Assembly: GCA_016931225.1 (NCBI GenBank)
Contig: JAFGFE010000015.1
Coordinates: 2,858 to 66,857, forward strand
Reading direction: 5' to 3'
DNA length: 64,000 bases
Origin: Candidatus Zymogenaceae bacterium
Lineage (GTDB): Bacteria > Desulfobacterota > Zymogenia > Zymogenales > Zymogenaceae
Part shown: positions 1 to 64,000 of the stretch, in pieces
Layout of the letters: the number at the start of each line of letters is the position of its first letter
How positions within the stretch are numbered: the stretch's first letter is position 1
Position numbers and translations under genes: made by a program
The notes under the pieces: generated by a model
Databases searched by the model: none
What the model was told of the DNA's origin: nothing
The model's input: the letters and a program-made list of their open reading frames with translations, nothing else

Positions 1-657
1 GTGCCTGCGGCGGTGATCTTCGATCTCCCCGTCAGTAAAGGTGCCGTACATCCCGATGCCGATATGGGATATCGGGCGGCGAAAGGGGCCGTGTCCGGGG
101 ATGTGCCGATGGGGAATGTGGGGGCAGGGAGCGGGGCAACCGTGGGCAAGCTCTACGGTATGGAGTTCGCCGTAAAATCCGGCATCGGCACGGCGTCCGT
201 CGTTGGGGCCGGTGGGGTGGTCGTCGGGGCGGTCGCCGCGGTCAATGCGCTGGGAGATGTCATCGATCCGGAGACGGGACGGGTAATCGCCGGGACGCTC
301 AATCGGGAGCGAAACGGTTTTGTCGACGCCAGAAAGGTCATCCATGATGTCAGCTTTCCATTTATGCCCCCCGGCACGGCCACGATTATCGGTGTGGTCG
401 CCGTCAATGTGTCTTTCGGAAAGACGGATATGAACCGAATTGCACGAATGGCACACGACGGCCTCGCCCGGGCGGTATTTCCCTCTCACACCATGCTTGA
501 CGGCGATACCATTTTCGCCGTTGCGGCGGGAGGAATTGCATATGCGGATGTCAGCATATGCGGTACGCTGGCGAATGAGGCCATGAGCCTGGCGGTCATC
601 GATGCGGTCAAGAAGGCGGAAAGCATAGAAGGATATCCGGCGATCAGAGACCTGTGA
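1..657 (+). CDS. DmpA/OAT (peptidase S58, L-aminopeptidase/D-esterase) family protein, C-terminal fragment truncated by the window edge
   Basis: The ORF runs to a stop at 657 with no start inside the window. The glycine-rich motif 'GNVGAGSGATVGK' and Gly/Ala/Val-rich beta-strand regions are typical of the DmpA/ArgJ-like Ntn-hydrolase fold. Confidence 0.55.
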   Translation: MPAAVIFDLPVSKGAVHPDADMGYRAAKGAVSGDVPMGNVGAGSGATVGKLYGMEFAVKSGIGTASVVGAGGVVVGAVAAVNALGDVIDPETGRVIAGTLNRERNGFVDARKVIHDVSFPFMPPGTATIIGVVAVNVSFGKTDMNRIARMAHDGLARAVFPSHTMLDGDTIFAVAAGGIAYADVSICGTLANEAMSLAVIDAVKKAESIEGYPAIRDL

Positions 658-796
658 GTGCGGGTATCCGGCGTCGTCCCGAGTCGATCATCAGACGGGA
701 GGTACGCCCCGGATAAGGGTGAATATAAGGACGTACAAGGAGTGTGTTGTTGTCACAAAGAGCACTCGTATCTCTGACGTCTATCTGCACGTGTTA

Positions 797-892
797 CCTC
801 TTGTCAAACGACGTCATGAAGACTCCAAGGAGCAAGACGGTGTACAGGATGACCATGATTCCGAGTACCCATAACGACCATTGACCTACCAT
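797..892 (-). CDS. candidate 32-aa hydrophobic small protein (MVGQWSLWVLGIMVILYTVLLLGVFMTSFDKR)
   Basis: Hand translation of the minus strand gives an ATG at 892, preceded by AGGAGTG 9 nt upstream, and a stop at 794-796. The product has a single predicted TM helix. It lies in the intergenic gap between two + strand genes. I have no homology support. Confidence 0.2.
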
Positions 893-1332
893 TTTAAATA
901 TCACTCCTTTCTGAATTCAGCCGCACGTTCTATGACATTTATAGCCGATGTTTGTTTCATATATTCACTCCCTTTTGTATATTCTAGCATGTAAAATATA
1001 AAGAAGTTCAAATATTATTATATATTTCTATTTTTATCCTTTTATAGCTATATCGTAGCATTGTCATTTGGGGCGGTCTGTGACTCCGATTACATTACGA
1101 ATTATTTTCGTACCCGCCGGAGTATGAGGCCGGACGGGAAATATACAGTGCTCCCTTTTCGACTCCGAATATTCGTACGCTTCATACTGAAACACCTGTT
1201 TTTTAAAACGGGTGAAGATAAAAGGATGAATACGGGTGGAATGCTGTTTTGCTTGACATCAATACACATATTCTATAACATTAGCAATTTATCGTTTGTG
1301 GCCATTCATGACGAAAAATGAGGTGAAAACAT

Positions 1333-2619
1333 ATGGCGGATATTAAACCTTTTCGGGCTTTTCGATATAACGAGAGACTGCTTAGTGCAGCCGAGCGGGT
1401 GACGACACCGCCGTATGATGTCATTTCCGATCGCGATCAGGAGTATTATTACGACCAGAGTCCCCATAATGTTATCCGATTGATTTTGGGCAAAAAATTT
1501 CCGGATGATACCGAGGTACAGAACCAATATACCCGGGCCAGAGAATTTTTGGACATGTGGATCAATGAGGGGATTCTCGTTCGGGAAGAGTCCAATTGTC
1601 TGTATGGATACACACAGACATTTGTAACGGATACTGGAGTAACGTTGACACGACGCGGATTTGTGGGATTGATGAAGCTCACAAATTGGGATACCGGTAC
1701 GATCTTTCCCCACGAACGAACCTTTTCCAAACATAAAACCGACCGGCTTAACCTCATGCGTGAGGTGCGGGGCCAGTTGAGCACGGTCTTCGCCCTCTAC
1801 GCAGATACGGAGAGGAAGACGGTGGATCTGGTGGATACGGTGGTTTCGAGCACGAAACTGGCGAAATTTACCGATGCGAAGGGGGTGGAGCATCGCCTGA
1901 CACGATGTGATGATACGGAAGTGATCTCCTCGCTCACCGATCTGCTTGTCGATCTTCCCGTCTTTATCGCCGACGGACATCATCGCTACGAGACGGCGCT
2001 CATGTATCGGGATGAGATGGATGAAAAGGGCGCGTCCGGGGACGCCCACAGGTATATCATGATAAACTTCACGCCGATGGAAGACAGCGGGGTATACGTG
2101 TTGGCGCCCCATCGGGTGATTTCTACTCCCGCCGGATTCGATGAATCGGCGTTTCTTGGGCGTGCGGGGGAACATTTCAAAATAGAAGAATACACAATAC
2201 AAGGAAGCGACCTCGATGAGTTTATGACATCGATGGAACGGTCAGGAAAGGGACATTTCGGGTATTATTCGGGAGGGGATACCGCGTATCTTCTTTCCAT
2301 CAGGGACACCGATTCCATTATGAAGCTTATGCCCGATGATATGCATGAAGTCGTCAAGTCCCTTGATGTATCGGTTCTCCGCGAGGCGATCATCGGAAAA
2401 ATCATGAACGTGTCGCTTGGTGAGATATCCTATACCCGGGAGCTGGACGAGGCTCTTGGAATGCTGCGCTCAGGAAACCGGGTCGTTTTTTTCATCAATC
2501 CGACAACGATCGAAGAAGTCAGGGACGTATCCATGGAGGGGCAGCTCATGCCGCAAAAGAGTACGTTTTTCTACCCGAAGGTATGTTCCGGACTGCTGTT
2601 TAACCTGATACGTGAGTAA
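1333..2619 (+). CDS. DUF1015 family protein
   Basis: 428 aa. The N-terminus 'MADIKPFRAFRY' and the overall length are characteristic of DUF1015. A GAGGTGA ribosome-binding site lies upstream. Confidence 0.65.
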   Translation: MADIKPFRAFRYNERLLSAAERVTTPPYDVISDRDQEYYYDQSPHNVIRLILGKKFPDDTEVQNQYTRAREFLDMWINEGILVREESNCLYGYTQTFVTDTGVTLTRRGFVGLMKLTNWDTGTIFPHERTFSKHKTDRLNLMREVRGQLSTVFALYADTERKTVDLVDTVVSSTKLAKFTDAKGVEHRLTRCDDTEVISSLTDLLVDLPVFIADGHHRYETALMYRDEMDEKGASGDAHRYIMINFTPMEDSGVYVLAPHRVISTPAGFDESAFLGRAGEHFKIEEYTIQGSDLDEFMTSMERSGKGHFGYYSGGDTAYLLSIRDTDSIMKLMPDDMHEVVKSLDVSVLREAIIGKIMNVSLGEISYTRELDEALGMLRSGNRVVFFINPTTIEEVRDVSMEGQLMPQKSTFFYPKVCSGLLFNLIRE

Positions 2620-2661
2620 CGTGGTCGGTCGGCCCAAGGGTGTGAAAGGAGGGCGAAGCCG

Positions 2662-3372
2662 ATGGGGGGGCTCGTCCTGGAACAGCCGTCTGACGGCTAT
2701 CGATATTGTTTGGATCCGTTTTTGCTGGCGGATTTCGTCATCCCAAAAGATGCCGAGCGAATACTGGATGTGGGATGCGGTGTGGGTGTGATTGGTCTGG
2801 TCATCGCGTGGCTCTGGAAGAACGTCTCGATCGTCGGCGTGGAGATTCAACGGCGGCTGTTCGATTTTGCACGGGACAACACGGAAAAAAACGATTTGAG
2901 TGATCGCGTGGAGATGCTTCACGGCGATTTCCGTGAGATTTCACGTTTCATCTCCTCCGGCTCCATCACCTCCATTGTATCAAATCCACCGTTTCAACCA
3001 ATCGGCACCGGAAGGATAAGCAAAAACAGCGAGGCGGCCGTCGCCCGGCACGAGATGTGTGGAGGCGTCGGGGATTTCATAGAGGCAGCGACCGCGGTGT
3101 TGGGGAAGGGCGGAGGCATATTCCTCGTGTATCCGGCTCATCGGTGGACACGACTTTCCGCACAGCTTGAGGATGCCGGTTTCGGGCCGAAGCGGATTCG
3201 GTTTGTTTATCCACGGCCGAAGGCCGCAGCACACCTTGTTCTTGTGGAAGCGGAATACCGCAAGGAACACGAGCTTGAAATGTCAACCCCGCTCGTCATA
3301 TATAACGAGAACGGTGAATATACAAAAGAAGTTGGCAAGCTTTTTGCTAAATTATCAACACATTGTTATTGA
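2662..3372 (+). CDS. class I SAM-dependent N6-adenine methyltransferase (tRNA m6A37 TrmN6/YfiC-like)
   Basis: SAM-binding motif 'ILDVGCGVGVIGLVIA' and catalytic 'NPPF' motif. ~236 aa. AAGGAGGG ribosome-binding site upstream. Confidence 0.55.
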   Translation: MGGLVLEQPSDGYRYCLDPFLLADFVIPKDAERILDVGCGVGVIGLVIAWLWKNVSIVGVEIQRRLFDFARDNTEKNDLSDRVEMLHGDFREISRFISSGSITSIVSNPPFQPIGTGRISKNSEAAVARHEMCGGVGDFIEAATAVLGKGGGIFLVYPAHRWTRLSAQLEDAGFGPKRIRFVYPRPKAAAHLVLVEAEYRKEHELEMSTPLVIYNENGEYTKEVGKLFAKLSTHCY

Positions 3373-3397
3373 CAGACATGTCGTGAAGTGGTTTAAT
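3369..3397 (+). promoter_or_regulatory. sigma70-type promoter upstream of rpoN (TTGACA-17 bp-TTTAAT)
   Basis: Perfect -35 TTGACA at 3369-3374, a 17-nt spacer, then TTTAAT at 3392-3397, about 70 nt upstream of the rpoN ATG. Confidence 0.4.
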
Positions 3398-3465
3398 GAA
3401 ATCGAGTAATGAGATGACACAGAGAAACAGTATAAGAAGAATAAGCCGAACACGGCTGATGTTCC

Positions 3466-4866
3466 ATGGCTCAGGAATTACGACAAGAGTTAAAACTCGC
3501 CCAGAAACTGGTGCTGACACCCCAATTGCAGCAGGCCATAAAACTTCTTCAATTGACCAGACTGGAGCTGAGAGAACACATTAGCCAGGAATTGACGGAA
3601 AATCCGGTTCTTGAAGAAACTCTCGAAGCGTCGGACGGCGGTTCCGCCGAAGAATCCCTTGTTGAAAAGTTGATACAAGATGATGGAGTATACGGCTTCC
3701 CGGATGGGTATTCCTATCGTGACGGTTTTACCGATTCGGATGAAAAACAGAGTTTTATAGAGAACTCCGCACGGAAAAGCGGATCGCTGATGGATCATCT
3801 CATATGGCAGATTAGCATGAGCGATCTTGACAAATATAAAGTCCAGATCGCTGTGGAAATCGCTGGAAATCTCAATGACGACGGGTATCTCTCGGCGACG
3901 CTGGATGAAATTGCCGAAAACAACAATGTGCCGATATCGGGTGTGGAATCGGTATTGAAGAAGGTTCAGCTCATGGATCCGGTGGGGGTGGCCGCCAGGG
4001 GGTTGCAGGAATGTCTCATGGTGCAGGCACAATATCTCAACATGGCAACGCCACTGGTGCAGGGAATTATCGATGAATATCTGCCGAAGCTGCAAAACAG
4101 AAACTACTCCTTCATCGCAAAAAAGATGGGGGTGGATATTGGTGAGGTTATTGAAGCGGTTGAGGTGATAACCGGTTTGGATCCGAAGCCGGGAAGAGCA
4201 TTCAACATCGAAGAGCCGCAATACATTATTCCGGACGTGTTTGTCTACAAGGTAGACAATGAATACATTATCAATCTGAACGATAACGGTTTGCCCCGGC
4301 TCAGAATCAGCAAATTGTATAAAGATATGCTCAACAGCGGCACTGAGCTACCGGACGCCACAAAAGATTTCATCATGGAGCGGATACGTTCCGCCACCTG
4401 GTTGATAAAAAGCATCCATCAGCGACAGCGGACAATACAGAAGGTATCGCAAAGTATCGTGGAGCACCAGAAGGATTTTCTCGATCGGGGTATCGAGTAT
4501 CTGAAACCGATGGTGCTTCGGGACATCGCGGATGACGTGGGGGTTCATGAATCCACCGTCAGCCGGGTGACGAACGGGAAGTATATGTATACGCCACGGG
4601 GGGTATTTGAACTCAAGTATTTTTTTACGGGAAAGGTCAGCTCTGATATTGGTGAAGACAAATCGGTCGAGACAGTGAAGAATCGCATCAAGGAAATCAT
4701 CAATGAAGAAAATTCCGCCCGGCCCATCAGCGATCAACTGATAACCAGGATGCTTAAAGAGGAAGGGATCAACATCGCTCGAAGGACGGTTGCAAAATAT
4801 CGTGAGCAGTTGGGAATTCTTTCCTCGTCCCGAAGGAAAATATATACAGTCAAGGAGGCCAATTAA
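3466..4866 (+). CDS. rpoN: RNA polymerase sigma-54 factor
   Basis: N-terminal Gln/Leu-rich region 'LKLAQKLVLTPQLQQAIKLLQLTRLEL', the HTH, and the C-terminal RpoN box 'ARRTVAKYRE'. 466 aa. Confidence 0.95.
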   Translation: MAQELRQELKLAQKLVLTPQLQQAIKLLQLTRLELREHISQELTENPVLEETLEASDGGSAEESLVEKLIQDDGVYGFPDGYSYRDGFTDSDEKQSFIENSARKSGSLMDHLIWQISMSDLDKYKVQIAVEIAGNLNDDGYLSATLDEIAENNNVPISGVESVLKKVQLMDPVGVAARGLQECLMVQAQYLNMATPLVQGIIDEYLPKLQNRNYSFIAKKMGVDIGEVIEAVEVITGLDPKPGRAFNIEEPQYIIPDVFVYKVDNEYIINLNDNGLPRLRISKLYKDMLNSGTELPDATKDFIMERIRSATWLIKSIHQRQRTIQKVSQSIVEHQKDFLDRGIEYLKPMVLRDIADDVGVHESTVSRVTNGKYMYTPRGVFELKYFFTGKVSSDIGEDKSVETVKNRIKEIINEENSARPISDQLITRMLKEEGINIARRTVAKYREQLGILSSSRRKIYTVKEAN

Positions 4867-5420
4867 TGCGGGTCAATGTTACGTTTAGACATATGGAGAA
4901 TACCGAGGCGCTTCGGCAGTATGCCGAGGAAAAGCTTCAAAGAATCAAGAAATATCTCTATACCCCCGCCGATATTTCGGTCGTGTTGTCTGTTGAAAAA
5001 CATCGGCACATTGCAGAGGTGATAATAAACGCGGAAAAGATGACCATTAAGGGCAAGGAAGCCACAGACGATATGTATTCGGCCATCGATATTGTTATTG
5101 AAAAAATCGAGAAACAGGCGAAGAAACATAAGGACAAGATGGTCGGCCATAACAAGGCGAATGTCAAAGATCGCCCGCTGGGGATGAATCCGTCTGAATC
5201 CGATTTCTCCGGCGATGTGTCTAACGATGCAACAATTAATATCGTTACACAGACCATCGACGGAAAACCGATGACGGCGGAAGAGGCGGCGATGCAGTTG
5301 GATGATTCCGGAAGGGAGTTTCTCGTCTTTATCAACGCCGAGTCGAAAGATGTCAACGTTGTATATAAGCGCAGGGATGGAGACTACGGCCTTATTATTC
5401 CCTCTGAAGAGCGAAGCTGA
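4866..5420 (+). CDS. hpf: ribosome hibernation promoting factor (long form)
   Basis: Start 'MRVNVTFRHME...' is the canonical HPF/RaiA N-terminus. 184 aa with a C-terminal dimerisation domain. TAATG overlap with the rpoN stop. Confidence 0.9.
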   Translation: MRVNVTFRHMENTEALRQYAEEKLQRIKKYLYTPADISVVLSVEKHRHIAEVIINAEKMTIKGKEATDDMYSAIDIVIEKIEKQAKKHKDKMVGHNKANVKDRPLGMNPSESDFSGDVSNDATINIVTQTIDGKPMTAEEAAMQLDDSGREFLVFINAESKDVNVVYKRRDGDYGLIIPSEERS

Positions 5421-5440
5421 TCATACGAAAAAGGTGATGG

Positions 5441-5899
5441 ATGAAGATTCTGGACATTATCAACGAAGATCTCATCAAACCGGATCTTTCGGCGACGAAC
5501 AAGGAAGAGGCTCTGGCGGAATTGGCGAGTCTGATCGCCACGAAGGAGGGCCTTGACGAGAATAGAATCGTGGGGGTGCTCAGAGAACGGGAAAAGCTGG
5601 GAAGCACGGGTATCGGAGACGGTATCGCCATTCCTCACGGGAAGCTCAAGGGACTCAAGAAGCTTGTCGCATCATTTGGAAGATCAACAAAGGGCATTGA
5701 CTTTCAATCCATTGACGGAAGGCCCACGCATTTATTTTTCCTGTTGATGGCTCCCGAAAACACCGCCGGTGTGCATTTGAAGGCGCTTGCCCGCATTTCC
5801 AGGCTGCTCAAGGATAAAAAATTTCGGGAATCACTCCTGGTTGCCGGCACCACCGAGGAGATATTTCAGGCGTTGCAAGACCAGGATGAAAAATTATAA
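5441..5899 (+). CDS. ptsN: PTS IIA-like nitrogen regulatory protein (EIIA-Ntr)
   Basis: 152 aa. Phosphorylation-site region 'GIGDGIAIPHGK'. Canonical position after rpoN-hpf. Confidence 0.85.
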   Translation: MKILDIINEDLIKPDLSATNKEEALAELASLIATKEGLDENRIVGVLREREKLGSTGIGDGIAIPHGKLKGLKKLVASFGRSTKGIDFQSIDGRPTHLFFLLMAPENTAGVHLKALARISRLLKDKKFRESLLVAGTTEEIFQALQDQDEKL

Positions 5900-5923
5900 T
5901 AAAGCAGTAATACAGACCGGCCC

Positions 5924-6460
5924 GTGAAAATCACGCGCAGAACAATTCACGGCACTCTCCTGTATATATTCAATCGAGGCGTTCTGATTATCGGGGAGAG
6001 CGGTACCGGTAAAAGCCGCATTGCCAGGGATATTCTCGGACATATGGACTTTTTCGGGCAATGCGGCTTGGTTCGTTCCGGGAGGCTTGTCGCGGACGAT
6101 ATTATAGAACTGGAGATGACATCGGAGGGCCTCGTTGGTGCGGCGCCACACACCCTCTTCGGGCTTTTGGAAATCTCGGGTGTGGGGATCATCGACGTAC
6201 GACGGGTGTTCGGCCCCTCTCTGGTTCGGCGATCATCTTCCATCGACATCATTGTACGTCTGGAGGAATCGCCGGATGTATTGACGGCCGCTCCAAAAAT
6301 GACGGTATCAATCAACTCTCACGGAGAGGAAGATATCCCGGTCATTTATATCGCTGCAGGGGTGTCCGGTGATGCGGTCGCGGCGGCGGTTATCGAACAT
6401 ATCATGATCGAGGCGGGCGTCGAGGCGCCGGTCCTCGATGAACTTGTAAAGCAGAGATGA
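5924..6460 (+). CDS. hprK: HPr kinase/phosphorylase, short form (kinase domain only)
   Basis: GTG start. Walker A 'GESGTGKS'. 178 aa, so it lacks the N-terminal domain found in Firmicutes HprK. Confidence 0.8.
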   Translation: MKITRRTIHGTLLYIFNRGVLIIGESGTGKSRIARDILGHMDFFGQCGLVRSGRLVADDIIELEMTSEGLVGAAPHTLFGLLEISGVGIIDVRRVFGPSLVRRSSSIDIIVRLEESPDVLTAAPKMTVSINSHGEEDIPVIYIAAGVSGDAVAAAVIEHIMIEAGVEAPVLDELVKQR

Positions 6461-7332
6461 CATTCAGTGCACCAAGTATACATCTCTTTATTGTGACCGG
6501 GCTTTCGGGATCGGGAAAAAGCACCGTTATCAACGCCCTGGAGGATATCGGTTTTTTCTGCATCGATAATATGCCGGTCGTACTCCTGCCGACGTTTGTG
6601 GATCTGCTCCATCAATCAAGCTGGGATATCAACAAAGTCGCCATTGTGATGGACGTGAGGGAGCGGAGGTTTTTGTCTGAGTTCCCGGACGTTTTTGAAG
6701 AACTTACGGAAAAGGGACAGCCATACCATATCATCTTTCTCGAAGCCACAGATGATATCCTGATTCGCCGGTACAAGGAAACAAGACGCTCCCATCCCAT
6801 GGCGGAAAATCCCCGGGAGGGCATCGCCCGGGAGCGAAAAGCCCTGGGCGAGCTGAAAGGCCAGGCGCATCTGATCATCGATACGTCTGATTTCACACCG
6901 CACCAGCTCAGGGACCGCATCTTCGATTATTTCAAGGAGCTCGTCCCGAAGCGTAAGCTGAGGGTGACGGTCATGTCGTTCGGGTATCGCCATGGGACCC
7001 CGTCGGAAGCGGACGTGATGATGGACGTTCGGTTTTTACCGAATCCGTTCTTCGTGGAGACGCTGAAAAAGAAGACGGGAATGGACGGGCAGGTAAAGAA
7101 ATTCGTCCTGGGAAAACAGGAGACGAGCGAATTTCTTCAGTTGTTCAAGAACCTTCTTTCGTACCTGATCCCCCGGTACGTCGAGGAGGGGAGGTCCTAT
7201 CTGACCGTGGCGTTGGGATGTACCGGAGGCATACACAGGTCGGTGGTTCTGGCGGGTGAGGTGGCTCGGTGGCTCGGAGATTCGGAAGACTGTATCATAA
7301 ACGTGGTACACAGGGATATTAACAAAAAATAA
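6457..7332 (+). CDS. rapZ: RNase adapter protein RapZ (YhbJ, P-loop NTPase)
   Basis: 'FIVTGLSGSGKSTVINALEDIGFFCIDNMP' is canonical RapZ. 291 aa. 4-bp overlap with hprK. Confidence 0.9.
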   Translation: MTFSAPSIHLFIVTGLSGSGKSTVINALEDIGFFCIDNMPVVLLPTFVDLLHQSSWDINKVAIVMDVRERRFLSEFPDVFEELTEKGQPYHIIFLEATDDILIRRYKETRRSHPMAENPREGIARERKALGELKGQAHLIIDTSDFTPHQLRDRIFDYFKELVPKRKLRVTVMSFGYRHGTPSEADVMMDVRFLPNPFFVETLKKKTGMDGQVKKFVLGKQETSEFLQLFKNLLSYLIPRYVEEGRSYLTVALGCTGGIHRSVVLAGEVARWLGDSEDCIINVVHRDINKK

Positions 7333-7336
7333 AAAA

Positions 7337-7750
7337 ATGAGTGACTGTATGGTGGGTATAGTGATCGTTTCCCATTTAAAGCTTGCAGAAGAAATGTTGA
7401 AAACGGCGGAGCTGATCGTCGGTCCCATAGAGAAGGCGAAAGCGCTTTCCCTTGATCCGAAGAAGGACGTCGACGTGATGCGAAATGAAATAAAAAAGGC
7501 CATAAAGGAAGTCCAGACGGGTGAGGGAGTCATCGTGCTGACGGACATGTTCGGCGGAACACCATCCAATCTTGCCCTGACATTTCTTGATGCGGGTATT
7601 GAAGTAATCTCGGGTTTCAATCTTCCGATGCTGATAAAGATCGCGACACACCGGGAAGGGTTGGAAGTAAAGGAGGTCGCGCGCATCGCCAAAACATACG
7701 GCATCAGTAATATCAACGTGGCCACTGAATTTTTGAGCACGAAGAAATAG
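7337..7750 (+). CDS. PTS mannose-family EIIA component
   Basis: 137 aa. 'VGIVIVSHLKLAEE' with the active His in 'VSH', typical of EIIA-Man. Confidence 0.85.
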   Translation: MSDCMVGIVIVSHLKLAEEMLKTAELIVGPIEKAKALSLDPKKDVDVMRNEIKKAIKEVQTGEGVIVLTDMFGGTPSNLALTFLDAGIEVISGFNLPMLIKIATHREGLEVKEVARIAKTYGISNINVATEFLSTKK

Positions 7751-7751
7751 T

Positions 7752-8246
7752 ATGGGCATTATCCTGGTACGAGTGGACAGTCGTCTAATCCATGGACAAA
7801 TCCTTGAGGCATGGATTCCGCATACCGGATCGGACGCTTTGATGGTGGTGGACGACGAGGTGGCGGGAGACCTGCTCCGCCGTACCGTCATGCAGATGGC
7901 GGTGCCAAGCAGTATCAGCGTGTCATTCGAAACCGTCCAGGACGCCGTAAGTCAATATAAACAAAACGGGTTTCAAGGCAGGAAAATGATGCTGCTGTTT
8001 TCGAAACTCGATGACGCCGTCAATGCATTCAGGAACGGCCTCAATTTCAACGCATTGAACCTGGGCAACATGCATTACTGCGAAGGAAAGGTCCAGGTGT
8101 GTGCGAATATCTGCCTGGATTCGGATGACCTGACCCGCATCATGTACCTGGAAAAAATGGGCGTATACATCGATTCCCGCTCGGTTCCGGGGGAGAAGAA
8201 GCTCGATCTTTCGAAGACCGCGTTTCTGAAGAAACAGCTTTTTTAA
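7752..8246 (+). CDS. PTS mannose/sorbose-family EIIB component
   Basis: 'VRVDSRLIHGQ' is the EIIB-Man phospho-His signature. 164 aa. Confidence 0.85.
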   Translation: MGIILVRVDSRLIHGQILEAWIPHTGSDALMVVDDEVAGDLLRRTVMQMAVPSSISVSFETVQDAVSQYKQNGFQGRKMMLLFSKLDDAVNAFRNGLNFNALNLGNMHYCEGKVQVCANICLDSDDLTRIMYLEKMGVYIDSRSVPGEKKLDLSKTAFLKKQLF

Positions 8247-8251
8247 CGAAG

Positions 8252-8971
8252 ATGAGTATTTATTCATTTACCATACCATATGTGCTTCTTGGAATCGTCG
8301 GTGCCGTCCTGCATCTTGATCGGACGTACGTTTTGCAGGTCATGATATCCCGTCCGTTGATCGCCTCCTCGATCGCCGGTGCGATTCTGGGCGATGTTCT
8401 CATCGGGCTGACCGCGGGAATGACCCTTGAGTTGCTCTGGCTGGGGATACAGCCCCTGGGTACATCAATCCCCCCTCATGATACGCTCGTATCTCTGGTC
8501 GCTCCGTCCGCCGTGATACTTTCACTGAGGATCGTCGATACTCCACAGGAGAGCACCCTGGCGGGCATGATCGCGCTCTCCATACTCCTGTCGCTTCCCC
8601 TGGGAGAGATCGGACGAATCGCCGACATACAATTGCGCAAAAAGAACGGCACCATGCTGGCCGAGGTGAAAGAGGAAATCGGCTCCGGAGACGTCGCCCC
8701 CGTTGCGAGAAAGGTGTTCAAAAGCATCGGCATGGCGGGGATATGTTTTTTTGTGTTGTCCCTTATTTCCGTGGCGCTGATAACGATGATTCTGGCGCTT
8801 GTTGTCCCACTGCTTCCCGAAAGATTGTGGACCGGGCTGGAGATCATTTGCCTTTCCATACCGATTTTCGGCGTTGTTTCAATGATCGCCGCCGGCATGT
8901 CTCCGGTCAGGTTCGGTGTTTCATTCCTGGCGGCGTGTGCCGCGCTCTTTCTGATTGTGGGGGTAGTATAA
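8252..8971 (+). CDS. PTS mannose-family EIIC component (membrane)
   Basis: 239 aa polytopic membrane protein immediately following IIB. Hydrophobic profile typical of IIC-Man. Confidence 0.75.
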   Translation: MSIYSFTIPYVLLGIVGAVLHLDRTYVLQVMISRPLIASSIAGAILGDVLIGLTAGMTLELLWLGIQPLGTSIPPHDTLVSLVAPSAVILSLRIVDTPQESTLAGMIALSILLSLPLGEIGRIADIQLRKKNGTMLAEVKEEIGSGDVAPVARKVFKSIGMAGICFFVLSLISVALITMILALVVPLLPERLWTGLEIICLSIPIFGVVSMIAAGMSPVRFGVSFLAACAALFLIVGVV

Positions 8972-8972
8972 C

Positions 8973-9713
8973 GTGAGGGGAACGCTGGGACGAATATTTT
9001 TCCGGAGCTTCTTGATTCAGGCGGCATGGACGTTTGAAGGATTGCAGAGTATCGGTTTTACCTACGGCATCGCGCCGCTTCTCAAGCAGGTATATCCCGA
9101 TCCCCGGGAGCGGGCAAAGGTGGTTGGAAAATATTTGGACTTTTTTAATTCACATCCATATATGTCTACAGCGATCCTCGGAGCCACGGCATCGCTGGAG
9201 CTTGCGGAGAAGCGGGAGAATAGGGGGACACCGGAACAGCTCAAGAATACCGTCTCCGGCCCGCTGGCGGCGATTGGTGATGCGCTGTTCTGGACGGGAT
9301 TGAAACCACTTTTTTCCATCATCGCGGTTATTGCCTCGTTCCTTGGATACATGGCGGGCCCGCTTATATTTCTGGTGTTGTTTAACGCCTTTCACATCTG
9401 GATGCGGATCGTTGGATTCATCCAGGGATTGCACCACGGTTTCGGCCTGGTGCGTTTCGTGGATGCCCTGAAGCTGCCGGAGCTGACTCGATTTATCAAG
9501 CAGGTGACGACGATTCTCTTGGGTGTATTCAGTGCGTGTTTTTTGTTTTTTTTGCCGAATATTTCTACACTTTCAATACCACCGTTGTTTCGAATGCTGG
9601 CTGTCTGTCCTTTTTTCTGTGTCTATCTGTTGATAAAAAGGCGGGTGCCGGTGCTTGTCCAGATTTATGTTTACTCTGTAGCGGTTCTTGCATTCTTTCT
9701 CTTGTGGGGATGA
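8973..9713 (+). CDS. PTS mannose-family EIID component (membrane)
   Basis: 246 aa. N-terminal 'FFRSFLIQAAWTFEGLQSIGF' is typical of IID-Man. Follows IIC with a 1-nt gap. Confidence 0.8.
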   Translation: MRGTLGRIFFRSFLIQAAWTFEGLQSIGFTYGIAPLLKQVYPDPRERAKVVGKYLDFFNSHPYMSTAILGATASLELAEKRENRGTPEQLKNTVSGPLAAIGDALFWTGLKPLFSIIAVIASFLGYMAGPLIFLVLFNAFHIWMRIVGFIQGLHHGFGLVRFVDALKLPELTRFIKQVTTILLGVFSACFLFFLPNISTLSIPPLFRMLAVCPFFCVYLLIKRRVPVLVQIYVYSVAVLAFFLLWG

Positions 9714-9741
9714 GTATTCTGAAATGTGTGAAATAAGTGAC

Positions 9742-10041
9742 ATGACAAAGAAAAATCAAAACGAAGATCAGAGTACTGTTTCGGAACAATTCGAAATCGT
9801 CAACACGCTGGGCCTCCATGCCCGGGCGGCAGTGCTGTTCATCAAGGTTGCAAAGGAATATCAATCCGATATTCAGGTCGTCAAAGACGGGCTGGAGGTT
9901 AACGGAAAGAGTATTATGGGTATTCTTATGCTGGCGGCGACTAAAGGCAGCATAATCACAATCAATGCCCAGGGCACGGACGCCGAGGATGCCATACGTG
10001 AGCTGGGGAAATTGATTGAGAACAAGTTTGGAGAAGAGTAA
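9742..10041 (+). CDS. ptsH: phosphocarrier protein HPr
   Basis: 'NTLGLHARAA' is the active-site His15 region. The start is set at the internal ATG (MTKKNQ...); the longer ORF begins at 9688. Confidence 0.85.
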   Translation: MTKKNQNEDQSTVSEQFEIVNTLGLHARAAVLFIKVAKEYQSDIQVVKDGLEVNGKSIMGILMLAATKGSIITINAQGTDAEDAIRELGKLIENKFGEE

Positions 10042-10051
10042 CGTGACTGCC

Positions 10052-11812
10052 ATGAAGGAACTACATGGAATCGGTGTTTCTTCCGGTATCGCCATGGGGA
10101 AGGTACATCTGATAGATCGCAGTAAGGTCAAATATACCCCCCGTTTTATACGAGATGAAAACATTGATTCGGAAATCAGACGTTTCAGTCTGGCCATTGA
10201 GGATTCGTACAACCAGCTTCAGGAAGCACAGGAAAAAATATCCGAAGAGCATTTTCAGGACTTCAAGCACATTATTGAAGCGCATATGTTCATTTTGAAG
10301 GATCGAATGCTCAACAGTGAGACCATCAAGACCATCGCTGAAGAACGCGTGAACGCCGAGTGGGCGTTGAGAATGGTTCACGAAAATATCGTCAGCTTTT
10401 TCAAAAAGCTCGATGACGATTACATATCGGAACGCGTGAGCGATGTGGATTACGTCGTCGAACGGGTCATGAGAAATCTCGTGGGCAAAGAGCAGGAGAG
10501 CATAACCGGGATCAAGGAAAACGTCATCATCGTCTCTCATGATCTTTCTCCGGCGGATACCGCCCAGATTGACAGGAGCGTCATCAAGGGATTCATCACC
10601 GACATCGGCGGAAGAACGTCTCACACCGCTATTATGGCCAGGTCTCTCGAGATACCGGCGGTCGTGGGTCTTGAGTATGTCAGCGAGGAGACCAAGAGTG
10701 GAGATTACATCATCCTCGACGGCAAGAAGGGGGTTGTCGTTATCAATCCCACAGAGGAAGTCAAGGACATATACAACGAATGCCTGAAGCGATTTGAGGA
10801 GGAAGAGCGGGAGCTTCTGCTGCTCAGGGAGCTTCCCAGCATTACCACGGACAGCCACGCCGTTACGCTCATGGCGAATATCGAGATGCCCCAGGAGCTG
10901 GAATCGGTCATTGAACACGGCGCCGAGGGCATCGGCCTGTATCGAACCGAGTTTCTCTATCTGAACCGCCTGGAGCTTCCCAGTGAAGAAGATCACTTCG
11001 AGGTTTACAAGTACGTTGTGGAAAAAATTCAGCCGATGGTCACCACCATTCGGACTTTCGACCTCGGCGGAGACCGGTTCCTCTCTCCGGTTCACCTGGC
11101 CAAGGAGATGAATCCGGCGATGGGGCTTCGCGCCATCCGATTCTGTCTTCGAGAGCTGGAAATATTCAAGGATCAATTGCGAGCCATTTTGCGGGTCAGC
11201 GCGTATGGGCCGGTTCGAGTGCTGTTTCCCATGATCAGCGGTGTGGGAGAGATCAGGGAGACGAAAGTAATTCTGGATCAGGTTAAGGAGGAGTTGAAAA
11301 AACGGGGCACGCCGTTCGATGAAAACATCCAGATCGGTTCGATGATGGAGATTCCATCGGCGATGGCCATTGCGGACCTTCTGGCCAAGGAGGTGGATTT
11401 CTTCAGCATCGGTACAAACGACCTTATCCAGTATTCTCTGGCGATCGACAGGGTGAACGAGCACGTCAATTATCTGTATGAGCCGTTGCACCCTGCGGTC
11501 CTCAGGATGATAAAGGGCGTCGTCACCTCCGCCAAGGTATCGGGCGTCAACATCGCCATCTGTGGAGAGATGGCGGGCGAATCGATATATCTGCCGATAC
11601 TGCTCGGCCTGGGACTCAAAGAACTCTCCATGAACGCACTCTCCATCCTGAGGGTGAAAAATATTCTCAGAGAGATGTCCTATCAGGAATGTAAGGAGAT
11701 AACCGAGAAGGCACTCGGCTTTTCAACGGCGACGGAAATACATAATTTCGTCTTCACGAAAATGAGCGAACGGTTTCCTCACATTTTTGGACCACCGGAT
11801 CAGAATGGATAA
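10052..11812 (+). CDS. ptsI: phosphoenolpyruvate-protein phosphotransferase (Enzyme I)
   Basis: 'GGRTSHTAIMARSLEIPAVVG' phospho-His region and the PEP-utilising TIM-barrel domain. An alternative GTG start lies at 10043. Confidence 0.9.
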   Translation: MKELHGIGVSSGIAMGKVHLIDRSKVKYTPRFIRDENIDSEIRRFSLAIEDSYNQLQEAQEKISEEHFQDFKHIIEAHMFILKDRMLNSETIKTIAEERVNAEWALRMVHENIVSFFKKLDDDYISERVSDVDYVVERVMRNLVGKEQESITGIKENVIIVSHDLSPADTAQIDRSVIKGFITDIGGRTSHTAIMARSLEIPAVVGLEYVSEETKSGDYIILDGKKGVVVINPTEEVKDIYNECLKRFEEEERELLLLRELPSITTDSHAVTLMANIEMPQELESVIEHGAEGIGLYRTEFLYLNRLELPSEEDHFEVYKYVVEKIQPMVTTIRTFDLGGDRFLSPVHLAKEMNPAMGLRAIRFCLRELEIFKDQLRAILRVSAYGPVRVLFPMISGVGEIRETKVILDQVKEELKKRGTPFDENIQIGSMMEIPSAMAIADLLAKEVDFFSIGTNDLIQYSLAIDRVNEHVNYLYEPLHPAVLRMIKGVVTSAKVSGVNIAICGEMAGESIYLPILLGLGLKELSMNALSILRVKNILREMSYQECKEITEKALGFSTATEIHNFVFTKMSERFPHIFGPPDQNG

Positions 11813-11828
11813 TAGCCCTTGACGGAAT

Positions 11829-11858
11829 GGTGTGAATAGGGATATACTTTATAGTTTG
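11829..11858 (+). promoter_or_regulatory. putative sigma70 promoter for metK (TTGACG-18 bp-TATACT)
   Basis: -35 TTGACG at 11829-11834 and -10 TATACT at 11853-11858. It sits in the AT-rich 130-bp gap between ptsI and metK. Confidence 0.3.
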
Positions 11859-11944
11859 AAAAAAAGTACGAGTAATAAATGTGGCGTCGGGGTATTTTGT
11901 TTTGGCGTCATTTCGTATACAGAGAATAGGAGGGAAAACAAATC

Positions 11945-13114
11945 ATGTCAATGACCGACTTTCTTTTCACTTCAGAATCAGTTACTGAAGGTCATCCGGA
12001 TAAAGTTGCGGACCAGATTTCCGACGCCATCCTAGACGCGATGTTGGAAAACGATCCTGCCTCCAGGGTTGCATGTGAGACGCTGGTAACCACCGGCATG
12101 GCCATTATCGCCGGTGAAATCACCACACAGACATGGGTGGATATGCCTGAAATTATCAGGCAGACGATAAAGGAAATTGGGTACAATGATGCCGCAATGG
12201 GATTTGATTGGGAGACCTGCGCCGTTCTGACCTCTATCGACAAGCAGTCTCCCGATATCGCGCAGGGTGTGGATACCGGGAGAGGACTGCACGAAGAACA
12301 GGGCGCCGGCGACCAGGGGCTGATGTTCGGATACGCCTGCGACGATACGCCCGAGTTGATGCCGATGTCCATCAGTTTCGCCCACAAACTCTGCCGTCGG
12401 CTGGCGGATGTGAGAAAGCAGAATATCCTGGATTTCCTCAGACCGGATGGGAAATCCCAGGTTACCGTTCAGTACGTGGATGACAAACCCGTGCGGGTGG
12501 ATGCGGTGGTTATCGCCGCCCAGCATTCGCCGGATGTTCCCTACAAAAAGCTGGAGGAGGGGATCATCGAGGAGGTTATCAAGAAAATTATTCCACGGGA
12601 GCTGATCGATAAAGACACGAAGTATCATGTAAACGCCACCGGCCGGTTTGTTTTGGGAGGACCTCACGCCGACTGTGGTCTGACGGGAAGGAAGATCATC
12701 GTCGACACCTACGGCGGTCAGGGCAGTCACGGCGGTGGGGCCTTTTCGGGAAAAGACCCCTCAAAGGTGGACCGATCCGGTTCCTATATGGCTCGATATG
12801 TTGCTAAAAATATCGTCGCAGCGGGACTTGCCAGGAAGTGCGAGGTCCAGGTTGCATACGCAATCGGCGTGGCCGAGCCGGTATCGCTGATGGTCGACAC
12901 GGGGGGCACCAGCGTCATTCCTCCAGATGAAATTGCACGAATCATTCGGGAAATGTTCGATTTCCGTCCGGCGATGATGATACAGAACCTGGAACTTCTC
13001 AATCCCATTTTCCGAAAAACCGCCGCATACGGTCACTTCGGCAGGGAAGACGAGGGATTTCGCTGGGAAGAGACCGACATGGTGGACAAGTTGAAAAAAA
13101 CGGCTGGGGTGTAG
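11945..13114 (+). CDS. metK: S-adenosylmethionine synthetase
   Basis: '[25 protein letters not shown]' and '[16 protein letters not shown]' are canonical MetK motifs. 389 aa. Confidence 0.95.
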
Positions 13115-13214
13115 GATATCCCAGAGTTCTCGTCTTATCGGATCCACTATTCGATGAGATACGTCGAAAACAGTATCGGGCCGGGTGTGAATCCGGTCGT
13201 GGAGGCAATACACG

Positions 13215-14471
13215 GTGAAATGTGATATCAAGAACAAGGGACTTAAGGATATCGGCGTCAAGCGCATTGAATGGGCGCACATGGCCATGCCCGTGCTCGA
13301 GTCCATCAGGAAGAGATTTGAAAAGGAGCGGCCCCTTGAAGGACTGACACTGGGAGCGTGCCTTCACGTCACGACGGAGACCGCGAATCTCGCCATCACC
13401 CTCAATGCAGGCGGCGCCCGAGTATTCCTCTGTGCGTCCAATCCGCTCTCGACCCAGGACGATGTCGCGGCGGCGCTGGTAACGGAATTCGAGATACCTG
13501 TTTTCGCCATCAAGGGCGAAAACGACAAGACATATTACGAGCATATCAACGCCGTCATAGACGAAAAGCCGAATGTCACCATGGACGACGGCGCGGACCT
13601 GGTATCGGTACTCCACAGCAAGAGGACCGATGACCTGAAGAACGTCATGGGGGGCACGGAGGAGACCACCACCGGCGTCATCCGCCTCACCAGCATGGCC
13701 GAAAACGGCGTGCTCAATTACCCGATCGTCGCGGTAAACGATGCCAGCACAAAGCACTTCTTCGACAACCGCTACGGCACGGGACAATCGACCCTGGACG
13801 GCGTTGTGAGGGCCACCAATCGCCTGATCGCGGGATCGGTGTTCGTCGTGTGCGGATACGGATGGTGCGGCAAGGGACTGGCAATGCGGGCCTCGGGCAT
13901 GGGCGCGAACGTCGTCGTGACAGAGGTGGACCCGCTTATGGCCCTGGAGGCGGTGATGGACGGTTTTCGGGTCATGCCGATTGCCGAGGCCGCGGAAATC
14001 GGCGACTTTTTCGTGACCGTCACGGGTGACATCAACGTCATCTCCGTGGAGTCTTTCGAGCGTATGAAGGACGGCGCGGTGGTGGCCAACTCGGGACACT
14101 TCAATGTCGAGCTCGACCTCGGGGGCCTTGAAAAGATAACCGAAAAGAAGAGGGAAATACGGGATTTTACCGTCGAACATACCCTCAAGAACGGAAAAAG
14201 GGTCTATGTGCTGGGTGAGGGAAGGCTCATCAACCTGGCGGCCGCCGAGGGACACCCGGCGGCGGTTATGGACATGAGTTTCGCAAATCAGGCCCTCTGC
14301 TCCGAGTACATCTTCAATAACTACAAGAAGCTGGAAAACAAGGTCTACCCGGTACCCATTGACATCGACAGAGAGATTGCTCGATTGAAGCTTGCGTCGA
14401 TGGGGGTGAGAATCGACACGCTGACTCGCGAGCAGCAGGAATATCTCAGCTCCTGGCATATCGGAACGTAA
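13215..14471 (+). CDS. ahcY: adenosylhomocysteinase
   Basis: 418 aa. NAD-binding '[10 protein letters not shown]' and conserved blocks across the substrate-binding and NAD domains. Confidence 0.95.
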
Positions 14472-14504
14472 TCGCGGCGTTCATGTATCGAAAGATACGA
14501 TCAT

Positions 14505-14538
14505 GCGGGGGCATCGATACTGATGTCCCCGTTTTTTA
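14505..14538 (+). terminator. putative rho-independent terminator after ahcY
   Basis: Imperfect hairpin CGGGGGCATC-loop-GATGTCCCCG followed by a T6 run at 14532-14538. Confidence 0.45.
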
Positions 14539-14550
14539 TGAGAGAAAAAA

Positions 14551-15483
14551 ATGACTCCGAAAAAGGGATATATCGCAGACCTGTCTCTGGTGCTGATTTG
14601 TCTTTTCTGGGGCACCTCATTTATCCTGGTAAAAATGGCAATCATGGAGGTGGACCTCTACTATTTCGTCTTTCTCAGGTTTATCCTGGCGGTGTTTATC
14701 GTCGGGGGGCTGTTTTATCGGCGGCTTCCGCACTACAATCTCAAAATACTGAGGGACGGCGTCATCATGGGCGCGGCCCTGTTCGGGGCGTTTGCCCTTC
14801 AGACCATCGGCTTGAAGTATACCAGCGCCTCAAATGCCGGCTTCATTACCGGGCTGCATGTTGTGCTGGTGCCCCTGATGCTGGCACTGATATTCAAAAG
14901 AAAGCCGGCCCTGAACGCCACGATGGGCGCCGTGGTGTGTGCAATCGGTCTTTTTTTCCTCACCGTTGGAGACACGTTCACGATCAACCGGGGTGATGTC
15001 TGGGTGGTGCTGTGCGCCGTGTTCGTCGGACTGCATGTGATTTTTACCGGGTGGTTCGCCGTTCGCCACGATGTCTACCTCTTGGCCCTGACACAACTGG
15101 TGACCGTCATGGTTCTTTCCCTGGCGTCGTCGTTCATTCTGGGGGAGGGACCGGTCTCTCCATTCGCCCTCTCACCCTTCGTCATCCTGGTTGTGGTGGT
15201 CATGGGGATATTCGCCACCGCCTTCAATTTTACCGTGCAAACCTGGGCACAGCAATACACCACGCCCACCCGTGCGGCGGTGATATTCACCATGGAGCCG
15301 GTATTTGCGGCGATATTCGCATATTGGTGGGGTTCCGAGGTGCTGGGTTCCCGGGGATACCTGGGTGCGGCATTGATCCTTGCGGGCATCATTCTTACCG
15401 AAATCAAGATCACCGAATGGAGGGAGGGAAAGAACGGCTCACATACGGATGACAGGGCGGACACCGAAGGGTCCAGTTTGTGA
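14551..15483 (+). CDS. DMT superfamily (EamA-like) transporter
   Basis: 310 aa with about 10 TM helices and two EamA-like halves. 'LFWGTSFILVK' N-terminal motif. Confidence 0.8.
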   Translation: MTPKKGYIADLSLVLICLFWGTSFILVKMAIMEVDLYYFVFLRFILAVFIVGGLFYRRLPHYNLKILRDGVIMGAALFGAFALQTIGLKYTSASNAGFITGLHVVLVPLMLALIFKRKPALNATMGAVVCAIGLFFLTVGDTFTINRGDVWVVLCAVFVGLHVIFTGWFAVRHDVYLLALTQLVTVMVLSLASSFILGEGPVSPFALSPFVILVVVVMGIFATAFNFTVQTWAQQYTTPTRAAVIFTMEPVFAAIFAYWWGSEVLGSRGYLGAALILAGIILTEIKITEWREGKNGSHTDDRADTEGSSL

Positions 15484-15678
15484 CGGGATCGTATCGCACG
15501 GGAAGGGAGATGGGCGCATTTCGCAGACAACGGAGCGGGCGTTAAAAAAAACGGGTCGTTCCCCTCAGCGGTACAGGATCATAAAAACGTCCCTTTTTCA
15601 TCGGAATGTCGCCGTGGGGATTTTTCCCCGTCTGACTGATCAAAAAATCAGGAATTTTCGCCCACGGCAAGATCATCG

Positions 15679-16269
15679 TCAATGATCGGTATCGATCAGT
15701 CTATTGATAAGGATTTTCGTGGCGGTTGATATGAGGTCATCCCCGTCGGTGATTGTGAGCTTCTCTGTTCTCACTCCCTCGAGCGTGTCGATTAGGTCGG
15801 TCAGGATCTTGGGGGATTCAACGATCTCTCGCACCTCCATTAGAAAGGGCCCAATCTCACCCTCGGGCGCTCCGCCCGTCACCGATTTTACCGCGATCAG
15901 GTACAGTTGAAAGACCATACCGTACTGGTCGGCTTCGGAGATGATTTTCAGAGCCTCTTCGAAAGGGCGTTCCTGGGGGGTGCCGTTAACGATGAACTGG
16001 AGTCCGGACGTTAGGTATTTTTCCAGGGCTTGTTGGGCGAGTTCGGAGGTATCGGTCAGCGGCATGAGGCGTGCCATGACGTTCGCCCAGTTGTGATACG
16101 CCTCGGGAAATATATTCCTCTTCTGCACGGCGGATTCATACAGATCCGCGGCCTGTATGAAATGATCCACCGCCTCTTTATACCGCTTTTTGGAGATCAT
16201 TTCCTGTGCGGTGCGATAATGTATGTTCCCCGCCTCGTAGTGGCGGTTTGCTTCAGTAGTATCGTCCAT
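15679..16269 (-). CDS. hypothetical protein (TPR-like N-terminus)
   Basis: Start set at the ATG at 16269 with an AAGGA ribosome-binding site; the longer ORF begins at a TTG at 16302. Last gene of the lytic transglycosylase/TPR/pgsA minus-strand operon. I recognise no motif beyond a TPR-like helix pair. Confidence 0.45.
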   Translation of the reverse strand: MDDTTEANRHYEAGNIHYRTAQEMISKKRYKEAVDHFIQAADLYESAVQKRNIFPEAYHNWANVMARLMPLTDTSELAQQALEKYLTSGLQFIVNGTPQERPFEEALKIISEADQYGMVFQLYLIAVKSVTGGAPEGEIGPFLMEVREIVESPKILTDLIDTLEGVRTEKLTITDGDDLISTATKILINRLIDTDH

Positions 16270-16562
16270 GAAGAGGGATCCTTTGTGGAGATCTATACGC
16301 AATTACGTCGTGACGTCGATTTGGTGTAAGGCCGTATCGCCCAAGGTGCCGTATGACGCACGGTAATGATGGGGATAACGAAACCGTGCCGTTTAGTCAA
16401 GGAAGATGAGGAGGTGGTGCGAAGTCGTTTCTTTGTATGTGCACGCTACCGCCTCATAGGTATCGACACCGATCGGTGGGGTGTCTGTCGGAAAAACGCA
16501 TGTGCTGAGGGCTCAGACAGATACAGGCTCCGGAGATTTCGGCGTCCGGTCGTTTCGATCTT

Positions 16563-17165
16563 TTAATGCGAAGACTCGTCGTCACTGAGACGATAGAGCT
16601 TGAAAAAGTAATCGATTCCCGACCAGACGGTGAAGACCAGGGCGACCCACATCACCAGGATTCCCGCCGCGTGAAAATTAAATGATATAGGAAAATTGTT
16701 AATAGTGATGACCTGATAGTTGTGATGAACTATGAGAAACAAGGTGGCGATGACCTGGAACATGTTCTTGTATTTTCCCAGGAAACTGGCGGCTATGACG
16801 GTGCCGTCGGCGGCGGCGACGGCGCGCAGGCTCGTCACGCCGGTTTCCCTGAGGACGATGACGGCGACCATCCATGCCGGGACACGATCTAAGGGGATTA
16901 ACATAATGAGCGCCGTCAATACCAGGAGCTTATCCGCAAGGGGATCGAGAATCTTACCCAGATTGGTAATCAGGTTGTATTTTCTTGCGATGTATCCATC
17001 GACGATATCGGTGAGAGAGGCGAGTAAAAACAGTATGCCGGTGAACAGGTTTATCCAGAATCCGGTGTGTATAAGCATAACCATGATGACCGGAATGATG
17101 AATATCCGAAACATGGTCAAAACATTCGGGACGTTAAAATTCTTCGGTTCTTTCTGACTATTCAA
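16563..17165 (-). CDS. pgsA: CDP-diacylglycerol--glycerol-3-phosphate 3-phosphatidyltransferase
   Basis: CDP-alcohol phosphatidyltransferase motif 'DIVDGYIARKYNLITNLGKILDPLADK'. 200 aa polytopic membrane protein. Confidence 0.85.
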   Translation of the reverse strand: MNSQKEPKNFNVPNVLTMFRIFIIPVIMVMLIHTGFWINLFTGILFLLASLTDIVDGYIARKYNLITNLGKILDPLADKLLVLTALIMLIPLDRVPAWMVAVIVLRETGVTSLRAVAAADGTVIAASFLGKYKNMFQVIATLFLIVHHNYQVITINNFPISFNFHAAGILVMWVALVFTVWSGIDYFFKLYRLSDDESSH

Positions 17166-18504
17166 TGATTACTTTTCCTTCTCCGTTCAATTCAATAAAT
17201 GGGACGGTTATATGCCCGTCTTTACCCTTTTTCTGTGAAATCTCCGTCACCTTGGGAATGATTTTCCCCTCCCACCCGATAATCGAGGATGCGTTTACTT
17301 TTAAGGGTGTTTTTTTCGTGATTTCTTTTATAACCGGTGTTTTTTCGGACTGAATCGCAACGTCTCCCGCCCCCTTCAGGTGCACGATTTCCAGTGCCGT
17401 GGAATCGTCTATCCGGATAGCCCCGTTTTCCCACGAAATTCCGGATTGGAACGCCATGATCGCAGATTCCTTGATATAAAACACCGTGTCGGCGCTCAGT
17501 GTAATGATCTTCACCATTCTGTTTCCTGTGGAGAGCATGATTCTGCCAACGCCGTTTATCTCCACAAGCGGGTCATCATCCCCCCCCAGATCTTCAGCGG
17601 CTGTCTTTCCCTTGAAGATTCTTTTCGCGGCGTTGAAGGAGACATCACCTTCAACGGCTATCAAACCGCCCACCCTCCCGTAGGATATCCCGGTGGAATC
17701 GATGTTCAGTATATTCGGTTGCAGGTCCGGCTGTTTTGATTGATCCGTATCGACGCTGAATGTGGATGTTACCGATGGTGATGTGTCCGTCGTGGTTGAG
17801 GTGTCATTGGTCGAGTGGGTTTCGGCCTCGAGGAGGCCGTCGGTGCCCCGTTTCAATCCGATATGTTCTACCTGGGTGGAATTCTCGTAGACATCCAATG
17901 ATTTGCCTTGTCTGAAATCATCGAGCATCTGCTTGAGTTCCGGATCGAGACTCAAATCACCCACGGGTACGGCGCCCTGGGGCGTATCTCCTTCATCCCG
18001 CTGGTCGATCATGATGGTTGACGGATCACGGTTTCCCGCGATTACCTCGTCAACCTTCTTCGCCATTGTTCGTGATCCGGCCCGGAGAAACTCCTCCCGT
18101 GCGCTCTTGTATTTTCCCAGTTCGGTATACACGAGGCCCAAGTAGTTGTGTGCCCGGGCGTAGTCCTGTTTGAGATTGACCGCCTCGTTGAGTTCCCGAA
18201 CCGCGTCAAAGTATTTCTCTTCCTTGAAATAGACGAGGCCCAGATTGGCCCGGAGGGTGAACATGTCCGGATTTTTCTTGACGAGTTCACGATAGACGGA
18301 TTCACACTTGTTGTATATCTCAAGGCGGAAGTATATCAATCCCAGTAGATTTTGAACCGCTTCGTTGCCCGGAGAGAGCTTATTGGCCTCTTCGAGGTTT
18401 TGCAGAGCCGAATCGTAGTTACCCTGGTCAAGATCAGTGCGACCCTGCTTGAACAGCCTGAGGAATTCTTCATCCTTCACAAATTTTTCCTCAACGGTGG
18501 ACAC
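17158..18504 (-). CDS. TPR-repeat protein with beta-rich C-terminal domain of unknown function
   Basis: N-terminal 3-4 TPR motifs (e.g. 'AHNYLGLVYTELGKYKSAREEF'), a Ser/Thr-rich linker, and a C-terminal ~200-aa Gly-rich beta domain that may be AIM24/DUF124-like. 8-bp overlap with pgsA. Confidence 0.65.
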   Translation of the reverse strand: MSTVEEKFVKDEEFLRLFKQGRTDLDQGNYDSALQNLEEANKLSPGNEAVQNLLGLIYFRLEIYNKCESVYRELVKKNPDMFTLRANLGLVYFKEEKYFDAVRELNEAVNLKQDYARAHNYLGLVYTELGKYKSAREEFLRAGSRTMAKKVDEVIAGNRDPSTIMIDQRDEGDTPQGAVPVGDLSLDPELKQMLDDFRQGKSLDVYENSTQVEHIGLKRGTDGLLEAETHSTNDTSTTTDTSPSVTSTFSVDTDQSKQPDLQPNILNIDSTGISYGRVGGLIAVEGDVSFNAAKRIFKGKTAAEDLGGDDDPLVEINGVGRIMLSTGNRMVKIITLSADTVFYIKESAIMAFQSGISWENGAIRIDDSTALEIVHLKGAGDVAIQSEKTPVIKEITKKTPLKVNASSIIGWEGKIIPKVTEISQKKGKDGHITVPFIELNGEGKVIIE

Positions 18505-18546
18505 GAAGCGTGAATTCCTCCTTCTTTTGGAACGAAAGAACGGGAA

Positions 18547-19134
18547 CTATCGATAGTATTCCCAGAACTTCAGTACCTTTTTAACATAATTTTGCGTTTC
18601 TTTGTAGGGGGGAATTTGATTATCGTACTTGATAACCGCATTTTCTCCCGCATTATATCCGGCCAGGGCGAGTTCTGTATCTCCTTTGAACAGATTCAAC
18701 AAATAGCTGAGATATTCGGTTCCGCCGTATATATTCTGACGGGGATCGAAGATGTCGGTTACGGAGAATCTCTCGGCGGTTTCAGGTATCAGCTGCATCA
18801 GGCCGCATGCGCCCTTATTCGACATCGCATTGGGATCGAAATTTGATTCGGTTTTAATGACCGCCTTTATTAATGATGGATCGACCGCATAGAGCATGGC
18901 GGCGGTGTTTATGATTGTGTCATAATCGCTTACGGAATAGTAGTAATAATCATAGGTGACATATTCATCCTCCAGCTCGTCGTAGATCATGACGAAGCCG
19001 CCGGTATTTGGAACATTGGTAAAGACGATACAGCCGTCGGGATCCACCTTCATGTAGAAATCGGCAGGTGCCGTCATTGGAGTGAACAGGCATAAAACAA
19101 CCAGAGACAGAAGGACCAGATACAGATGTTTCAT
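18547..19134 (-). CDS. lytic transglycosylase domain (SLT) protein, secreted
   Basis: Signal peptide 'MKHLYLVLLSLVVLCLF'. SLT catalytic motif 'ESNFDPNAMSNKGACGLMQ'. Confidence 0.8.
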   Translation of the reverse strand: MKHLYLVLLSLVVLCLFTPMTAPADFYMKVDPDGCIVFTNVPNTGGFVMIYDELEDEYVTYDYYYYSVSDYDTIINTAAMLYAVDPSLIKAVIKTESNFDPNAMSNKGACGLMQLIPETAERFSVTDIFDPRQNIYGGTEYLSYLLNLFKGDTELALAGYNAGENAVIKYDNQIPPYKETQNYVKKVLKFWEYYR

Positions 19135-19417
19135 GATACTACTGTGTAAAAGTTAGGTATAAATATCTCTAATTACCTCAAAATTATAAACAGTTTAGTA
19201 TAAATAAAACAAGATTACAAGTTTTTTATAACCATATGCGGAAAACGCATGAAAAAAGCAAAATAATAAGAAGTTTCGAGAAATTTATTATACACAAAAC
19301 CGAGTAAAATGAAAACATAACTTGAATGGACACAGTACATTTTATATGGAAAGAACCACAAAAGGACAAATATGACGGTCATCTAGAAAGAAAAACGCAT
19401 TTTCCGTATCAGCCGAC

Positions 19418-19446
19418 TTGACGGTGTCTCGCCTGACTGATATAAC
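19418..19446 (+). promoter_or_regulatory. sigma70-type promoter for nadB (TTGACG-17 bp-TATAAC)
   Basis: TTGACG at 19418-19423, a 17-nt spacer, then TATAAC at 19441-19446, about 45 nt upstream of the nadB start. It lies at the edge of a ~350-bp AT-rich island. Confidence 0.5.
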
Positions 19447-19490
19447 ATGAATGCACATGAGCATTCTGTTTCTATTGGTATGGAAGAGTT

Positions 19491-21107
19491 GTGAGCACAC
19501 AATCGTATCGGTATGATTACCTCGTTATAGGCAGCGGTATTGCGGGGCTCTCGTTCGCCCTTGAGGCGGCGAGGAGCGGGCGGGTTGCCGTGATTACCAA
19601 GAAGGAAGAAAAGGAATCGAACACAAATTACGCCCAGGGGGGGATCGCCTCGGTCATGTCTCCGGATGATTCATTTCAGAATCATGTGATAGACACCCTC
19701 GAATGCGGGGCGGGGCTGTGCCATGAAGATGTGGTGGAGATGGTCGTGACCAGCGGGCCGGATATGATCCGGCGGCTGATTGATCTGGGTGTTCATTTCT
19801 CGAAATCGAAAAAGAGTGATGAGTCATATGACCTGGGGATGGAGGGCGGTCATTCCCATCGACGCATCCTCCATGCAAAGGATCTGACCGGGGCGGAAAT
19901 CGAACAGGCCCTGGTGAATCAGGTGCGCGAGCACCAAAACATCGATGTCTTTGAAGATCACCTGGCGGTGAATCTCATCACCGATCGCACGGTGTCCGGA
20001 AAGCCGATCGCTCCCGAGAGGGTGTGGGGGGCGTATGTCTTGTCCAAGGAGGAAAACAGGATCGAGACATATCTCGCCAAGATCACATTTCTCGCCACCG
20101 GCGGGTCGGGAAAGGTCTATCTCTATACGTCGAACCCTGATATCGCCAGCGGGGATGGAGTGGCGATGGCGTATCGATCGGGCGCGACTGTGGCGAATCT
20201 CGAATTCGTCCAGTTTCATCCCACCTGTCTTTTTCACCCTGATGCGAAATCATTCTTGATCTCCGAGGCGGTCCGGGGTGAGGGCGGTATCCTCCGCCTG
20301 AAAAACGGCCGGGAATTCATGAAGGAGTACGATCAAAGGGGAGAGCTTGCGCCCCGGGATATCGTGGCGCGCTCCATAGACATGGAATTGAAGAAGAGCG
20401 GTGATGACTGTGTGTTTCTTGATATATCCCATCGGAGTGAGACATTCATCAGGGATCGATTCCCGAATATTTACCAATCCTGTCTGCAATTCGGCATCGA
20501 TATCACCGCGCAGCCCATACCGGTGGTACCGGCGGCCCATTATATCTGCGGCGGGGTTGTTGTGGACATGGATGGAAGGACCAGTATTCGGGGATTATAC
20601 GCCGCGGGGGAGGTGACATGCACGGGTCTGCACGGCGCAAATCGGCTGGCCTCAAACTCGCTTTTAGAGGCGGTGGTCTATGCCGACCGGGCGTCACGGT
20701 CGGCGAAGGAAGAGATGCTGGACACATCGGATCCGCCGGATGCACCGCCCTGGGATCCCAAGGGGGCGGTGGACAGTGACGAGCAGGTGGTTATTACCCA
20801 GAACTGGGAAGAAATCCGGAGATTCATGTGGAATTATGTCGGGATCGTGAGGTCCGACAAGAGACTAGAACGGGCCATGCGCAGGTCCACGGCCCTGTTC
20901 GAAGAAATTCAGGAATACTACTGGAACTTCACCATAACATCCGACCTGATTGAACTCAGGAACCTGGCACTGGTGGCTAACCTGATTGTCAGGAGCGCCC
21001 GGTGGCGAAAGGAAAGCAGGGGGCTTCACAGCACCATCGATTACCCGAAACGGGACGACAAACGATTTCACCGTGATACGGTATTGATGCGGACGGACTG
21101 GGATTGA
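19491..21107 (+). CDS. nadB: L-aspartate oxidase
   Basis: FAD-binding 'YDYLVIGSGIAGLSFA' and 'NYAQGGIA'. 538 aa. Confidence 0.9.
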   Translation: MSTQSYRYDYLVIGSGIAGLSFALEAARSGRVAVITKKEEKESNTNYAQGGIASVMSPDDSFQNHVIDTLECGAGLCHEDVVEMVVTSGPDMIRRLIDLGVHFSKSKKSDESYDLGMEGGHSHRRILHAKDLTGAEIEQALVNQVREHQNIDVFEDHLAVNLITDRTVSGKPIAPERVWGAYVLSKEENRIETYLAKITFLATGGSGKVYLYTSNPDIASGDGVAMAYRSGATVANLEFVQFHPTCLFHPDAKSFLISEAVRGEGGILRLKNGREFMKEYDQRGELAPRDIVARSIDMELKKSGDDCVFLDISHRSETFIRDRFPNIYQSCLQFGIDITAQPIPVVPAAHYICGGVVVDMDGRTSIRGLYAAGEVTCTGLHGANRLASNSLLEAVVYADRASRSAKEEMLDTSDPPDAPPWDPKGAVDSDEQVVITQNWEEIRRFMWNYVGIVRSDKRLERAMRRSTALFEEIQEYYWNFTITSDLIELRNLALVANLIVRSARWRKESRGLHSTIDYPKRDDKRFHRDTVLMRTDWD

Positions 21108-21632
21108 AGCGGGGCAGCTTATGAGAAGAGGGAACGATATCCATACCATATATGACCTGACCTCATAGTTTGCATGCGGCCCGATACCCGGATGTGCCGC
21201 GTGACTTCAAGAAAAAAATTCTGTTTTCCTCATTGTCGAGGCCGATGGGGTTCGTGTGCCGTGCCAATGAGAGATGGTTGGAGGTTGTTCACAATGGTGT
21301 GTGTGCGGCGACTTTCTCTGATGCGGACACGATATGATTCCAGGCCTCCACATCATCCGAGAGGACGCATTTACAGACAACACCGCCGCCGACGATAATC
21401 GGGTTTCTCATCATATTGATGTCTCCGGGTAAGGGGACGAGAATTTTTTTGCTTGTCGCCGTCCCGACCGTTGATACCATTTCAGGCCCGTGATGCTTTC
21501 GCGATATCCACAGACGACAGCCCTTCACGTGAAAAGGAAGATGACATATCCGCCCGAATGTAACGTATTGTATTTGTACAGTATTATGCTATAGTATAAA
21601 AATATTATCTCATTCCTACTGGGAGGTTCGCC

Positions 21633-22169
21633 ATGTGCAAAGCATTGAGATTCGGCATACTGGTGTCGTGTGTCTTTTTCCTGATGCTGGGGACCGCCGT
21701 CGCCCAGGAGATGGGGGACATGTCTTTTTCACTCATAAGCTCAGCATTCGATGACGGCCAGAGAATACCGAGCAAATACACTTGCAGCGGTATGGACGTG
21801 ACACCGCCCCTTGAGTGGTCTGGGGTGCCGGAGGGGTGTGTAACCCTTGCCATTATCATGGACGATCTGGACGCACCCGGCGGCGTCTGGGTGCACTGGG
21901 TCATCTGGAACATCGATCCGGCCCTGGGGGGCCTGGACGAGGCACTGGATACGGAGGCGATCGGCGCCGTGCTGGGGAAAAACTCCTGGGGTAAGGCCGC
22001 ATACGGAGGCCCATGTCCGCCCAGCGGCGTTCATCGATACAACTTCAAGATATACGCCCTGTCCGACTATCCCGACGTTGATCCCGGAGCGTCCAAGAGC
22101 AAGCTGAAACGAGCGATCAAGGACATCACTCTGGCCGAATATACACTGATGGGCACCTACAGCAAGTAG
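21633..22169 (+). CDS. YbhB/YbcL family Raf-kinase-inhibitor-like (PEBP) protein, secreted
   Basis: Signal peptide present. PEBP signature 'GGPCPPSGVHRYNFKIYAL'. GGGAGG ribosome-binding site and a TATAGTATAAA -10-like element upstream. Confidence 0.85.
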   Translation: MCKALRFGILVSCVFFLMLGTAVAQEMGDMSFSLISSAFDDGQRIPSKYTCSGMDVTPPLEWSGVPEGCVTLAIIMDDLDAPGGVWVHWVIWNIDPALGGLDEALDTEAIGAVLGKNSWGKAAYGGPCPPSGVHRYNFKIYALSDYPDVDPGASKSKLKRAIKDITLAEYTLMGTYSK

Positions 22170-22273
22170 ACGAAAAGAGACATTCGCCCTCCCGCTCACC
22201 TCGATTTTTCTCTCTCCTGTATGGGGCGGGTGACCGACATTGAAGACACCGCATCACCCGGAGCAGACAATTT

Positions 22274-23770
22274 ATGATCGATCGTCCCCGCACGGGTATC
22301 ATGTCCGATACGTATGCCGGAATAAGGACCGACCTGATTTTATTCGTGCTCGGATTCTTCCTCACCGTCTTCATCGGCAACCGATTCGGTCCCGGGGGGC
22401 TTGGTTTCTTCTCCATGGCCCTGACCATGTACGTCCTGGGGGTGTTGGCATGCTCCTCCGGCGTGACGCATGTGTTTGTCCCGAAACTCACCGGCATCCC
22501 GAAGAATGAGCAAAGGCGGCTCGTCACGACAGCGCTCCTGTTTGTCGTGGTATTCGGCCTAGCGGCGACCGTCTTCGGTTTCATGATATCGAGGCGGATC
22601 TCCCAGGCGTTTGATATCTACGATCTGTGGCGGGTGGTGTGTCTGGTATCCCTTGCGTTTGTTCCCGGTGTGTTCAACGAGACGATATGCAACTTCCTTG
22701 CGGTTCTGGACGGGCACAAGACGGCGAATCGATACCGGATGAAAAAGCGTATCATCTTCCTGTGTGTCGCCGTCGTCATGAGTGTGACCAAAAACATCTA
22801 CCTGGTGCTCACCGCGTTTTTCATATCGGATCTGATTCTGACCATCACCCTCATACGCCGCGAGCGGGCTTGGTTCTTTCCGCTGGATTTCAGCGGATTT
22901 TCGGAAACGGCGCCGGGACTTCTTCTCTCTTCGGTACGAAGAAGCTTTTCCGGAAGCGCCGGTGAGGTGAACGTCCGTATCGATGTGCTTATCATCGGCT
23001 ACTTCATGTCGGCCTCATCGGTGGGCGTCTATGCGGTTGCGATACTGGTGACTCGTCTGATCCTTCTTCCCTGGGAGGTGATCCGAGAGGTGATGCTGAC
23101 GCGGCCGAAAGACACGGGCGATACAGGGATCGGCGTGGATGCGAAAAGAGGCATCCGGGGATACTTCGCATACGGGACGGCGGCGATGCTGGTGATCGCC
23201 GTGTGTACGGCGATCCTGTATAAAAAGATTATCGGTGTGATATTTCCATCCACCCACGACTATTTGGCGTCCACGGGGGCGTTCCTGTTTCTTTTACCGG
23301 GGGTCGTACTGTACGGCGCAACGACGATATATGAGGGAATACTTGTGAGGACGGGAAAGTCTGAAACGGTCGGCATTATCTCGATCCAGACACTTCTGAT
23401 CAATTTTATTCTCAGTGTATTGATGGTCCACGCCTTCGGGATATACGGAGCGGCGCTTGCGGGCACGCTCTCATTTTTCTGGTATTACCTCGCCATGACC
23501 GAAACGCTGAATGATGTGAACATGCCGGTCGATCGATGGACGACGATCCTCTATGGGATCGTGGCCGCCGGTATCGCCGTGATTCTGGTAGATCTTCTGG
23601 GAGAATCGTTTCTTGTGGCTGTGCTTGCGGGAGTGACGACGCTTCTCATGCTCGTCTTCGTCGGATATCTTGATCTCTCCGTGGAAATCGGAAACGTCAC
23701 ACCGATGAATGTGATCGAGAAGGTCTGGGAGTCGGCGAGAAAGACAAGAGACACATCGCGACTTCACTGA
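22274..23770 (+). CDS. oligosaccharide/polysaccharide flippase family (MOP superfamily, Wzx-like) membrane protein
   Basis: ~498 aa with 12-14 predicted TM helices and the usual Wzx-type arrangement. The true start may be internal (MSDTY...). Confidence 0.55.
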   Translation: MIDRPRTGIMSDTYAGIRTDLILFVLGFFLTVFIGNRFGPGGLGFFSMALTMYVLGVLACSSGVTHVFVPKLTGIPKNEQRRLVTTALLFVVVFGLAATVFGFMISRRISQAFDIYDLWRVVCLVSLAFVPGVFNETICNFLAVLDGHKTANRYRMKKRIIFLCVAVVMSVTKNIYLVLTAFFISDLILTITLIRRERAWFFPLDFSGFSETAPGLLLSSVRRSFSGSAGEVNVRIDVLIIGYFMSASSVGVYAVAILVTRLILLPWEVIREVMLTRPKDTGDTGIGVDAKRGIRGYFAYGTAAMLVIAVCTAILYKKIIGVIFPSTHDYLASTGAFLFLLPGVVLYGATTIYEGILVRTGKSETVGIISIQTLLINFILSVLMVHAFGIYGAALAGTLSFFWYYLAMTETLNDVNMPVDRWTTILYGIVAAGIAVILVDLLGESFLVAVLAGVTTLLMLVFVGYLDLSVEIGNVTPMNVIEKVWESARKTRDTSRLH

Positions 23771-23832
23771 CCAATGCCCGCCCCGGATGAGGCGGATACT
23801 GTGTCCGGTGAGTGCCGAACAAAAGGAATCGA

Positions 23833-23873
23833 CCGCCTCACGGGCGCATGCCCGTGAGGCGGAATGCTTTTAT
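23833..23873. terminator. bidirectional rho-independent terminator between the flippase (+) and hisB (-)
   Basis: Perfect 13-bp inverted repeat CCGCCTCACGGGC-GCAT-GCCCGTGAGGCGG at 23833-23862, followed by CTTTTATT on the + strand and CCTTTTGTT on the - strand. Confidence 0.7.
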
Positions 23874-24481
23874 TCGGTGAGCGTTCCCTTGGTGGAGAGA
23901 ACGCCGGAAAAACGGGGATCGAGACTCACCGCATTGGACAGCGCCCGGGCGAACGCCTTGAAACAGGCCTCGGCGATGTGATGGGCGTTGGCGCCGTGTT
24001 CCAGGACGATATGCACCGTGGCCCTGGCATGGTTTGCGAAGGCCCTGAAGAACTCCTCGAAAAGCTCGACGTCGAACTCCCCAACCTTGTTGGACGAAAA
24101 CGATACATCGTATACCAGGTAGGGACGCCCGGAGAGGTCCACCGCGGCGGTGGCCAGGGACTCATCCATGGGGACCCGTGCGCTGCCGTATCTCGCGATG
24201 CCGGATTTATCACTTAATGCCTTCAGAACCGCCTCGCCGAGACAGATGCCGATATCCTCCACGGTATGGTGGAGGTCCACATGATGATCGCCTTCAGCGG
24301 CAACGGTCAGATTGAACATGCCGTGCCGGGCGAGCAGCTCCAGCATGTGGTTGAGAAATCCCGCGGGTCCGGAAACGGAATAATCGCCCGTGCCGTCCAG
24401 ATCGATGGAGAGACGGATATTCGTCTCCGCAGTGGTCCTGGTGATCTCGGCCTTTCTCTTCATTGCTTCCTCATCTCTCAT
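23870..24481 (-). CDS. hisB: imidazoleglycerol-phosphate dehydratase
   Basis: '[19 protein letters not shown]' and the two His-rich metal motifs '[12 protein letters not shown]' and '[16 protein letters not shown]'. 203 aa. Confidence 0.9.
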
Positions 24482-24536
24482 CTCGTTCGATGAATGTGTT
24501 TCTTACAGGTTTGGTACACACGCCAAGGGACGGCTT

Positions 24537-26597
24537 CTATCTCCCGTTCTCGGCGATGTCCGTGTAGATTTCCTTCAGGGTCTCATATGAGTGCTTCGGA
24601 ATGCGATCTTTGGAGACGACTCCCTTCATGTTGTAATAGGGGACGACGTTCCCCGGAAACCAGGGGCAGTAGAAGTCGGCGAATATCCAGGGAGAAACAC
24701 CCACGATGTACTCTCGCTCACGAAACGCATTGAGGTACGTGCGGATGACATATTCCTGATATTCTTCCGAGTATGTTTTCCCCGGGCTGACGCGATCGGC
24801 CACGTAGCTCCCGTCCTCGTCCGTTCGCCCGGGGGCGGCGCTGGCGCCGAACTCGGAGAGAAACACCAGTCGGTCCGGGTGCTGTTCGTGATAGGTGTCT
24901 AGCTTCATTCCTGCGTCTTTTGCCGTGCCGTAATACCAGCCGTAATAGCTGTTGACCGACGCGATGTCGAGATAGTCGGCCGACATGCGCTTGGTATCGA
25001 AGAAGGGAATGTCATAGGTGACTTCAGCCTTCGTTACCGGGCGCGAGTCGTCGAAGGCCCTGATGACATCCCTCAGGTGGCCGTAAAAACGGCCGCCGGA
25101 TGTATACAGCGAGTAGCTCTCGTTGGAGACGAACCAGAGAACGACCGCCGGGTTGTTGATGTCCCGCTCCACCATTTCGATGAGCTGGCGACGGGTTGAG
25201 ACGACCAGGGATTCTGAATGCAACTGCTTCATCCCGAAGGTCGAGGCGGGGAACCGAAAGAGCTCCCTGCCGGTCCCGAACCAGGTGGTCCAGCCAAGGC
25301 CGACCTGGTAATGGGGGATTTCCTCGGAAACCATGATTCCCCTGTCACGACAGGCCCTGATTTCCCGGATGTCGTGGGGGTAATGGGACATCCTGATGAA
25401 ATTCGCACCCATCTCCTCTATCAGGTCGAGATCCCTGTCGATAACGGCCTCGTTCTGGGTGGCGCCAAGATACGGGTCGTCTTCGTGTTTCGATATGCCC
25501 AACAGCACCGTCTCCTCACCGTTTATCAGGAGCGCGTCATTTGTGATCTCGATGGTGCGAAAACCGGTCACCACCGACACCCGGTCATCAGACATACGGT
25601 CCTGGAGGTGGAGCTTCACGGTGTAGGTTGCGGGATCCTTCGTTGACCAGAGCCGCGGTGCGGGGATCGAGGCGCCGGCGGGATACAGCCGATATTCCCC
25701 TTCGGCAATCGGCGTATCGATGTCTATGGGATAGATCATTCCATCCGGACCGACGACCTCTCCCTCGATCGTACATTCGGTGCCGCCGGCAAGACGATGC
25801 ACGACGATAGTCATGTCCAAAGTGCCGCCGGTTTCCTCCGGGACGGCCCGCGCCACGACCTTGCACAGGTACTGTCCGGGCAGCTTCTCCAGGTACACAT
25901 CACGGTAGATGCCGCCGTATTCCCCCCAGCCTCCCTGGGTGTGGTACCTGTACTGTTTCGGGGGCAGGGTGTCGAATCTGATGCGATTGTCCGCCCGGAC
26001 GATCAGGGTGTTCGTCTCGCCGGGCCTGATGAAGTCGGTGACGTTGAAGTAAAACGGCGTGTAGCCCCCGTCCCGGTGCCCCAGGTGGTTGCCGTTGAGC
26101 CACACATCCGAGGTCAGGAGCACGCCCCGAAAGCAGAGCCGGGTGATCGGGTTGGGAGGTGACGACCCATCCGCGGTAAAGGTGAGCATGTACCAGGTCA
26201 CGCCGGTATGATGGCGATAGGGACCCTCGAATGCGTTGTACGTTGAGGGAACGGTGTAGTCCTCCCAGGAGTCGTCCGCATCCCGTATGAGGAACCATTC
26301 CTCATCCAGTCCCACCTCGTCGGGATCAAACCGCATCTTCCAGGAGCCGGAGAGATCCTGGATCGGGCGGTTGGTGTCCTCGAAGACCGTGGGGTAGGGG
26401 AGGCCGTATTCCACCAGGATGTTCGTATCCCCCACGGTGACGATGGTGAAGTCTCCGTCGCTGTCGGTATCCGGGAAGGTGTAGTCGACCCGGGGATATA
26501 CCCAGGTCAGATACAGCCATGCACAGACGACGATGACGATCGCCGCGAGAATCACAGAAAAGATTCCGCATACGATTTTCTTCACGATCGATTTCAT
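24537..26597 (-). CDS. glycoside hydrolase family 2 protein with N-terminal membrane anchor
   Basis: N-terminal TM helix, then a GH2 sugar-binding domain ('VTWYMLTF', 'VWLNGNHLGHRDGGYTPFYF'). TIM-barrel motifs 'NFIRMSHYPHD', acid/base 'WFVSNES', nucleophile 'FLSEFGA'. Confidence 0.75.
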   Translation of the reverse strand: MKSIVKKIVCGIFSVILAAIVIVVCAWLYLTWVYPRVDYTFPDTDSDGDFTIVTVGDTNILVEYGLPYPTVFEDTNRPIQDLSGSWKMRFDPDEVGLDEEWFLIRDADDSWEDYTVPSTYNAFEGPYRHHTGVTWYMLTFTADGSSPPNPITRLCFRGVLLTSDVWLNGNHLGHRDGGYTPFYFNVTDFIRPGETNTLIVRADNRIRFDTLPPKQYRYHTQGGWGEYGGIYRDVYLEKLPGQYLCKVVARAVPEETGGTLDMTIVVHRLAGGTECTIEGEVVGPDGMIYPIDIDTPIAEGEYRLYPAGASIPAPRLWSTKDPATYTVKLHLQDRMSDDRVSVVTGFRTIEITNDALLINGEETVLLGISKHEDDPYLGATQNEAVIDRDLDLIEEMGANFIRMSHYPHDIREIRACRDRGIMVSEEIPHYQVGLGWTTWFGTGRELFRFPASTFGMKQLHSESLVVSTRRQLIEMVERDINNPAVVLWFVSNESYSLYTSGGRFYGHLRDVIRAFDDSRPVTKAEVTYDIPFFDTKRMSADYLDIASVNSYYGWYYGTAKDAGMKLDTYHEQHPDRLVFLSEFGASAAPGRTDEDGSYVADRVSPGKTYSEEYQEYVIRTYLNAFREREYIVGVSPWIFADFYCPWFPGNVVPYYNMKGVVSKDRIPKHSYETLKEIYTDIAENGR

Positions 26598-26630
26598 GGT
26601 ATCCTCGCTTGAGGGGCTACAGGATTCGGT

Positions 26631-28640
26631 CTATCTTCCGTTTGTCTTGATGTCGTGATACATCTGTGTGAGAACATCATAGGCGGCCTTCGGTTCACGC
26701 CCCGAGGTCATCACTCCCGAAGAGTGTAAGAACGGTGCCGAGTCGCCGGGATACAGACTATCTGCGAAGACGGCGGGACATACGCCGGCGATGTAATTTT
26801 TTGAACGGGCGATCTCCATATATTCCTCGATGAGCATCGCCTGGTCTTCTTCCGAGTACGTGCCGTCTGCATCAATACAGTCGAGTCCGGCCGGGACACA
26901 GAAGTCTGAAAGAAATAGGAGCCTGTCGGGATATCGCCTGTGAATACGGTCGAGGTACAGTCCCAGGTCTTCGGGGCCGCCGGCGTGGAGGTCGGAGGAA
27001 GAATCGACGGCGATCAGATCCATGGAGGGCGCCGCTCGTTTTTCGGCGTCCAGAAGGCGAATGTCATAGGTGTATTCGAACGTGCAAACCGGGCGGGTGG
27101 AATCGAACGATCGTATCACATCACGCATCCAGCCGTGGAAACGCCCCCCCTCATCGAAGAGGGTGTACGACTCAGAGCCCGCAATCCATATGATCACCGC
27201 CGGATTGTTGATGTCCCGCTCCACCATCTCGATGAGCATGCGCTGGGCCAGGGACATGAGGTGTGGGTCGTTAAGCTGGCGCATCCCGAAAGTCCGCACC
27301 GGCAGCTCGAACAGGGTCCCCTTTTTATTGTACCAGTCCACCCAGCCCATGCCGATGTTGTTGTACGGAATCTCCTCGGAGACCATGATTCCCAGGTCAC
27401 GGCACGCCCTGATTTCACGGACGTCGTGGGAGGAGTGGGCCATGCGAATGAAATTTGCGTTCATATCCTGTATCAGACCGAGGTCTTTGGCGATGTTATC
27501 AGTCATCGGCTCCGATCCCGAATCCACGACGTCCTCGTATCGAGAGACGCCCCTGATGAAGGTGTTGATGTCGTTGATGTAGACGCCCGGGTCGGTTCCG
27601 TAGCCCACGATCCGAACGGTGCGAAATCCGGTTTTCGTCTCCAGTGTTTCCACTCGACTCTTCGTCTTCAGGGTGAGCATGAGACGATAGAGCCGCGGGT
27701 GGTTCGGCGACCAGGTCTTCGGATTATCCACCTCGCACTTCAATGTGTGCAGTTCGAATTCATCGGACGATTCAAAGATGTACGATCCCAGGTCTATTTC
27801 CTCACCGTCAGGGGAGATGAGCGCTCCCGAAAGGATGTAGGGGCCGGTGAGATCGTGATTGTGGATGACCACCGAGACCGACACATCGCCTTTGTTTTTG
27901 GAGAGGGACATATCCGCCACTGCCTTACAGATGTAATGTCTCGGAATGCTTTCGAGAACGACGTCTCGATGAATGCCCCCGACACATTCCCGTTCGGGGC
28001 TTTGACGTTCCCATGTTTTTACCGGCAGTGTGTCGTAATCGGGACGATTGTCCGACCGAACAATGAGGATATTTTTATTGCGCTCAAGGTGGTCCGAGAC
28101 GTCGAAATAGAAGGGGGTGTCTCCCCCCCGGTGACCGCCCAGGTATGTGCCGTTGAGCCAGACGTCCGCGCACATGTGCACGCCGTCAAACCCGAGGCGG
28201 GTGAAGGTCTCGGTATCTGTGTTGAGATCGGATGAAAAATCGAGAAAATACCAGGTAACGCCTCGATAGTTCGAAAAAGAACCGTCGGTGCCGACGTACG
28301 ATGATGGAACGACGATGTCCATCCAGTCATCGCCGGGCTCGGTCGTGTGCTGCCACCCGTCGTCCATCCCCGTATCGTTCGGGTCCGTTTTCATCTTCCA
28401 GGTTCCGCCCAGGTTTTGAGCGGGGTAGGTCGATGCCTCAAAATCGGTTGGATAGGGGAGATTGTGATATACCAGGAGATTGATTCCGTCCACGGATTCA
28501 ATGTGATAGTCGTTCTCCGTGCTTGTGAACGGAACCGTATAATCCGCCTTTGGATATACCTTGAACAGGTGGACCAAGAAACCTGCGATGATCACCAGTG
28601 CCGCAATAACACTGACACAGAGCAGTTTTATAATCTTCAT
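26631..28640 (-). CDS. glycoside hydrolase family 2 paralog with N-terminal membrane anchor (nucleophile position Asp)
   Basis: Collinear with the upstream GH2 ('NFIRMAHSSHD', 'WIAGSES'). At the nucleophile position it reads 'FLSDFCV', Asp instead of Glu. 33-bp gap to its paralog. Confidence 0.7.
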   Translation of the reverse strand: MKIIKLLCVSVIAALVIIAGFLVHLFKVYPKADYTVPFTSTENDYHIESVDGINLLVYHNLPYPTDFEASTYPAQNLGGTWKMKTDPNDTGMDDGWQHTTEPGDDWMDIVVPSSYVGTDGSFSNYRGVTWYFLDFSSDLNTDTETFTRLGFDGVHMCADVWLNGTYLGGHRGGDTPFYFDVSDHLERNKNILIVRSDNRPDYDTLPVKTWERQSPERECVGGIHRDVVLESIPRHYICKAVADMSLSKNKGDVSVSVVIHNHDLTGPYILSGALISPDGEEIDLGSYIFESSDEFELHTLKCEVDNPKTWSPNHPRLYRLMLTLKTKSRVETLETKTGFRTVRIVGYGTDPGVYINDINTFIRGVSRYEDVVDSGSEPMTDNIAKDLGLIQDMNANFIRMAHSSHDVREIRACRDLGIMVSEEIPYNNIGMGWVDWYNKKGTLFELPVRTFGMRQLNDPHLMSLAQRMLIEMVERDINNPAVIIWIAGSESYTLFDEGGRFHGWMRDVIRSFDSTRPVCTFEYTYDIRLLDAEKRAAPSMDLIAVDSSSDLHAGGPEDLGLYLDRIHRRYPDRLLFLSDFCVPAGLDCIDADGTYSEEDQAMLIEEYMEIARSKNYIAGVCPAVFADSLYPGDSAPFLHSSGVMTSGREPKAAYDVLTQMYHDIKTNGR

Positions 28641-28678
28641 GAAAAACTCAGAGCGTCAGAAAAGATGGACGTGAATTG

Positions 28679-28696
28679 TATATATGCGTATATATG
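28679..28696. repeat. direct repeat TATATATG-CG-TATATATG in the divergent GH2/V4R promoter region
   Basis: Two 8-bp copies spaced 10 bp apart (28679-28686 and 28689-28696), about 40 bp upstream of the GH2 paralog start. TATATA is self-complementary. Confidence 0.4.
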
Positions 28697-28722
28697 ATAG
28701 GTTATAAGTCGCTTGGGGTCCC

Positions 28723-29254
28723 ATGTCAAGGGTAAAAGCCTTTCAGTCGTTGTGGAACACTCCTGTGATGCGTTTCCCTTTTGACTTTATCAAAAAATTT
28801 TGTTATAAAAAAAAAAGCATCATCAAAGAGAGAACGAAGCCGAATTCTCTGTTCCCTGTGATGCTGACTATCCTGGATGATATGATGAGGAAAAACGGTC
28901 CTCATCCCATTCTTAACATATCCGAAATGTCGACATTCAGGGATTTATATCCCCCGAATAACAAAAAACAGAAGCAAAAGTCTTCGGGCATCAGCCCCCT
29001 GATAAGTGGATTGATCGACCTTATCGGCGGAGACTGTGCTAAAAGTCCTACTGAGGAAGGCTGGTCGGCAGGAGGTCGGGCTCGCACGTAAGGATGGACC
29101 GGAACATGTGGGCATATTCGCCCGTAAGCTTGAAAAAGGTGGCACTGGGTCGGGGACATATTGCCCATGGATTCTCGGCGTACTGACATTATCCGGTGGA
29201 GGAAATCGACTGCCGGGACGCCGCTACAAAAAAGTGTGTTTTTCATATAGATAG
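28723..29254 (+). pseudogene. frameshifted, C-terminally degraded paralog of the downstream V4R-domain gene
   Basis: Frame 1 (28723-29091) matches the N-terminus of the 29356 gene ('LTILDDMMRKNGPHPILNISEMSTFRD' vs 'VTIEDVMGKNGLNAILNVSSMTKFRD'). The match continues in a +1 frame ('AGRQEVGLARKDGPEHVGIFARKLEK' vs 'AGRKGFRNVVEKSPELFGLVGIELEK'). The Cys-rich C-terminus is lost. Confidence 0.45.
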
Positions 29255-29355
29255 ATATTACCGAAACATTAGAAAGGAGGTGAACGGACGGATTCGTCTC
29301 TCAGGAATTTTTTTCGGAGTGATAGTGATTTTTTAATAATTCCTTCTCAATAGGT

Positions 29356-29997
29356 GTGAGAACTACTATGCTTGAAAAACAAAACATTCCCAACTCGCTT
29401 CTGTATATTGCGCTGGTGACGATTGAGGACGTTATGGGGAAAAACGGACTCAATGCGATTCTGAATGTCAGCTCGATGACAAAATTTCGTGATAACATCC
29501 CCCCGAACGACGCGGAACAAGTATACCCGGCAACGGATTTTTCATTCCTCGTGAAAGGATTGATTGAAGTTATAGGAGAAAAGGGCGCCCGGGCGATCAT
29601 GACCAATGCCGGACGCAAGGGATTTCGAAACGTTGTTGAAAAGAGCCCGGAGCTGTTCGGCCTGGTGGGGATCGAACTTGAGAAGATGGCCGCGGACAGG
29701 GAGCGTATCTCGACATTGCTTAATGCTATTACATACGAAACAAATCAAATATTCGGAGAGGGGCATCAGACCTTCGAGGAAGTCGACGGTTCATTTATCG
29801 TCAGCATACATCGATGCAGCTGGTGCCACAGCATAGAGAACTCAAAAACCCCTATCTGTTACGGTGAGGTGGGATTTGACGACGAGGCGGTGTTCTGGGC
29901 CACGAAAAAAAGGTACAAGGTGACGGAGACCGCCTGTCGGGCAATGGGGGACCCGGCATGTGTATTTGAGATCAAGGAAAATCAGGGTGACGACTGA
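29356..29997 (+). CDS. V4R (vinyl-4-reductase-like) domain protein, probable small-molecule sensor
   Basis: 213 aa. The C-terminal Cys pattern 'HRCSWCHS...PICYGEVGFDD...ETACRAMGDPACVFEI' matches the V4R domain signature. Confidence 0.55.
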   Translation: MRTTMLEKQNIPNSLLYIALVTIEDVMGKNGLNAILNVSSMTKFRDNIPPNDAEQVYPATDFSFLVKGLIEVIGEKGARAIMTNAGRKGFRNVVEKSPELFGLVGIELEKMAADRERISTLLNAITYETNQIFGEGHQTFEEVDGSFIVSIHRCSWCHSIENSKTPICYGEVGFDDEAVFWATKKRYKVTETACRAMGDPACVFEIKENQGDD

Positions 29998-30009
29998 ACA
30001 CAACTGAAG

Positions 30010-30023
30010 CAGGGCATTCCCTG
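30010..30023. terminator. weak hairpin between the convergent V4R gene and a hypothetical gene
   Basis: CAGGG-CATT-CCCTG. There is no clear U-tract on either strand. Confidence 0.2.
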
Positions 30024-30028
30024 ATGTG

Positions 30029-30343
30029 TCAGTCGATCTCCCTGGGAGAAACCACCTTATCCATCACCCGACGGAACTGATTGAGTTCCTTGATGATGGA
30101 AGGGTGGTTTCCTTTTTCGGAGATGAGTTTGGGAAGGTCCCGGGTTGCGTATATATGCATGGTGGCGGGGAGTCCCTTCACGTCCACAAGGATTTTTCCC
30201 TGGTCATGAAGGGATTTCGCGGCGTCAACCGCCCGGGAAAAATCGGACTGGGCGTCAAGAATACCGTCGCTGTTCTCCGACTCGAGGGAAGCAATAAGGT
30301 GAGTGAGAGAAGATCGTATGGCGTCTATGGACGATTGGGACAT
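30029..30343 (-). CDS. hypothetical protein
   Basis: Start set at the ATG for 'MSQSSIDAIR' with a GGAG ribosome-binding site; the longer ORF begins at 30397. Last gene of the dxs-tlyA-glpQ operon. No recognisable motif. Confidence 0.4.
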   Translation of the reverse strand: MSQSSIDAIRSSLTHLIASLESENSDGILDAQSDFSRAVDAAKSLHDQGKILVDVKGLPATMHIYATRDLPKLISEKGNHPSIIKELNQFRRVMDKVVSPREID

Positions 30344-30464
30344 AATGAATCTCCGCTGCATGGGTGTAGAAAAAGAGAATCCAATCTCTGCGGGCATCTT
30401 TCAGCTTTTGATGTCGGTGAGTGAAAAACGATTCAGGGTCCGAAGGAGAGAAGAAGAATTTCGC

Positions 30465-31301
30465 CTATGCCGTGCGTCTCTCTTCGAGAACGGCCAGCGC
30501 CCGTTCGGGATGGTCTGTGAAGATACCGTCAACGCCCATATCAAAGAGCCGTCGCATATCCGATTCCTCGTTGATGGTCCACACGTGTACGTGAACGCCG
30601 TATCTATGTGCGTATGAGAGAAATCGGCGGGTGACGACGGGAATGATCGATTGCCGCTCCGGGACCTGCAGAGCGGTGAAGGGATAGTCACGGATCTTTC
30701 TGTCGCACCGGGCGGATCGAACAAGTACACGCAGTACGTCTTCCTTGCACGCACCGGTGAGGGTGGTCGGTCTCTCTCTTTGAATATATCTCATCGCATC
30801 AGGCGGGAACGACGCCAATAGAAACCGATCCAGGGCGTTGTTCGATTCGAGCACGTCAAGCACAATCTTCGTGCTCTGTTCGGTTCCCGCCTTGATTTCC
30901 ATATTCACCGGGATATCCTGAAACGTCTGAACGAACTCCTCAAGGGTGGGGACCTGAACCCCCGTGCCGCGGAATGGATGCGTCGAACCATTGTCGGGAG
31001 AGAATGAATACCCTGCGTCTAAATCCTTCAGTTCCTTCAGCGTCAGGTCTTCGACATGCACGTCAACCCCGGCGGTGCGAAGGAGGCTTGGATCGTGGGC
31101 GAGCACCGGGATACCGTCTCGTGTGATGCGGGTGTCCGTCTCCAGCACGTGGGCGCCGATCTGTACCGCGGCCTGGAATGAGGGGAGGGTGTTTTCGGGA
31201 TACGTTCCCGAGGCGCCTCGATGGGCGAAAATGATCGGTCGGGGAAGACCGAAGAATGATTTCATGGGAATGGTCTTTTTGGACGCATGTTTTTTAGACA
31301 T
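30465..31301 (-). CDS. glycerophosphodiester phosphodiesterase family protein
   Basis: 'IIFAHRGASGTYPENT' (the His-Arg catalytic motif) and 'HVLETDTRITRDGIPVLAHD'. GGAG ribosome-binding site before the first ATG. Confidence 0.8.
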   Translation of the reverse strand: MSKKHASKKTIPMKSFFGLPRPIIFAHRGASGTYPENTLPSFQAAVQIGAHVLETDTRITRDGIPVLAHDPSLLRTAGVDVHVEDLTLKELKDLDAGYSFSPDNGSTHPFRGTGVQVPTLEEFVQTFQDIPVNMEIKAGTEQSTKIVLDVLESNNALDRFLLASFPPDAMRYIQRERPTTLTGACKEDVLRVLVRSARCDRKIRDYPFTALQVPERQSIIPVVTRRFLSYAHRYGVHVHVWTINEESDMRRLFDMGVDGIFTDHPERALAVLEERRTA

Positions 31302-32064
31302 TGACCCGCTCCGATGGTTTGTAAAGATAAATGAAAAATTCCGTGTTTCCCTTGGGACCCATTAAAGGTGAGGTGCAGGTGCCTTTCACGACGAAGCCCA
31401 GCTCCTGTGCAGCCGCGGCGACGGAGTCGACGGCTTTTTTGTGTTTTTTTTCATCCCGCACCACACCACCCTTTCCCACATCACCCCTTCCCACCTCGAA
31501 CTGTGGTTTGATAAGGGCGATGGCGTAACCACCGGAGGTGAGGATGTCAAAGACCCTCGGCAGCACCAGTGAGAGCGAGACGAAGGATACATCGATGACC
31601 GCGAGGTCTATCGGTTCGGGAAAGGCATCGATAGTAGTGTGGCGGATGTTCGTGCGTTCCATGAGCACGACCTTAGGATCCGACCGGAGGCTCCAGGCAA
31701 ACTGGCCATATCCCACATCCAGTGAGTAGACCCTCTGTGCGCCGCTTTTGAGGAGACAATCGGTGAAGCCGCCGGTGGACGCTCCCACATCCAGGGCGAC
31801 GGCATTACCCGGGTCATGCCCGAATTCGTCCAGAGCGCCCTGGAGCTTTACACCGCCCCTGCTCACGTACGGGTGCGGCGGGGAGACGATCGAAAGGTCG
31901 TCATCGGTGCTCACCCGAAATCCCGCCTTGTCGACGCGGTCGCCGTTTACAAGAACGTGTCCCGCCATGATGACCGCACGGGCCTTCTCCCTGGAAGGAA
32001 CCAGGCCCCCCTCGACAAGGGCCGTATCGAGGCGCAGTTTATCGCGTGCCGTGTACGGTTTCAT
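31294..32064 (-). CDS. tlyA: TlyA family rRNA (cytidine-2'-O)-methyltransferase
   Basis: S4 domain 'RLDTALVEGGLVPSREKARAVIMAGHVLVNG', then an FtsJ-like MTase 'ALDVGASTGGFTDCLL'. Start set at the internal ATG (MKPYTARDKL); the ORF extends to 32181. Confidence 0.85.
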   Translation of the reverse strand: MKPYTARDKLRLDTALVEGGLVPSREKARAVIMAGHVLVNGDRVDKAGFRVSTDDDLSIVSPPHPYVSRGGVKLQGALDEFGHDPGNAVALDVGASTGGFTDCLLKSGAQRVYSLDVGYGQFAWSLRSDPKVVLMERTNIRHTTIDAFPEPIDLAVIDVSFVSLSLVLPRVFDILTSGGYAIALIKPQFEVGRGDVGKGGVVRDEKKHKKAVDSVAAAAQELGFVVKGTCTSPLMGPKGNTEFFIYLYKPSERVNV

Positions 32065-33970
32065 CAATATCGGTAGGTGCCTTTTCTCTTGTACCGAGAA
32101 GGTCCAGGGCGGCCTGAAAGATGCCCCGGGATGACAGGTCGTATCGATCTCTGAGTACGCTCTGGGGGCCGTGCTCCACAAACCGGTCGCCGATGCCCAA
32201 TCGTTTTATCGACCGGGGGAGGGCGGAGTCCGCAGCGAGCCCCTCGAGGATCGCGCTGGAAAAGCCGCCGCTCAAAATCCCCTCTTCGATCGTCAAAAGA
32301 GCGCCGGTTTTTTGTACCGATGCGCTGATGGCGCGGATGTCCAGCGGCTTGACGAAACGGGCATCGATGACCGTTGCGGTTATTTTTCTGGTTAAGAGTC
32401 GCCGGGCCGCATCCATGGCTGGCTCCACCATCGAACCGATGGCGACGATGGTCAGGTCATTGCCTTCGATGAGTGTTTCGGAGGTTCCGATGGGAATGGG
32501 CTGAGGATCGTCGTCCACAGCGACACCCAGGGCTTTCCCCCTCGGATATCGAACGGCGATCGGTTTTTTGCACTCGACCGCCGTGACAAGCATGCGGGCG
32601 AACTCGTTTTCATCCCGGGGGGCCATGATAATGAGGTTTGGAATGTTCCTGAGATAGGACATGTCAAACAGCCCGTGATGGGTGGGGCCGTCTTCTCCCA
32701 CAATGCCGCCGCGATCTATGGCGAAGATCACCGGGAGGTCCTGCAGGGCAACGTCATGGAGTATCTGGTCGTAGGCGCGCTGGAGAAAGGTGGAATACAC
32801 CGCGACGATGGGGATGAGCCCCTGAGTCGCCAGGCCCGCCGCAAAGGTGACCGCGTGCTGCTCGGCGATGCCCACATCGAAGAATCTGTCCGGGAAACGA
32901 CCGGAAAAGGTGGTAAGCCCCGTACCCTCCGCCATGGCGGCCGTGATTGCCACGATGGAATCATGTTTTTTCGCTAGCTCCACTATCACATCACTGAACA
33001 CCTTGGTGTAGGTGGGGATATCATTCTTCGGCCCGATGGGACTGCCGGTTTCCACATCGAATACCCCCACACCATGATACCGGGAGGGATTCTCCTCAGC
33101 CGGGAGGTAGCCCTTTCCTTTTTTTGTCAGGACATGAAGGAGGATCGGCCCCTCGATGTCCTTTATATTTGTAAGGGTCTCTATGAGTCGGTCTATGCGA
33201 TGTCCGTCTATGGGACCGAAATACTGGAAATTCATCGCTTCAAAGAGCATACCCGGCATCAAAAAGCCCTTGATGGCGTCTTCGGCGCGTTTTGCGACCT
33301 TATAGATATCTTCGCCGATGCCGGGCACCGATTTGAGCAGGTGAACGATCTCTTTTTTAAGATTCATCACCGGACGGGTGGAGAGCTTGCGGGAGAGGAA
33401 CGACGACAGCGCCCCGACATTGGGAGAGATGGACATCTCGTTGTCATTGACGATGACGATGACGTCCTTGACGAGATGTCCCGCCTGGTTGAGCGCCTCA
33501 AATGCCTGGCCCCCGGTGAGTGAGCCGTCGCCGATAACCGCCAGCGCCCGGGAGTCCTCGGGTTTCTTTTGGATATCCCAGGCGGTGCTGATGCCCAGGG
33601 CAGCGGATATCGAGGTGGAACTGTGACCGGTCCCGAAGACGTCTTCGGGGCATTCGGAGCGCTTGGGGAAGCCCGATATACCGTCGAGACACCTGAGTGT
33701 CCCGAAACAGTCCTTTCTTCCGGTGAGGATCTTATGGGTGTATGCCTGATGTCCCACATCCCATATGATCAGGTCTTTTGGCGGCTGAAACACGTGATAC
33801 AGCGCGATGGTCAGCTCGACGGTGCCGAGGCTCGACGCCAAATGCCCCCCGGTTTTGGAGACCGTATCTATAATCAACTCGCGGATCTCCGCGGCGAGGA
33901 GCTCCATCTCCTCAATCGACAATGATTTCAGGTCTTCCGGACCGTTGATGGTGTCAAGTATGTTTTTCAT
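32039..33970 (-). CDS. dxs: 1-deoxy-D-xylulose-5-phosphate synthase
   Basis: TPP-binding 'GHSSTSISAALG' and 'GDGSLTGG'. 643 aa. Canonical N-terminus 'LDTINGPEDLK'. Confidence 0.95.
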   Translation of the reverse strand: MKNILDTINGPEDLKSLSIEEMELLAAEIRELIIDTVSKTGGHLASSLGTVELTIALYHVFQPPKDLIIWDVGHQAYTHKILTGRKDCFGTLRCLDGISGFPKRSECPEDVFGTGHSSTSISAALGISTAWDIQKKPEDSRALAVIGDGSLTGGQAFEALNQAGHLVKDVIVIVNDNEMSISPNVGALSSFLSRKLSTRPVMNLKKEIVHLLKSVPGIGEDIYKVAKRAEDAIKGFLMPGMLFEAMNFQYFGPIDGHRIDRLIETLTNIKDIEGPILLHVLTKKGKGYLPAEENPSRYHGVGVFDVETGSPIGPKNDIPTYTKVFSDVIVELAKKHDSIVAITAAMAEGTGLTTFSGRFPDRFFDVGIAEQHAVTFAAGLATQGLIPIVAVYSTFLQRAYDQILHDVALQDLPVIFAIDRGGIVGEDGPTHHGLFDMSYLRNIPNLIIMAPRDENEFARMLVTAVECKKPIAVRYPRGKALGVAVDDDPQPIPIGTSETLIEGNDLTIVAIGSMVEPAMDAARRLLTRKITATVIDARFVKPLDIRAISASVQKTGALLTIEEGILSGGFSSAILEGLAADSALPRSIKRLGIGDRFVEHGPQSVLRDRYDLSSRGIFQAALDLLGTREKAPTDIDETVHGTR

Positions 33971-33976
33971 GGTGTA

Positions 33977-34876
33977 TTACGCCTGTCGTTCTATAACGTA
34001 TCTGCCGATGGCCCTCAGCGCCTCGGCCCGCTCGCCGAATGATGAAAGGGCGTCGATCGCCCGTTCTATCAGGTCTTTGGATCTCTTTCGGGATTCCTCG
34101 AGGCCCAACAGAGAGATAAAGGTTCGCTTCCCCCGAGCCTCATCCATGCCGGTTCTCTTGCCCAGCTTTCCCTGATCCCCCACCACATCGAGAATATCGT
34201 CGGATATCTGAAACGCGAGGCCCACACATTCGCCGTATTCGCACAATTGTTTCACTTGTATCTCGTCCCCGCCCCCCAGGATCGCCCCCGTCCGAACCGA
34301 GACGATAATGAGGGCGCCGGTCTTTTTTCGGTGAAGCATCGTGAGCGTGTCAAGGTCTATGTCCCGATGTTCCGATTCCATATCTAGCATTTGCCCGCCG
34401 ACCATGCCGGCGTCACCGGCGGCCCGGGCGATCTCGGACGAAATCTGAAGGAGAGAGGTCGGATCGGCGGCGAACCGTGTGATGTCTGAGAGCACCTCGA
34501 ACGCCTTCGTTAAAAGCGCGTCACCTGCAAGAATGGCCGTCGCCTCGCCGAATACCTTGTGGTTGGTCAGGACACCCCGGCGGTAGTCGTCATTATCCAT
34601 GGCGGGAAGATCGTCGTGTATGAGCGAGTAGGTGTGTATCAATTCCAAGGCGCACGCCGCCGGGAGGACCTGTCCCAGAGAGCCGCCCACGGTTTCGGAG
34701 GCGGCGATGGCGAACATGGGTCGGAGTCGCTTTCCTCCGGCGAAGATGCTGTATCTCATGGCCCGCCTCAGGTCGCCGGATGAATCGTCGATGGAATCGA
34801 TGATGCCCGTGAGATACTCGTCCACCCGGCCGATCCGTTCTTTGAGATATGCGCTCAGGTCGAAGGATGACATCAT
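33977..34876 (-). CDS. ispA: polyprenyl synthetase (farnesyl diphosphate synthase / geranyltranstransferase)
   Basis: First and second Asp-rich motifs 'LIHDDLPAMDNDDYRRG' and 'FQISDDILD'. Confidence 0.85.
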   Translation of the reverse strand: MMSSFDLSAYLKERIGRVDEYLTGIIDSIDDSSGDLRRAMRYSIFAGGKRLRPMFAIAASETVGGSLGQVLPAACALELIHTYSLIHDDLPAMDNDDYRRGVLTNHKVFGEATAILAGDALLTKAFEVLSDITRFAADPTSLLQISSEIARAAGDAGMVGGQMLDMESEHRDIDLDTLTMLHRKKTGALIIVSVRTGAILGGGDEIQVKQLCEYGECVGLAFQISDDILDVVGDQGKLGKRTGMDEARGKRTFISLLGLEESRKRSKDLIERAIDALSSFGERAEALRAIGRYVIERQA

Positions 34877-34953
34877 CTCGACGCCGTCACGTAGGAGTCA
34901 TGGAAAAGTGGCAACGATCCATCCTGTATGGTTTCGAGTGGGTTTCTCATCTA

Positions 34954-35190
34954 TCACGATCCCGAATCGTCGGCGTCGAAACCGTCGAGGGTAATGTGTC
35001 CGTTTTCGCTGCTTGTGAGAATCTCGATTTTCTTTTCAGCCTCTTCGATGTGCCGCGTGAGGGTACGGGTCAGCTTGATGCCTTCCTCAAAAATTGAAAG
35101 GGACTCCTCGAGGGTAAGCTCCCCCCGATCGAGACGCTCCACTATCTCTTCCAGCTTTTTGAGGCCGTCGTCAAAATCAATATTCGACAT
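34954..35190 (-). CDS. xseB: exodeoxyribonuclease VII small subunit
   Basis: 'FDDGLKKLEEIVERLDRGELTLEESLSIFEEGIKLTRT' is canonical XseB. Start set at the internal ATG; the ORF extends to 35256. Confidence 0.8.
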   Translation of the reverse strand: MSNIDFDDGLKKLEEIVERLDRGELTLEESLSIFEEGIKLTRTLTRHIEEAEKKIEILTSSENGHITLDGFDADDSGS

Positions 35191-35426
35191 TTGGTGTTCC
35201 ATACAATACTGACGCGTCGGCACCGCGCACCCTAAAAAACGATTTTGTGTGCGCAATCCGACCGGTTACTCCATATCACATTTATAACACGAAATGGTTG
35301 GTATTTCAATATTATCATTGTCAACGCCATATACCCTCAGACGTATATTCGGTGTCTGTCTCCGTCCACACGGCGATAAAGATGAGTCTACTCGATTTCC
35401 CGATGTGTCGAAACGATCTCCAAATG

Positions 35427-36284
35427 TTACGGAGAGAGGGCGTTCACCAAGTCCCATGGATTGACCTTGTTGTTTGTGTGTCTCACGCCGAAGTGGAGGT
35501 GCGCCCCGGTTACCCGGCCGGTGGCCCCCACCAGGGCGACGGTATCGCCCCGGCGGACGTCGTCTCCTTCCTCCACCAGCACATCCGACAGGTGAAAGTA
35601 CATGGTGTAGAGTCCCTGGCCGTGATCAATGAAAAGGGAGAGGCCGGAGAAGAACATATCCATGACGAGCACGGTACGGCCGTCGTTGGCCGCGAGGATA
35701 GGCGTGCCGGTGACGGCGCTGATATCGATCCCGCTGTGGGGCGATCGCGGCTCGTCGTTGATGTATCTCCTCAGACCGAACTCCCCGGTGATGCGTCCTA
35801 AAAGCGGCATCATGAAGGGCTCCGTCCAGAGCTTATCCGGCGTTTCGGTCTTGAATAGGGCGCCGATGATATTGTTTTCCCGCTGAATCCGGGCGAGGGT
35901 TTCCTCGTCATAACTGGTCCACTTCTCATCCAGTGTAAGATACTGGGTTTCGTAATCGCCGTCGACGATTGCAATCGATCGGCTGATGATCTCACTCGTG
36001 CCGTCAACGTACGAGATCTCGACTCTCAGGCTCGCGTCCTTCGGATCCGTCTGGAGGTGGGCGCTGACGAGGCCCAGGTATTCGGTGTCCGATGATGCCG
36101 GATTGAAATAGACGGTCCTGCCGTTGAAGGAGCCGACGGCGGTGCTGATGGGGCCGCCCCCGATGATGGTGACCACGTCGACCCCCCCCTGTTTAATGGA
36201 GGCGGGATAGGTGATCTCGGCGGAGAGGCCCTTGACGCCGAAGCATGCGAGTATTACGCAGCAGAAAATCAGAATGTGTTTCAT
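35427..36284 (-). CDS. M23 family metallopeptidase, secreted
   Basis: Signal peptide 'MKHILIFCCVILACFG'. M23 motifs 'HSGIDISA' and 'GATGRVTGAHLHFGV'. Start set at the internal ATG; the ORF extends to 36329. Confidence 0.8.
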   Translation of the reverse strand: MKHILIFCCVILACFGVKGLSAEITYPASIKQGGVDVVTIIGGGPISTAVGSFNGRTVYFNPASSDTEYLGLVSAHLQTDPKDASLRVEISYVDGTSEIISRSIAIVDGDYETQYLTLDEKWTSYDEETLARIQRENNIIGALFKTETPDKLWTEPFMMPLLGRITGEFGLRRYINDEPRSPHSGIDISAVTGTPILAANDGRTVLVMDMFFSGLSLFIDHGQGLYTMYFHLSDVLVEEGDDVRRGDTVALVGATGRVTGAHLHFGVRHTNNKVNPWDLVNALSP

Positions 36285-36315
36285 TCGTCTTCCGGTGTGA
36301 TGGAGAGAATACATG

Positions 36316-37221
36316 TCAGTCCGTTTCATTATCGTTTCCGTGGCGTTTGATTCCGGGGAGGTTTTCTGGATTCACGCAGGCGCCGTTCAGGAAGACACTG
36401 AAATGAAGGTGCACGCCGGTCACCCGTCCGGTGCCGCCAACCCACCCGATCTCATCGCCCCGCTCGACTGTGTCCCCCTCATCTATTGTGATGTGAGAGA
36501 GGTGGCAATAGAAGGTATACAGTCCTTTTCCGTGGTCGAGGACGACGGTCTTTCCTGAAATCACCCCTTCATACACCAGGGCCACACGCCCCCGGTTAGA
36601 AGCCGGCACCGGCGTGCCCAGGTTCGCGGCGATGTCGATGCCGCCGTGGGGATACTGGACCGTACCGTTTATGGTGCGGCGGGCGCCGAACTCCGTCGAA
36701 ATACGTCCTTCCGCGGGCCAGAGAAAGGGCTCCTTCCAGAGGCGGTCGGGACTGTTTGTCAATAAAAGGTCTTCAAGAGTTTTATGTTGTTCTTTCAACA
36801 AAGCCTTGGTCGCTTCGTCGAACGAAATCCATCCTGAATCCATCGTGAGATTCTGCGTTTTAAAATCCGTCGGGGCCACCGTGATATCGCAGGCGGCCCT
36901 CTCTATGGTTCCGCCGGCGTAACATGCGCTGATGGAAAAGGACGTCGTTCCCGTCTCTTCCACCATGTCGATTCCCAGGTACCCGGTAAACGCCCCCGGG
37001 TAGTCGCTCTGGAAAAACGGGACGGTTCTGTCCATGAAGGAGCCGGTGACCGAGACGGCGTCCTCTCCGACCCAGACGCCGACGGTGTGAATCTCTCCCT
37101 GGTGGACGACATCGGGGCAGTTGATGCGGATGGAGCCGTCGTCGGCCCGGAGCGGTGAGGAGCAGATGATACAAAGAAACACGTAAAGCGATATGAACAG
37201 GGATCGTCTGCCGTCATTCAT
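36316..37221 (-). CDS. M23 family metallopeptidase paralog, secreted
   Basis: Signal peptide present. 'HGGIDIAA' and 'GGTGRVTGVHLHFSV'. Same domain order as the adjacent paralog. Confidence 0.8.
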   Translation of the reverse strand: MNDGRRSLFISLYVFLCIICSSPLRADDGSIRINCPDVVHQGEIHTVGVWVGEDAVSVTGSFMDRTVPFFQSDYPGAFTGYLGIDMVEETGTTSFSISACYAGGTIERAACDITVAPTDFKTQNLTMDSGWISFDEATKALLKEQHKTLEDLLLTNSPDRLWKEPFLWPAEGRISTEFGARRTINGTVQYPHGGIDIAANLGTPVPASNRGRVALVYEGVISGKTVVLDHGKGLYTFYCHLSHITIDEGDTVERGDEIGWVGGTGRVTGVHLHFSVFLNGACVNPENLPGIKRHGNDNETD

Positions 37222-38524
37222 CTGTCAGGGTCCTTTTTTCTACAACGGTAACGAGGCTTCCCCGCATCAGCCGGATATCGGCCCGATCTCCCGGCTGGAT
37301 GTCTCCCGCATCTCGAAGGATTCGGCCGTCTTCCGTCCTGATGACGATGGCGTATCCCCGTGAGAGCACACCCAGCGGGCTCAGGCGATCCATTGCGGCG
37401 GTCAGGGAAAAGAGACGTTCCCTCCTCGTTTGAAGGGACCGGTTTATGGAAAAGGTCATCACATCTGAGATGCGATCGATCTTCTCCCGGGCGTAGGCCA
37501 GGGATACGGCGGGACTCCCGAGCGATCGTCTGAGCCGGATGACATCGACCCGGGCGCGTTCTGTGCGTCTTTTCACGGCGTGGATGAGTCTGGTCGCCGC
37601 CTCGTCCAGGTCCATTAGTATCTCGTCCGTACGGGGCACCACCATCTGGGCTGCGGCGGTGGGGGTGGCCGCCCGCACGTCCGCGGTCAGGTCGGAGATC
37701 GTCACATCGATTTCATGGCCCACGGCGGATATAACGGGGATATCGGAGTTGTATATCGCATCGGCGACGATTTTTGTATTAAAGGCGAGAAGGTCCTCGA
37801 AGCTTCCGCCCCCCCTGCCGACGATGATCACATCACTAAGCCCATGGGCGTTGACCGTCTCGATGCCCTCGGCGATTCTTTTCGGGGCGTCTTCCCCCTG
37901 GACGAGGCACGGCACCACCACCACGTGGGCGCCCGGCATCCGCTGGTAGATGACGCGAATCATGTCAAACAGCGCCGCACCGGTCGGGGATGTGACCAGG
38001 GCGATGGTGGAGGGAAGGGTCGGGATCGGCTTTTTCCTCGATTCGTCGAAATAGCCCGCCTCAAAGAGCTCCCGTTTGAGCTCCTCGAGGGCCGCGGTCA
38101 CGGCACCCATTCCCACCGGCTCCACCGTCTCGACAATGATCTGGTACTCGCCTCGGGCGGCGTAGACCCCGAGTCTTCCGAAGAGGACTACCTGCCGCCC
38201 CTCTTCCAGGAGAGGGGGCGGGCCGCCTGTGGCCTCCAAATCGGGAAACAGTGAATCGTTTCCGGGCCGCCCGCCCCGCTCAGCCGGCGTCTGAAGGAGA
38301 TCCGATCCCTTTTTCAATCGCGCGGCCTGGTGGCGGAACAGGACCGCCCGAATCTGGGCGGCGTCGTCCTTGAGGGTGAAGTAGATGTGTCCAGAAGAGG
38401 GGGTGCGCAGGCCCGAGATCTCTCCCTGTACCCAGACGAAGGGGAATGAGGATTCGAGGATATCGGATATCTCCGAGGTCAGATCGGAAACGTTCCATAT
38501 CGTATGAATAAGGTTGTCCTGCAC
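37214..38524 (-). CDS. xseA: exodeoxyribonuclease VII large subunit
   Basis: OB-fold N-terminus 'VWVQGEISGLRTPSSGHIYFTLKDDAAQIRAVLF'. Start set at the GTG at 38524 (the ORF continues to 38824 without homology), which leaves a divergent intergenic region before the TPR gene. Confidence 0.8.
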   Translation of the reverse strand: MQDNLIHTIWNVSDLTSEISDILESSFPFVWVQGEISGLRTPSSGHIYFTLKDDAAQIRAVLFRHQAARLKKGSDLLQTPAERGGRPGNDSLFPDLEATGGPPPLLEEGRQVVLFGRLGVYAARGEYQIIVETVEPVGMGAVTAALEELKRELFEAGYFDESRKKPIPTLPSTIALVTSPTGAALFDMIRVIYQRMPGAHVVVVPCLVQGEDAPKRIAEGIETVNAHGLSDVIIVGRGGGSFEDLLAFNTKIVADAIYNSDIPVISAVGHEIDVTISDLTADVRAATPTAAAQMVVPRTDEILMDLDEAATRLIHAVKRRTERARVDVIRLRRSLGSPAVSLAYAREKIDRISDVMTFSINRSLQTRRERLFSLTAAMDRLSPLGVLSRGYAIVIRTEDGRILRDAGDIQPGDRADIRLMRGSLVTVVEKRTLTDE

Positions 38525-38672
38525 GGATAATGCGTCCCCCCTTGACGCTGACTGTCTTCCGATGTATTGTGCCAGTGTAATCCAAAAGGAAGAGTGCCGC
38601 AAGGTGAATTTTTTACTTCCGGCGCATCTTATGTCGATTGTTTGATGGTACAACGTATGGGAGGGCGATGGG

Positions 38673-39407
38673 GTGAAATTCTGGAGTGGTGTCATCGGCG
38701 TGGCGGGTGCGCTCCTTATCATTCTTTCAGCTGCGGCATGGGCCGAGAGTCCGTGGTACTGGCTGGATAAAGGGATTGAGTATTCATCACAGGGGAAGTA
38801 TCGGAAGGCGATCAGGTGTGACACGAAGGCGATAGAGCTCGCTCCCGACTGGGCGTGGGCATATTACTATCGGGCGATTGATTATGCGGATGCGGGCCGC
38901 TCCGATGACGCAATCGATGACTACACGAGGGCCGTCACGCTGGACCCGGAATTTCGTGACGCCTATTACAATCGGGGGATCGTCTACGATGAGATGGGGC
39001 GCTATGGTGATGCCGTCGATGACTATACAAGGGCCATCGATCTGGATCCGGCGTTTGTCGAGGCGTACAACAACCGGGGACTTATCCGCTTGCAGATGGA
39101 CGACTATGAGGGCGCCCTGGAGGACGTCGCCCGTGCCGCCAGTCTCGTCGGCACCGACGAGACGCATCACCTTTCCGTCATCCTCGATACCCGGGCGAAC
39201 ATCTACCGGGAGATGGGGAGATATGACGAGGCTATGGCCGATATCGAGCGGGCGATCGCGCTGGAGGAGAATGCCGCCTCGTACTATACCCGCGGCCTGA
39301 TCTATCGTGACATGGGGGATATGGAGAGGACGGAGGTCGATTTCGAGCGTGCATGCAACGGAGGCGTCACCGAGGCGTGTGCGACCCTGGAGGAGTTGTA
39401 TAAATAG
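38673..39407 (+). CDS. secreted TPR-repeat protein
   Basis: Signal peptide 'MKFWSGVIGVAGALLIILSAAAWA'. Five tandem 34-aa TPR units (e.g. 'AYYNRGIVYDEMGRYGDAVDDYTRAIDLDP'). Confidence 0.7.
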   Translation: MKFWSGVIGVAGALLIILSAAAWAESPWYWLDKGIEYSSQGKYRKAIRCDTKAIELAPDWAWAYYYRAIDYADAGRSDDAIDDYTRAVTLDPEFRDAYYNRGIVYDEMGRYGDAVDDYTRAIDLDPAFVEAYNNRGLIRLQMDDYEGALEDVARAASLVGTDETHHLSVILDTRANIYREMGRYDEAMADIERAIALEENAASYYTRGLIYRDMGDMERTEVDFERACNGGVTEACATLEELYK

Positions 39408-39459
39408 GATTGTGAAAAAGGAGCGTTGGGAAGCGTAAGGATGCCAAGATGTTTTGTCG

Positions 39460-39488
39460 TTGTCAGTACGGGGGGAGGGTGGTACAAT
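39460..39488 (+). promoter_or_regulatory. strong sigma70-like promoter (TTGTCA-17 bp-TG-n-TACAAT) about 300 nt upstream of tsaD
   Basis: TTGTCA at 39460-39465, a 17-nt spacer ending in GGTGG, then TACAAT at 39483-39488. There is no convincing ORF between it and tsaD. Confidence 0.4.
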
Positions 39489-39788
39489 ATGCCGGTGAGG
39501 GGGTGGTCTGCTCTCAGTGTGTGGTTCGATTTGTGTATCAAAAAGCTGAAACGGCGTGACGCTGATTTGCCATACATCGGCGTTTTTTTAGCGCCGCGTG
39601 CCCGGCGGTCACTGTGGGCGGGGATGGGGTGAGTATGCGGTGTCGCAAGCGCCCAGAGGTCGCCGACATCGGAAATGATGTGCGGTGCATGCCGCAACAT
39701 CGGTGGTATCGTGAGCGCCAGGGGCACACGCAGCGCGGCACGGACGGGGAGACCGCCTTATCGATAAGATTTCAGAAAACGGTTCTGC

Positions 39789-40787
39789 ATGTATATTCTC
39801 GGTATTGATACGTCCTGCGACGACACATCGGCGGCGGTGGTGACGGACGATCTCACGATCAAATCCAACATCGTCTCGTCCCAGCATGAGATTCACGGAA
39901 AATTCGGCGGGGTGGTGCCGGAGTTGGCGTCAAGGCGGCATTTGGAAAACATTATCCCCGTCATCGACCACGCCCTGAGGACGGCCGACGTCTCCATCGA
40001 TGAGATCGACCTCATCGCGGTAACCCGTGGACCGGGTCTCGTGGGATCGCTGGTGGTGGGGGTCTCCGCCGCAAAGGCGATCTGTGAGGCGAGGGGGATT
40101 CCCATCATCGGCGTCAATCACATCGAGGGGCACATCACCTCGAGCCTCATGACCGAGCATCCTTTGGAATTTCCCTTCGTGTGCCTCGTGGTGTCCGGGG
40201 GACACACCAACCTCTACCTGGCCGAATCCACCGGCACGTATCGATTGGTGGGCCGGACACGGGACGACGCCGCGGGGGAGGCATTCGACAAGGTGGCGAA
40301 GCTTTTGAATTTGGGATATCCCGGCGGACGCCCCATTGAGGAGAAGGCAAGAGAATACACGGGCGAGACGCTATCCTTCCCCCGGGCGTACCTGGAAAAA
40401 GACTCGTTTGATTTCTCATTTTCCGGCGTCAAGACGGCGGTGAGGAATTATATCAAGAAAAAGGCACGGATTTCGGACATTGATGTGGCCCGGATCGCCC
40501 ACGGCTTCCAGGAGGCGGTGGTTGAGGTGCTGGTGGATAAGACGATTCGCCTCGCGGAGGAACACGGCGTTGACGCCGTGACACTGACCGGGGGTGTTGC
40601 GGCGAACGGCAGGCTGAGGGAGGAGATGGAAAAACAGGCGGTCCGCAACGGCATGCGCGTCGTCGCCCCGCCGATCAAACTGTGCACCGATAACGCCGCC
40701 ATGATCGCCGCCGTGGGTGTCCTGAGGCGGGCCGAGGCGAAGGAGCACGATCTCTTCATGAACGCGATTTCCCGATGGAAACTATGA
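39789..40787 (+). CDS. tsaD: tRNA N6-adenosine threonylcarbamoyltransferase
   Basis: 'ILGIDTSCDDTSAAVV' and the metal-binding 'GVNHIEGH'. 332 aa. Confidence 0.9.
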   Translation: MYILGIDTSCDDTSAAVVTDDLTIKSNIVSSQHEIHGKFGGVVPELASRRHLENIIPVIDHALRTADVSIDEIDLIAVTRGPGLVGSLVVGVSAAKAICEARGIPIIGVNHIEGHITSSLMTEHPLEFPFVCLVVSGGHTNLYLAESTGTYRLVGRTRDDAAGEAFDKVAKLLNLGYPGGRPIEEKAREYTGETLSFPRAYLEKDSFDFSFSGVKTAVRNYIKKKARISDIDVARIAHGFQEAVVEVLVDKTIRLAEEHGVDAVTLTGGVAANGRLREEMEKQAVRNGMRVVAPPIKLCTDNAAMIAAVGVLRRAEAKEHDLFMNAISRWKL

Positions 40788-41329
40788 CCAGAACGAATTC
40801 CTCAAAAGACCTCACTCCCGAATCAGTGAGAGGGGGGAAGGAAGAAAAGCGGCCGCTCTTTGAAAAGGGAGACAGCTTTCGCACCCTCCTGAAGAAGGCG
40901 TTTCTTTCCGACGACAGCCCCCGGCAGATAGCTCTGGGCGCCGCTATCGGGATGTTCGTCGCCTGCTCGCCCTTTATCGGGCTCCAGGCGTGGATCGCCC
41001 TTCCCATCGCCCTGGGAGTGCGGGCGAATAGATTGTCGACCCTCGGGTTCACACTCCTGGCCAATCCCTTCACCATGCCGATACTCTATACCGCAGAAGG
41101 ACTTCTGGGAGGATATATCCTCGGCATCTCTCATCCCCTGCCGTCCGGGGGATTCTCGAATCTGTCCGGCTTTCTCGCCCTGGGAACGGATATCCTCCTT
41201 GCCGTCCTGGCGGGGTTTGTCATTATCGGCGCAGTCAGCGCCGTCATTACCTACGTGGTGACTCTGAATATCGCCGTCGTCATGAAGAGAAAGAAAAAAT
41301 CGAGGCGGGTCGATGACGAAGACGTCTGA
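40775..41329 (+). CDS. DUF2062 family membrane protein
   Basis: 'IALGAAIGMFVACSPFIGLQAWIALPIA' is typical of DUF2062. Overlaps the tsaD 3' end. Confidence 0.55.
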   Translation: METMTRTNSSKDLTPESVRGGKEEKRPLFEKGDSFRTLLKKAFLSDDSPRQIALGAAIGMFVACSPFIGLQAWIALPIALGVRANRLSTLGFTLLANPFTMPILYTAEGLLGGYILGISHPLPSGGFSNLSGFLALGTDILLAVLAGFVIIGAVSAVITYVVTLNIAVVMKRKKKSRRVDDEDV

Positions 41330-42170
41330 TGTCCTGACCGCACTGGGCGCCTCCCCGTACCACGGGAGGGGGCAGCACTTCCTGACCAATAGGAATATCG
41401 CCCAGCGCATCGTGGACATCACGGCGCCGGGACCGGAGAGTGTGGTGGTGGAAATCGGACCGGGGACCGGCGCCTTGACGGATCTGCTCACGGAACGGGC
41501 GGGCCGGGTGATCGCCATCGAGTCCGACCGAAAGCTCGCCTGTTACCTGACCGACGCCTTTCGGGACAGGGCCGAGATCGTCTTCGGCGACGCCCTGTCG
41601 TTTGATTACCGGGAGCTGGGAAAGGGGATCGGCGCTTCCTTCCTGGTGGTGGCGAATCTCCCCTATAATATTTCGACGGAGCTGATATTCAGGCTCCTCG
41701 ACGTCCGGGAGCATGTCGAAAGGATGGTCCTGATGCTCCAGAAGGAGGTGGCCCAAAGGCTCGTGGCGAAACCGGGGACGAAGGAGTACGGGGTGCTGAC
41801 GGTGTTGGTGACGATGCTGTGTGACGTGTCCACGGCCCTTTCCGTGGGACCGGGGAATTTCCACCCAAGGCCGAAGGTCGACTCCCGGGTCGTCGTGTTC
41901 GATATGCTCCGTGAATCACGGGTACCCGTCAAAGATATGCAGCTGTTCCGGCGGGTGGTTCGTGCGTCCTTCGGAACCAGGAGAAAGACCCTTCGCAATG
42001 CCCTTAGGTCCCTCTCGGATATCATCGAACGGGATGCGCTTTCAGAAATCGAGGGGATAACCGGACTGGATTTCACGAGAAGGGGGGAGACGCTGACCAT
42101 CGGCGAATTCGCGATTATCGCCGATACCCTGCATGACATCCTGCACCCGGATGCTCCTGATCAGTCATGA
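41313..42170 (+). CDS. rsmA: 16S rRNA (adenine1518/1519-N6)-dimethyltransferase
   Basis: 'GQHFLTNRNIAQRIV', the SAM motif 'VVEIGPGTGALT', and 'VVANLPYNISTELIFRLL'. Confidence 0.9.
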   Translation: MTKTSDVLTALGASPYHGRGQHFLTNRNIAQRIVDITAPGPESVVVEIGPGTGALTDLLTERAGRVIAIESDRKLACYLTDAFRDRAEIVFGDALSFDYRELGKGIGASFLVVANLPYNISTELIFRLLDVREHVERMVLMLQKEVAQRLVAKPGTKEYGVLTVLVTMLCDVSTALSVGPGNFHPRPKVDSRVVVFDMLRESRVPVKDMQLFRRVVRASFGTRRKTLRNALRSLSDIIERDALSEIEGITGLDFTRRGETLTIGEFAIIADTLHDILHPDAPDQS

Positions 42171-42281
42171 TCCGTCGGGGGAAGAAAGCGGATACCGTAT
42201 GGTGGGAGGCGTGCCGGCCGGGGTTCTGGGGATGGATGAAGGACTCACCACTGTCGTTGTGAAATCTGTCCGGGGATGTGC

Positions 42282-42905
42282 TTATTTTTTTTCCTTGATG
42301 ACGACCCGGGCAAAACCACCGACAAGCTTCTCGAATTCGACGGCGTCGTTTCTCTCCCCCACGATTTCCCCCCAGTGCATGGGAACGGCGCTCACGGCGT
42401 TCATGAGCTTCACAGCCCGGGCGGCCTCGGAGGCGCTCATGGTGTAGGTGCCGCCCACCGGGACAAGGGCAACGTCAGGCCCGATTCCCTCCATCTCAGG
42501 TATAACGTCTGTATCTCCGGTGTGGTAGATCTTGTTCCCGCCCATGGTGAGGACGTATCCGACCCACCGATTTTCCTTCGGATGAAACGACTTGTTCGTA
42601 TTGTACGCGGCGACGGCCGATACCCGGACACCCTTGACATCCAGGGTTTTGCCGGGCGCCGCACGAACCACATCGATATCGCCGGGGACATCCGCATCCC
42701 CGGTGATAACCAGTGTGGTGTCGGGGCCGGTGATTTTCTTGATATCCTCGGGGGAGTAGTGATCGTAATGGGTATGGGTGACGAGGATAAGGTCGGCGGT
42801 GGGGCCGTCGGAAAGATGAAAGGGGTCGAAATAGACGGTGATGTCTCCGTCGATGCGAAACGCCGCATGGCCGAGCCAGGATATGGTATCCATGATATCG
42901 TTCAT
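42282..42905 (-). CDS. MBL-fold metallo-hydrolase
   Basis: 'LILVTHTHYDHYSPEDI' and 'HTGDTD' metal ligands. 207 aa. Confidence 0.75.
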   Translation of the reverse strand: MNDIMDTISWLGHAAFRIDGDITVYFDPFHLSDGPTADLILVTHTHYDHYSPEDIKKITGPDTTLVITGDADVPGDIDVVRAAPGKTLDVKGVRVSAVAAYNTNKSFHPKENRWVGYVLTMGGNKIYHTGDTDVIPEMEGIGPDVALVPVGGTYTMSASEAARAVKLMNAVSAVPMHWGEIVGERNDAVEFEKLVGGFARVVIKEKK

Positions 42906-43366
42906 GACGTAGATATCTCCCGTAATGTTCCGATGAAATGAGTCTCCTTTTTTACAAAATACTATGCCGATACGGTCGTGTCAAGGGTCTTCCATGACGT
43001 CGTGAAGGAAAGGCGTGTGTGGGAGAAAAGGGGGAATGAGGGAGACGAAATCGTTGCATATATATTCCATTGAAATAAACATATGTTGATATTTATGTGT
43101 GTCGAGTCGCAGATTTCTTTTTTATATCTTGACACTTACTGGTGATTGTGATACTGTTTTTAGCATAAAATATTAAAAAAAGTATAGTATTTGCAATGTT
43201 CTTCAGGATGAAGGAAAGACCGTTCAAGAAGTCCTGTCGGGCGGCAATGTAATGCATTTGGGCCGATGGAAACGAACCGTTTTCGGTCATGAATGCATCA
43301 TTTAGTCAATATTCGCTTACATTACACATTTTGTAAAACGTTGATGACCCCGGAACAGGGAGAGAT

Positions 43367-43864
43367 GTGCTTCATCGCGGAAGACATTTTCAGGATTCAA
43401 ACAGGAATCTTGTTATTATTTTCTCGGTGGCTGATATCTTCTTCGCCCTCCAGGCTCAATACCTGGTGGAGATAATCCAGGTATCCGCCGTAGAGCCGGA
43501 GATGGCCGATGATAATTTTGTCGGATCGGTTAATCTCAGGGGATGGTCGATACCGGTATTCAATTTTCGAAAATTCATGCAACTAAGTGACGACATCACT
43601 GTTTCACCAGAGAATACGGCATTACTCAGTATGCTCGTGCTGAGAGGCGATCCGGGTGAATCAAAAAAGATACCATGGATAGGCATAGAAGCGGATCATA
43701 TCTCCGGTGTTGTGGATGAAACGGAATGTCCACAGTTCGGAATGCCGGATAAAGTCAAGGACGAGCAAAGCGACGTATACAAGGGAATTTTGTTACGCGA
43801 AGATACGGTGATTTACCTCCTCAATATCCCCTGGTTGGTTGATACGTTTTCGCCTTTACAATGA
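43367..43864 (+). CDS. CheW-like domain protein
   Basis: GTG start. 'YLVEIIQVSAVEPEMADDNFVGSVNLRGWSIPVFNFRKF' is the CheW core. Confidence 0.7.
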   Translation: MLHRGRHFQDSNRNLVIIFSVADIFFALQAQYLVEIIQVSAVEPEMADDNFVGSVNLRGWSIPVFNFRKFMQLSDDITVSPENTALLSMLVLRGDPGESKKIPWIGIEADHISGVVDETECPQFGMPDKVKDEQSDVYKGILLREDTVIYLLNIPWLVDTFSPLQ

Positions 43865-43885
43865 TAGAATACTCCCCCGGATTAT

Positions 43886-44311
43886 ATGGGATTACTGGAC
43901 GGAAACATTGAGAGGCAATATTTTGTCTTTACCCTGGGGTCAAGATATTTCGGTCTATCAATATCCCATGTACGAAAGGTTATTTCAGTGGAGAGGCTGT
44001 TTCATGCGCCTCTGCTGAAAGAGTATTACCTTGGTTTTTTTATTCACGAAGATGCTCCCGTACCGCTTATCAGCATCAAGAAGCGTCTTGGTTTGGGAGG
44101 AGAAGATATCGGGAAAATGTCGGTGTTGATCACCATCGGATCTGAGACGTTCGGTCTTTCAATCGACGGGAATTATCAGGTTGTAGAGATTGAAAACGAA
44201 CCGGAGCCGATACCCGAAAAATTTACCGGAGCGGTAAGAAAATACTTCATCGGACGCGGCGCAATGAATGAAATGAAATTTATAATCCTCAATGTTGAAG
44301 CATTGATGTAG
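43886..44311 (+). CDS. CheW-like domain protein (second copy)
   Basis: 'QYFVFTLGSRYFGLSISHVRKVISVERLFHAPLLKEYYLGFF' is CheW-like but divergent. 141 aa. Confidence 0.65.
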   Translation: MGLLDGNIERQYFVFTLGSRYFGLSISHVRKVISVERLFHAPLLKEYYLGFFIHEDAPVPLISIKKRLGLGGEDIGKMSVLITIGSETFGLSIDGNYQVVEIENEPEPIPEKFTGAVRKYFIGRGAMNEMKFIILNVEALM

Positions 44312-44382
44312 TATCGATTTGTTTTATGAGTATGGGTATTTTTTTATCGAAACCGAAGTTAAAGAAAAAACGGTAACACACT

Positions 44383-46290
44383 ATGTCAAAAAAGATTCTT
44401 TTGGCGGACGACAGTGTCACCATACAAAAAGTCGTCAGCATCACTCTCGCCCATGAAGACATCGACCTGACGATTGTCGATAACGGCGCGGAAGCGTTTG
44501 CAAAGGCACAGCAGATACAGCCTGATATTATTCTGCTTGACGTCGTTATGCCCGACAAGGATGGATATCAGGTGTGTGAAAAGATAAAGCAGATGCCGGA
44601 ACTTTCCCATATCCCGATTATCCTCCTGACCGGGACGTTTGAACCCTTTGATGAAGAAAAGGCGGAACAGGTCGGAGCGAATGATTACCTCAAGAAACCC
44701 TTTGAGTCCCACGCCCTTATCAATAAAATAAAGGAAATGTCGTTCAAGGGTGCCGGAACTCCCGCCGCATCGCCTGTGCGGCCGGAACATGGTGCACCTG
44801 GCGCTGCGGGAGATTCATCAGGTTTTATCATGGGTGGTGAGATGGAGATCGGATCGGACGCGGCGATCCCTCCTCAACCCAAAGTGGAAAAGTCCGGATT
44901 TGAAACACCCCGGGAATCAGCCCCGGAGATGCAGACACCAAAGGAAGCGCCCGTACAGAGAGGACAGTCAGAGGATATCTGGTCCGTCGAGGAATTTGAA
45001 GATATCGCAGGACCCGCTCAAAAGAGTGAGGATTTCACTCCGGTCCAGGAGGAGTCGGATCCCTGGGGAGATGTGACGATTGAAACCGATTCCGTCCCTG
45101 AAGGATTTGATATCGGATCGGATTATGCAGAAGCAACACCGCAATCGCGGGATGCCGGAGAGCCTTCCCGGACGGGTGAGAGTGCACGGATGGATTCGAG
45201 CGGCTTTGAACTTGGTGAAGAAATATCCGAAGACGAGCTGTCGCAGTTTCTGGATGAAGAGGGGCTTGACATCGACGGGGGGGATGAAGCGACACCCGAG
45301 TTTGTCGCGGCTCCGCTTTCTGAGGGAGAAGTCGGAGCGGATACATCCTTTGATGAGATCGAGTTGGTAGAGGGAGAGCGATCGGTCATTAGTGACGATT
45401 TCAATATGGCGGATTTCGAAGAACCGTCATTGGATACGGCGATGTCTGAAGAAAGAGACGGCGTATTCCAGTTGAGTGACGATGATATGGAAATCCCCCT
45501 GGAAGATGTGGAGGATATCAGCCTCGGAGACGGGATGGATATTTCGGCGAACTTTGATGATGATTTTTCCAGTGAGGCTGAAATTCAGGTATCAGGAGAT
45601 TTCGATGATGTGTCGGTCGAAGACACAGGCTCGGACGATGACTCCTTATCTCTCGATGACGTGGAGATACCGCCGGAATTCATGGAGGATATTTCCGAAG
45701 AAGAGCCGGATCTCGACCGGCGGGAAACGCCGGAATCCGCTTTCGAGATGGATGTGACAGAACCGTTTGAGCCGGAAACGAGAACGATTTTCGATGAAGT
45801 TGAAATGCCCGAAACATCCGGCAACGATGACATGTTCATTCCGGACGACTCCACAGATACTGATTTCCTCTGGGAAAACAATTCTCAAGGAGATGCGTCG
45901 AATCAGTTTACGGATGATATCGATGTCGACACCGCCGAGATTGATACATCCTTTTCAGAGAGAAGCGAAGAATTTGAAAGTCAGCACCGTTTCGAGTCGA
46001 CTCGAATGCCTGAAAGGCTTCAAGATGATTCGGAATTCGACATTCAGGAGGAAACGGCGAACGTCGATGAGCAGATTATAACACGGGCCATGGAGGAGGT
46101 AAGCTCCAGGGTGGCGGGCTCGATGCCCGGAGGTTTGGGCGGGGCCGAGCCGGGTACCGAAGAATATGACCAGGCGGTGAACAAAATCGCCCGTGAGATC
46201 ATTGAAAAGGTCGCATGGGAGGTGGTTCCCGAGCTGGCGGAGGTGCTGATAAAGGAAGAGATAAAGCGGCTTAAGGGAGAAAAGGGTTAA
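44383..46290 (+). CDS. response regulator: receiver domain + ~450-aa acidic disordered region + conserved C-terminal helix (RomR-like architecture)
   Basis: Canonical REC residues ('LLADDS', 'LLDVVMPDKDG', 'LLTG', 'KKPF'). Residues ~125-575 are very D/E-rich with repeated '[DE]-[VM]-E-[IM]-P-x-E' motifs. The last ~50 aa are 'AREIIEKVAWEVVPELAEVLIKEEIKRL'. Confidence 0.8.
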   Translation: MSKKILLADDSVTIQKVVSITLAHEDIDLTIVDNGAEAFAKAQQIQPDIILLDVVMPDKDGYQVCEKIKQMPELSHIPIILLTGTFEPFDEEKAEQVGANDYLKKPFESHALINKIKEMSFKGAGTPAASPVRPEHGAPGAAGDSSGFIMGGEMEIGSDAAIPPQPKVEKSGFETPRESAPEMQTPKEAPVQRGQSEDIWSVEEFEDIAGPAQKSEDFTPVQEESDPWGDVTIETDSVPEGFDIGSDYAEATPQSRDAGEPSRTGESARMDSSGFELGEEISEDELSQFLDEEGLDIDGGDEATPEFVAAPLSEGEVGADTSFDEIELVEGERSVISDDFNMADFEEPSLDTAMSEERDGVFQLSDDDMEIPLEDVEDISLGDGMDISANFDDDFSSEAEIQVSGDFDDVSVEDTGSDDDSLSLDDVEIPPEFMEDISEEEPDLDRRETPESAFEMDVTEPFEPETRTIFDEVEMPETSGNDDMFIPDDSTDTDFLWENNSQGDASNQFTDDIDVDTAEIDTSFSERSEEFESQHRFESTRMPERLQDDSEFDIQEETANVDEQIITRAMEEVSSRVAGSMPGGLGGAEPGTEEYDQAVNKIAREIIEKVAWEVVPELAEVLIKEEIKRLKGEKG

Positions 46291-46317
46291 TCGCCTTTTC
46301 ATAGCGCACTAAAAAAA

Positions 46318-46347
46318 CAGGGGAACACATATTCCCCTGATTTTTTT
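46318..46347. terminator. bidirectional rho-independent terminator
   Basis: A7 run, then a perfect 8-bp stem CAGGGGAA-CACATA-TTCCCCTG, then a T7 run. Confidence 0.8.
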
Positions 46348-46378
46348 ACATAGCGGACGACATACGAGATCACAGAAT

Positions 46379-49066
46379 GTGGAGATGAGCGGACAGAAAA
46401 TGAAGGAATCTACCGGATTGGACAGGGGATACGACCCCCGGGACATTGAAGACAAGTGGTATTCCGAGTGGGAAAAACAAGAAGTCTTTCGGGCCGATAA
46501 TACATCCACGGCATCACATTATTCAATCGTCATTCCGCCCCCAAACGTGACCGGTTCACTGCACATGGGGCACGCATTGAATAATACCCTCCAGGATATT
46601 CTTATTCGATATCACAGGATGCAGGGAAAAAATACATTATGGATGCCCGGCACCGATCACGCCGGCATCGCCACTCAGAACGTGGTGGAAAAAGAACTGG
46701 CCGGCGAAGGGAAAACAAGGCACGATCTGGGAAGGGATGCGTTCATCGAAAGGGTGTGGGAGTGGCGAAAACAGTACGGCGGCGTAATCATCAATCAGCT
46801 CAAGAAGCTCGGCGCGTCGTGCGACTGGAGCCGAGAGCGCTTTACCATGGACGAGGGGCTCTCTCGGGCGGTCAGGCTGGTATTCGTGAGCCTGTACGAA
46901 AAGGGACTCCTCTACCGGGACGACCGTATCATCAACTGGTGTCCCCGGTGTCACACGGCCCTGGCCGACCTTGAGGTCGAGCACGAGGACAGCGCCGGAA
47001 GTCTCTACTATATCCGGTACCCGGTGAAGGGTGATCCGAGTGATTTCGTCACCGTGGCGACGACCCGTCCCGAGACTATGTTCGGGGATACGGCGGTTGC
47101 GGTGAATCCGGACGACCCAAGATACACACGTCTCAAGGGAAAAACAGTCATCCTCCCGATCATCGAGAGGGAGCTGCCCGTCATATTCGACCCCTACGTC
47201 AGCACCGAATTCGGCACCGGCGCCCTGAAGATAACCCCCGCCCATGATCCGAACGACTTCGAGATCGGCAACGATCACGAGCTCGAGCGGGTGGTGGTCA
47301 TAAACGAGGACGGCACCATGAACGCCGACGCCGGTCCCTATGAGGGGCTCGACCGGTACGAGGCGAGGGAGCAGGTGCTTGAAGACCTGAAGGAACAGGG
47401 ACTCCTTGAGAAGATCGAGGCCTACACGGTACCACAGGGGCACTGCTATCGATGCCGCACGGTCATCGAGCCGTTGCTCTCCAAGCAGTGGTTCGTGAAC
47501 GCGGAAGTTCTGGCCGAGGAGGCGATCAGTGCCGTGGAGGACGGCAGGACGCGCATCGTTCCCGTCCAGTGGGAAAAGACATATTTCGAGTGGATGAGAA
47601 ACATCAGGCCCTGGTGCGTTTCCCGGCAGATATGGTGGGGACACCAGATACCCGCATGGTATTGCGACGAGTGCGGCGAGGTGATCGTAGCCATGGAGGA
47701 GCCGACCGACTGCACCGCCTGCAAGGCGAGCTCCCTCACCAGAGAAACCGACGTCCTGGATACCTGGTTCAGCTCGGCGCTCTGGCCTTTTTCGACCCTG
47801 GGGTGGCCGGATGAGACAAAAGACCTGGCGACCTACTACCCCACGTCGTGTCTCGTCACCGGCTTCGATATCCTCTTTTTCTGGGTGGCCCGGATGATGA
47901 TGATGGGCCTCTTCTGCATGAAGGAGGTCCCATTCACGGACGTCTACATTCACGCCCTCGTCAGGGACGAGCACGGCCAGAAGATGAGCAAGTCCAAGGG
48001 GAACATCATCGATCCCCTGGAGGTTATTGACAAGTTCGGTGCAGACGCCTTTCGGTTCGCACTGACGGCCTTCGCGGCCATGGGACGGGACGTCAGGCTG
48101 AGCGAGGGGCGAATCGAGGGATATCGATTCTTCGTCAATAAGCTCTGGAATGCGGCGCGGTTCGTCATGATGAATACGGGTGACGACTACCGTCCGGACT
48201 TCGATTTTGCGAAGCGTGAGTTGTCCCTGTCGGACCGGTGGATACTGGAGCGAACGGCCCAGGTCACGGAAGAGGTGCGCCGGGCGCTGGATACGTATGA
48301 ATTCAACGCCGCCGCGGGGGCGGCATATCAATTCGTCTGGCATGAATTCTGTGACTGGTACCTTGAGCTGAGCAAGATCTATCTCGGGTCCGAGACTCCG
48401 GAGGATAAGAAACGGAGTCAGGATGTCTTGATGTTCGTGCTCGATACGATCGTCCGGCTCCTGCACCCGATCATCCCGTTCGTGACCGAGGAGATATTTC
48501 AGGCCATCCCCAAATCTGCGGGAAGCATCGTGAAGGCGGAGTATCCCGATGCCTCCGGAATGCCGAGATTCCCGGACGCCGTCGATGAGTTCGACCGCGT
48601 ACAGAGCCTCATTACCGGCATACGGAACATTCGGGGCGAAATGAATATCCACCCGAAGAAGATGCTTTCGGCCATTGTGTCCTCACCGGACGCCGCGGTG
48701 CTCGACGGATTGCAGGACAATACCACGTATATCAAGACGCTGGCGGGCGTTGACTCCATCGAGTTCGGGGTGGATCTTCCCCAACCCGGCGCATCGGCCA
48801 CCGTCGTGACCGGTCCTCTGACGGTATACGTTCCTTTGATAGGGGTCATCGATTTTGATGAGGAAAAGGCCCGCCTTGAAAAGGAACTCTCAAAAGTCAC
48901 GGACGATCTATCCCGTGTGAGGAATAAGCTCTCCACCGAGAAATTCATCACGAAGGCTCCGGCTGAGGTGGTCCAAAAGGAGCGGGACAAGGAATCCACC
49001 CTCGTCTCGAAACAGGAGCGACTCACCGAAAGTATCGACCGGGTTGCGGAATATATCGGAAAATAG
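46379..49066 (+). CDS. valS: valine--tRNA ligase
   Basis: 'PPPNVTGSLHMGHALN' (HIGH region), 'KMSKSKGN', and a C-terminal coiled coil. 895 aa. Confidence 0.95.
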   Translation: MEMSGQKMKESTGLDRGYDPRDIEDKWYSEWEKQEVFRADNTSTASHYSIVIPPPNVTGSLHMGHALNNTLQDILIRYHRMQGKNTLWMPGTDHAGIATQNVVEKELAGEGKTRHDLGRDAFIERVWEWRKQYGGVIINQLKKLGASCDWSRERFTMDEGLSRAVRLVFVSLYEKGLLYRDDRIINWCPRCHTALADLEVEHEDSAGSLYYIRYPVKGDPSDFVTVATTRPETMFGDTAVAVNPDDPRYTRLKGKTVILPIIERELPVIFDPYVSTEFGTGALKITPAHDPNDFEIGNDHELERVVVINEDGTMNADAGPYEGLDRYEAREQVLEDLKEQGLLEKIEAYTVPQGHCYRCRTVIEPLLSKQWFVNAEVLAEEAISAVEDGRTRIVPVQWEKTYFEWMRNIRPWCVSRQIWWGHQIPAWYCDECGEVIVAMEEPTDCTACKASSLTRETDVLDTWFSSALWPFSTLGWPDETKDLATYYPTSCLVTGFDILFFWVARMMMMGLFCMKEVPFTDVYIHALVRDEHGQKMSKSKGNIIDPLEVIDKFGADAFRFALTAFAAMGRDVRLSEGRIEGYRFFVNKLWNAARFVMMNTGDDYRPDFDFAKRELSLSDRWILERTAQVTEEVRRALDTYEFNAAAGAAYQFVWHEFCDWYLELSKIYLGSETPEDKKRSQDVLMFVLDTIVRLLHPIIPFVTEEIFQAIPKSAGSIVKAEYPDASGMPRFPDAVDEFDRVQSLITGIRNIRGEMNIHPKKMLSAIVSSPDAAVLDGLQDNTTYIKTLAGVDSIEFGVDLPQPGASATVVTGPLTVYVPLIGVIDFDEEKARLEKELSKVTDDLSRVRNKLSTEKFITKAPAEVVQKERDKESTLVSKQERLTESIDRVAEYIGK

Positions 49067-49103
49067 AAACGGCCGACGGCCCGCATCATGTGGATAGAAA
49101 AAT

Positions 49104-49943
49104 ATGGAGCTCACGGCGCATACACGGGCACTCATAGAACTGGCCCTCATGGAGGACATGAGCGGCGGCGACATCACCACCCGGGCGACGATCACCGATG
49201 ACCATGGGTCGAGGGCGGTGGTCACCGCCAAGGAAGATATCGTGCTGGCGGGGATTGAGGTATTCAAAGCCGTTTTTAAACAGCTGGGGGGGGATGTTCT
49301 GTGCACCGAAAAAGTCACAGACGGGGATTTCATCTCCGGCGGGATGGCGGTTATGGAGGTGGAGGGGTCGACGGCGACGCTTCTCGGTGGCGAGCGGACG
49401 GCCCTGAATTTTCTCATGAGGCTCTCCGGCATTGCGACCCTCACACGGAGATGCGTGGATTCAATCGCGGGCACGGGAGCGACGGTGGTGGATACCAGGA
49501 AGACCACACCCGGTTGGAGATATCTGGAAAAATACGCCGTGAGGATGGGAGGGGGACGGAATCATAGGTATTCCCTGTCGGACGGCGTGCTCATCAAGGA
49601 CAATCATATTACCGCGTCGGGCGGGATAACAGAGGCGGTCAATCGGGCGAAAAAAACCGCTCCCCATACCTCGCGAATAGAGGTGGAGGTATCGACCACG
49701 GAACAGATAACCGAAGCGCTGAATGTCGGTGCGGATATTCTGCTTCTGGATAATATGACGCCCGATGAGATCGCCGATGCCGTAACACTCATAGACGGAC
49801 GGGCGTTGATCGAGGCGTCGGGCGGAATCACCCTCGAAAACATCAGGAAATATGCCGAGGCGGGGGTTGATTTCATATCATTGGGGGCGCTGACACACGG
49901 CGCTCGATCCGTTGATATCAATATGAAGATCGTGGCCGTATGA
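49104..49943 (+). CDS. nadC: nicotinate-nucleotide diphosphorylase (carboxylating)
   Basis: 'GGERTALNFLMRLSGIAT' and 'DTRKTTPGWRYLEKYAVRMGGGRNHR'. Confidence 0.9.
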   Translation: MELTAHTRALIELALMEDMSGGDITTRATITDDHGSRAVVTAKEDIVLAGIEVFKAVFKQLGGDVLCTEKVTDGDFISGGMAVMEVEGSTATLLGGERTALNFLMRLSGIATLTRRCVDSIAGTGATVVDTRKTTPGWRYLEKYAVRMGGGRNHRYSLSDGVLIKDNHITASGGITEAVNRAKKTAPHTSRIEVEVSTTEQITEALNVGADILLLDNMTPDEIADAVTLIDGRALIEASGGITLENIRKYAEAGVDFISLGALTHGARSVDINMKIVAV

Positions 49944-50743
49944 ACGAGGACCTTCCCTTTTTCATAAAATCAAGGCTCAAAACGCGTATAGTCGGGAGCG
50001 AGGTCGTCTATTATCGGGAGACCGATTCCACGAACGATGATGCCGTGCAATTTGCGTCCCGGGGCGTTGAAGAGGGTTGGGTGATTATCGCCGGAAATCA
50101 GCGATCCGGTAAGGGGAGGCGGGGGAAAACGTGGAACGCCCCGGGGGGGCAGAACGTGTATCTCTCACTGATTCTTCGCCCCCGGATATCGACGAAACGG
50201 GCATCGCTGTTGACGATCCTTGCGGCCCTGGCGGTTGCCGAAGTCCTGGGAGAATATATCTTAAAGGACAGTGGACAGGTCTCCATAAAATGGCCGAATG
50301 ATGTGATGATCGGCGATAAAAAAATATCCGGTATTCTCCTGGAGATGGGAAAGGATAAAAACAACGCATTGTTTTACGTTATCGGAATCGGCATTAATAT
50401 AAACGCCCGCATTCAGGATATGCCGGAGGCGATACGAAATATCGCCACGTCCCTCTACATGGAACTCGGATACGCGGTTTCAGTGAAGGATGTTCTTTTT
50501 AAGCTTCTGTACCGCCTCGATTACTGGTATCGTTTGTATTGCGGACAGAGGTTCGATGAGATCATCGCCCGGTTTCGGACATATGAAAACACCACCGGAA
50601 AACGGGTCAGTGTGATGGTAGCGGGAAACATCATCGAGGGGGAGGCCATCGGCGTAGATGATAACGGATTCTTGCATGTACGGGACGATTACGGCAAGGT
50701 GCACATATCGACTTCAGGTGAGCTGACTATTGAGGATGAATAA
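49940..50743 (+). CDS. birA: biotin--[acetyl-CoA-carboxylase] ligase (no N-terminal HTH domain)
   Basis: '[19 protein letters not shown]' biotin-binding loop. 267 aa, so it is a group I BPL without the repressor domain. Confidence 0.85.
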
Positions 50744-51512
50744 TATGCTGTTAGTGCTGGATATAGGAAATACCAATACCGTCGTCGGTGTGTATGACGG
50801 TGAAGATCTGGTCAGTGACTGGCGTGTTATGACGCTTCCCGAGCGGACGGCGGATGAATACGGAGTCCTGGTCCAGAGTCTCTACCATTCTTCCAGAATA
50901 AGCTCGAGGGATATCAAGGACATCATCGTTTCATGCGTGGTGCCGCCGATGGTCGGGATAGTAGATGAACTGTGCGAAAAGTATTTTCATCTGCATCCCA
51001 TGTTCGTTGAGCCGGGAATCAAGACCGGTATGCCGGTTCTCTACGACAATCCCCGGGAGGTGGGCGCGGATCGCATCGTCAACTCGGTTGCGGCGTATCG
51101 AAGGTGTCAAAGGGATCTGATAGTGGTTGATTTCGGTACGGCAACGACGTTCGATTATGTCAGCGCCAAGGGAGAATACCTCGGTGGAATTATTGCACCG
51201 GGTTTGACCACATCCAGCGAGGCGCTTTTCTCCCGGGCCAGCAAGCTGCCGAAGGTCGAGCTCGTCAGACCAAAGACGGTTATCGGAAAGAATACGATTC
51301 ACAGCATGCAAGCCGGAATCGTTTTCGGGTATGTTGATATGGTTGATGGTATCATTCAACGCATCAAGGATGAGACCGGCAGCGATCCATATGTCATCGC
51401 CACAGGGGGGCTTGCGGACCTGATAGCAAATGAATCGAAAATGATCCAGGAGGTGGATCATTACCTGACGCTGGAGGGTCTCAAGGAACTGTACAAGATG
51501 AACAAGGCGTAG
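50730..51512 (+). CDS. coaX: type III pantothenate kinase
   Basis: '[15 protein letters not shown]' ASKHA phosphate-1 motif. birA-coaX overlap. Confidence 0.85.
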
Positions 51513-51632
51513 AGCAAACAGTACGGGCATCCGGTAATTGTCCGGAAAATGTACGAGATGTCAAACTATCCTTGATTTTTTCCATCTGCATATATAAGAT
51601 AAGTAAAATTTTTGCGCGAAGGAGCATGGTGT

Positions 51633-53711
51633 ATGAAATTTGAAAGTGCAGATATTAGAAATGTTGCGTTTGTCGGTCATTCAGGATGCGGAAAGACAAG
51701 CCTGGCCGAGGCGATACTGTTTGACACCAAGGCCATAGACCGACTGGGGAAGGTGGACGACGGAAACAGCGCAATGGACTTCGATCCGGAGGAAACCAAT
51801 AGAAATATATCGATCAGTTCGGCTTTATTCGATTTTGAATGGAAGAAAAAGAAAATAAACCTGATCGACACGCCCGGTGACGCGGACTTCAACACAGACG
51901 CACAGATATGCCTTTCGGTGGCGGACAACGCCGTGATCATCGTCGACGCTGTGAGCGGTATTGAAATCCAGACGGAAAGGATGTGGAAGAAGGCCGAGGA
52001 GCTGGGAATCCCGAAAATTGTTTTCATTTCCAAGCTGGATCGAGAGCGGGCGGATTTCACCAGGGCGCTTGATGCATTGAAGGCAGGCTTCAAGGGAAGT
52101 TTTGCACCGATCACCTTTCCGGTAGGGAAGGAGACGGACTTTAAAGGCGTCGTGGATATTTTCGCCAACAAGGCGTTGATATATGCCGATGATCACTCCG
52201 GGAACTACGAAACAGTCGATATCCCGGGAGATATCGCATCGACCGTCGAGGAGATGAGAAACGAGATGATCGAATCCATCGCCGAGTCGGACGATGAGTT
52301 GTTGGAGAAATATCTCGATGGAGGTGAGCTGACTCCCGAAGAGCTTGCAAATGGAATGAAAAGCGGTGTGATGAACGGAACCGTTATCCCGGTATTTTGC
52401 GGGTCCGGGCTGAAGAACATCGGCGCACAGCCGCTGGTTGATTTTCTGGCCCAGGCGGGCATATCACCCCTGGAGCGGCCGGAGATAACCGCCACGGACA
52501 AATCCGGAAATGCCATAACGGTACATCCCGATCCGGACGGCCCCCTGGCCGCCCAGGTGTTCAAGACCATCGCCGATCCGTATGCGGGAAAGCTCTCTAT
52601 CTTTCGCGTGTTTTCAGGGTCCATGAAGGCGGACTCGAACCTGGTAAATAACACAAAAGATATCAAGGAGCGTGTGGGGCAGCTTCTCCACATCAGGGGC
52701 AAGGGGCAGAACCCCACGAACATCGCACCCACGGGAGACATCGCAGCGGTGGCAAAACTGAAAGAGACCGTCACGGGCGACACGCTTGCCGACCCGAACA
52801 ACGATGTCATATTCCCCCAATTTGAGATGCCGACGAGGATCATGTCGTTCGCTCTTGTTCCCAAGAGTAAGGGCGATGAGGACAAGGTGATGACCTCCAT
52901 CCACCGATTGATGGAAGAAGACCCCACAGTCAAGATCCACAGGGACGAGCAGACAAAGCAGCTGTTGCTGTCGGGTATGGGCCAGGTGCACCTTGAGGTG
53001 ATCATCGCAAAGCTGAAGAGCAAGTTCGGCGTCGAGGTGGACCTTTTTCTCCCAAAGGTGCCGTATAAGGAAACCATCAAAGGAAAGGCCAGGGTTCAGG
53101 GACGGTACAAAAAGCAGACGGGAGGTCGGGGACAGTTCGGCGATACTTGGATGGAAATCGAGCCGCTTCCCAGGGGAGGGGGGTTCGAATTCGTCGATAA
53201 GATCGTCGGCGGCGTCATCCCGAGACAGTACATCCCCGCCTGCCAGAAGGGCATCGAGGAAGCCATGCTGGGAGGCGTCATGGCCGGGTATCCGGTGGTG
53301 GATGTGAAGGTGGATTTGGTAGACGGCTCATACCATGCGGTCGACTCTTCAGAAATGGCGTTTAAGATAGCCGCGTCCATGGGATTTAAAAAGGGCTTCA
53401 TGGACTGTAATCCGGTTATGCTGGAACCGATCATGAAGATGGAAATAATCGTTCCGGAAGAGAACGTGGGTGATGTCATGGGAGATCTCAACAGCCGCCG
53501 GGGCCGGGTGGCGGGCGTGGACGTAAGGGACGGCATCCAGGTCATCAAGGCGCTCGTTCCCATGGTGGAAGTACTGACATATGCGCCGGACCTCAGGTCC
53601 ATATCCAGCGGCAGGGGGACGTTTTCCATGGAACTGGATCACTATGAGGAGGTTCCCGCCCACCTTGTCGATAAGATCATCCAGGAGGCTGAAGAGGAAA
53701 AGAACGACTAA
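51633..53711 (+). CDS. elongation factor G family GTPase (EF-G paralog)
   Basis: G1 'GHSGCGKTS', G3 'DTPGDADF', G4 'SKLD', plus all five EF-G domains. AAGGAG ribosome-binding site. Start set at the second ATG of the ORF. Confidence 0.85.
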   Translation: MKFESADIRNVAFVGHSGCGKTSLAEAILFDTKAIDRLGKVDDGNSAMDFDPEETNRNISISSALFDFEWKKKKINLIDTPGDADFNTDAQICLSVADNAVIIVDAVSGIEIQTERMWKKAEELGIPKIVFISKLDRERADFTRALDALKAGFKGSFAPITFPVGKETDFKGVVDIFANKALIYADDHSGNYETVDIPGDIASTVEEMRNEMIESIAESDDELLEKYLDGGELTPEELANGMKSGVMNGTVIPVFCGSGLKNIGAQPLVDFLAQAGISPLERPEITATDKSGNAITVHPDPDGPLAAQVFKTIADPYAGKLSIFRVFSGSMKADSNLVNNTKDIKERVGQLLHIRGKGQNPTNIAPTGDIAAVAKLKETVTGDTLADPNNDVIFPQFEMPTRIMSFALVPKSKGDEDKVMTSIHRLMEEDPTVKIHRDEQTKQLLLSGMGQVHLEVIIAKLKSKFGVEVDLFLPKVPYKETIKGKARVQGRYKKQTGGRGQFGDTWMEIEPLPRGGGFEFVDKIVGGVIPRQYIPACQKGIEEAMLGGVMAGYPVVDVKVDLVDGSYHAVDSSEMAFKIAASMGFKKGFMDCNPVMLEPIMKMEIIVPEENVGDVMGDLNSRRGRVAGVDVRDGIQVIKALVPMVEVLTYAPDLRSISSGRGTFSMELDHYEEVPAHLVDKIIQEAEEEKND

Positions 53712-53965
53712 CGGCATTCCCTGGGATTGAATCGAAGGCTTCCTGTCGCTCGCATGATGGTGTATAATTCGATAGTATACTTCGGCACCGTTATGTTTGA
53801 AGAGGTGTGCGGGTGAGAACGTTGTCGTGGCGATAACGTGAACATCGGTGGGGGTGGGAGAAGGCGATGGCGTTGTTGAATGCGGTTTCAAAGAACATAC
53901 ACCTACAAGCGAAAGAAAGTTTTTTCGCCGAGTGGGCGGAGCGGAGAACCGCTGCGGTTGATGGT

Positions 53966-54778
53966 ATGCCGGGAAACAGGCGGCATATAGAGACGCGGCG
54001 GTTTTTTCATTTCACACGATCTTTTCTGTTTCTGGTCTCTGCCTTTCTGCTGTTATCCGGATGTGAATCGGATCATACACCGAGCGAAAAACCTGAGGGG
54101 CATCTTGTTATAACCGACGACGAAATCCTTCTTACCCTGCCGCGGGAATCGACCGAGGAGCCGTATTCCACCGTATCCTCGGCACCGATAGATGAGAATA
54201 CCTTTTATGATTCGCTTTCCGATATTGGAGTCGAGAACGGGGTTCTTTCGGATGATGATTCCACATTAAAAGACGGGGATGATGGCGGCGTGACGACGAA
54301 CGAATCCCCCGATGATCGGGCGCTTTTTTCACTGCAGGTCGGGGCATTCATCTTCGATCGAAACCTGGAAAAACAGGCCGAAGAACTGGAGGAGCACGGG
54401 TTTACCCACTACGTGGATGAAACGGAGAGGGTGGTGTTGATGTTTTGTCCGATCGTATCCCGTGGACTTTCCAGGGACGGCGCGGAATCGTTCATGGAGC
54501 GATTTCCCACGGACGTCGTCGATCCGGTGATGATTCCGATGGAAAAAGGGGCGTTTGACGTCACTGCGGGGCTTTTTTATTATAGGGAGGATGCGGATGT
54601 GATCGCCGGACGCCTGAAGGATTTTGGCTATGATCCGACGATCGAAGAGAGAACGGTGGAAGTGGTGATAAAGCGATTGCGGATCGGGTATTATGAAGAA
54701 ATCGAACATGCAAAAAGTGATTCCCGGCTTTTGGAAAAACTGGGCTATGAGCCGATTATCGTGAAAGTAGAGAAGTGA
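53966..54778 (+). CDS. SPOR-domain lipoprotein (two SPOR-like repeats)
   Basis: Lipobox 'LLLSGC'. Two 'F/YSLQVGAF' / 'RLRIGYY' SPOR-like beta-alpha repeats in the C-terminal half. Start set at the internal ATG (MPGNRRH...); the ORF begins at 53867. Confidence 0.5.
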   Translation: MPGNRRHIETRRFFHFTRSFLFLVSAFLLLSGCESDHTPSEKPEGHLVITDDEILLTLPRESTEEPYSTVSSAPIDENTFYDSLSDIGVENGVLSDDDSTLKDGDDGGVTTNESPDDRALFSLQVGAFIFDRNLEKQAEELEEHGFTHYVDETERVVLMFCPIVSRGLSRDGAESFMERFPTDVVDPVMIPMEKGAFDVTAGLFYYREDADVIAGRLKDFGYDPTIEERTVEVVIKRLRIGYYEEIEHAKSDSRLLEKLGYEPIIVKVEK

Positions 54779-55836
54779 AAATCAAACTCTCAAAGGAAGC
54801 GCTGAAATTCGTTCAACCGAACTCTCCCAGACAGGTCAAGCTCATGGCGGCCTCGGGATCGATCCCGCTCAATCCGAAAGAGCTCGTCGTGGTGCTGTAT
54901 GTATTGTGCACCGACAAGGATGTGGAGATCAAAAAAAAGGCGATTCAGACACTCAGAACATTCTCAAAAAAGCTGATCGTCAATGTAATGGATGACAATC
55001 TTCATCCGGGCATTATAGATTTTCTTGTTCGATATCATGTAGACAGCCGCTCCTTCTATGAGAAGGCCGTTTTCAATAAAAACACGTCGGAAAAAACCAT
55101 TTTGTTTCTGGCTTCGCTTACCGATCGCGACCTGTTGGAGCTGATCATCTCCAACCAGGAACGGTTACTGCAATCAAGGCTTCTGTATGACACACTTATC
55201 AAGAATGAGGCGGTTTCCGGCGCACTGAGGAGCAAATTAGTGGAGCTGGTGGAGGGACGGTATGTCGCAGACTCCCAGGTGGAAAAAATGCCTGTGGAAA
55301 TCGAGCGTCAAAAAACGGAAGATGACACGGAAGACGAGTCGGAGGATCTGGCCGACCGGGAGACGGAAGAGACTCCGAAAGAGGGCGAGGACGAGGAAAG
55401 TCAAGAAGGGGACGATGCCGATCTCAACCTTGACCAGAAAATCAGAAAGATGTCCGTGGCGGAAAGAATCAGATACGCCTCTCTCGGGAACAAGGAGGCA
55501 CGTACTCTTCTTTTGAGAGATGCCAGCAGGACGGTCATTAGAGCGGTTATGAACAGCCCGAAGCTGACAGAGGAGGAGGTCATTGCGATCGCCAAATCGA
55601 AACAGAGCAATGATGAAGCCGTACGAATGGTAACCAGAAATAAGGAATGGATGAAGATATACGCGGTGAAACACGGGCTTGTGAGCAACCCGAAAACACC
55701 AACGGGCATCGCAATGAGGCTTATTCCATATTTGAACGTAAAAGATATAAAAGAGATTGCGAAGAGCAAGAACGTACCGGGCGTTATAGCAAATACGGCG
55801 AAAAAGGCGTTGCAGAGCAAGGAAAAGAAACACTAA
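54775..55836 (+). CDS. hypothetical protein with 'NPKTP/NSPK'-capped helical repeats and a central acidic linker, candidate partner of the downstream MglA-like GTPase
   Basis: GTG start overlapping the upstream stop (GTGA). Repeats at both termini ('PNSPRQVKLMAASG', 'LNPKELVVVLY', 'MNSPKLTEEEVIAIAK', 'SNPKTPTGIAMRLI'). Acidic block 'EDDTEDESEDLADRETEE'. Confidence 0.45.
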   Translation: MKIKLSKEALKFVQPNSPRQVKLMAASGSIPLNPKELVVVLYVLCTDKDVEIKKKAIQTLRTFSKKLIVNVMDDNLHPGIIDFLVRYHVDSRSFYEKAVFNKNTSEKTILFLASLTDRDLLELIISNQERLLQSRLLYDTLIKNEAVSGALRSKLVELVEGRYVADSQVEKMPVEIERQKTEDDTEDESEDLADRETEETPKEGEDEESQEGDDADLNLDQKIRKMSVAERIRYASLGNKEARTLLLRDASRTVIRAVMNSPKLTEEEVIAIAKSKQSNDEAVRMVTRNKEWMKIYAVKHGLVSNPKTPTGIAMRLIPYLNVKDIKEIAKSKNVPGVIANTAKKALQSKEKKH

Positions 55837-55852
55837 CAAAGGATGGCGGAGA

Positions 55853-56935
55853 ATGGCACTGATTAACTATGCAAATAAAGAGATAAACGCCAAGATTGTC
55901 TATTATGGTCCCGGGCTTTCGGGAAAGACGACGAACATTCAGTTTATCCATTCAAAGCTGAAACCGGAACATCGTGGAAAGCTGATCACTCTGCCCACTC
56001 AGACCGACAGGACGCTCTTTTTCGATTTTTTGCCGGTTGAAATACCGAACGTCAAGGGATTTACCACACGGTTCCACTTGTATACGGTTCCGGGACAGGT
56101 TTTCTATAACGCCACCAGGAAGATGGTTCTCAAGGGTGTCGACGGTGTGGTATTCGTCGCCGATTCCCAGGTCGAGAAATTGGACGATAACATCGAGAGC
56201 CTCAAGAACCTCGATGAGAACCTCCAGGAATACGGCAAGTCCATCAAGGCTCTTCCCCTCGTTATTCAGTACAACAAACGGGACCTGAAAAACATCAGCA
56301 AGATCATCGATTTGACGAAACAAATCAATCCATTGGGATATCCTTCCTTCGAAGCGATCGCGACAGAGGGAAAGGGAGTGATGGAAACCCTGGCCGCCAT
56401 TTCACGTCAAGTACTCAAGCATCTGAAAGAATCCTACGACTCTCAGAAAATTCTGCGCATGTCCGAAGAACATGCAAAGATTATCGGGAAGGAGAAAGCA
56501 CAACAAGTTGTCACGGAAGAGGTGGGGCAGGCGGATCGGTCATCCGTCATGCTTGGCGGCGGTGGATTGACAAATGGTATTGATATTAATAAAGTGAACT
56601 CAGTTATCGATGATCGGATAGACAGGAAGGACGATCAGCTTGGGGTGATGGGGGAATTCGATAACAACAACGATTCGACCGCCGGTGCTGCTTCAGATTC
56701 GGCGCCGGCTCCCGGCGGGGCGGCGGCCGAGACGGCCACCCCGCAACCGGGCGACTTCAAAACCCCAAGGGAGGCTGAACATGTCGAGTTGGTTCTTGGG
56801 GGAGAGATAGAGCGGATGGGTGTCAGTACATTCAAAATACCATTGACATTTCAGGTCGATGCCATAAAAAAAGACATCGTATTGAACATTTCCGTTCAAA
56901 TTACCGACAGTGAAAAGGACCGGGACATCTTTTAA
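55853..56935 (+). CDS. MglA-family small GTPase with ~170-aa C-terminal extension
   Basis: Residues 1-190 are collinear with MglA ('KIVYYGPGLSGKTTN', 'TDRTLFFDFLP', 'YTVPGQVFY', 'VIQYNKRDL'). A Gly/Ala/Ser-rich linker and a ~55-aa beta-rich terminal module follow. Confidence 0.8.
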   Translation: MALINYANKEINAKIVYYGPGLSGKTTNIQFIHSKLKPEHRGKLITLPTQTDRTLFFDFLPVEIPNVKGFTTRFHLYTVPGQVFYNATRKMVLKGVDGVVFVADSQVEKLDDNIESLKNLDENLQEYGKSIKALPLVIQYNKRDLKNISKIIDLTKQINPLGYPSFEAIATEGKGVMETLAAISRQVLKHLKESYDSQKILRMSEEHAKIIGKEKAQQVVTEEVGQADRSSVMLGGGGLTNGIDINKVNSVIDDRIDRKDDQLGVMGEFDNNNDSTAGAASDSAPAPGGAAAETATPQPGDFKTPREAEHVELVLGGEIERMGVSTFKIPLTFQVDAIKKDIVLNISVQITDSEKDRDIF

Positions 56936-56992
56936 TCCCGGCCCCAATATCTTTTTCTGACATATTGATACAAAAACTCCACGTTTAAAAAA

Positions 56993-57020
56993 GGGTGTTT
57001 CAATCGGATACCCTTTTTTT
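56993..57020. terminator. bidirectional rho-independent terminator between convergent genes
   Basis: A6 run, then GGGTGT-TTCAATCG-GATACCC (with one G.U pair), then a T7 run. Confidence 0.55.
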
Positions 57021-57143
57021 ATATCTGGCACCTGGATTGTTTCACCGGCACATGACAGCTCATGGATGGATGAATCATTCATGAATCAGCCTATATCAGC
57101 GTCAAGTCGGTGACGGTCAGGTCCATTTCAGCATGCCTTCTTA

Positions 57144-57596
57144 TTACGAAGTCTCCTGCTTATCTGTGTCCGGTTTCTTTTTGGGCGTGGTGGTTTTCTT
57201 GGGGGTGGTGCTCTTCTTGGGAGCAGTGGATGTTTTCGGCGCTTCCTTCGGCTCCGGCTGATCGCTCATGTGTTCCTTGATACTGCTGATCTCCTTTTCG
57301 ATGGCGTCGACCTCGGCCTTGTATCCCTTTATCTCTTCGATCGCCGCTTTCACATCCGGATCAGTCAGGATCGCGGTTTCCTTTCCATCCTCGATGTGTT
57401 CGTAGACGAGTCCGCCGAGCTTGGTAAATCCCTGGTGAACCTTTCGCTGAATGGTCGACAGGTCGATTTTCTTTCTCAGTATCTTGCCCTGGCTCTCAAC
57501 CTGTTTGCTGAGTTTTCCCAGTTCATCCTTGAGCACCCCAAATCCCTCGACGGCGTTTGTCTTGATGTCCTCCCACAGTTCATTGATTTCACTCAT
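57144..57596 (-). CDS. coiled-coil protein with histone-H1-like Lys/Thr/Pro-rich C-terminal tail
   Basis: N-terminal heptad-rich region. C-terminal 'APKKSTTPKKTTTPKKKPD' repeats. Confidence 0.5.
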   Translation of the reverse strand: MSEINELWEDIKTNAVEGFGVLKDELGKLSKQVESQGKILRKKIDLSTIQRKVHQGFTKLGGLVYEHIEDGKETAILTDPDVKAAIEEIKGYKAEVDAIEKEISSIKEHMSDQPEPKEAPKTSTAPKKSTTPKKTTTPKKKPDTDKQETS

Positions 57597-57703
57597 ATCT
57601 CATATGCTCCTATTGAAAATGGTTACTACATAACAGACGGTCGGCGAAACGAGCGACCGTGTTCATACCGTGTTAATTAATATAAGCACCGGGCACATTA
57701 TTT

Positions 57704-58165
57704 TCAAGAAGGTGAAAAGATCCGCGCAATGCGTACTTCCATATTATCCCGATGTGTGCCCGGCCATAGTATCTTTTTGCATTCGGGACACCGGGTAAAT
57801 TCGGTGTGAACGCCGGAGACATACTCCGGCACAAGATCCGCCACATCATCCCGATTCACTGTTTCGACCGGTCGATTGCAGTCGATGCACCGGGTAAAGG
57901 AGCATCGGTTTTCATATATCGGCAGCAGAAGGTTGAGAAGTCGCAGCTGATCCTCCCAGAGATTCTGATCGAGAAAAACCACCGGGCGCCCCCTGAACGT
58001 GTGACGTCTGACGATATAAATGCGTTCATCCGGATCGGAGAGATCATCGACGGTGACCGATGTATCGTCGATGTCGTTCAGGATGACCGGATAGAGAGAA
58101 TCGTATCCCATAATCCGGAGCCACTTCGCCAGCTTTCCTAGGGGGGGCGACACGGAAAACTTCAT
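57704..58165 (-). CDS. Mut7-C (DUF82) PIN-like RNase domain protein with C-terminal zinc ribbon
   Basis: 'LGKLAKWLRIMGYD' start. C-terminal 'CIDCNRP...CPECKKILWPGTH' is the Mut7-C signature. Confidence 0.6.
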   Translation of the reverse strand: MKFSVSPPLGKLAKWLRIMGYDSLYPVILNDIDDTSVTVDDLSDPDERIYIVRRHTFRGRPVVFLDQNLWEDQLRLLNLLLPIYENRCSFTRCIDCNRPVETVNRDDVADLVPEYVSGVHTEFTRCPECKKILWPGTHRDNMEVRIARIFSPS

Positions 58166-58422
58166 CGATTGTCTCTTTTAAATGTACCGTCACCAGGGAG
58201 GGCGCCGTCCTCGATGGCCGTGGAAATCAGTGATTCCGCCCGCTCAACCATGGAGAGGGGCACGGCGAATCGCTGTTCGGGGAAATGGTCGATGGTCAGG
58301 GGGTAGGGGGTGATCCGCTGGTCTCTGAGGATATACGGAATATTGTTTTTAGACAGGATATCTTCGATGAGATCCGCCTCGAAATCGTTGTACGCGAGGT
58401 ATATTTCTTCATAACTCTCCAT
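58162..58422 (-). CDS. small DUF2007-like protein, 4-bp overlap with the Mut7-C gene
   Basis: 86 aa, acidic. 'FEADLIEDILSKNNIPYIL' resembles the DUF2007 beta-alpha-beta core. The ATGA overlap suggests translational coupling. Confidence 0.35.
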   Translation of the reverse strand: MESYEEIYLAYNDFEADLIEDILSKNNIPYILRDQRITPYPLTIDHFPEQRFAVPLSMVERAESLISTAIEDGALPGDGTFKRDNR

Positions 58423-58539
58423 GGTTCATATTGTACCGTGAACCGGAATGTTTGACAAGACAAATAACCCGCCCAGGTGTGTGGACACGAACAAGCGGCA
58501 TATATTATACGTATCCTGAGAAGAACGAATATCTCCGAC

Positions 58540-58568
58540 ATTGACGTAAGTGGAGAAGATGATTATAA
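58540..58568 (+). promoter_or_regulatory. sigma70 promoter for the MoxR operon (TTGACG-17 bp-TATAAT)
   Basis: Consensus-quality hexamers at 58540-58545 and 58563-58568 with a 17-nt spacer, about 80 nt upstream of the MoxR start in an AT-rich divergent region. Confidence 0.55.
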
Positions 58569-58648
58569 TAATAACATTACAATAGGGATATTATTATAAC
58601 CCTCAACCTGAAACACCGGCACATTCTCGGAGAAAGCACATATAAGAG

Positions 58649-59632
58649 ATGGACGGAACAAAGCTTCATGTGACACATGCAAAGCCGGAATCCGGCACAG
58701 CACAGATCATTGACACTCTGATCGAAAATGTCGAGTCGGTAATATTCGGAAAAACCGACGTCATTCGACGCGCCGTCACAACACTCATCGCGGGCGGGCA
58801 TTTGCTCATCGAGGATATCCCCGGTGTTGGGAAGTCCACCCTCGCCCATACGTTGGCACGATCTGTCGGAGGGAGTTTTCGCAGGATACAATTCACCTCG
58901 GATATGCTGCCGTCGGACATCATCGGCATATCGGTGTTCAAAAAGGAGAGTGACTCGTTCGAGTTCGTTCCCGGGCCGATATTCGCCAACTTCGTGCTTG
59001 CCGATGAGATCAACAGGACATCGCCCAGGACACAGAGCGCCCTTCTGGAGGCGATGAACGACGCGCAAGTCTCGATCGAAAACACCACACACAGGCTGCC
59101 CCGACCGTTCATGATCCTCGCCACCCAGAACCCCCTGGAATCCCATGGCACCTACCCGCTCCCGGAGTCCCAGCTGGATCGCTTCATGATGAGCGTCACC
59201 ATAGGCTATCCGAATACAAGCGATGAGATGAGGGCGGTTGTTTCCCAGGGACGTGAGACCGGTGTGGATGATATACAGCCTGTCATGAATACGACGGAGC
59301 TGGAGGTTCTCCAACGGCAGGTGGACCGGATACACATCCATGAGGATGTCCTTGATTACCTGATGCGAATGGTCAACGCCTCACGACTGTCACGGCACAT
59401 TCGCCTCGGTGTGTCGACTCGGGGGGCGATCTTCCTCAAACGAGCCGCACAGGCGTCGGCCCTCATGAACGGGCGGTCATACGTGACGCCCGGAGACGTC
59501 AAGGAGCTGGTTAAACCGGTATTCACCCATCGTGTGATTCTCGCGTCAAATTCGCTATCCGAGAGAGACCGCATCGTGGAGACATCCCACGTGCTTGACG
59601 ATATCATTGAATCCCAGAACGCTCCCTATTGA
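58649..59632 (+). CDS. MoxR-family AAA+ ATPase
   Basis: Walker A 'PGVGKSTLA', Walker B 'LADEINR', and 'ATQNP'. Confidence 0.9.
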   Translation: MDGTKLHVTHAKPESGTAQIIDTLIENVESVIFGKTDVIRRAVTTLIAGGHLLIEDIPGVGKSTLAHTLARSVGGSFRRIQFTSDMLPSDIIGISVFKKESDSFEFVPGPIFANFVLADEINRTSPRTQSALLEAMNDAQVSIENTTHRLPRPFMILATQNPLESHGTYPLPESQLDRFMMSVTIGYPNTSDEMRAVVSQGRETGVDDIQPVMNTTELEVLQRQVDRIHIHEDVLDYLMRMVNASRLSRHIRLGVSTRGAIFLKRAAQASALMNGRSYVTPGDVKELVKPVFTHRVILASNSLSERDRIVETSHVLDDIIESQNAPY

Positions 59633-59713
59633 CGATCCGTTCGTGAAATACATCGAAGAGACCTCGTTTCACGGAACAGGGAACGGATCGGCGGGGAGGA
59701 TATTGAAACATAC

Positions 59714-60712
59714 ATGGGACGCACAATCGTAAAGATCAGGGCATTCTTCGTCAGGATTTTCACACCGCCAAGAACCCTCAAGATAAACACTTCGGGCAGG
59801 TACTTCATCGGCATTACCCTGGCCGTCGGGCTGGCCGCGACCAATACCGGCAATAACCTCCTGTATATTATTCTCGGGGCGCTCCTTTCGTTCGTTGTCG
59901 CATCGGGTATTCTTTCAAACAGCGCCCTGAAGAAGCTTCAATTCTCCCGGGTTCTTCCAGACCGGGTATTTTCTCGAACCCCAATCCTGTACGGTGTCTC
60001 CGTTTTCAATCAGAAGAAGTACGCCCCCTCGTATCTCATCACGATACGTGACGGATCGGTGGCCGAGCGATCCGGCCTTTTTCCCATCGTCACCGCAGGA
60101 GAGACGGCGTCCACGGTAATGGAGGCGGTATTTCCCAAAAGGGGCCGGCATACGATGGAAAAGCTCACGGTAACCACCACCTTCCCCTTCGGACTGTTTA
60201 CCAAGGGGATGACCGTCGATCCCGGCGATGAAGTGATGGTTCTGCCCCGAATTAAAAACGTCGTCCGGCTCCCCGAGGAACTCAGGACGATCTCCGGGGA
60301 CGAATCGAGATCGGCGTCCGGAACGGGTGAGGAACCGTGGAACATCGTCGAGTTTGCATCGGGAGACAATCCGAGGCACATCCACTGGAAGAGCAGTGCG
60401 AAGCGAGACGAGATAATGAAAAAGGAGTTTATGGCTCAGGCGGAACGGATGATGACTTTCAGGCTTGTCGATATCGAGGGTGACGAAGATATATTAGAGG
60501 AACGCATTGAGCAGGCGGCGACACTGACCGATCACTTTATACGAAAGGGACATCCAGTGGGCCTGTGGCTTCCCGATCGTTTCATCGCCCCGAAGCGGGG
60601 CGCGGCCCAGTGTACAGAGATCCTCGAGGCGCTGGCGCTCTTTGAGCCACACGGCGGGACGACCATCACGACGCCCAACCCCGACATCACCGGGATGGTG
60701 ATTGATGTGTGA
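59714..60712 (+). CDS. DUF58 domain protein (MoxR partner, vWA-like)
   Basis: 'ASGDNPRHIHWKSSAKRDEIMKKEF' is the DUF58 core. N-terminal TM helices. Confidence 0.85.
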   Translation: MGRTIVKIRAFFVRIFTPPRTLKINTSGRYFIGITLAVGLAATNTGNNLLYIILGALLSFVVASGILSNSALKKLQFSRVLPDRVFSRTPILYGVSVFNQKKYAPSYLITIRDGSVAERSGLFPIVTAGETASTVMEAVFPKRGRHTMEKLTVTTTFPFGLFTKGMTVDPGDEVMVLPRIKNVVRLPEELRTISGDESRSASGTGEEPWNIVEFASGDNPRHIHWKSSAKRDEIMKKEFMAQAERMMTFRLVDIEGDEDILEERIEQAATLTDHFIRKGHPVGLWLPDRFIAPKRGAAQCTEILEALALFEPHGGTTITTPNPDITGMVIDV

Positions 60713-60768
60713 AAAAAGGGTAGGTGTCTATTTTTTATGTGAATGACGAATGACGGCGCACCCGTGAC

Positions 60769-62880
60769 ATGTCTATGCGCATCAACACACAGTTCAAAAT
60801 AGCCAGTTACGGCGTTATCGCCGCAGGCTTCATCACCCTTCTTTTGACGGGAAGGCTCGGTATCGTCCAGACCGGTGTCATGGCGGTATCGTTCATTGTC
60901 AGCTGGAGGTTCGGATCGAGGATTGCCGATCTCCCGCATGCAACGAAGGCGGCGAACGTTCTGATCGTGTCGATACTCGGGATATTGCTTGTCAGGTTCA
61001 TTTTTCTAGACGCCTCGTTCGTCACGACCACCGTGGACTTCTTCATCTTCGTACAGGCGATCCGCATACTGTTTCTCACCCAGTTGCGTCATTATCTCCA
61101 GTCCTACCTTATCAGTCTGTTTTCAGTCCTGGTCGCCACGGTGTTGACGTTTTCCCCGATCTTTTTTGCGATGTTCGTCGTGTATCTCTTTGTGGCGACA
61201 TACGCCATGATCCTGTTTACCATGGTTTCCGAGATACACCGCATAAAGGGAGCGGTGAACGACGACCTGAAAATGCACGGCCGTCCGCTCATCGTCATGA
61301 CGTTTCTGACGACGCTGTTCGTCATTGTTTCAGGATCGCTGGTGTTTATTACGTTTCCCCGGCTCTCGTTCGGATTTCTTCCCTCATCGATTATGGAGCC
61401 CGTGGGTATCACCGGTTTTTCCGAAAATGTGGCGCTGGGAGAGGTCGGTGAGCTGAAAATCTCCGAGGCCGTGATCATGCGGGTGGTTATCGGGGAGGAC
61501 GACCTTGAACGAATGGGGGCGGGGCCCTACTATTTCAAGGGCACCGCGTTTGATCATTTCGACGGAACATACTGGGAAAGGACCGTCGTCGGGAGGACAA
61601 CGATAGCGAAGCGATACAATCGGTTTATTCTTGAAAAAGACACCTCGGGTACCGTTATCACACAGGAATATTTTATGGAGCCCACGGACAGCAGGGTTCT
61701 GTTTACCTGGGGAACGCCGATAATCGTCGATGGGCCGTTTGTGAATCTTCATCATGATGCATACGGCACACTGGAGTTTTCCCGGTCGTTTCTGGATAAA
61801 ATTCGATACACGGTTTATTCCGTCCCGACAGATGAGGTGTGGGCGAACGATTGGAGAGGCGATTTTCGCTCCGGACTCGATAATCGAGAGGAATATCTGC
61901 AGCTTCCCGTGGGGCTGGACCCGCGGATACCGGCGCTCACGGGGGATTTGACCGACGGACTGACCGGTGATGAAATAAAAACCGAGGCGATCCGTGATTA
62001 CCTGATAGAATATCTCGCATATGATCTCAATACCGGTATGAGCGGCGATGATCCCCTGGCCGATTTTCTTTTTGAGGAAAAAAAGGGATACTGCGAGCAT
62101 TTCGCCACCGCGATGACGATTATGCTCCGGACACAGGGTATCCCCGCCCGCCTTGCGACCGGGTTTCTCTCGGGAGAATTCAACGAATACGGATCGTTTT
62201 TTATCATACGGGCCAGCGACGCCCACGCCTGGGTGGAGGTCTACCTGGATGGGCGGGGGTGGGTGATATTCGATCCCACACCTCCCGCGGGCCGGACGAC
62301 ATTCACACGGAGGCCGGGCCTCCGAGCACTCGTGGATACCCTGATCATGCGTTGGAACATATACGTGGTCAATTACGAGATACAGGATCAGCTGGGTATG
62401 ATCGAGGGGACGATCGAGGCGACGGAGAGGGGGAAGAAGAAGCTTTTTTCATGGAAGGGCGGTATCGACAAGATTGTCCTTCGAATACAGTCGCTTCGGT
62501 CGGGCGATGTCACACTCCCGGTCGTGGGGATTATCGGCATCGGCATGATCACAGCGGCGGTTTTCATCTGGTTTCTGGTTCAGGTCGTCGTCTTGAGACG
62601 CTCGCGAAGGCGTGCAGGGGTGGCCGGGGAATATGATCGTCTGGTGAAGCTCGCAAAAAGGAAAGGAGTAGTAAGGGAAAAATGGATTACCCACCGGGAA
62701 TTTGCGGAGAAACTCGCCGATCACTGGCCGGGTATCGCAGATGATGTGTTTGATGTGACCGATATTTACAGCGGCGTTCGATTCGGCGACGTATCCGAAA
62801 CCGAAGAGGAAATCAGAGATGTTCACCTGATGGTATCGCGGATCGCCGCAGTCATGAAAAACGAGACAATGATGAATTAA
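60769..62880 (+). CDS. transglutaminase-like family membrane protein (DUF3488-TGase-DUF4129 type)
   Basis: Multi-TM N-terminus. Transglutaminase core 'GYCEHFATAMTIMLRTQGIPARLATGF' and 'DAHAWVEVY'. A C-terminal TM helix and DUF4129-like tail. Confidence 0.85.
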   Translation: MSMRINTQFKIASYGVIAAGFITLLLTGRLGIVQTGVMAVSFIVSWRFGSRIADLPHATKAANVLIVSILGILLVRFIFLDASFVTTTVDFFIFVQAIRILFLTQLRHYLQSYLISLFSVLVATVLTFSPIFFAMFVVYLFVATYAMILFTMVSEIHRIKGAVNDDLKMHGRPLIVMTFLTTLFVIVSGSLVFITFPRLSFGFLPSSIMEPVGITGFSENVALGEVGELKISEAVIMRVVIGEDDLERMGAGPYYFKGTAFDHFDGTYWERTVVGRTTIAKRYNRFILEKDTSGTVITQEYFMEPTDSRVLFTWGTPIIVDGPFVNLHHDAYGTLEFSRSFLDKIRYTVYSVPTDEVWANDWRGDFRSGLDNREEYLQLPVGLDPRIPALTGDLTDGLTGDEIKTEAIRDYLIEYLAYDLNTGMSGDDPLADFLFEEKKGYCEHFATAMTIMLRTQGIPARLATGFLSGEFNEYGSFFIIRASDAHAWVEVYLDGRGWVIFDPTPPAGRTTFTRRPGLRALVDTLIMRWNIYVVNYEIQDQLGMIEGTIEATERGKKKLFSWKGGIDKIVLRIQSLRSGDVTLPVVGIIGIGMITAAVFIWFLVQVVVLRRSRRRAGVAGEYDRLVKLAKRKGVVREKWITHREFAEKLADHWPGIADDVFDVTDIYSGVRFGDVSETEEEIRDVHLMVSRIAAVMKNETMMN

Positions 62881-62988
62881 TCGACGCTTTTTATGACATG
62901 ATACGTCTTGCGTTTCGGGTATGGTCGTGATACAAGTACAGATACTTTGTGCGGCATTCAGAAAACCTCTTTGAAGGGGGTATGATCC

Positions 62989-63759
62989 ATGGACGCCAAC
63001 TTGTTCTCTTTGGATGGGAAAAAGATCCTGATTACCGGGGGGAGTCGCGGAATCGGTCGGGCCATCGCGGAAGGATTCGCCCTTGCGGGTGCGGATGAAA
63101 TCGCGATCTGCGCCAGGAAAGAGGAAAGCCTTGCCGAAGCCGCGAGCGCCGTCGAGAAGAAGGGGGCTCGGGTCCTGTCGATATCGGCACATCTTGGCAA
63201 ACTTGAGGATATAGACGGGATGTTCGAGACCATACAGATGGAATTCAATGGTCTGGACGTCCTGGTCAACAACATGGGCATGAATATCTTTACCCCTTCG
63301 GTGGTGGACGCCGACGAGGCGCTGTGGGACAAAATCATGGACCTCAACCTCAAGTCGGTGTTTCTCGTCTCCCAGCGGGCGGCGAAGATCATGAAAAACT
63401 CATCGAGGGGAAAGATCATCAACATCAGCACGGTTGCTGCACGCAAGGCGACGCCCGGGCTGGGCATCTACGGTGTCGCCAAGGCGGGGGTGGAGATGCT
63501 CACAAAGGTGCTGGCGGCGGAGCTCTCTCCGTTCAACATCCAGGTGAACGCCATCGCCCTGGCGATGATAAAGACGAAGTTTTCAGAGCCCCTCTGGTCG
63601 AACGATGTCCTCAAGCAGCAGATCGAGGCCAGCAACCTCATGGGACGTATCGCGGAGCCCGAAGAGGTTGTCGGCGCGGCGCTCTATCTGGCTTCCGAAG
63701 CATCGAGCTTCATGACCGGGTCGGTTCTGACCCTTGACGGGGGAACCACCGCAAAGTAG
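62989..63759 (+). CDS. SDR family oxidoreductase
   Basis: 'ILITGGSRGIGRAIA' Rossmann motif, 'NNMG', and catalytic 'YGVAKAG'. 256 aa. Confidence 0.85.
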   Translation: MDANLFSLDGKKILITGGSRGIGRAIAEGFALAGADEIAICARKEESLAEAASAVEKKGARVLSISAHLGKLEDIDGMFETIQMEFNGLDVLVNNMGMNIFTPSVVDADEALWDKIMDLNLKSVFLVSQRAAKIMKNSSRGKIINISTVAARKATPGLGIYGVAKAGVEMLTKVLAAELSPFNIQVNAIALAMIKTKFSEPLWSNDVLKQQIEASNLMGRIAEPEEVVGAALYLASEASSFMTGSVLTLDGGTTAK

Positions 63760-63858
63760 TCGTCTGTATGATGGGGGGCTCTTGTGGGGAGCCGCCGATT
63801 TCGTGGGAAGAGGGGCTCTGGTGAAATACCGCCGATCTGAGAACAGGGGAATTCTCTG

Positions 63859-64000
63859 ATGATTATCGAAAATATATCCACCGTCGCATTCGAGGAGGGA
63901 CTCAAGAAAACCCGTACCGTCATCATCCCCCTGGGGGCCGTGGAGGAGCACGGCCCACATCTTCCGATGAACACCGATATCCTCCACGCGTATGTGATTG
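63859..64000 (+). CDS. creatininase-family amidohydrolase, N-terminal fragment truncated by the window edge
   Basis: 'TVIIPLGAVEEHGPHLPMNTDI' matches the creatininase-family N-terminal metal-binding motif. There is no stop before the window ends. Confidence 0.45.
   Translation, partial: MIIENISTVAFEEGLKKTRTVIIPLGAVEEHGPHLPMNTDILHAYVI

Follow-up and report, generated by a model that had tools for sequence, protein, structure and literature searches.

The host of the two genes described here is an uncultured fermentative bacterium. Within the window (the whole stretch of 64,000 nucleotides that was analysed), we found the tandem pair of GH2 homologues that the initial annotation had reported, both on the minus strand: PAR2 (26631–28640; 669 aa; NCBI MBN1881805.1, JW885_06490), a GH2-fold paralogue that appears catalytically degenerate and is a candidate pseudo-glycosidase, and PAR1 (24537–26597; 686 aa; NCBI MBN1881804.1, JW885_06485), a predicted intact, membrane-anchored, beta-glucuronidase-like GH2. 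The stop codon of PAR2 and the start codon of PAR1 are 33 nt apart (26598–26630, minus strand), and a GAGGA Shine-Dalgarno sequence can be read in this spacer. The proteins share 41% identity over their full length and both match the Pfam domains Glyco_hydro_2_N, Glyco_hydro_2 and Glyco_hydro_2_C; in PAR1 the first and last of these score above the cut-off and the middle domain slightly below it (22.4 bits, cut-off 23 bits).

Genomic neighbourhood and N-terminal helices

Downstream of PAR1 lies hisB, encoding imidazoleglycerol-phosphate dehydratase (23870–24481, minus strand; Pfam IGPD). No terminator-like site was found in the PAR2/PAR1 spacer or between PAR1 and hisB, and the three genes are probably co-transcribed. 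The unit likely ends at a GC-rich 13-bp hairpin (23833–23862) that would act as a two-way terminator between hisB and a convergent gene for a flippase-like membrane protein (22274–23770, plus strand; weak Polysacc_synt_3 match, Pfam E 1.8e-7), which is syntenic in relatives yet stands outside the transcription unit. On the other side, divergent from PAR2, are a decayed V4R gene (V4R-a, 28723–29249, plus strand) and an intact one (V4R-b, 29356–29997, plus strand; 213 aa, Pfam V4R), the latter 89% identical to its orthologue at locus L002 and with a dN/dS of about 0.05–0.06. A tblastn search with the intact 207-aa L002 orthologue traced the pieces of V4R-a through three frames and an internal deletion; its 122-aa open reading frame has no Pfam match. 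The pair had been described as lying between a Wzx-like flippase and duplicated V4R genes. Both are indeed nearby, but hisB intervenes and V4R-b is the sole intact V4R gene. The role in processing a surface glycan or exopolysaccharide that this position had suggested is not supported, as the neighbourhood consists of core housekeeping genes, the flippase-like gene is convergent and lies beyond hisB and a strong hairpin, and V4R-a is a pseudogene.

The presence of a GH2 gene directly upstream of hisB is a conserved feature of the class. The order PAR2-PAR1 occurs in the window and at loci L001 and L004 (spacers of 33 nt in the window and 35–36 nt in the other two), and L005 retains a trace of the end of a PAR2-like gene. 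One close relative (L002/L003) has kept PAR2 and lacks PAR1 at the locus.

Each protein starts with a single hydrophobic helix, in agreement with the initial annotation. In PAR1 the predicted signal-anchor helix spans residues 8–34 (26496–26576, minus strand; 27 uncharged residues) and is flanked by charges of +3 on the N-terminal and −4 on the C-terminal side; in PAR2 the predicted membrane helix spans residues 3–26 (28563–28634, minus strand; 24 uncharged residues) and has a weak charge bias. The AlphaFold2 (AF2) models place each span in one helix (residues 2–32 and 2–27, respectively), and residues 1–30 of PAR2 have a dN/dS of 0.18. Uncleaved, the helix would anchor PAR1 in the cytoplasmic membrane, with the catalytic domain most likely on the periplasmic side. 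An extracytoplasmic location of this domain is plausible for PAR1 and weakly suggested for PAR2; in spirochaete members of the family the positive-inside signal is reversed. It is unlikely that both helices are instead cleaved Sec signal peptides of ordinary soluble periplasmic GH2 proteins. Both N-termini do carry positive charge ahead of a hydrophobic stretch, and small residues that fit the −3/−1 rule occur within it (V-C-A at 23–25 in PAR1, I-A-G at 18–20 in PAR2). However, the uncharged spans of 24–27 residues (family median 23.5) are about twice the core of a typical signal peptide, the AF2 helices run on continuously and lack a polar c-region or helix breaker ahead of the candidate sites, and an L-F-x-V-Y-P motif that follows the helix is kept across phyla.

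Active site and fold of PAR1

Catalytic positions were mapped through phmmer alignments to solved beta-glucuronidase (GUS) structures and through a family alignment with E. coli UidA as its anchor. As a reference we used the rubric of seven residues by which bacterial beta-glucuronidases are recognised (N412, E413, Y468, E504, N566, K568, and G569 of the E. coli enzyme, EcGUS). In both types of alignment E493 and E582 of PAR1, and E490 and D579 of PAR2, coincide with E413 and E504 of EcGUS, which agrees with the acid/base and nucleophile assignments made earlier from the motifs VSNES and FLSEFGA in PAR1 and AGSES and FLSDFCV in PAR2, all of which are present.

In the family alignment PAR1 retains all seven rubric residues: N492 and the acid/base E493 (25119–25124, minus strand; EcGUS N412-E413), the equivalent of EcGUS Y468, the nucleophile E582 (codon GAG at 24852–24854, minus strand) and the motif N656-M-K658-G659 (24621–24632, minus strand; EcGUS N566, K568, G569). 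The N-x-K part of this motif serves in recognition of the uronate carboxylate (PMC10162664). The equivalents of H330, Y472, and W549 are kept as well, as are 125 of 129 family-conserved columns. The fold is predicted confidently (pLDDT 94), the best Foldseek matches of the model are all GUS (E about 1e-51, TM 0.74/0.88), and dN/dS is 0.08–0.14. Judged from its residues, PAR1 belongs to the retaining GH2 glycosidases of the beta-glucuronidase type and is intact; E493 would act as acid/base and E582 as nucleophile, and N656 and K658 are predicted to grip the C6 carboxylate of a hexuronide.

PAR1 thus resembles bacterial GH2 GUS enzymes such as E. coli UidA and the gut 'Loop 1' GUS (PDB 3K46, 4JKM, 5Z18, 6U7J) in its three-domain architecture and fold, in both catalytic glutamates, in the equivalents of Tyr468 and Trp549 and in the N-x-K-G motif, and a long insert occupies the place of the EcGUS active-site loop. 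Unlike these enzymes it adds the N-terminal membrane helix and an extension of roughly 45 residues with a conserved G-L-P-Y-P-T motif, and it lies in a housekeeping neighbourhood without uidB/uidC-type partners. Since PAR1 shares only 25% identity with UidA (E 4e-52), lacks the equivalents of D163 and R562 in the family alignment, and scores far below the cut-off of the NCBIfam beta-glucuronidase model (250 bits, cut-off 544), its substrate can only be predicted. The informative contexts of family members elsewhere are those of hexuronate uptake and catabolism (MFS_2, UxaC, UxaE), with a Spirochaetota member adjoining all three genes. Together with the N-x-K motif, these Spirochaetota neighbours lead us to predict uronide specificity for the family; the substrate may be GlcA or GalA, between which the sequence does not separate. 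The preprint on this class says nothing of uronate use.

Degeneration and maintenance of PAR2

PAR2 has lost five of the seven rubric residues in the family alignment (N412 to S, Y468 to S, E504 to D, N566 to H, and K568 to S, EcGUS numbering), and thereby fails most of what defines bacterial GUS. The acid/base glutamate is kept (S489-E490, 27171–27176, minus strand), preceded in all orthologues by Ser in place of Asn. The aspartate that the initial annotation had noted at the nucleophile position is encoded by GAC (D579, 26904–26906, minus strand), at a position where 75 of the 76 other family members in the UidA-anchored alignment carry Glu. Among solved structures, the substrate-complex entry 5c71 differs from 5c70 by an E-to-D double substitution introduced by the crystallographers. 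The N-x-K-G motif survives as a degenerate remnant, H639-S-S641-G642 (26715–26726, minus strand), and W549, Y472, and H296 are replaced by A, H, and Y. The sites changed are near-invariant among the 76 other members. Of the family-conserved columns PAR2 keeps 82 of 128 and has lost 40 (31%), 20 of them within residues 521–669. The degeneration hence goes far beyond a Glu-to-Asp exchange and bears out the earlier suggestion of a pseudo-enzyme. Since the −1 sugar subsite and the nucleophile are dismantled, PAR2 should, from its residues, be unable to work as a retaining glycosidase.

The aspartate itself is not conserved: of four orthologues, three have Gly (P0002, P0003, P0005; GGC or GGT) and one Asp (P0004; GAT), which argues that a carboxylate is not under selection at this position.

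The protein is nevertheless kept. AF2 predicts a beta-glucuronidase fold with confidence (pLDDT 90.6, pTM 0.93), the Foldseek matches of the model are GUS, intact open reading frames occur in 4–5 lineages, and dN/dS among orthologues is 0.13–0.23 at dS 0.6–1.7, as estimated by the simple Nei-Gojobori method on 3–4 metagenomic sequences. The inactivating changes are common to all orthologues, and the shared derived residues S489, D546, and S403 place the inactivation before their common ancestor. Constraint in PAR2 has shifted relative to PAR1, with a dN/dS of 0.27 versus 0.08 in the C-terminal half of the barrel and 0.14 versus 0.24 in the Ig-like domain. The reading that fits best is that PAR2 is a pseudo-glycosidase maintained by selection.

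In a bootstrapped neighbour-joining tree, the only tree built, PAR2 clusters with the active GH2 that related metagenome-assembled genomes have in single copy (94.5% bootstrap) and never with PAR1 (0%); at the equivalent locus, L009 and L010 each have just one GH2, an active one. This does not support sub-functionalisation after a simple tandem duplication, as had been proposed. We infer that PAR2 derives from the lone GH2 resident upstream of hisB in related genomes, and that its chemistry was lost in a lineage also carrying the more divergent, intact PAR1.

The locus thus probably combines one working GH2 enzyme, PAR1, with one dead but maintained relative, PAR2, that shares the fold and anchor of PAR1 without a working −1 subsite or nucleophile and, under purifying selection, would do a non-catalytic job at the membrane. 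This job is most likely that of a partner subunit of an oligomeric PAR1 enzyme or of a ligand-binding or scaffolding module. The presence of PAR2 without PAR1 at L002/L003 argues against an obligate complex, unless PAR1 is encoded elsewhere in that genome.

There is a small chance that PAR2 is a neo-functionalised enzyme or receptor, whose remodelled pocket, with the clade-invariant E490, S489, D546, and S403 and usually H402, would support a new reaction or bind a specific small ligand. At six family-conserved columns all members of the PAR2 clade share a residue other than that of the family, and three of these changes (N489S, N546D, Y403S) lie in the active-site pocket; every member retains Glu490, and PAR2 survives without PAR1 at L002. 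Yet invariance among only 4–5 sequences is weak, the pocket loops are the least confident (pLDDT < 50 at 549–551) and fastest-evolving part (residues 521–669, the region with the dN/dS of 0.27), and the context suggests no candidate ligand or reaction. That PAR2 is redundant and en route to loss, its reading frame intact through shortness of time and not through function, is very unlikely: the inactivation is old and the frame intact in every lineage sampled, dN/dS stays low at dS up to 1.7, the structure model is confident, and of the pair it is PAR1, the active member, that is missing at L002. Such decay would fit the greater distance of PAR2 to the rest of the family (1.20, PAR1 0.94), a dN/dS about 1.5–2 times that of PAR1, the pseudogene state of the adjoining V4R-a in this genome and the small size of the clade, a single 50% cluster. 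A PAR2 still acting as a glycosidase, weakened or retuned in specificity by its Asp nucleophile as initially proposed, is hardly credible, since despite the kept fold, the clade-invariant Glu490 and the carboxylate in the window and P0004, Gly stands at this position in three of five orthologues, and the four further rubric residues (the Asn of N-E, Tyr468, and N-x-K), the Trp549, Tyr472, and His296 equivalents and 31% of the conserved columns are gone.

Relation to known systems

By sequence, the best solved-structure matches of PAR2 are the GH2 beta-galacturonidase/hybrid hexuronidases of Fusicatenibacter saccharivorans (6NCY/6NCZ) and AqGalA (7VQM) (E 7e-33 and 1e-31), uronide-specific proteins of about 600 aa that, unlike PAR2, are soluble and catalytically complete.

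LacLM of lactobacilli and EbgAC of E. coli are two-gene GH2 enzymes whose adjacent genes encode cooperating products, the small subunit being a fragment that completes one enzyme; PAR1 and PAR2, in contrast, are both full-length three-domain GH2 proteins, and PAR2 has lost its active site. PAR2 also resembles the pseudo-glycosidases of other families, such as the GH18 chitinase-like lectins, the GH1-like Klotho, and the SLC3 heavy chains 4F2hc and rBAT, which keep the fold without the catalytic residues and serve in a non-catalytic role. 4F2hc and rBAT are type II membrane proteins whose GH13-like ectodomain is inactive, a layout like that of PAR2 with its single N-terminal anchor. GH family and kingdom differ, and PAR2 has no known partner transporter or ligand. 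The GH28 pseudo-polygalacturonases of beetles are of a similar kind (PMC6549527).

Dead paralogues that activate an active enzyme are described for the trypanosomatid AdoMetDC prozyme and the deoxyhypusine synthase paralogue (PMC5201418, PMC3663545). There, a dead paralogue is likewise kept by selection beside the active enzyme, and the parent family is oligomeric as here, so a mixed oligomer would be mechanistically easy. Unlike in those cases, the activator role of PAR2 is a candidate, one relative keeps PAR2 without PAR1 at the locus, and the fold is that of a bacterial, membrane-anchored glycosidase. The pair would be a modestly interesting bacterial case of a "pseudo-enzyme", an intact enzyme beside a dead copy kept by evolution.

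Domain composition and catalytic residues of the GH2 pair

Two tandem GH2 genes are located on the minus strand of the window: PAR1 (24537–26597), encoding 686 aa (NCBI accession MBN1881804.1), and, upstream of it, PAR2 (26631–28640), encoding 669 aa (MBN1881805.1). The genes are separated by 33 nt containing a GAGGA ribosome-binding site, and their products are 41% identical over the full length. Exact look-up assigned both accessions to a Candidatus Zymogenaceae MAG as NCBI 'hypothetical proteins', and other sources name relatives 'beta-glucuronidase'. PAR1 is not retrieved at 100% in homology searches, though present, because its 90%-identity protein cluster has a 30-aa fragment as representative. 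Antisense ORFs inside PAR2 (26940–28235, plus strand, 431 aa) and PAR1 (25797–26162, plus strand, 121 aa) are taken to be by-products of coding-strand composition.

Within both proteins we identified the sugar-binding N-domain (PF02837), the Ig-like domain (PF00703) and the (beta/alpha)8 barrel (PF02836), with PF00703 in PAR1 scoring 22.4 bits, slightly below the 23-bit cut-off. Membership of GH2, defined by these three domains, is borne out by Pfam, AlphaFold2 and Foldseek. The AlphaFold2 model of PAR2, with the family alignment as input, has a pLDDT of 90.6 and a pTM of 0.93, and its best Foldseek matches are beta-glucuronidases (GUS; human GUS, E 1.6e-45, TM 0.75/0.82). PAR1 (pLDDT 94) has the same structural neighbours, and the top 50 are nearly all GH2 beta-glucuronidases.

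In GH2 enzymes, which act by a retaining double displacement, the nucleophile is a glutamate (E504 in the E. coli UidA beta-glucuronidase, EcGUS; E537 in LacZ) (PMC12243196). The initial annotation had assigned the catalytic residues from four short motifs, 4/4 of which are present in PAR1 and PAR2. This assignment is correct, since phmmer alignments to solved beta-glucuronidases, BLASTP of PAR1 against E. coli UidA (25% identity, E 4e-52) and a family alignment of 81 sequences anchored on UidA place the residues alike: E493 and E582 of PAR1, and E490 and D579 of PAR2, fall on E413 and E504 of EcGUS. No other conserved Glu able to replace the nucleophile is available in PAR2.

Bacterial GUS enzymes are recognized by an identity of 25% or more with a reference GUS and by the residues N412, E413, Y468, E504, N566, K568, and G569 (PMC10162664). 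PAR1 carries all seven (N492, E493, Y551, E582, N656, K658, and G659), at an identity of 25% that is borderline. The Asn-Glu acid/base pair is complete in PAR1 (N492-E493) and half present in PAR2 (S489-E490), where only the Glu is retained; the nucleophile Glu is present in PAR1 (E582) and absent from PAR2. As both proteins score below the 544-bit cut-off of the beta-glucuronidase equivalog NF007538 (PRK10150), with 250 bits for PAR1 and 139 for PAR2, they are not UidA equivalogs. On sequence grounds, PAR1 and PAR2 belong to a separate, uncharacterised membrane-anchored subfamily. Sequence and model together give PAR1 the complete predicted set of a retaining GH2 hexuronidase.

A membrane-anchored GUS-like family and its predicted topology

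Counting about 100 proteins, each some 680 aa long and with the same predicted N-terminal anchor, the family is spread over MAGs and genomes of Desulfobacterota, Spirochaetota/Leptospirales, Fibrobacteria (Fibrobacterota), Planctomycetota, Ca. Moduliflexus and Oceanispirochaeta. The catalytic set is complete, and the N-x-K-G motif present, in almost all members. For one Spirochaetota member (locus L095, 8001–15316) the neighbouring genes encode an MFS_2 transporter, UxaC and UxaE, suggestive of hexuronate catabolism. These neighbours and the N-x-K motif lend indirect support to a predicted hexuronidase function on beta-D-glucuronides or galacturonides. The Oceanispirochaeta member occurs together with genes for a sulfatase, TetR, DUF5054 and MFS_2, and the Moduliflexus member adjoins a GT4 glycosyltransferase.

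A single uncharged N-terminal span of 19–33 residues (median 23.5) is found across the family; its length is 27 residues for PAR1 and 24 for PAR2, and both models show it as one helix. A type II signal anchor is expected to have a single hydrophobic span, about 20 residues long or longer, and an excess of positive charge N-terminal to it. Both proteins have such a span, and the charge bias is clear in PAR1 (+3 on the N side, -4 on the C side) and weak in PAR2. The charges flanking the PAR1 helix therefore predict an N-in/C-out orientation with a periplasmic catalytic domain. For both proteins we prefer to read the predicted helix as a putative uncleaved signal anchor. Cleaved signal peptides, a rival reading for the topology only, are unlikely. 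Lipoprotein anchoring was rejected, as there is no lipobox: Val or Leu precedes the Cys, a residue that varies across the family.

Seven spirochaete members (P0015, P0016, P0020, P0025, P0027, P0034, and P0036) have no positive charge before the helix and are net positive after it, the reverse of PAR1. Topology may thus not be uniform in the family, and some members may face the cytoplasm. All members also share a short extension between the helix and the GH2 N-domain (about residues 36–80 of PAR1) with the near-invariant motifs L-F-x-V-Y-P, directly after the helix, and G-L-P-Y-P-T; the models show it as a beta-hairpin, and soluble GUS enzymes lack an equivalent.

Loss of catalytic residues and selection on PAR2

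Five of the seven residues diagnostic of GUS are replaced in PAR2 (S489, S548, D579, H639, and S641), leaving only the equivalents of E413 and G569. The equivalents of Trp549, Tyr472 and His296 are lost as well; all these columns are near-invariant across 76 other family members. Of 128 columns with a conservation of 90% or more across the family, 82 are kept in the PAR2 clade and 40 are lost, half of the latter (20/40) within residues 521–669; the remaining 6 have switched to a new invariant residue (E171R, L362I, Y403S, F446L, N489S, and N546D). The PAR1 clade has kept 125 of 129. A new function of the PAR2 pocket seems to us quite unlikely.

Four orthologues of PAR2 are found in public data (P0002–P0005, 66–76% identity), and the ORF is intact in all of them. 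Nei-Gojobori estimates for six orthologue pairs, a small sample analyzed with the simple NG86 method, give a dN/dS of 0.13–0.23 for PAR2 at dS 0.6–1.7. The corresponding values between orthologues are 0.08–0.14 for PAR1 and 0.06–0.16 for hisB; the flippase-like gene gives 0.21–0.26, and 0.39 in a single near-identical pair (dS 0.09). S489, D546, S403 and the Trp and Lys losses are common to all PAR2 orthologues. Because the inactivating changes are shared, the chemistry of PAR2 was lost before the common ancestor of the orthologues, and the reading frame has stayed intact ever since. A gene in decay is very unlikely, given the intact ORFs and the low dN/dS: as judged from these estimates and the model, PAR2 is under purifying selection and is not a pseudogene. 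In the C-terminal half of the barrel dN/dS is 0.27 in PAR2 versus 0.08 in PAR1, and in the Ig-like domain 0.14 versus 0.24, which is suggestive, in small samples, of a changed pattern of constraint.

The nucleophile-site codon of the orthologues encodes Gly in P0002 (GGC), P0003 (GGT) and P0005, and Asp in P0004 (GAT), as at D579 of PAR2 in the window. The Asp variant first noted in PAR2 is thus shared by one orthologue and replaced by Gly in the other three. As the position alternates between Asp and Gly, selection does not maintain a carboxylate in it. Together with the loss of five of the seven diagnostic residues, this speaks against the retuned activity proposed in the initial annotation, and residual Asp-based glycosidase activity of PAR2 is highly improbable. 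As a rule, Glu-to-Asp mutants at both catalytic positions are essentially inactive. The Aspergillus oryzae glucuronidase entries PDB 5c70 and 5c71, the latter a substrate complex in which both catalytic Glu were engineered to Asp, fit this when compared; the exchange in 5c71 is the engineered counterpart of the natural change in PAR2.

The analysis bears out and reinforces the initial observation, and the alternative suggestion of a pseudo-enzyme is supported: PAR2 keeps the fold, lacks key catalytic residues and shows the signature of purifying selection. From sequence and model, we infer that PAR2 lacks the ancestral glycosidase activity and is a folded protein without the nucleophile and most of the -1 subsite. 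PAR2 is, by prediction, a conserved dead GH2, and PAR1 a member of an uncharacterised membrane-anchored GUS-like subfamily.

P0046, P0050, P0155 and P0156 form a second lineage that has degenerated independently; it has lost the N-x-K motif, the Tyr and the nucleophile, with Gln, Val or Gly in place of the last. Around P0046 (L008, 4186–6186), about 4 kb of upstream and 8 kb of downstream sequence on the contig contain no other GH2 gene. In the literature searched, no publications on a membrane-anchored GH2/GUS subfamily or on a bacterial GH2 pseudoenzyme were found. Metagenome contigs searched with a PAR2-clade profile yielded no further nucleophile-site data, returning only the known L004 contig and a new partial contig, L097. 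No distant PAR2-like proteins were found in a representative-protein search, because the PAR2 clade collapses into one 50% cluster. A family-profile scan of genome contigs, saturated by generic soluble GUS-like GH2 proteins, returned five family loci only (L014–L018) and 0 members of the PAR2 clade.

Neighbourhood of the locus, and its proposed history and role

The lineage belongs to the class Ca. Zymogenia of the Desulfobacterota, which is reported to be rare, anaerobic and fermentative, and hypersaline in some members (bioRxiv 10.1101/2021.03.22.436540). A PAR2-like gene followed by a PAR1-like gene is found in the window and in two relatives (L001 and L004), and the contig of a third, L005, opens on the last codons of a PAR2-like gene. 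In two independent Logan assemblies (L002 and L003, of a population sampled in SRR28370465 and SRR28370467) a Gly-variant PAR2-like gene (5303–7339) is followed directly by hisB, and PAR1 is missing at the locus. Their genome is close to that of L005 (1–2167 compared), with 97% identity in hisB and 94% in the flippase-like gene. A probable cause is deletion of PAR1 through recombination of the two GH2 genes at their similar 3' ends, in keeping with the resemblance of the residual spacer to the PAR1-hisB spacer.

In more distant MAGs of Zymogenia type, among them the type MAG JAFGIX (L010), only one GH2, predicted to be active, stands at this position upstream of hisB. In neighbour-joining, PAR2 grouped with these single-copy genes in 94.5% of bootstrap replicates (90% with residues up to 523 only) and never with PAR1. 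A recent tandem duplication was rejected on this basis. Judging by the distance tree, PAR2 would be the gene originally resident at the site, and it would have degenerated in a lineage in which PAR1, intact and more divergent, is present as well. For PAR1, an origin as an older paralogue or as a xenologue is conceivable.

No terminator-like sites were found between PAR2, PAR1 and hisB, which are probably one transcription unit. A perfect 13-bp, GC-rich hairpin with T-rich flanks (23833–23862), between hisB and the convergent flippase-like gene, is likely a two-way terminator. Upstream of PAR2 no sigma-70-like site was found, scan counts equalling the shuffle expectation.

In the arrangement that we propose, PAR2 and PAR1 would be co-transcribed, and both products would be anchored in the cytoplasmic membrane, their globular parts facing outwards. 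The role of PAR2 would be non-catalytic: it would either join PAR1 as a subunit of a mixed oligomer or serve as a binding or scaffold module. Solved GUS enzymes are oligomers. A prozyme-type heteromer would entail a physical complex and strict co-occurrence of the two genes; the tandem arrangement is seen in the window, L001, L004 and, as a trace, L005, and PAR2 only in L002/L003. Since the L002 genome has PAR2 without PAR1 at the locus, a non-catalytic role would not strictly depend on PAR1. More speculatively, PAR2 might be a first GH2 'prozyme' or receptor, either controlling activity or substrate access in an oligomer with PAR1 at the periplasmic face, or sensing a uronide-type ligand with a remodelled pocket (E490, D546, S489, and S403); we regard this as rather unlikely. 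The second degenerate lineage of the family hints that such a solution would be a recurrent one.

The locus reveals a phylum-spanning, membrane-tethered GUS-like subfamily and a predicted dead member that has been maintained in evolution, a case that is clean and testable. If PAR2 is a regulatory subunit or binding module, it may be the first bacterial GH2 pseudoenzyme described, and would caution against equating GH2 gene counts with activities in metagenome surveys. Practical reach is restricted: the host is a rare uncultured fermenter, and the pair has no tie to a known pathway.

Pfam annotation of about 40 genes describes the window as core housekeeping. It includes rpoN, hpf, hprK, rapZ, mannose-family PTS genes and ptsI; metK, ahcY, pgsA, an SLT transglycosylase gene and nadB; a PEBP-family gene, the flippase-like gene, hisB, the GH2 pair and the V4R genes; and GDPD, tlyA, dxs, ispA, two M23 peptidase genes and xseA. 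Among these genes, of housekeeping and envelope maintenance only, no glycosyltransferases or export machinery were found, so that the surface-glycan or exopolysaccharide context suggested earlier is not borne out.

Two V4R genes lie beside PAR2 on the plus strand. The adjoining one (V4R-a, 28723–29249) is a pseudogene in three reading frames with the middle of the protein deleted; homology to the intact 207-aa L002 orthologue is found in pieces at about 28834–29046, 29042–29224 and 29190–29249, and the gene is intact in relatives. The second copy (V4R-b, 29356–29997) is intact and strongly conserved. A V4R 'sensor pair' regulating the GH2 genes found no support, V4R-a being a pseudogene and a V4R gene being absent beside the GH2 of Zymogenus saltonus (L010). 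The PEBP-family gene (21633–22169, plus strand), whose product has an N-terminus resembling a signal peptide, is conserved in synteny with the locus; in relatives a flavin-reductase gene, missing at that position in the window, lies beside it, and in Zymogenus saltonus the PEBP-family gene is duplicated (L010, 12159–13353).

Follow-up and report, generated by a model that had tools for sequence, protein, structure and literature searches.

A tandem pair of standalone V4R-domain genes with an inactivated proximal copy in an uncultured Zymogenia-like bacterium

The 64,000-nucleotide stretch of DNA analysed here (the window) comes from an uncultured Desulfobacterota-type (Zymogenia-like) bacterium. 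It very probably carries two standalone V4R genes in tandem, a lineage-specific pair of which the promoter-proximal copy (psi-V4R_up) is dead and the distal copy (V4R_down) functional. The history of the pair is one of ordinary gene loss after duplication: the proximal copy is dispensable in the window lineage, while the distal copy stays selected. The pair is placed between hisB/GH2 and GDPD-tlyA-dxs, with a small unknown ORF also adjacent, and is transcribed divergently from two GH2 genes (Table 1), as the initial annotation had described. The finding matters little beyond annotation and its wider value is modest: positions 28723..29271 should be annotated as a pseudogene and not as a 122-aa hypothetical protein, and for the 209-aa gene the fitting name is standalone V4R-domain, probably zinc-binding, protein.

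Table 1. Features of the V4R locus and of other window genes discussed in the text (positions in the window; residue numbers for the protein model)
Feature	Position	Strand	Basis
psi-V4R_up, pseudogene of the promoter-proximal V4R paralog	28819..29271	+	DNA alignment, tblastn, codon-position divergence
Lesion: RBS region, 24-bp deletion	28811/12		
Lesion: ortholog start codon now ATC	28819-21		
Lesion: other ortholog start codon now AGA	28831-33		
Lesion: +1 A	29041		
Lesion: +1 T	29131		
Lesion: +2 CA	29166-67		
Lesion: 179-bp internal deletion	after 29189		
Lesion: +4 ATAG duplication	29247-50		
Lesion: stop TAA to TTA	29269-71		
Residual 122-aa ORF	28723..29091	+	ORF list
V4R_down, intact distal paralog, 209 aa	29368..29997	+	Pfam PF02830, homologs, AF2 model, codon-position divergence
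V4R_down, predicted helices	residues 9-34, 55-92, 94-106, 110-129, 165-179		AF2 model
V4R_down, predicted strands	residues 134-139, 142-147, 183-189, 198-204		AF2 model
GH2_prox, proximal GH2 paralog, 669 aa, N-terminal membrane anchor	26631..28640	-	Pfam GH2 domains, alignment
GH2_dist, distal GH2 paralog, 686 aa	24537..26597	-	Pfam GH2 domains, alignment, NCBIfam
Predicted sigma-70-type V4R promoter, TTGACT-N17-TATAAA	28781..28809	+	Sequence and alignment A1
Predicted sigma-70-type GH2_prox promoter, TTGACA (28729-28724)-N17-TATAAC (28706-28701)	28701..28729	-	Sequence and alignment A1
Direct repeat, GTATATATG twice, period 10	28678..28696	.	Repeat finding, pattern search
MglA-like GTPase gene, 360 aa	55853..56935		Weak Arf and Gtr1/RagA GTPase matches

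Decay of the proximal copy

Homology of the upstream copy, on which the proposal of a tandem duplication had been founded, is evident from tblastn: the V4R_down protein matches it at 38% identity over 79 aa (E 1e-17; search space 28601..29400), and the intact upstream ortholog of contig L003 does so at 65% identity over 71 aa (E 5e-25). Its fragments gave no match in Pfam. In seven contigs of close relatives (L003, L004, L005, L006, L007, L008 and L015) the upstream paralog is present at the same position and intact, with a length of 203-207 aa; the comparison of orthologous loci recommended in the initial annotation thus does find an intact first copy. Alignment of the DNA with three of these orthologs (L003, L005 and L006) reveals about nine lesions in total, which touch the start codons, the ribosome-binding region, the reading frame and the stop codon. 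The single 1-nt slip previously placed near 29065 exists, but it lies at about 29041, some 25 nt further upstream, and is one lesion among the nine. The 179-bp deletion takes out three of the five conserved Cys codons, those of the CxxC pair plus the third Cys, so most of the Cys motif is lost as had been claimed. The copy is not, however, simply degenerate from a point ahead of the Cys-rich half onward: the terminal Glu-x2-Cys-x7-Cys stretch 'VEEIDCRDAATKKCVFHI' can still be read in a third frame.

The substitutions tell the same story as the lesions. Divergence at the three codon positions is 0.21/0.24/0.36 in psi-V4R_up versus 0.10/0.05/0.34-0.44 in functional copies, and changes at positions 1 and 2 are 2-5 times commoner than in functional copies over the whole remnant; codons 1-70 taken by themselves give 0.20/0.20/0.31 versus 0.11/0.07/0.41 in functional orthologs. 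At 73%, DNA identity to L003 is on a level with the flanking intergenic DNA (72.5%). With intact orthologs, multiple independent lesions and relaxed codon constraint, psi-V4R_up is a real pseudogene. It has been inactivated in the window genome, remains intact in the sister lineages inspected, and has been under neutral drift for a sizeable part of the period since they diverged; the timing of the loss is loosely bounded, since in the nearest relative (L001, 89%; ERZ27252236 contig k141_1672712) the contig begins 36 bp ahead of V4R_down and the sequence further upstream is absent.

An artefact of assembly or sequencing, in a genome that truly has two intact tandem V4R genes, is an extremely improbable source of the disruption. 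The window appears to be metagenome-assembled, and the insertions at 29041 and 29131 extend or adjoin short base runs. However, the 179-bp and 24-bp deletions, the two start substitutions, the 4-bp duplication and the stop substitution are unlike base-calling errors, the rise in non-synonymous-type divergence runs along the entire remnant, and the flanking genes are clean ORFs. An exact-protein look-up moreover retrieved a contig from the Logan assembly of SRR13394437, made by a different assembler, that is 100% identical over 6,505 bp, which renders assembler error unlikely; this contig probably stems from the window's own reads and is not an independent population sample. The junction of the 179-bp deletion (GTACTGACATTATCCGGTGGAGG) was also sought in metagenome contigs, where it had no match. 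Given the number of lesions, the relaxed constraint and the identical second assembly, the damage is not a single sequencing artefact, a possibility that the initial annotation had raised for the frameshift.

The open frame that remains, the residual 122-aa ORF, reads as a chance fusion: its first ~32 codons are promoter and leader sequence, the following ~75 are N-terminal codons of psi-V4R_up, and it terminates at the stop made by the +1 frameshift. Its ATG comes before the predicted V4R promoter, whose -35 box is at 28781-86, and would therefore fall outside the native transcript. The equivalent ATG in L003 and L006 opens merely a 20-codon frame (alignment A1). We considered a conserved 20-codon upstream ORF starting from this invariant ATG (28723) and rejected it, the differences between L003 and L006 falling mostly at codon positions 1 and 2; conservation of the ATG is accounted for by the minus-strand -35 box at that place. 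It is very unlikely that the 122-aa ORF is a new functional gene, encoding a truncated V4R protein that keeps the N-terminal dimerisation helices and modulates the intact paralog as, for example, a dominant-negative or capping partner. The frame is open, has an ATG start and spans the counterpart of the first long helix and of the beginning of the second one, judged by the AF2 model for V4R_down; N-terminal helices form the dimer interface in PoxR/TRAPPC3. Yet its ATG precedes the conserved V4R promoter, the native RBS has been lost by deletion, constraint is relaxed from codons 1-70 on, and the product lacks both a Pfam match and the beta-sheet and zinc half of the fold. As for psi-V4R_up as a whole, the V4R promoter survives and the remnant is therefore probably just a long 5' leader of V4R_down, with which it would be co-transcribed.

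Family, fold and predicted zinc site of the distal copy

The ORF of V4R_down (29356..29997) is uninterrupted. The initial annotation had described a 213-aa V4R protein; the gene is indeed intact and V4R by HMM, but the start ATG chosen by ortholog comparison (29368) gives 209 aa. PF02830 recognises the protein with 49.2 bits (E 5.7e-13; gathering cutoff 31) over residues 148-207, which correspond to model positions 2-61 of 62, so the Pfam search that had been advised came out in favour of the V4R assignment. A protein search returned 83 homologs, all 83 with PF02830, the nearest being that of L001 (89% identical). Six residues are invariant in family alignments of 64-66 sequences: C150, C153, C164, E187, C190 and C198. 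Codon-position divergence from L003 is 0.10/0.06/0.34, and the gene is under purifying selection. On its sequence, V4R_down classifies as a standalone V4R/COG1719-type protein and a bona fide family member. Many of its homologs bear the JGI label 'predicted hydrocarbon binding protein', and COG1719 is entitled 'predicted hydrocarbon-binding protein'. To our knowledge, standalone V4R proteins have no established function, and we know of no ligand, partner or phenotype for the window clade.

The AF2 model of V4R_down (pLDDT 91.7, pTM 0.89) predicts the Bet3/V4R alpha-beta fold, with helices packed on a four-stranded antiparallel sheet. Foldseek matched this model with probability 1.0 to H-NOX, PoxR, MopR, DmpR and Thor-TRAPPC3. 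A PDB search with the single V4R_down sequence found nothing at E <= 1; a profile built from 66 members of the family was needed to reach PoxR, MJ1460 and MopR. The residues C164/E187/C190/C198 (Cys-x22-Glu-x2-Cys-x7-Cys) have the spacing 23/3/8, identical to that of XylR C149/E172/C175/C183, and align with PoxR and MopR in the profile search; the equivalents of these XylR residues bind zinc in PoxR, MopR and DmpR (bioRxiv 10.1101/2021.01.17.427014). V4R_down is thus predicted to carry an XylR-type structural zinc site. Thor-TRAPPC3 and PoxR are zinc-binding dimers having ligand cavities, and the dimer interface of PoxR and TRAPPC3 is formed by the N-terminal helices (PMC10933270). By analogy, V4R_down most likely folds into an alpha/beta domain that is stabilised by zinc and encloses a hydrophobic cavity; it would dimerise via its N-terminal helices and accept a small, probably hydrophobic ligand, the zinc and dimer predictions leaning on distant homologs with 14-18% identity in structural alignments. 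Neither a DNA-binding nor an enzymatic domain was seen in the Pfam scan and the AF2 model, so the protein would exert its effect in trans on a partner protein, either sensing or carrying the ligand.

The extra invariant pair C150-x2-C153 may bind a second metal, or may serve as a redox switch like that of MsvR. The V4R domain of MthMsvR has five Cys (a CxxC and three further conserved ones), and MthMsvR binds DNA in a redox-sensitive manner (PMC3729527); V4R_down has the same five-Cys pattern but no HTH domain. It stays far below the NCBIfam equivalog cutoffs both for MsvR (NF053755; 26.9 bits vs 220), where the match is to the V4R part, and for BchJ (TIGR02019; 22 bits vs 74.3), where it is full length; the neighbourhood, unlike what BchJ would suggest, has no photosynthesis genes. 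Glycine doublets are conserved in helices alpha2 and alpha5 of the Bet3/V4R fold (Podar et al. 2008); three glycine pairs of V4R_down (G70/G73, G82/G85 and G166/G169) are conserved as well, but with the spacing G-x2-G.

Among characterised structures, MJ1460 of Methanocaldococcus jannaschii (PDB 2OSD/2OSO) is similar in layout: it is likewise a single domain (about 160-210 aa) with a C-terminal V4R motif ending in E-x2-C-x7-C-x-F. Its similarity to the window family is marginal (profile E 0.02, C-terminal 44 residues only), and what sets the window clade apart is the additional invariant CxxC together with a more extended helical part at the N terminus. The A domains of the sigma-54 activators XylR, DmpR, MopR and PoxR (PDB 5FRU, 5KBE, 6IY8) have the same fold (TM about 0.5) and are dimers with a buried pocket for aromatic effectors. 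V4R_down, in contrast, has no AAA+ or HTH output domain and no XylR_N Pfam match, shares 14-18% identity with them, and offers, in the fold and zinc-ligand spacing compared here, nothing that points to an aromatic ligand. Bet3/TRAPPC3 and Asgard Thor-TRAPPC3 (PDB 7YH2, 7YH3) have an alpha/beta fold homologous to that of V4R_down (PMC2253512, PMC10933270). The archaeal TRAPPC3-type proteins bind zinc via Cys, but their ligand positions differ (four Cys in Thor-TRAPPC3), and the window locus encodes a bacterial cytoplasmic protein that has no TRAPP, longin or GTPase partners.

The best full-length structural matches were H-NOX domains (Nostoc PDB 2O09 and sGC beta1; E 1e-6, about 200 aligned columns, TMq 0.6). 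The likeness includes the N-terminal helical subdomain. These matches stand ahead of PoxR, for which reason V4R_down may have a cofactor-binding role as in H-NOX. The window family, however, relies on Cys/Glu as metal ligands, its 64-66-sequence alignments contain no invariant or nearly invariant His, and the Y-x-S-x-R motif is absent from the 209-aa protein, which makes heme binding unlikely. Judged by these sequence features, the resemblance is limited to the fold and V4R_down does not classify as an H-NOX protein.

The divergent GH2 genes and the shared intergenic region

In an alignment of GH2_prox, GH2_dist, the L006 ortholog and the single GH2 of the more distant L010, the catalytic motifs of GH2_prox are altered: NE has become SE, and the nucleophile motif SEFG has become SDFC. 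The window version is additionally without the YYGWYYG motif, and its NCBIfam beta-glucuronidase match ends at residue 524. GH2_dist has canonical NE and EFG motifs and is beta-glucuronidase-like over its full length.

The arrangement invites the idea that the V4R genes serve the divergent GH2 genes as dedicated regulators or partners, in two modules (V4R_up with GH2_prox, V4R_down with GH2_dist), with the direct repeat as operator and the inner module being lost as a unit; we regard this as unlikely. It is true that the divergent arrangement is kept in the window clade and in L010, that both inner genes are the faster-evolving paralogs, and that the single L010 genes are closer to the outer copies (V4R 63% identical to V4R_down and 53% to V4R_up; GH2 52% identical to GH2_dist and 45% to GH2_prox). 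GH2_prox, too, no longer has the asparagine of NE or the canonical nucleophile (E to D) and, in the window, lacks YYGWYYG as well. The E-to-D change is found in L006 as well, however, where V4R_up is intact. The GH2-V4R linkage is absent in L011, L017 and L018, whose orthologous V4R gene adjoins hisB without a GH2, and the V4R genes of the outgroup clade occur in aminotransferase-permease-transketolase clusters. Nor does the V4R protein have a DNA-binding domain, and it is without a signal peptide, whereas the GH2 proteins are membrane-anchored and probably extracytoplasmic.

The repeat, for its part, is unconserved. The initial annotation had noted TATATATG-N2-TATATATG at 28679-28696 as a possible operator; the motif is there, with 1 occurrence against 0.02 expected by chance in a pattern search, but the orthologs in L003 and L006 have a single unit, facing an 8-column gap in alignment A1. 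On the GH2 transcript as predicted, it spans roughly +1 to +16, just downstream of the GH2_prox promoter. From the alignment, the repeat reads as a window-specific 10-bp tandem duplication and not as a conserved operator.

Both sigma-70-type promoters of the region are predictions from sequence, with transcription expected to start near 28816 (+) and near 28694 (-). The V4R promoter has the form TTGACT-N17-TATAAG in orthologs, and the window version is intact upstream of psi-V4R_up; the predicted GH2_prox promoter accounts for the invariant intergenic block 'CATGTCAAGG'. A consensus promoter/terminator scan missed both, because the scanner needs a final T in the -10 box that both lack, and its sole promoter match (28606-28634) was disregarded as lying inside the GH2 coding region. 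A sigma-54 promoter in the conserved 'TGGAACAC' block was rejected on account of its unfit GG/GC spacing. An Rfam scan of 28300..30600 at E <= 1 gave no riboswitch or sRNA match.

Tandem paralogs and genomic contexts

Tandem V4R genes recur elsewhere in the family: L025 has genes that overlap by 4 nt, L012 has a pair, and L013 has a triple. Bet3-family proteins form dimers and hetero-oligomers (PMC2253512), and the tandem pairs of the window clade, L012, L013 and L025 parallel the Bet3/TRAPPC3 paralogs, which associate as homo- or heterodimers. The recurring pairs are consistent with hetero-oligomers of that kind; the two paralogs of the relatives might then form a heterodimer, and the window strain would manage with a homodimer. 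A stronger version is quite unlikely, namely that the tandem paralogs are obligate heterodimeric ligand sensors or carriers, each paired with one membrane-anchored GH2, the inner GH2 being a pseudo-enzyme or receptor and the inner module being dismantled; it likens the pair to the Bet3-family heterodimers in TRAPP and to the alpha/beta H-NOX pair of soluble guanylate cyclase. A neighbour-joining tree places the 'up' clade outside the distal copies plus the single-copy orthologs, a topology returned without node support and likely subject to long-branch effects, on which we do not rely for dating the duplication.

The initial annotation had also tied the V4R genes to an MglA-like GTPase encoded in the same window. 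This functional tie did not hold up, and it is highly improbable that the V4R proteins act with that GTPase in Roadblock/MglA-type NTPase regulation. The window does encode a 360-aa GTPase-like protein, but its gene is 26 kb away with about 25 unrelated genes between; the 33 window ORFs scanned against Pfam include no Robl_LC7 match, and none of the 12 inspected V4R loci of the window and single-copy clades has a GTPase or Roadblock neighbour; L001-L009 and L015-L018 are without one. In distant Anaerolineae relatives (33% identity; L022-L024), on the other hand, the V4R gene sits directly downstream of Robl_LC7 in a Robl-V4R-response regulator cluster. The Roadblock-V4R association is thus real for part of the family, and nothing ties the window locus to a GTPase.

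The V4R contexts catalogued comprise GH2, Fer4-nitroreductase, aminotransferase-permease-transketolase and Roadblock-response regulator. Together with the tandem pairs, these varied contexts could help in choosing a tractable system in which to look for a ligand of standalone V4R proteins, from whose prokaryotic forms the Bet3 subunits of TRAPP are presumed to descend.

Decay of the upstream V4R copy

Between the start of GH2_prox (28640, minus strand), the nearer of the two divergent GH2 genes, and the intact downstream V4R gene lies a V4R-related stretch that matches the intact copy by tblastn with 38% identity over 79 residues (E 1e-17). Beyond this match, two other frames hold weaker pieces, and the final piece retains 'YPVEEIDCRDAATKKCVFHI', the counterpart of 'YKVTETACRAMGDPACVFEI' in the intact protein. 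The initial annotation was therefore right that the V4R gene is duplicated and that its proximal copy is broken. The single 1-nt slip it proposed is replaced by many lesions, called by aligning the window DNA to three syntenic contigs with an intact copy, and these include two separate single-base insertions (see table). A 122-aa ORF at 28723..29091, whose ATG lies within the promoter region, is a by-product; in the same alignment, a 1-bp deletion at 28762 lets its frame pass the stop that ends it after 20 codons in the orthologs.

The closest homologs of the intact protein (84-89% identity) were traced by exact-protein look-up to metagenome contigs syntenic with the window, the common gene order being GH2_dist (the outer GH2 gene), GH2_prox, then divergently V4R, V4R, a small ORF, GDPD, tlyA, and dxs. 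At exactly the position of the remnant, seven contigs (L003, L004, L005, L006, L007, L008, and L015) have an intact V4R gene of 203-207 aa. The DNA identity of the remnant to L003 (73%) is not higher than that of the flanking intergenic DNA (72.5%), and its divergence by codon position is 0.21/0.24/0.36, against 0.10-0.12/0.04-0.06/0.34-0.44 when functional copies of either paralog are compared; each of the three segments that survive, the first 70 codons among them, shows this excess at positions 1 and 2. Identity at the intergenic level and the codon-position pattern point to neutral drift. Over 6,505 bp spanning the locus, the Logan assembly of SRR13394437 matches the window with 100% identity. 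With a second assembly identical and the remnant drifted and carrying multiple lesions, a one-base assembly slip is rejected as the cause of the break, as is a recoding site. The stretch 28819..29271 is a multi-lesion pseudogene that has drifted for considerable time and whose counterpart is intact in sister lineages; loss of one tandem V4R paralog is an ordinary event.

Lesions of the upstream V4R copy, predicted promoters, and gene clusters at homologous loci (L numbers) on other contigs
Feature	Position	Strand	Remark
24-bp deletion	28811/12	+	takes out GGGGG ribosome-binding stretch
Lost start codons	ATC 28819-21; AGA 28831-33	+	both alternative ortholog starts altered
Single-base insertions	29041; 29131	+	
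2-bp insertion	29166-67	+	
179-bp deletion	after 29189	+	codons of CxxC pair and third conserved Cys gone
4-bp ATAG duplication	29247-50	+	
Lost stop	29269-71	+	now TTA
Predicted sigma-70-type promoter, GH2_prox	TTGACA 28729-28724, 17 nt, TATAAC 28706-28701	-	upstream of GH2_prox
Predicted sigma-70-type promoter, V4R unit	TTGACT 28781-28786, 17 nt, TATAAA 28804-28809	+	upstream of V4R unit
Robl_LC7 (123 aa), V4R (211 aa), response-regulator protein (284 aa), GT2 glycosyltransferase	L022:5616-8235 (also L023, L024)	same strand	
Fer4-nitroreductase fusion gene	L002:8763-9653; L017:1618-2490; L018:4844-5716; L019:996-2030	same strand as V4R	
V4R clusters with class-III aminotransferase(s), APC amino-acid permease, split transketolase	L012:2871-4156; L013:4497-6621, ~10950-11520; L021:6001-6615	same strand	

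The intergenic region

The invariant block of the intergenic alignment is explained by two back-to-back promoters predicted straight from the sequence, both kept in L003 and L006, which a generic promoter scanner missed because neither -10 hexamer ends in T. The direct repeat TATATATG-N2-TATATATG, put forward earlier as a possible operator, is present at 28679-28696 (0.02 expected by chance), but an operator role finds no support: the repeat is a 10-bp tandem duplication confined to the window (single copy in the orthologs) and lies in the 5' leader, shortly after the predicted GH2 -10 box. Rfam gave no family matches in the intergenic and V4R region. From 28500 to 30400, a stretch that takes in both V4R copies and the intergenic region, the G+C content falls to 0.39-0.53, compared with about 0.56-0.62 for the GH2 and tlyA/dxs genes on either side.

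The intact V4R protein

The downstream gene is an intact ORF (29356..29997, +), in which the ATG at 29368 is the start used in all orthologs, giving a 209-aa product with the N-terminus MLEKQ. The V4R assignment holds in Pfam (PF02830, 49.2 bits, gathering cutoff 31), while the NCBIfam matches to MsvR and BchJ are both sub-threshold. All 83 homologs retrieved (about 205-212 aa) carry PF02830, and many bear the JGI name 'predicted hydrocarbon binding protein'; the gene, a conserved standalone V4R gene, is a further member of this known, functionally obscure family. Alignments of 64-66 homologs contain invariant residues that include C150, C153, C164, E187, C190, and C198.

The family profile reaches PoxR (5FRU), MJ1460 (2OSD), and MopR (5KBE) in the PDB, and a confident AlphaFold2 model (pLDDT 91.7, pTM 0.89) matches H-NOX domains, the phenol-sensing domains of PoxR, MopR, and DmpR, and Asgard TRAPPC3 in Foldseek with probability 1.0. 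The likeness to H-NOX concerns the fold but not heme binding, since the family alignments hold no invariant His and a YxSxR motif is missing from the window protein. The spacing C164-x22-E187-x2-C190-x7-C198 is the same as that of XylR C149/E172/C175/C183, whose counterparts in PoxR, MopR, and DmpR are described as proven structural-zinc ligands (bioRxiv 10.1101/2021.01.17.427014); Thor-TRAPPC3 and PoxR are zinc-containing dimers with an interface of N-terminal helices and enclosed ligand cavities (PMC10933270). By homology, the protein would most likely be stabilised by zinc at the Cys/Glu site, form a dimer, and bind a small ligand, working in trans. The CxxC plus three conserved Cys are common to the V4R domain of MthMsvR, which is redox-responsive (PMC3729527), so that a redox role for C150/C153 is possible by analogy.

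Neighbourhoods of V4R genes

The wider group, from a genome-collection scan, comprises uncultured 'delta proteobacterium' and Thermodesulfobacteriota MAGs and Candidatus Zymogenus. One clade further out (57-65% identity), a single V4R gene occupies the corresponding chromosomal site between hisB and GDPD-tlyA-dxs, with a single divergent GH2 in L010 and none in L011, L017, and L018; in L010, L017, L018, and L019, a same-strand ferredoxin (Fer4)-nitroreductase fusion gene follows, which the window clade lacks. The single V4R of L010 is 63% identical to the downstream window copy and 53% to the upstream one, and its GH2 is 52% identical to GH2_dist and 45% to GH2_prox; both inner window genes thus are faster-evolving duplicates. 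At 41-47% identity, the outgroup clade, with MAGs of Ca. Zymogenus, Thermodesulfobacteriota, and relatives, has one to three tandem V4R genes within recurrent clusters that also hold aminotransferase, APC permease, and split transketolase genes, a context of V4R paralogs of which we know no description. In a further relative, L025, a 4-nt overlap between two V4R genes (6001-6630 and 6627-7235) suggests that they are translationally coupled and form a heteromeric product; upstream of them are genes for a GAF-histidine kinase, a response regulator, a T2SSE-type ATPase, an HTH protein, and an acetyltransferase. Tandem V4R paralogs, occurring in several lineages, are therefore recurrent, and would fit hetero-oligomer formation as among members of the Bet3 family (PMC2253512).

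Such diverse neighbourhoods make the GH2 link local and not defining. In GH2_prox (26631-28640, minus strand), 'SE' stands in place of the acid/base 'NE' and 'SDFC' in place of the nucleophile motif 'SEFG' (Glu to Asp), and the L006 ortholog has the same two substitutions; the aromatic 'YYGWYYG' has become 'SSSDLHAG' in the window alone, and the NCBIfam beta-glucuronidase match ends at residue 524. With such motifs, GH2_prox may have changed its activity or become a pseudo-enzyme. On a speculative reading, the V4R pair would act as heterodimeric sensors that correspond to the paired GH2 proteins, the inner module, whose GH2 carries the nucleophile change, being dismantled in the window; the inconsistent GH2 linkage weakens this reading.

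The proposed tie of V4R to Roadblock proteins and MglA-type GTPases is borne out only elsewhere in the family. The GTPase-like gene of the window, termed MglA-like in the initial annotation (55853..56935, +; 360 aa; weak Pfam matches to Arf and Gtr1/RagA, 24 bits), is separated from the V4R genes by 26 kb that hold unrelated housekeeping genes, and no Roadblock or GTPase neighbour of V4R was found in window-clade or single-copy-clade loci. Anaerolineae relatives (33% identity) have a Robl_LC7 gene directly 5' of V4R and a response regulator 3'. The association is real in part of the family but, on present evidence, not applicable to the window locus. The Anaerolineae loci present this adjacency in bacteria without a visible GTPase gene. 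The GTPase-like product has a P-loop and an NKxD motif and is long for a small GTPase, its C-terminal ~200 residues having no assigned family; the 353-aa ORF upstream (54775-55836) has no family match.

Convergent with the intact V4R gene is a small ORF (30029-30397, minus strand; 104-122 aa) with no Pfam or NCBIfam match, present at the same position with 66-72% identity in all nine window-clade loci reaching that far. In the 722-kb MAG contig of L002/L010, the tlyA ortholog (~12130-12980, L002 coordinates) aligns to the window TlyA as three segments that differ in frame, and the gene caller gave no more than a 119-aa FtsJ fragment there; a frameshift in the gene or long-read indel errors of that assembly could account for this.

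What the first reader, a model, noticed from the sequence alone, without database searches (positions are those of the whole stretch)
43367..46290. RomR-like response regulator (REC + ~450-residue acidic disordered region with repeated motifs + conserved C-terminal helix) preceded by two CheW-like genes
The domain order of a receiver, a long disordered region and a short conserved C-terminal helix matches the RomR polarity regulator that recruits MglA in Myxococcus.

In this protein the disordered region is extremely Asp/Glu-rich. It contains at least three copies of a short motif, '[DE]-[VM]-E-[IM]-P-x-E' ('DMEIPLEDVED', 'DVEIPPEFMED', 'EVEMPETSGND').

The C-terminus 'IAREIIEKVAWEVVPELAEVLIKEEIKRL' is strongly helical and amphipathic. 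Two CheW-like scaffolds lie directly upstream, with no CheA or MCP in the window.

With the MglA-like GTPase about 9 kb downstream, this may be a polarity or motility-type regulatory module.
Basis: partly seen in the sequence, partly recalled or inferred. Interest (0 to 1): 0.6.

Follow-up and report, generated by a model that had tools for sequence, protein, structure and literature searches.

The report
RomR polarity regulator with CheW partners
This is the counterpart, in an uncultured Zymogenaceae bacterium, of the well-studied Myxococcus romR cell-polarity locus (two CheW-like domains, then RomR, then valS); it is a new member of a known family with an unusually long and acidic linker, not a new kind of system.

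Summary
Window 43367-46290 encodes two CheW-like proteins (165 and 141 aa) and a 635-aa response regulator. The regulator has a receiver domain, a 473-residue acidic linker (29% Asp+Glu, net charge -117) and a C-terminal helix.

The RomR reading is supported. I recovered M. xanthus romR from a genome scan. The window protein matches it in the receiver (45% identity, E=1e-38) and in RomR-C (55% over 40 aa, E=3e-11). The invariant Trp and Pro are present. So are the counterparts of E390, K391, W394 and E402 (MglC-binding helix) and of V17 and E108 (RomX contacts).

The gene order is also the M. xanthus one. MXAN_4462 is a single protein with two CheW domains, followed by romR and valS. By profile comparison, CheW-A matches its N-terminal domain and CheW-B its C-terminal domain, so the window carries a split version.

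A true MglA with a 166-aa extension lies 9.5 kb downstream. That spacing recurs in two relatives.

New details:
- The linker is extreme in length and charge.
- Acidic-type RomRs share a Trp motif in the linker.
- The CheW-RomR linkage recurs in several lineages and is functionally unstudied.

Verdict: new member of a known kind, of modest interest.

The parts
43160..43188 (+). Promoter-like site in the 460-bp AT-rich intergenic region upstream of CheW-A. This is weak evidence.
   Evidence: Consensus scan gives a 9/12 match, and the number of sites in the region equals the shuffle expectation. Sequence read.
43367..43864 (+). CheW-like protein A (165 aa, GTG start). It is the counterpart of the N-terminal CheW domain of M. 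xanthus MXAN_4462. It keeps the NLRG motif, which holds the equivalent of E. coli CheW R62.
   Evidence: Pfam CheW 39.9 bits. hhalign of the A family against the MXAN_4462 N-domain family: 95.5%, E=1.4e-8; against the C-domain: 5.9%. Alignment to T. maritima CheW. NCBI calls the same 165-aa gene.
43886..44311 (+). CheW-like protein B (141 aa). It is the counterpart of the C-terminal CheW domain of MXAN_4462. The canonical NLRG is replaced by IHED, and the family keeps a conserved His at this site.
   Evidence: Pfam CheW 59.6 bits. BLASTP to the MXAN_4462 C-domain E=2e-4. hhalign B vs C: 95.9%, E=5.5e-9; B vs N: 1.2%. Alignment to E. coli CheW.
44383..44742 (+). RomR receiver (REC) domain, residues 1-120. 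It has D9, D10, D53, T83 and K105, plus V17 and E108, the RomX-contact residues of M. xanthus RomR.
   Evidence: Pfam Response_reg 86.9 bits. 45% identity to the M. xanthus RomR REC, E=1e-38. Invariant columns in the family alignment. pLDDT above 90. RomX contacts from bioRxiv 10.1101/2024.02.20.581209.
44740..46158 (+). Acidic disordered linker, residues 120-592: 29.4% D+E, net charge -117.
   Evidence: Composition. pLDDT below 50. Comparison with 95 other RomR linkers.
44971..45006 (+). Conserved acidic Trp motif EDIWSVEEFEDI, residues 197-208.
   Evidence: Conserved across the Zymogenaceae-type clade. W200 is at least 90% conserved in a 37-sequence alignment that includes Geobacter-type proteins. 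Related motifs occur in all acidic-linker RomRs and in no Pro-rich Myxococcaceae linker.
45202..45264 (+). Conserved island GFELGEEISEDELSQFLDEEG, residues 274-294, containing a short predicted helix at 283-292.
   Evidence: Conservation. AF2 helix with block pLDDT 68.
45484..45810 (+). Stretch holding the three [DE][VM]E[IM]P motifs: DMEIP at residue 368, DVEIP at 426, EVEMP at 472.
   Evidence: 3 observed against 0.01 expected in shuffles. Conserved only in orthologues of 60-67% identity.
46156..46290 (+). RomR-C helix, residues 592-635, with W612, P616, E608, K609 and E620. These correspond to W394, P398, E390, K391 and E402 of M. xanthus RomR.
   Evidence: 55% identity to RomR-C, E=3e-11. 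Invariant W, E, V, P, L, E columns. AF2 helix 592-634. MglC-binding residues from PMC12719032.
46318..46339 (+). Terminator-like hairpin followed by a T-run, between romR and valS. It suggests that cheW-A, cheW-B and romR form one transcription unit.
   Evidence: Consensus scan: 8-pair stem with 5 GC pairs. Sequence read.
46379..49066 (+). valS, the conserved downstream neighbour of romR (equivalent to MXAN_4460).
   Evidence: ORF. A valS homologue lies within 1.5 kb downstream of romR in 70 of 82 loci with enough downstream sequence. Leonardy 2007 Fig. 1A.
55853..56935 (+). 'Long MglA' (context, not part of the operon). It has an MglA G domain (residues 1-194, with R53 and T78-x-P-G-Q82), then about 110 disordered residues and a small beta element.
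   Evidence: PDB phmmer to M. xanthus MglA E=3.8e-73. Invariant columns. AF2. The same position relative to romR is seen in L123 and L124.

Best explanation
The 635-aa protein is the RomR orthologue of a Candidatus Zymogenaceae bacterium. The three genes at 43367-46290 correspond to the M. xanthus locus MXAN_4462 (two CheW domains) plus romR, with valS next, as in Myxococcus.

**Shown here**
- Family membership of the receiver and of RomR-C.
- A linker predicted to be disordered.
- Colinear correspondence of CheW-A and CheW-B to the two domains of MXAN_4462.
- Conserved synteny.
- A genuine MglA nearby.

**Inferred from the M. xanthus work**
- The C-terminal helix oligomerises RomR. It also docks onto a roadblock-type MglC dimer, and that interaction recruits MglB.
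- The receiver binds a RomX-like adaptor that holds MglA-GTP.
- The long acidic linker is a flexible, lineage-specific spacer and second localisation determinant. It carries short linear motifs.
- Together these would place MglA at one cell pole. The phosphorylatable receiver (D53) would allow the polarity to be switched.

**Most speculative step**
The two co-transcribed CheW-like proteins most likely connect RomR to a chemosensory array or kinase encoded elsewhere in the genome.
For: **RomR membership**
- REC is 45% identical and RomR-C 55% identical to M. xanthus RomR.
- RomR-C has the invariant W and P and is Glu-rich, as defined in PMC3441718.
- E608, K609, W612 and E620 correspond to E390, K391, W394 and E402, the MglC-binding residues (PMC12719032).
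- V17 and E108, the RomX contacts, are invariant.
- The architecture is REC, then a disordered region, then a helix.
- Geobacter homologues of the same family (P0054; Keilberg lists GSU2046) are hit at 1e-45.

**Locus correspondence**
- hhalign gives A to N at 95.5% and B to C at 95.9%, against 5.9% and 1.2% for the cross pairs.
- The M. xanthus order is 2xCheW, romR, valS (PMC2034494).
- The split pair also occurs in L004, L005, L043, L044, L071, L095 and L100. The fused form occurs in Myxococcaceae and in L085, L092 and L107.

**MglA**
- The G domain matches at E=3.8e-73, with R53 and Q82 present.
- It lies at the same distance from romR in two relatives.

**Published functions of RomR-C**
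- Oligomerisation, the MglC interface and polar targeting: PMC10329633.
Against: - No MglB, MglC, RomX, CheA or MCP was found in the 64-kb window. The rest of the polarity module is therefore unverified for this organism.
- The nearby MglA is atypical. It has a 166-aa extension and no adjacent mglB.
- MglA is separated from romR by five housekeeping genes. The shared spacing in relatives may reflect general collinearity rather than a functional link.
- The linker is chemically the opposite of the M. xanthus one: acidic with net charge -117, against Pro-rich with net charge +9. Linker-dependent functions may therefore differ.
- Bdellovibrio RomR has diverged in function. It does not relocalise, and phosphorylation is dispensable (PMC6428892).
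- Most RomR loci (36 of 70 informative ones) have no CheW neighbour, so CheW is not required for RomR function in general.
- Nothing is known about motility in this uncultured lineage.
Confidence: 0.8

Rival explanations
1. It is a RomR-family protein, but in this lineage it works outside motility polarity (for example in growth, division or pole identity), as proposed for Bdellovibrio RomR. The 'long MglA' nearby would then belong to a separate SPOR-linked module.
For: - Bdellovibrio RomR does not relocalise and appears to act in growth (PMC6428892).
- The MglA here sits in an apparent operon with a SPOR-domain protein and an uncharacterised helical protein, not with mglB.
- No motility genes were seen in the window.
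- The linker chemistry is very different from that of M. xanthus.
Against: - The residues that bind MglC and RomX in M. xanthus are all conserved.
- The phospho-acceptor residues are intact.
- The M. xanthus-type gene order with the CheW domains is kept.
Confidence: 0.2
2. The two CheW-like genes are inherited neighbours with no direct functional tie to RomR. They serve a chemosensory array elsewhere, and the adjacency is historical.
For: - 36 of 70 informative RomR loci, including Geobacter-type and Acidobacteria-type, lack them.
- romR also keeps valS, nadC, birA and coaX as neighbours across phyla, and a functional link to those is implausible. Old synteny can therefore persist at this locus without function.
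- No paper in the library beyond a 2007 figure legend reports a role for MXAN_4462 in RomR function.
Against: - The pair stays immediately upstream on the same strand, with gaps of 16-120 bp, in lineages whose RomR receivers and linkers have diverged strongly.
- The linkage survives a gene fusion or fission event.
- A terminator-like hairpin follows romR, not the CheW genes.
- No CheA or MCP gene accompanies them in the M. xanthus and Zymogenaceae-type loci whose flanking genes were annotated. This is unusual for ordinary CheW genes.
Confidence: 0.3
3. It is a generic CheY/FrzZ-like chemotaxis response regulator whose acidic tail is compositional drift, not a RomR.
For: - It is adjacent to CheW-like genes.
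- JGI annotations of homologues read 'CheY-like chemotaxis protein'.
- Pfam finds only Response_reg.
Against: - The RomR-C match to M. xanthus RomR has E=3e-11, with invariant W and P.
- The receiver is closer to RomR (135 bits) than to any solved receiver, CheY included (at most 78 bits).
- The linker has conserved islands.
- The locus is syntenic with romR.
Confidence: 0.02

Closest known systems
RomR of Myxococcus xanthus (MXAN_4461)
   Same: - The same three-part architecture.
- Receiver 45% identical, with D53, V17 and E108.
- RomR-C 55% identical, with the Trp, Pro and Glu/Lys residues used for MglC binding.
- The same neighbours: two CheW domains upstream and valS downstream.
   Different: - 635 aa against 420 aa.
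- The linker is 473 residues, acidic (29% D+E, net -117) and Phe-rich. The M. xanthus linker is about 250 residues, Pro-rich (34% P) and slightly basic.
- The linker carries a Trp motif that is absent in Myxococcus.
- The partner proteins are unverified here.
MXAN_4462 of M. xanthus (two CheW domains; required for fruiting body formation according to unpublished work cited in Leonardy et al. 2007)
   Same: - It sits directly upstream of romR on the same strand.
- Domain-by-domain correspondence: A to N and B to C.
- The first domain keeps the LRG motif, and the second has a His in place of it.
   Different: It is one 271-aa polypeptide in Myxococcaceae, against two separate genes 21 bp apart here and in seven other loci.
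Geobacter/Pelobacter-type RomR (e.g. GSU2046 in Keilberg et al. 2012)
   Same: - An acidic linker with the DDLWGAFELEE-type Trp motif.
- RomR-C.
- valS downstream.
   Different: - There are no CheW genes upstream.
- The linker is shorter (about 240 aa, net about -45).
RomR of Bdellovibrio bacteriovorus
   Same: It belongs to the same family and is linked to MglA (PMC3983030, PMC6428892).
   Different: It is reported as a single-gene operon, non-relocalising, with phosphorylation dispensable. Here the phospho-acceptor residues and the CheW partners are retained.
FrzA/FrzB CheW-like proteins of the Frz chemosensory system
   Same: They have the CheW-like fold and belong to a pathway that feeds into the MglA/RomR polarity module (PMC4546325).
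   Different: The Frz CheWs are encoded in the frz cluster with a CheA (FrzE) and an MCP (FrzCD). CheW-A and CheW-B sit next to romR with no kinase or receptor gene nearby.

Membership tests
RomR (as defined by Keilberg et al. 2012, PMC3441718) | An N-terminal receiver domain of the RomR subfamily | tested here: met
   45% identity, 135 bits, E=1e-38 to the M. xanthus RomR REC. The best solved receiver domain scores 78 bits. D9, D10, D53, T83 and K105 are present.
RomR (as defined by Keilberg et al. 2012, PMC3441718) | A conserved alpha-helical, Glu-rich C-terminal region (RomR-C) with invariant Trp and Pro | tested here: met
   55% identity over 40 aa, E=3e-11. W612 and P616 fall in invariant columns of an 11-sequence alignment that includes M. 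xanthus and Vulgatibacter. AF2 predicts a helix at 592-634.
RomR (as defined by Keilberg et al. 2012, PMC3441718) | An unstructured, poorly conserved linker of lineage-specific composition between REC and RomR-C | tested here: met
   pLDDT is below 50 for 128-560. Composition is lineage-specific across 96 RomR proteins.
RomR (as defined by Keilberg et al. 2012, PMC3441718) | Residues of RomR-C shown to bind MglC (W394; E390, K391, E402 conserved) | tested here: met
   E608, K609, W612 and E620 are in register.
RomR (as defined by Keilberg et al. 2012, PMC3441718) | REC residues contacting RomX (V17, E108) | tested here: met
   V17 and E108 are invariant in the 37-sequence alignment.
RomR (as defined by Keilberg et al. 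2012, PMC3441718) | Co-occurrence with MglA and MglB in the genome | tested here: inconclusive
   An MglA is present in the window. No roadblock-type MglB or MglC was found among the window ORFs tested. The rest of the genome is not available.
RomR (as defined by Keilberg et al. 2012, PMC3441718) | Polar, switching localisation, and recruitment of MglA | not testable with these tools
   This needs microscopy or biochemistry.
CheW-like domain proteins (PF01584) | A match to the CheW-like domain model above the curated threshold | tested here: met
   A scores 39.9 bits and B 59.6 bits, against a cut-off of 23.5. B aligns with E. coli CheW over its full length, E about 1e-7.
Canonical CheW coupling protein | The conserved Arg of the NLRG motif (E. 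coli CheW R62; its role in receptor coupling is from my own knowledge of the CheW literature) | tested here: inconclusive
   CheW-A keeps NLRG. CheW-B has IHED there, and the corresponding MXAN_4462 C-domain has PHDQ.
Canonical CheW coupling protein | Encoded with, or working with, a CheA kinase and an MCP | tested here: not met
   There is no CheA or MCP in the window. None appears in the annotated flanks of the M. xanthus locus or of the Zymogenaceae-type loci L001, L004 and L005. The flanks of the other CheW-linked loci were scanned only for RomR-C, REC, ValRS and CheW-like ORFs. Elsewhere in the genome could not be tested.
MglA small GTPase | P-loop GxxxxGKT, the intrinsic Arg finger (R53) and TxPGQ (Q82) instead of DxxGQ | tested here: met
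   GPGLSGKTT, D52-R53-T54 and T78-V-P-G-Q82 are all in invariant columns. E=3.8e-73 to M. xanthus MglA over residues 1-194.

The most novel reading that the evidence does not exclude
The two CheW-like domains next to romR are a dedicated RomR partner that has been overlooked. The linkage occurs in Myxococcaceae, in Zymogenaceae-type bacteria and in other uncultured lineages, and it is kept through a gene fusion or fission.

The first domain keeps the receptor-coupling Arg and the second has lost it. They could tether RomR's phosphorylatable receiver to a chemosensory array or kinase. That would supply the missing route by which RomR receives signals, since its kinase is still unidentified in M. 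xanthus.

The acidic Trp motif in the linker (EDIWSVEEF, DDLWGAFELEE, EELWESF) would then be a further docking site.
Probability: 0.3. Interest if true: 0.6.

Novelty: new member of a known kind. Interest (0 to 1): 0.3.

Why it matters
RomR is a central scaffold of the bacterial front-rear polarity switch. How it receives signals, and what its linker does, are still open questions in M. xanthus.

This locus adds no new kind of system, but it gives comparative leverage in three ways:
- The pairing of two CheW domains with RomR is old. It survives a gene split and strong divergence of the linker, which makes MXAN_4462 a concrete and easily tested candidate for the input side of RomR.
- RomR linkers fall into two chemically opposite classes, Pro-rich/basic and acidic. 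The acidic class shares a Trp-containing motif.
- romR-valS(-nadC-birA-coaX) synteny is a convenient marker for finding RomR in metagenomes, where its low-complexity linker often breaks gene calls.

Tried and rejected
- **PDB sequence search with the C-terminal 65 aa.** Only chance hits came back (cystatin, E=0.15). No RomR-C chain is deposited.
- **Full-text search for the RomR N-terminal peptide.** It found nothing. The M. xanthus sequence was obtained instead by scanning genomes with a published romR primer.
- **The profile search with RomR-C.** It returned mostly short fragments of under 93 aa. On inspection these are truncated gene calls of RomR C-termini, not a family of small proteins.
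- **Pairwise BLASTP of CheW-A against MXAN_4462.** It was not significant (E=0.3). Only profile-profile comparison resolved the relationship. The iterated HMM searches merged the CheW subfamilies and were not used as evidence of orthology.
- **A 691-aa ORF upstream of romR in L085.** It looked like a possible informative domain fusion. It carries only CheW and overlaps a long opposite-strand ORF, so it is an over-extended ORF call in GC-rich DNA.
- **Hydrophobic moment of the C-terminal helix.** It is not distinguishable from shuffles.
- **DNA tandem repeats in the gene and Rfam families in 42000-47000.** None were found.
- **Pfam on the MglA extension and on the 353-aa upstream protein.** Nothing was significant.
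- **PDB search of concatenated unassigned small ORFs for RomX, MglB or MglC.** The only hits were artefacts of my poly-Gly spacers matching scFv linkers.
- **The neighbour-joining tree of REC plus RomR-C.** It rests on about 160 columns. I use it only as a hint that the CheW-linked loci cluster together.


Full report
**What is there**

Window 43367-46290 (+ strand) holds three ORFs with short gaps between them: 43367-43864 (165 aa, GTG start), 43886-44311 (141 aa) and 44383-46290 (635 aa). valS follows at 46379-49066, then nadC, birA, coaX and fusA. Upstream, on the other strand, is a metallo-beta-lactamase-fold gene. Before that come rsmA, a DUF2062 gene and tsaD.

Identical proteins are on record from a Candidatus Zymogenaceae MAG. 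They are named 'chemotaxis protein CheW' (twice) and 'response regulator'.

Both small proteins pass the Pfam CheW threshold, at 39.9 and 59.6 bits against a cut-off of 23.5. The large one has only a receiver domain, at residues 5-117.

A terminator-like hairpin with a T-run lies at 46318-46339, between the regulator and valS. A 460-bp AT-rich spacer precedes the first CheW gene. The three genes therefore look like one transcription unit, though this rests on consensus scans only.

**Check of the observation**

The region between the receiver and the C-terminal helix (residues 120-592) has these properties:
- 29.4% Asp+Glu and 4.7% Lys+Arg
- net charge -117
- 5.7% Phe

AlphaFold2 with a 37-sequence alignment gave:
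- pLDDT above 90 for residues 1-120
- pLDDT below 50 for nearly all of 128-560
- a short helix at 283-292
- helices at 561-579 and 592-634

The core motif [DE][VM]E[IM]P occurs three times, against 0.01 expected in shuffles. There is no DNA-level tandem repeat. The hydrophobic moment of the C-terminal helix is unremarkable. With those two small corrections, the description is accurate.

**Is it RomR?**

Keilberg et al. 2012 define RomR by three features (PMC3441718):
- its receiver domain
- an unconserved unstructured linker of lineage-specific composition
- a conserved helical, Glu-rich RomR-C with invariant Trp and Pro

They list homologues in Geobacter (GSU2046 and others), Acidobacteria, Deferribacterales and Aquificales.

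No RomR-C chain is in the PDB. I therefore took a romR primer from their Table S2 and scanned species-representative genomes with it. This returned 36 loci, almost all labelled Myxococcaceae or Archangiaceae, including M. xanthus AM003 (L036).

Its 419-aa RomR ends in ...SREVIEKIAWEVVPQLAETIIREELERLIKDRETQH. BLASTP of the window protein against it gives two results:
- receiver: 45% identity, 135 bits, E=1e-38
- last 40 residues: 55% identity, E=3e-11

The best solved receiver domain reaches only 78 bits.

Several functionally mapped residues are conserved:
- W612, P616, E608, K609 and E620 are in register with W394, P398, E390, K391 and E402. W394 is essential for MglC binding, and the others are conserved contacts (PMC12719032).
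- V17 and E108, which contact RomX in M. xanthus (bioRxiv 10.1101/2024.02.20.581209), are invariant in the family alignment.
- So are D9, D10, D53 and K105.

Every sequence-level feature that defines RomR is therefore met.

**The CheW genes**

In M. xanthus, the gene directly upstream of romR encodes a 271-aa protein with two CheW-like domains (L036 5384-6199). It is preceded by a divergently transcribed REC-GGDEF gene.

This is the map in Fig. 1A of Leonardy et al. 2007: MXAN4460 is ValRS, MXAN4462 has two CheW domains and MXAN4463 is REC-GGDEF. That paper adds that MXAN4462 is needed for fruiting body formation, citing unpublished work (PMC2034494). No other paper in the searchable library mentions the gene.

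Pairwise BLASTP links CheW-B weakly to the second domain (E=2e-4) and does not link CheW-A to anything. I therefore built four clean alignments from the fetched loci:
- first genes of split pairs (A)
- second genes of split pairs (B)
- N-terminal domains of fused proteins (N)
- C-terminal domains of fused proteins (C)

Profile-profile comparison then resolves the relationship:

| Pair | Probability | E-value |
|---|---|---|
| A to N | 95.5% | 1.4e-8 |
| B to C | 95.9% | 5.5e-9 |
| A to C | 5.9% | 0.0064 |
| B to N | 1.2% | 0.045 |

The two window genes are therefore a colinear split version of MXAN_4462, or MXAN_4462 is a fusion of them.

A shared signature supports this. The A/N family keeps the LRG of the canonical NLRG motif. 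The Arg there corresponds to E. coli CheW R62, and its importance for receptor coupling is from my own knowledge of the CheW literature. The B/C family has a conserved His and no Arg at that site: IHED here and PHDQ in M. xanthus.

**How widespread is the arrangement?**

I gathered 80 metagenomic loci with a RomR-C profile, the 36 loci from the primer scan and six loci from exact-protein look-ups. I scanned all of them with profiles for RomR-C, REC, ValRS and the CheW families.

- **valS.** It lies within 1.5 kb downstream of romR in 70 of 82 loci that have at least 600 bp of downstream sequence. In Zymogenaceae-type and Vicinamibacteria loci, the run romR-valS-nadC-birA-coaX is kept.
- **CheW genes.** Of 70 loci that are informative on the upstream side:
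  - about 22 have the fused two-CheW gene (the primer-scan loci plus L085, L092 and L107)
  - 8 have the split pair (window, L043, L044, L004, L005, L071, L095, L100)
  - 5 are partial
  - 36 have none; these carry Geobacter-like acidic or Acidobacteria-like Pro-rich linkers
- **Tree.** A rough neighbour-joining tree puts the CheW-linked loci in one large clade, with the Geobacter type nested inside it. This hints at loss in Geobacter, but the tree is weak.
- **Kinase or receptor.** No CheA or MCP gene appears in the annotated flanks of the M. xanthus locus or of the Zymogenaceae-type loci L001, L004 and L005. None appears among the window ORFs tested.

**The linker in context**

Across 96 RomR proteins, the linkers fall into classes:

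| Type | Composition | Net charge |
|---|---|---|
| Myxococcaceae and many soil (Acidobacteria-like) | about 30-38% Pro | +5 to +14 |
| Geobacter | about 15-24% D+E | -37 to -60 |
| Zymogenaceae | 27-32% D+E | -52 to -125 |

The window protein and its closest relative (L043) have the longest and most negative linkers in the sample. This agrees with Keilberg's statement that the linker is lineage-specific.

The linker is not featureless, however. Two islands are conserved through the wider clade: EDIWSVEEFEDI (197-208) and GFELGEEISEDEL.QFL.EE (274-294, partly helical in the model). The first has evident counterparts in every acidic-type RomR:
- EDDLWGAFELEE in the Geobacter type
- EEELWESFAFEE and EEDFWGTMMEE in L100 and L071

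It is absent from all Myxococcaceae linkers and from all but one of the other Pro-rich linkers. They are conserved only among orthologues of 60-67% identity.

**MglA**

The protein at 55853-56935 is a genuine MglA over residues 1-194 (E=3.8e-73 to M. xanthus MglA). It has the P-loop, R53 and T-x-P-G-Q82. It then continues for 166 residues:
- about 110 residues are predicted disordered
- residues 311-347 form a small beta element
- neither part has a Pfam match

Proteins of this 'long MglA' type (300-430 aa) are common in delta-type MAGs.

In the window and in two relatives (L123, L124) it follows a SPOR-domain protein and a helical protein of about 320-358 aa with no family assignment. It sits at the same distance downstream of romR-valS-nadC-birA-coaX-fusA. 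The proximity to romR is therefore conserved within this lineage. Because housekeeping genes intervene, it may only reflect collinearity.

I found no roadblock-type MglB or MglC and no RomX in the window.

**Mechanism**

The family assignment and the synteny are shown here. By homology with M. xanthus, I infer the following:
- The C-terminal helix oligomerises the protein. It also binds a positively charged cleft of an MglC-type roadblock dimer, and that interaction recruits MglB (PMC10329633; PMC12719032).
- The receiver binds a RomX-type adaptor that holds MglA-GTP. Whether RomRX acts as an exchange factor or as an effector is disputed (PMC13408092).

The function of the linker is unknown. 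In M. xanthus the linker is a second pole-targeting determinant and is required for motility.

The role of the CheW-like pair is the most speculative step. In M. xanthus the RomR kinase has never been identified. [quoted passage not shown] A conserved pair of CheW-like domains next to romR is therefore a natural candidate adaptor between RomR and a chemosensory array. The alternative is that they are merely inherited neighbours, like valS. This cannot be excluded with sequence data alone.

**Verdict**

What it found is the Zymogenaceae orthologue of a well-characterised locus, with a gene order already published for Myxococcus in 2007.

It is a new member of a known kind. The modest points of interest are:
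- the extreme acidic linker and its conserved Trp motif
- the split or fused two-CheW partner, conserved across lineages but functionally unstudied
- the long MglA nearby

Noticed in passing
window 53867-56935 (also L123 8152-11086, L124 8091-11161): There is an apparent three-gene unit: a SPOR-domain protein, a helical protein of 320-358 aa with no family, and a 'long MglA'. The long MglA is an MglA G domain followed by a disordered stretch and a small C-terminal beta element at residues 311-347. No mglB is adjacent. Long MglAs of 300-430 aa are common in delta-type MAGs.
   Followed up: partly
window 44383-51512; L004, L005, L006, L123, L124: The run romR-valS-nadC-birA-coaX is conserved from Zymogenaceae-type genomes to a Vicinamibacteria (Acidobacteria) genome. 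romR-valS alone holds in 70 of 82 loci, including Myxococcaceae and Geobacter. No functional reason for linkage between a polarity regulator and valyl-tRNA synthetase is apparent.
   Followed up: partly
window 44971-45006 (RR residues 197-208); L002, L047-L049, L060, L065, L071, L100 and others: The acidic Trp motif shared by all acidic-linker RomRs has W followed by F at +3 in several lineages (LWGAF, LWESF). This resembles the xWxxF (NWETF-type) pentapeptide at chemoreceptor C-termini that tethers CheR and CheB (my own knowledge). Here the motif is internal, so this is a resemblance only.
   Followed up: no
P0170 (Vulgatibacter sp., partial, 78 aa): This fragment carries two consecutive copies of the RomR-C core (ERIAWEVVPQLTE... 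and ERIAWEVVPELTE...), so RomR-C is duplicated in at least one Myxococcota lineage.
   Followed up: no
P0121-P0240, e.g. P0142 (52 aa on a 3.4-Mb contig): Public protein sets contain many 'hypothetical proteins' of 40-93 aa that are just the RomR C-terminus. Gene callers apparently start late inside the low-complexity linker. Some carry unrelated automatic names, such as DUF1192, endonuclease III or CO dehydrogenase subunit G.
   Followed up: partly
L020 5499-7762: In one MAG (uncultured delta proteobacterium MFD05674.bin.2.184) the two-CheW gene and romR read as one 746-aa ORF, with the second CheW domain in other frames. This is probably a frameshift or an assembly error.
   Followed up: no
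window 57144-57596 (-), and L123 11153-11560 (-): A conserved small protein with no family lies convergent to the long MglA. In the window it is 150 aa: a helical N-terminal part and a Lys/Pro/Thr-rich tail (...PKKSTTPKKTTTPKKKP...). No PDB or Pfam match was found.
   Followed up: partly
window 3466-8246, 10016-11812 and 24537-28640: Ordinary context genes are present. One run is rpoN, hpf, a PTS EIIA(Ntr)-type gene, an HPr-kinase-like gene, then mannose-type PTS EIIA/EIIB and PTS enzyme I. Two adjacent glycoside hydrolase family 2 genes lie on the minus strand. A MoxR-like AAA ATPase, an unassigned 332-aa ORF and a transglutaminase (TgpA) lie at 58649-62880.
   Followed up: no
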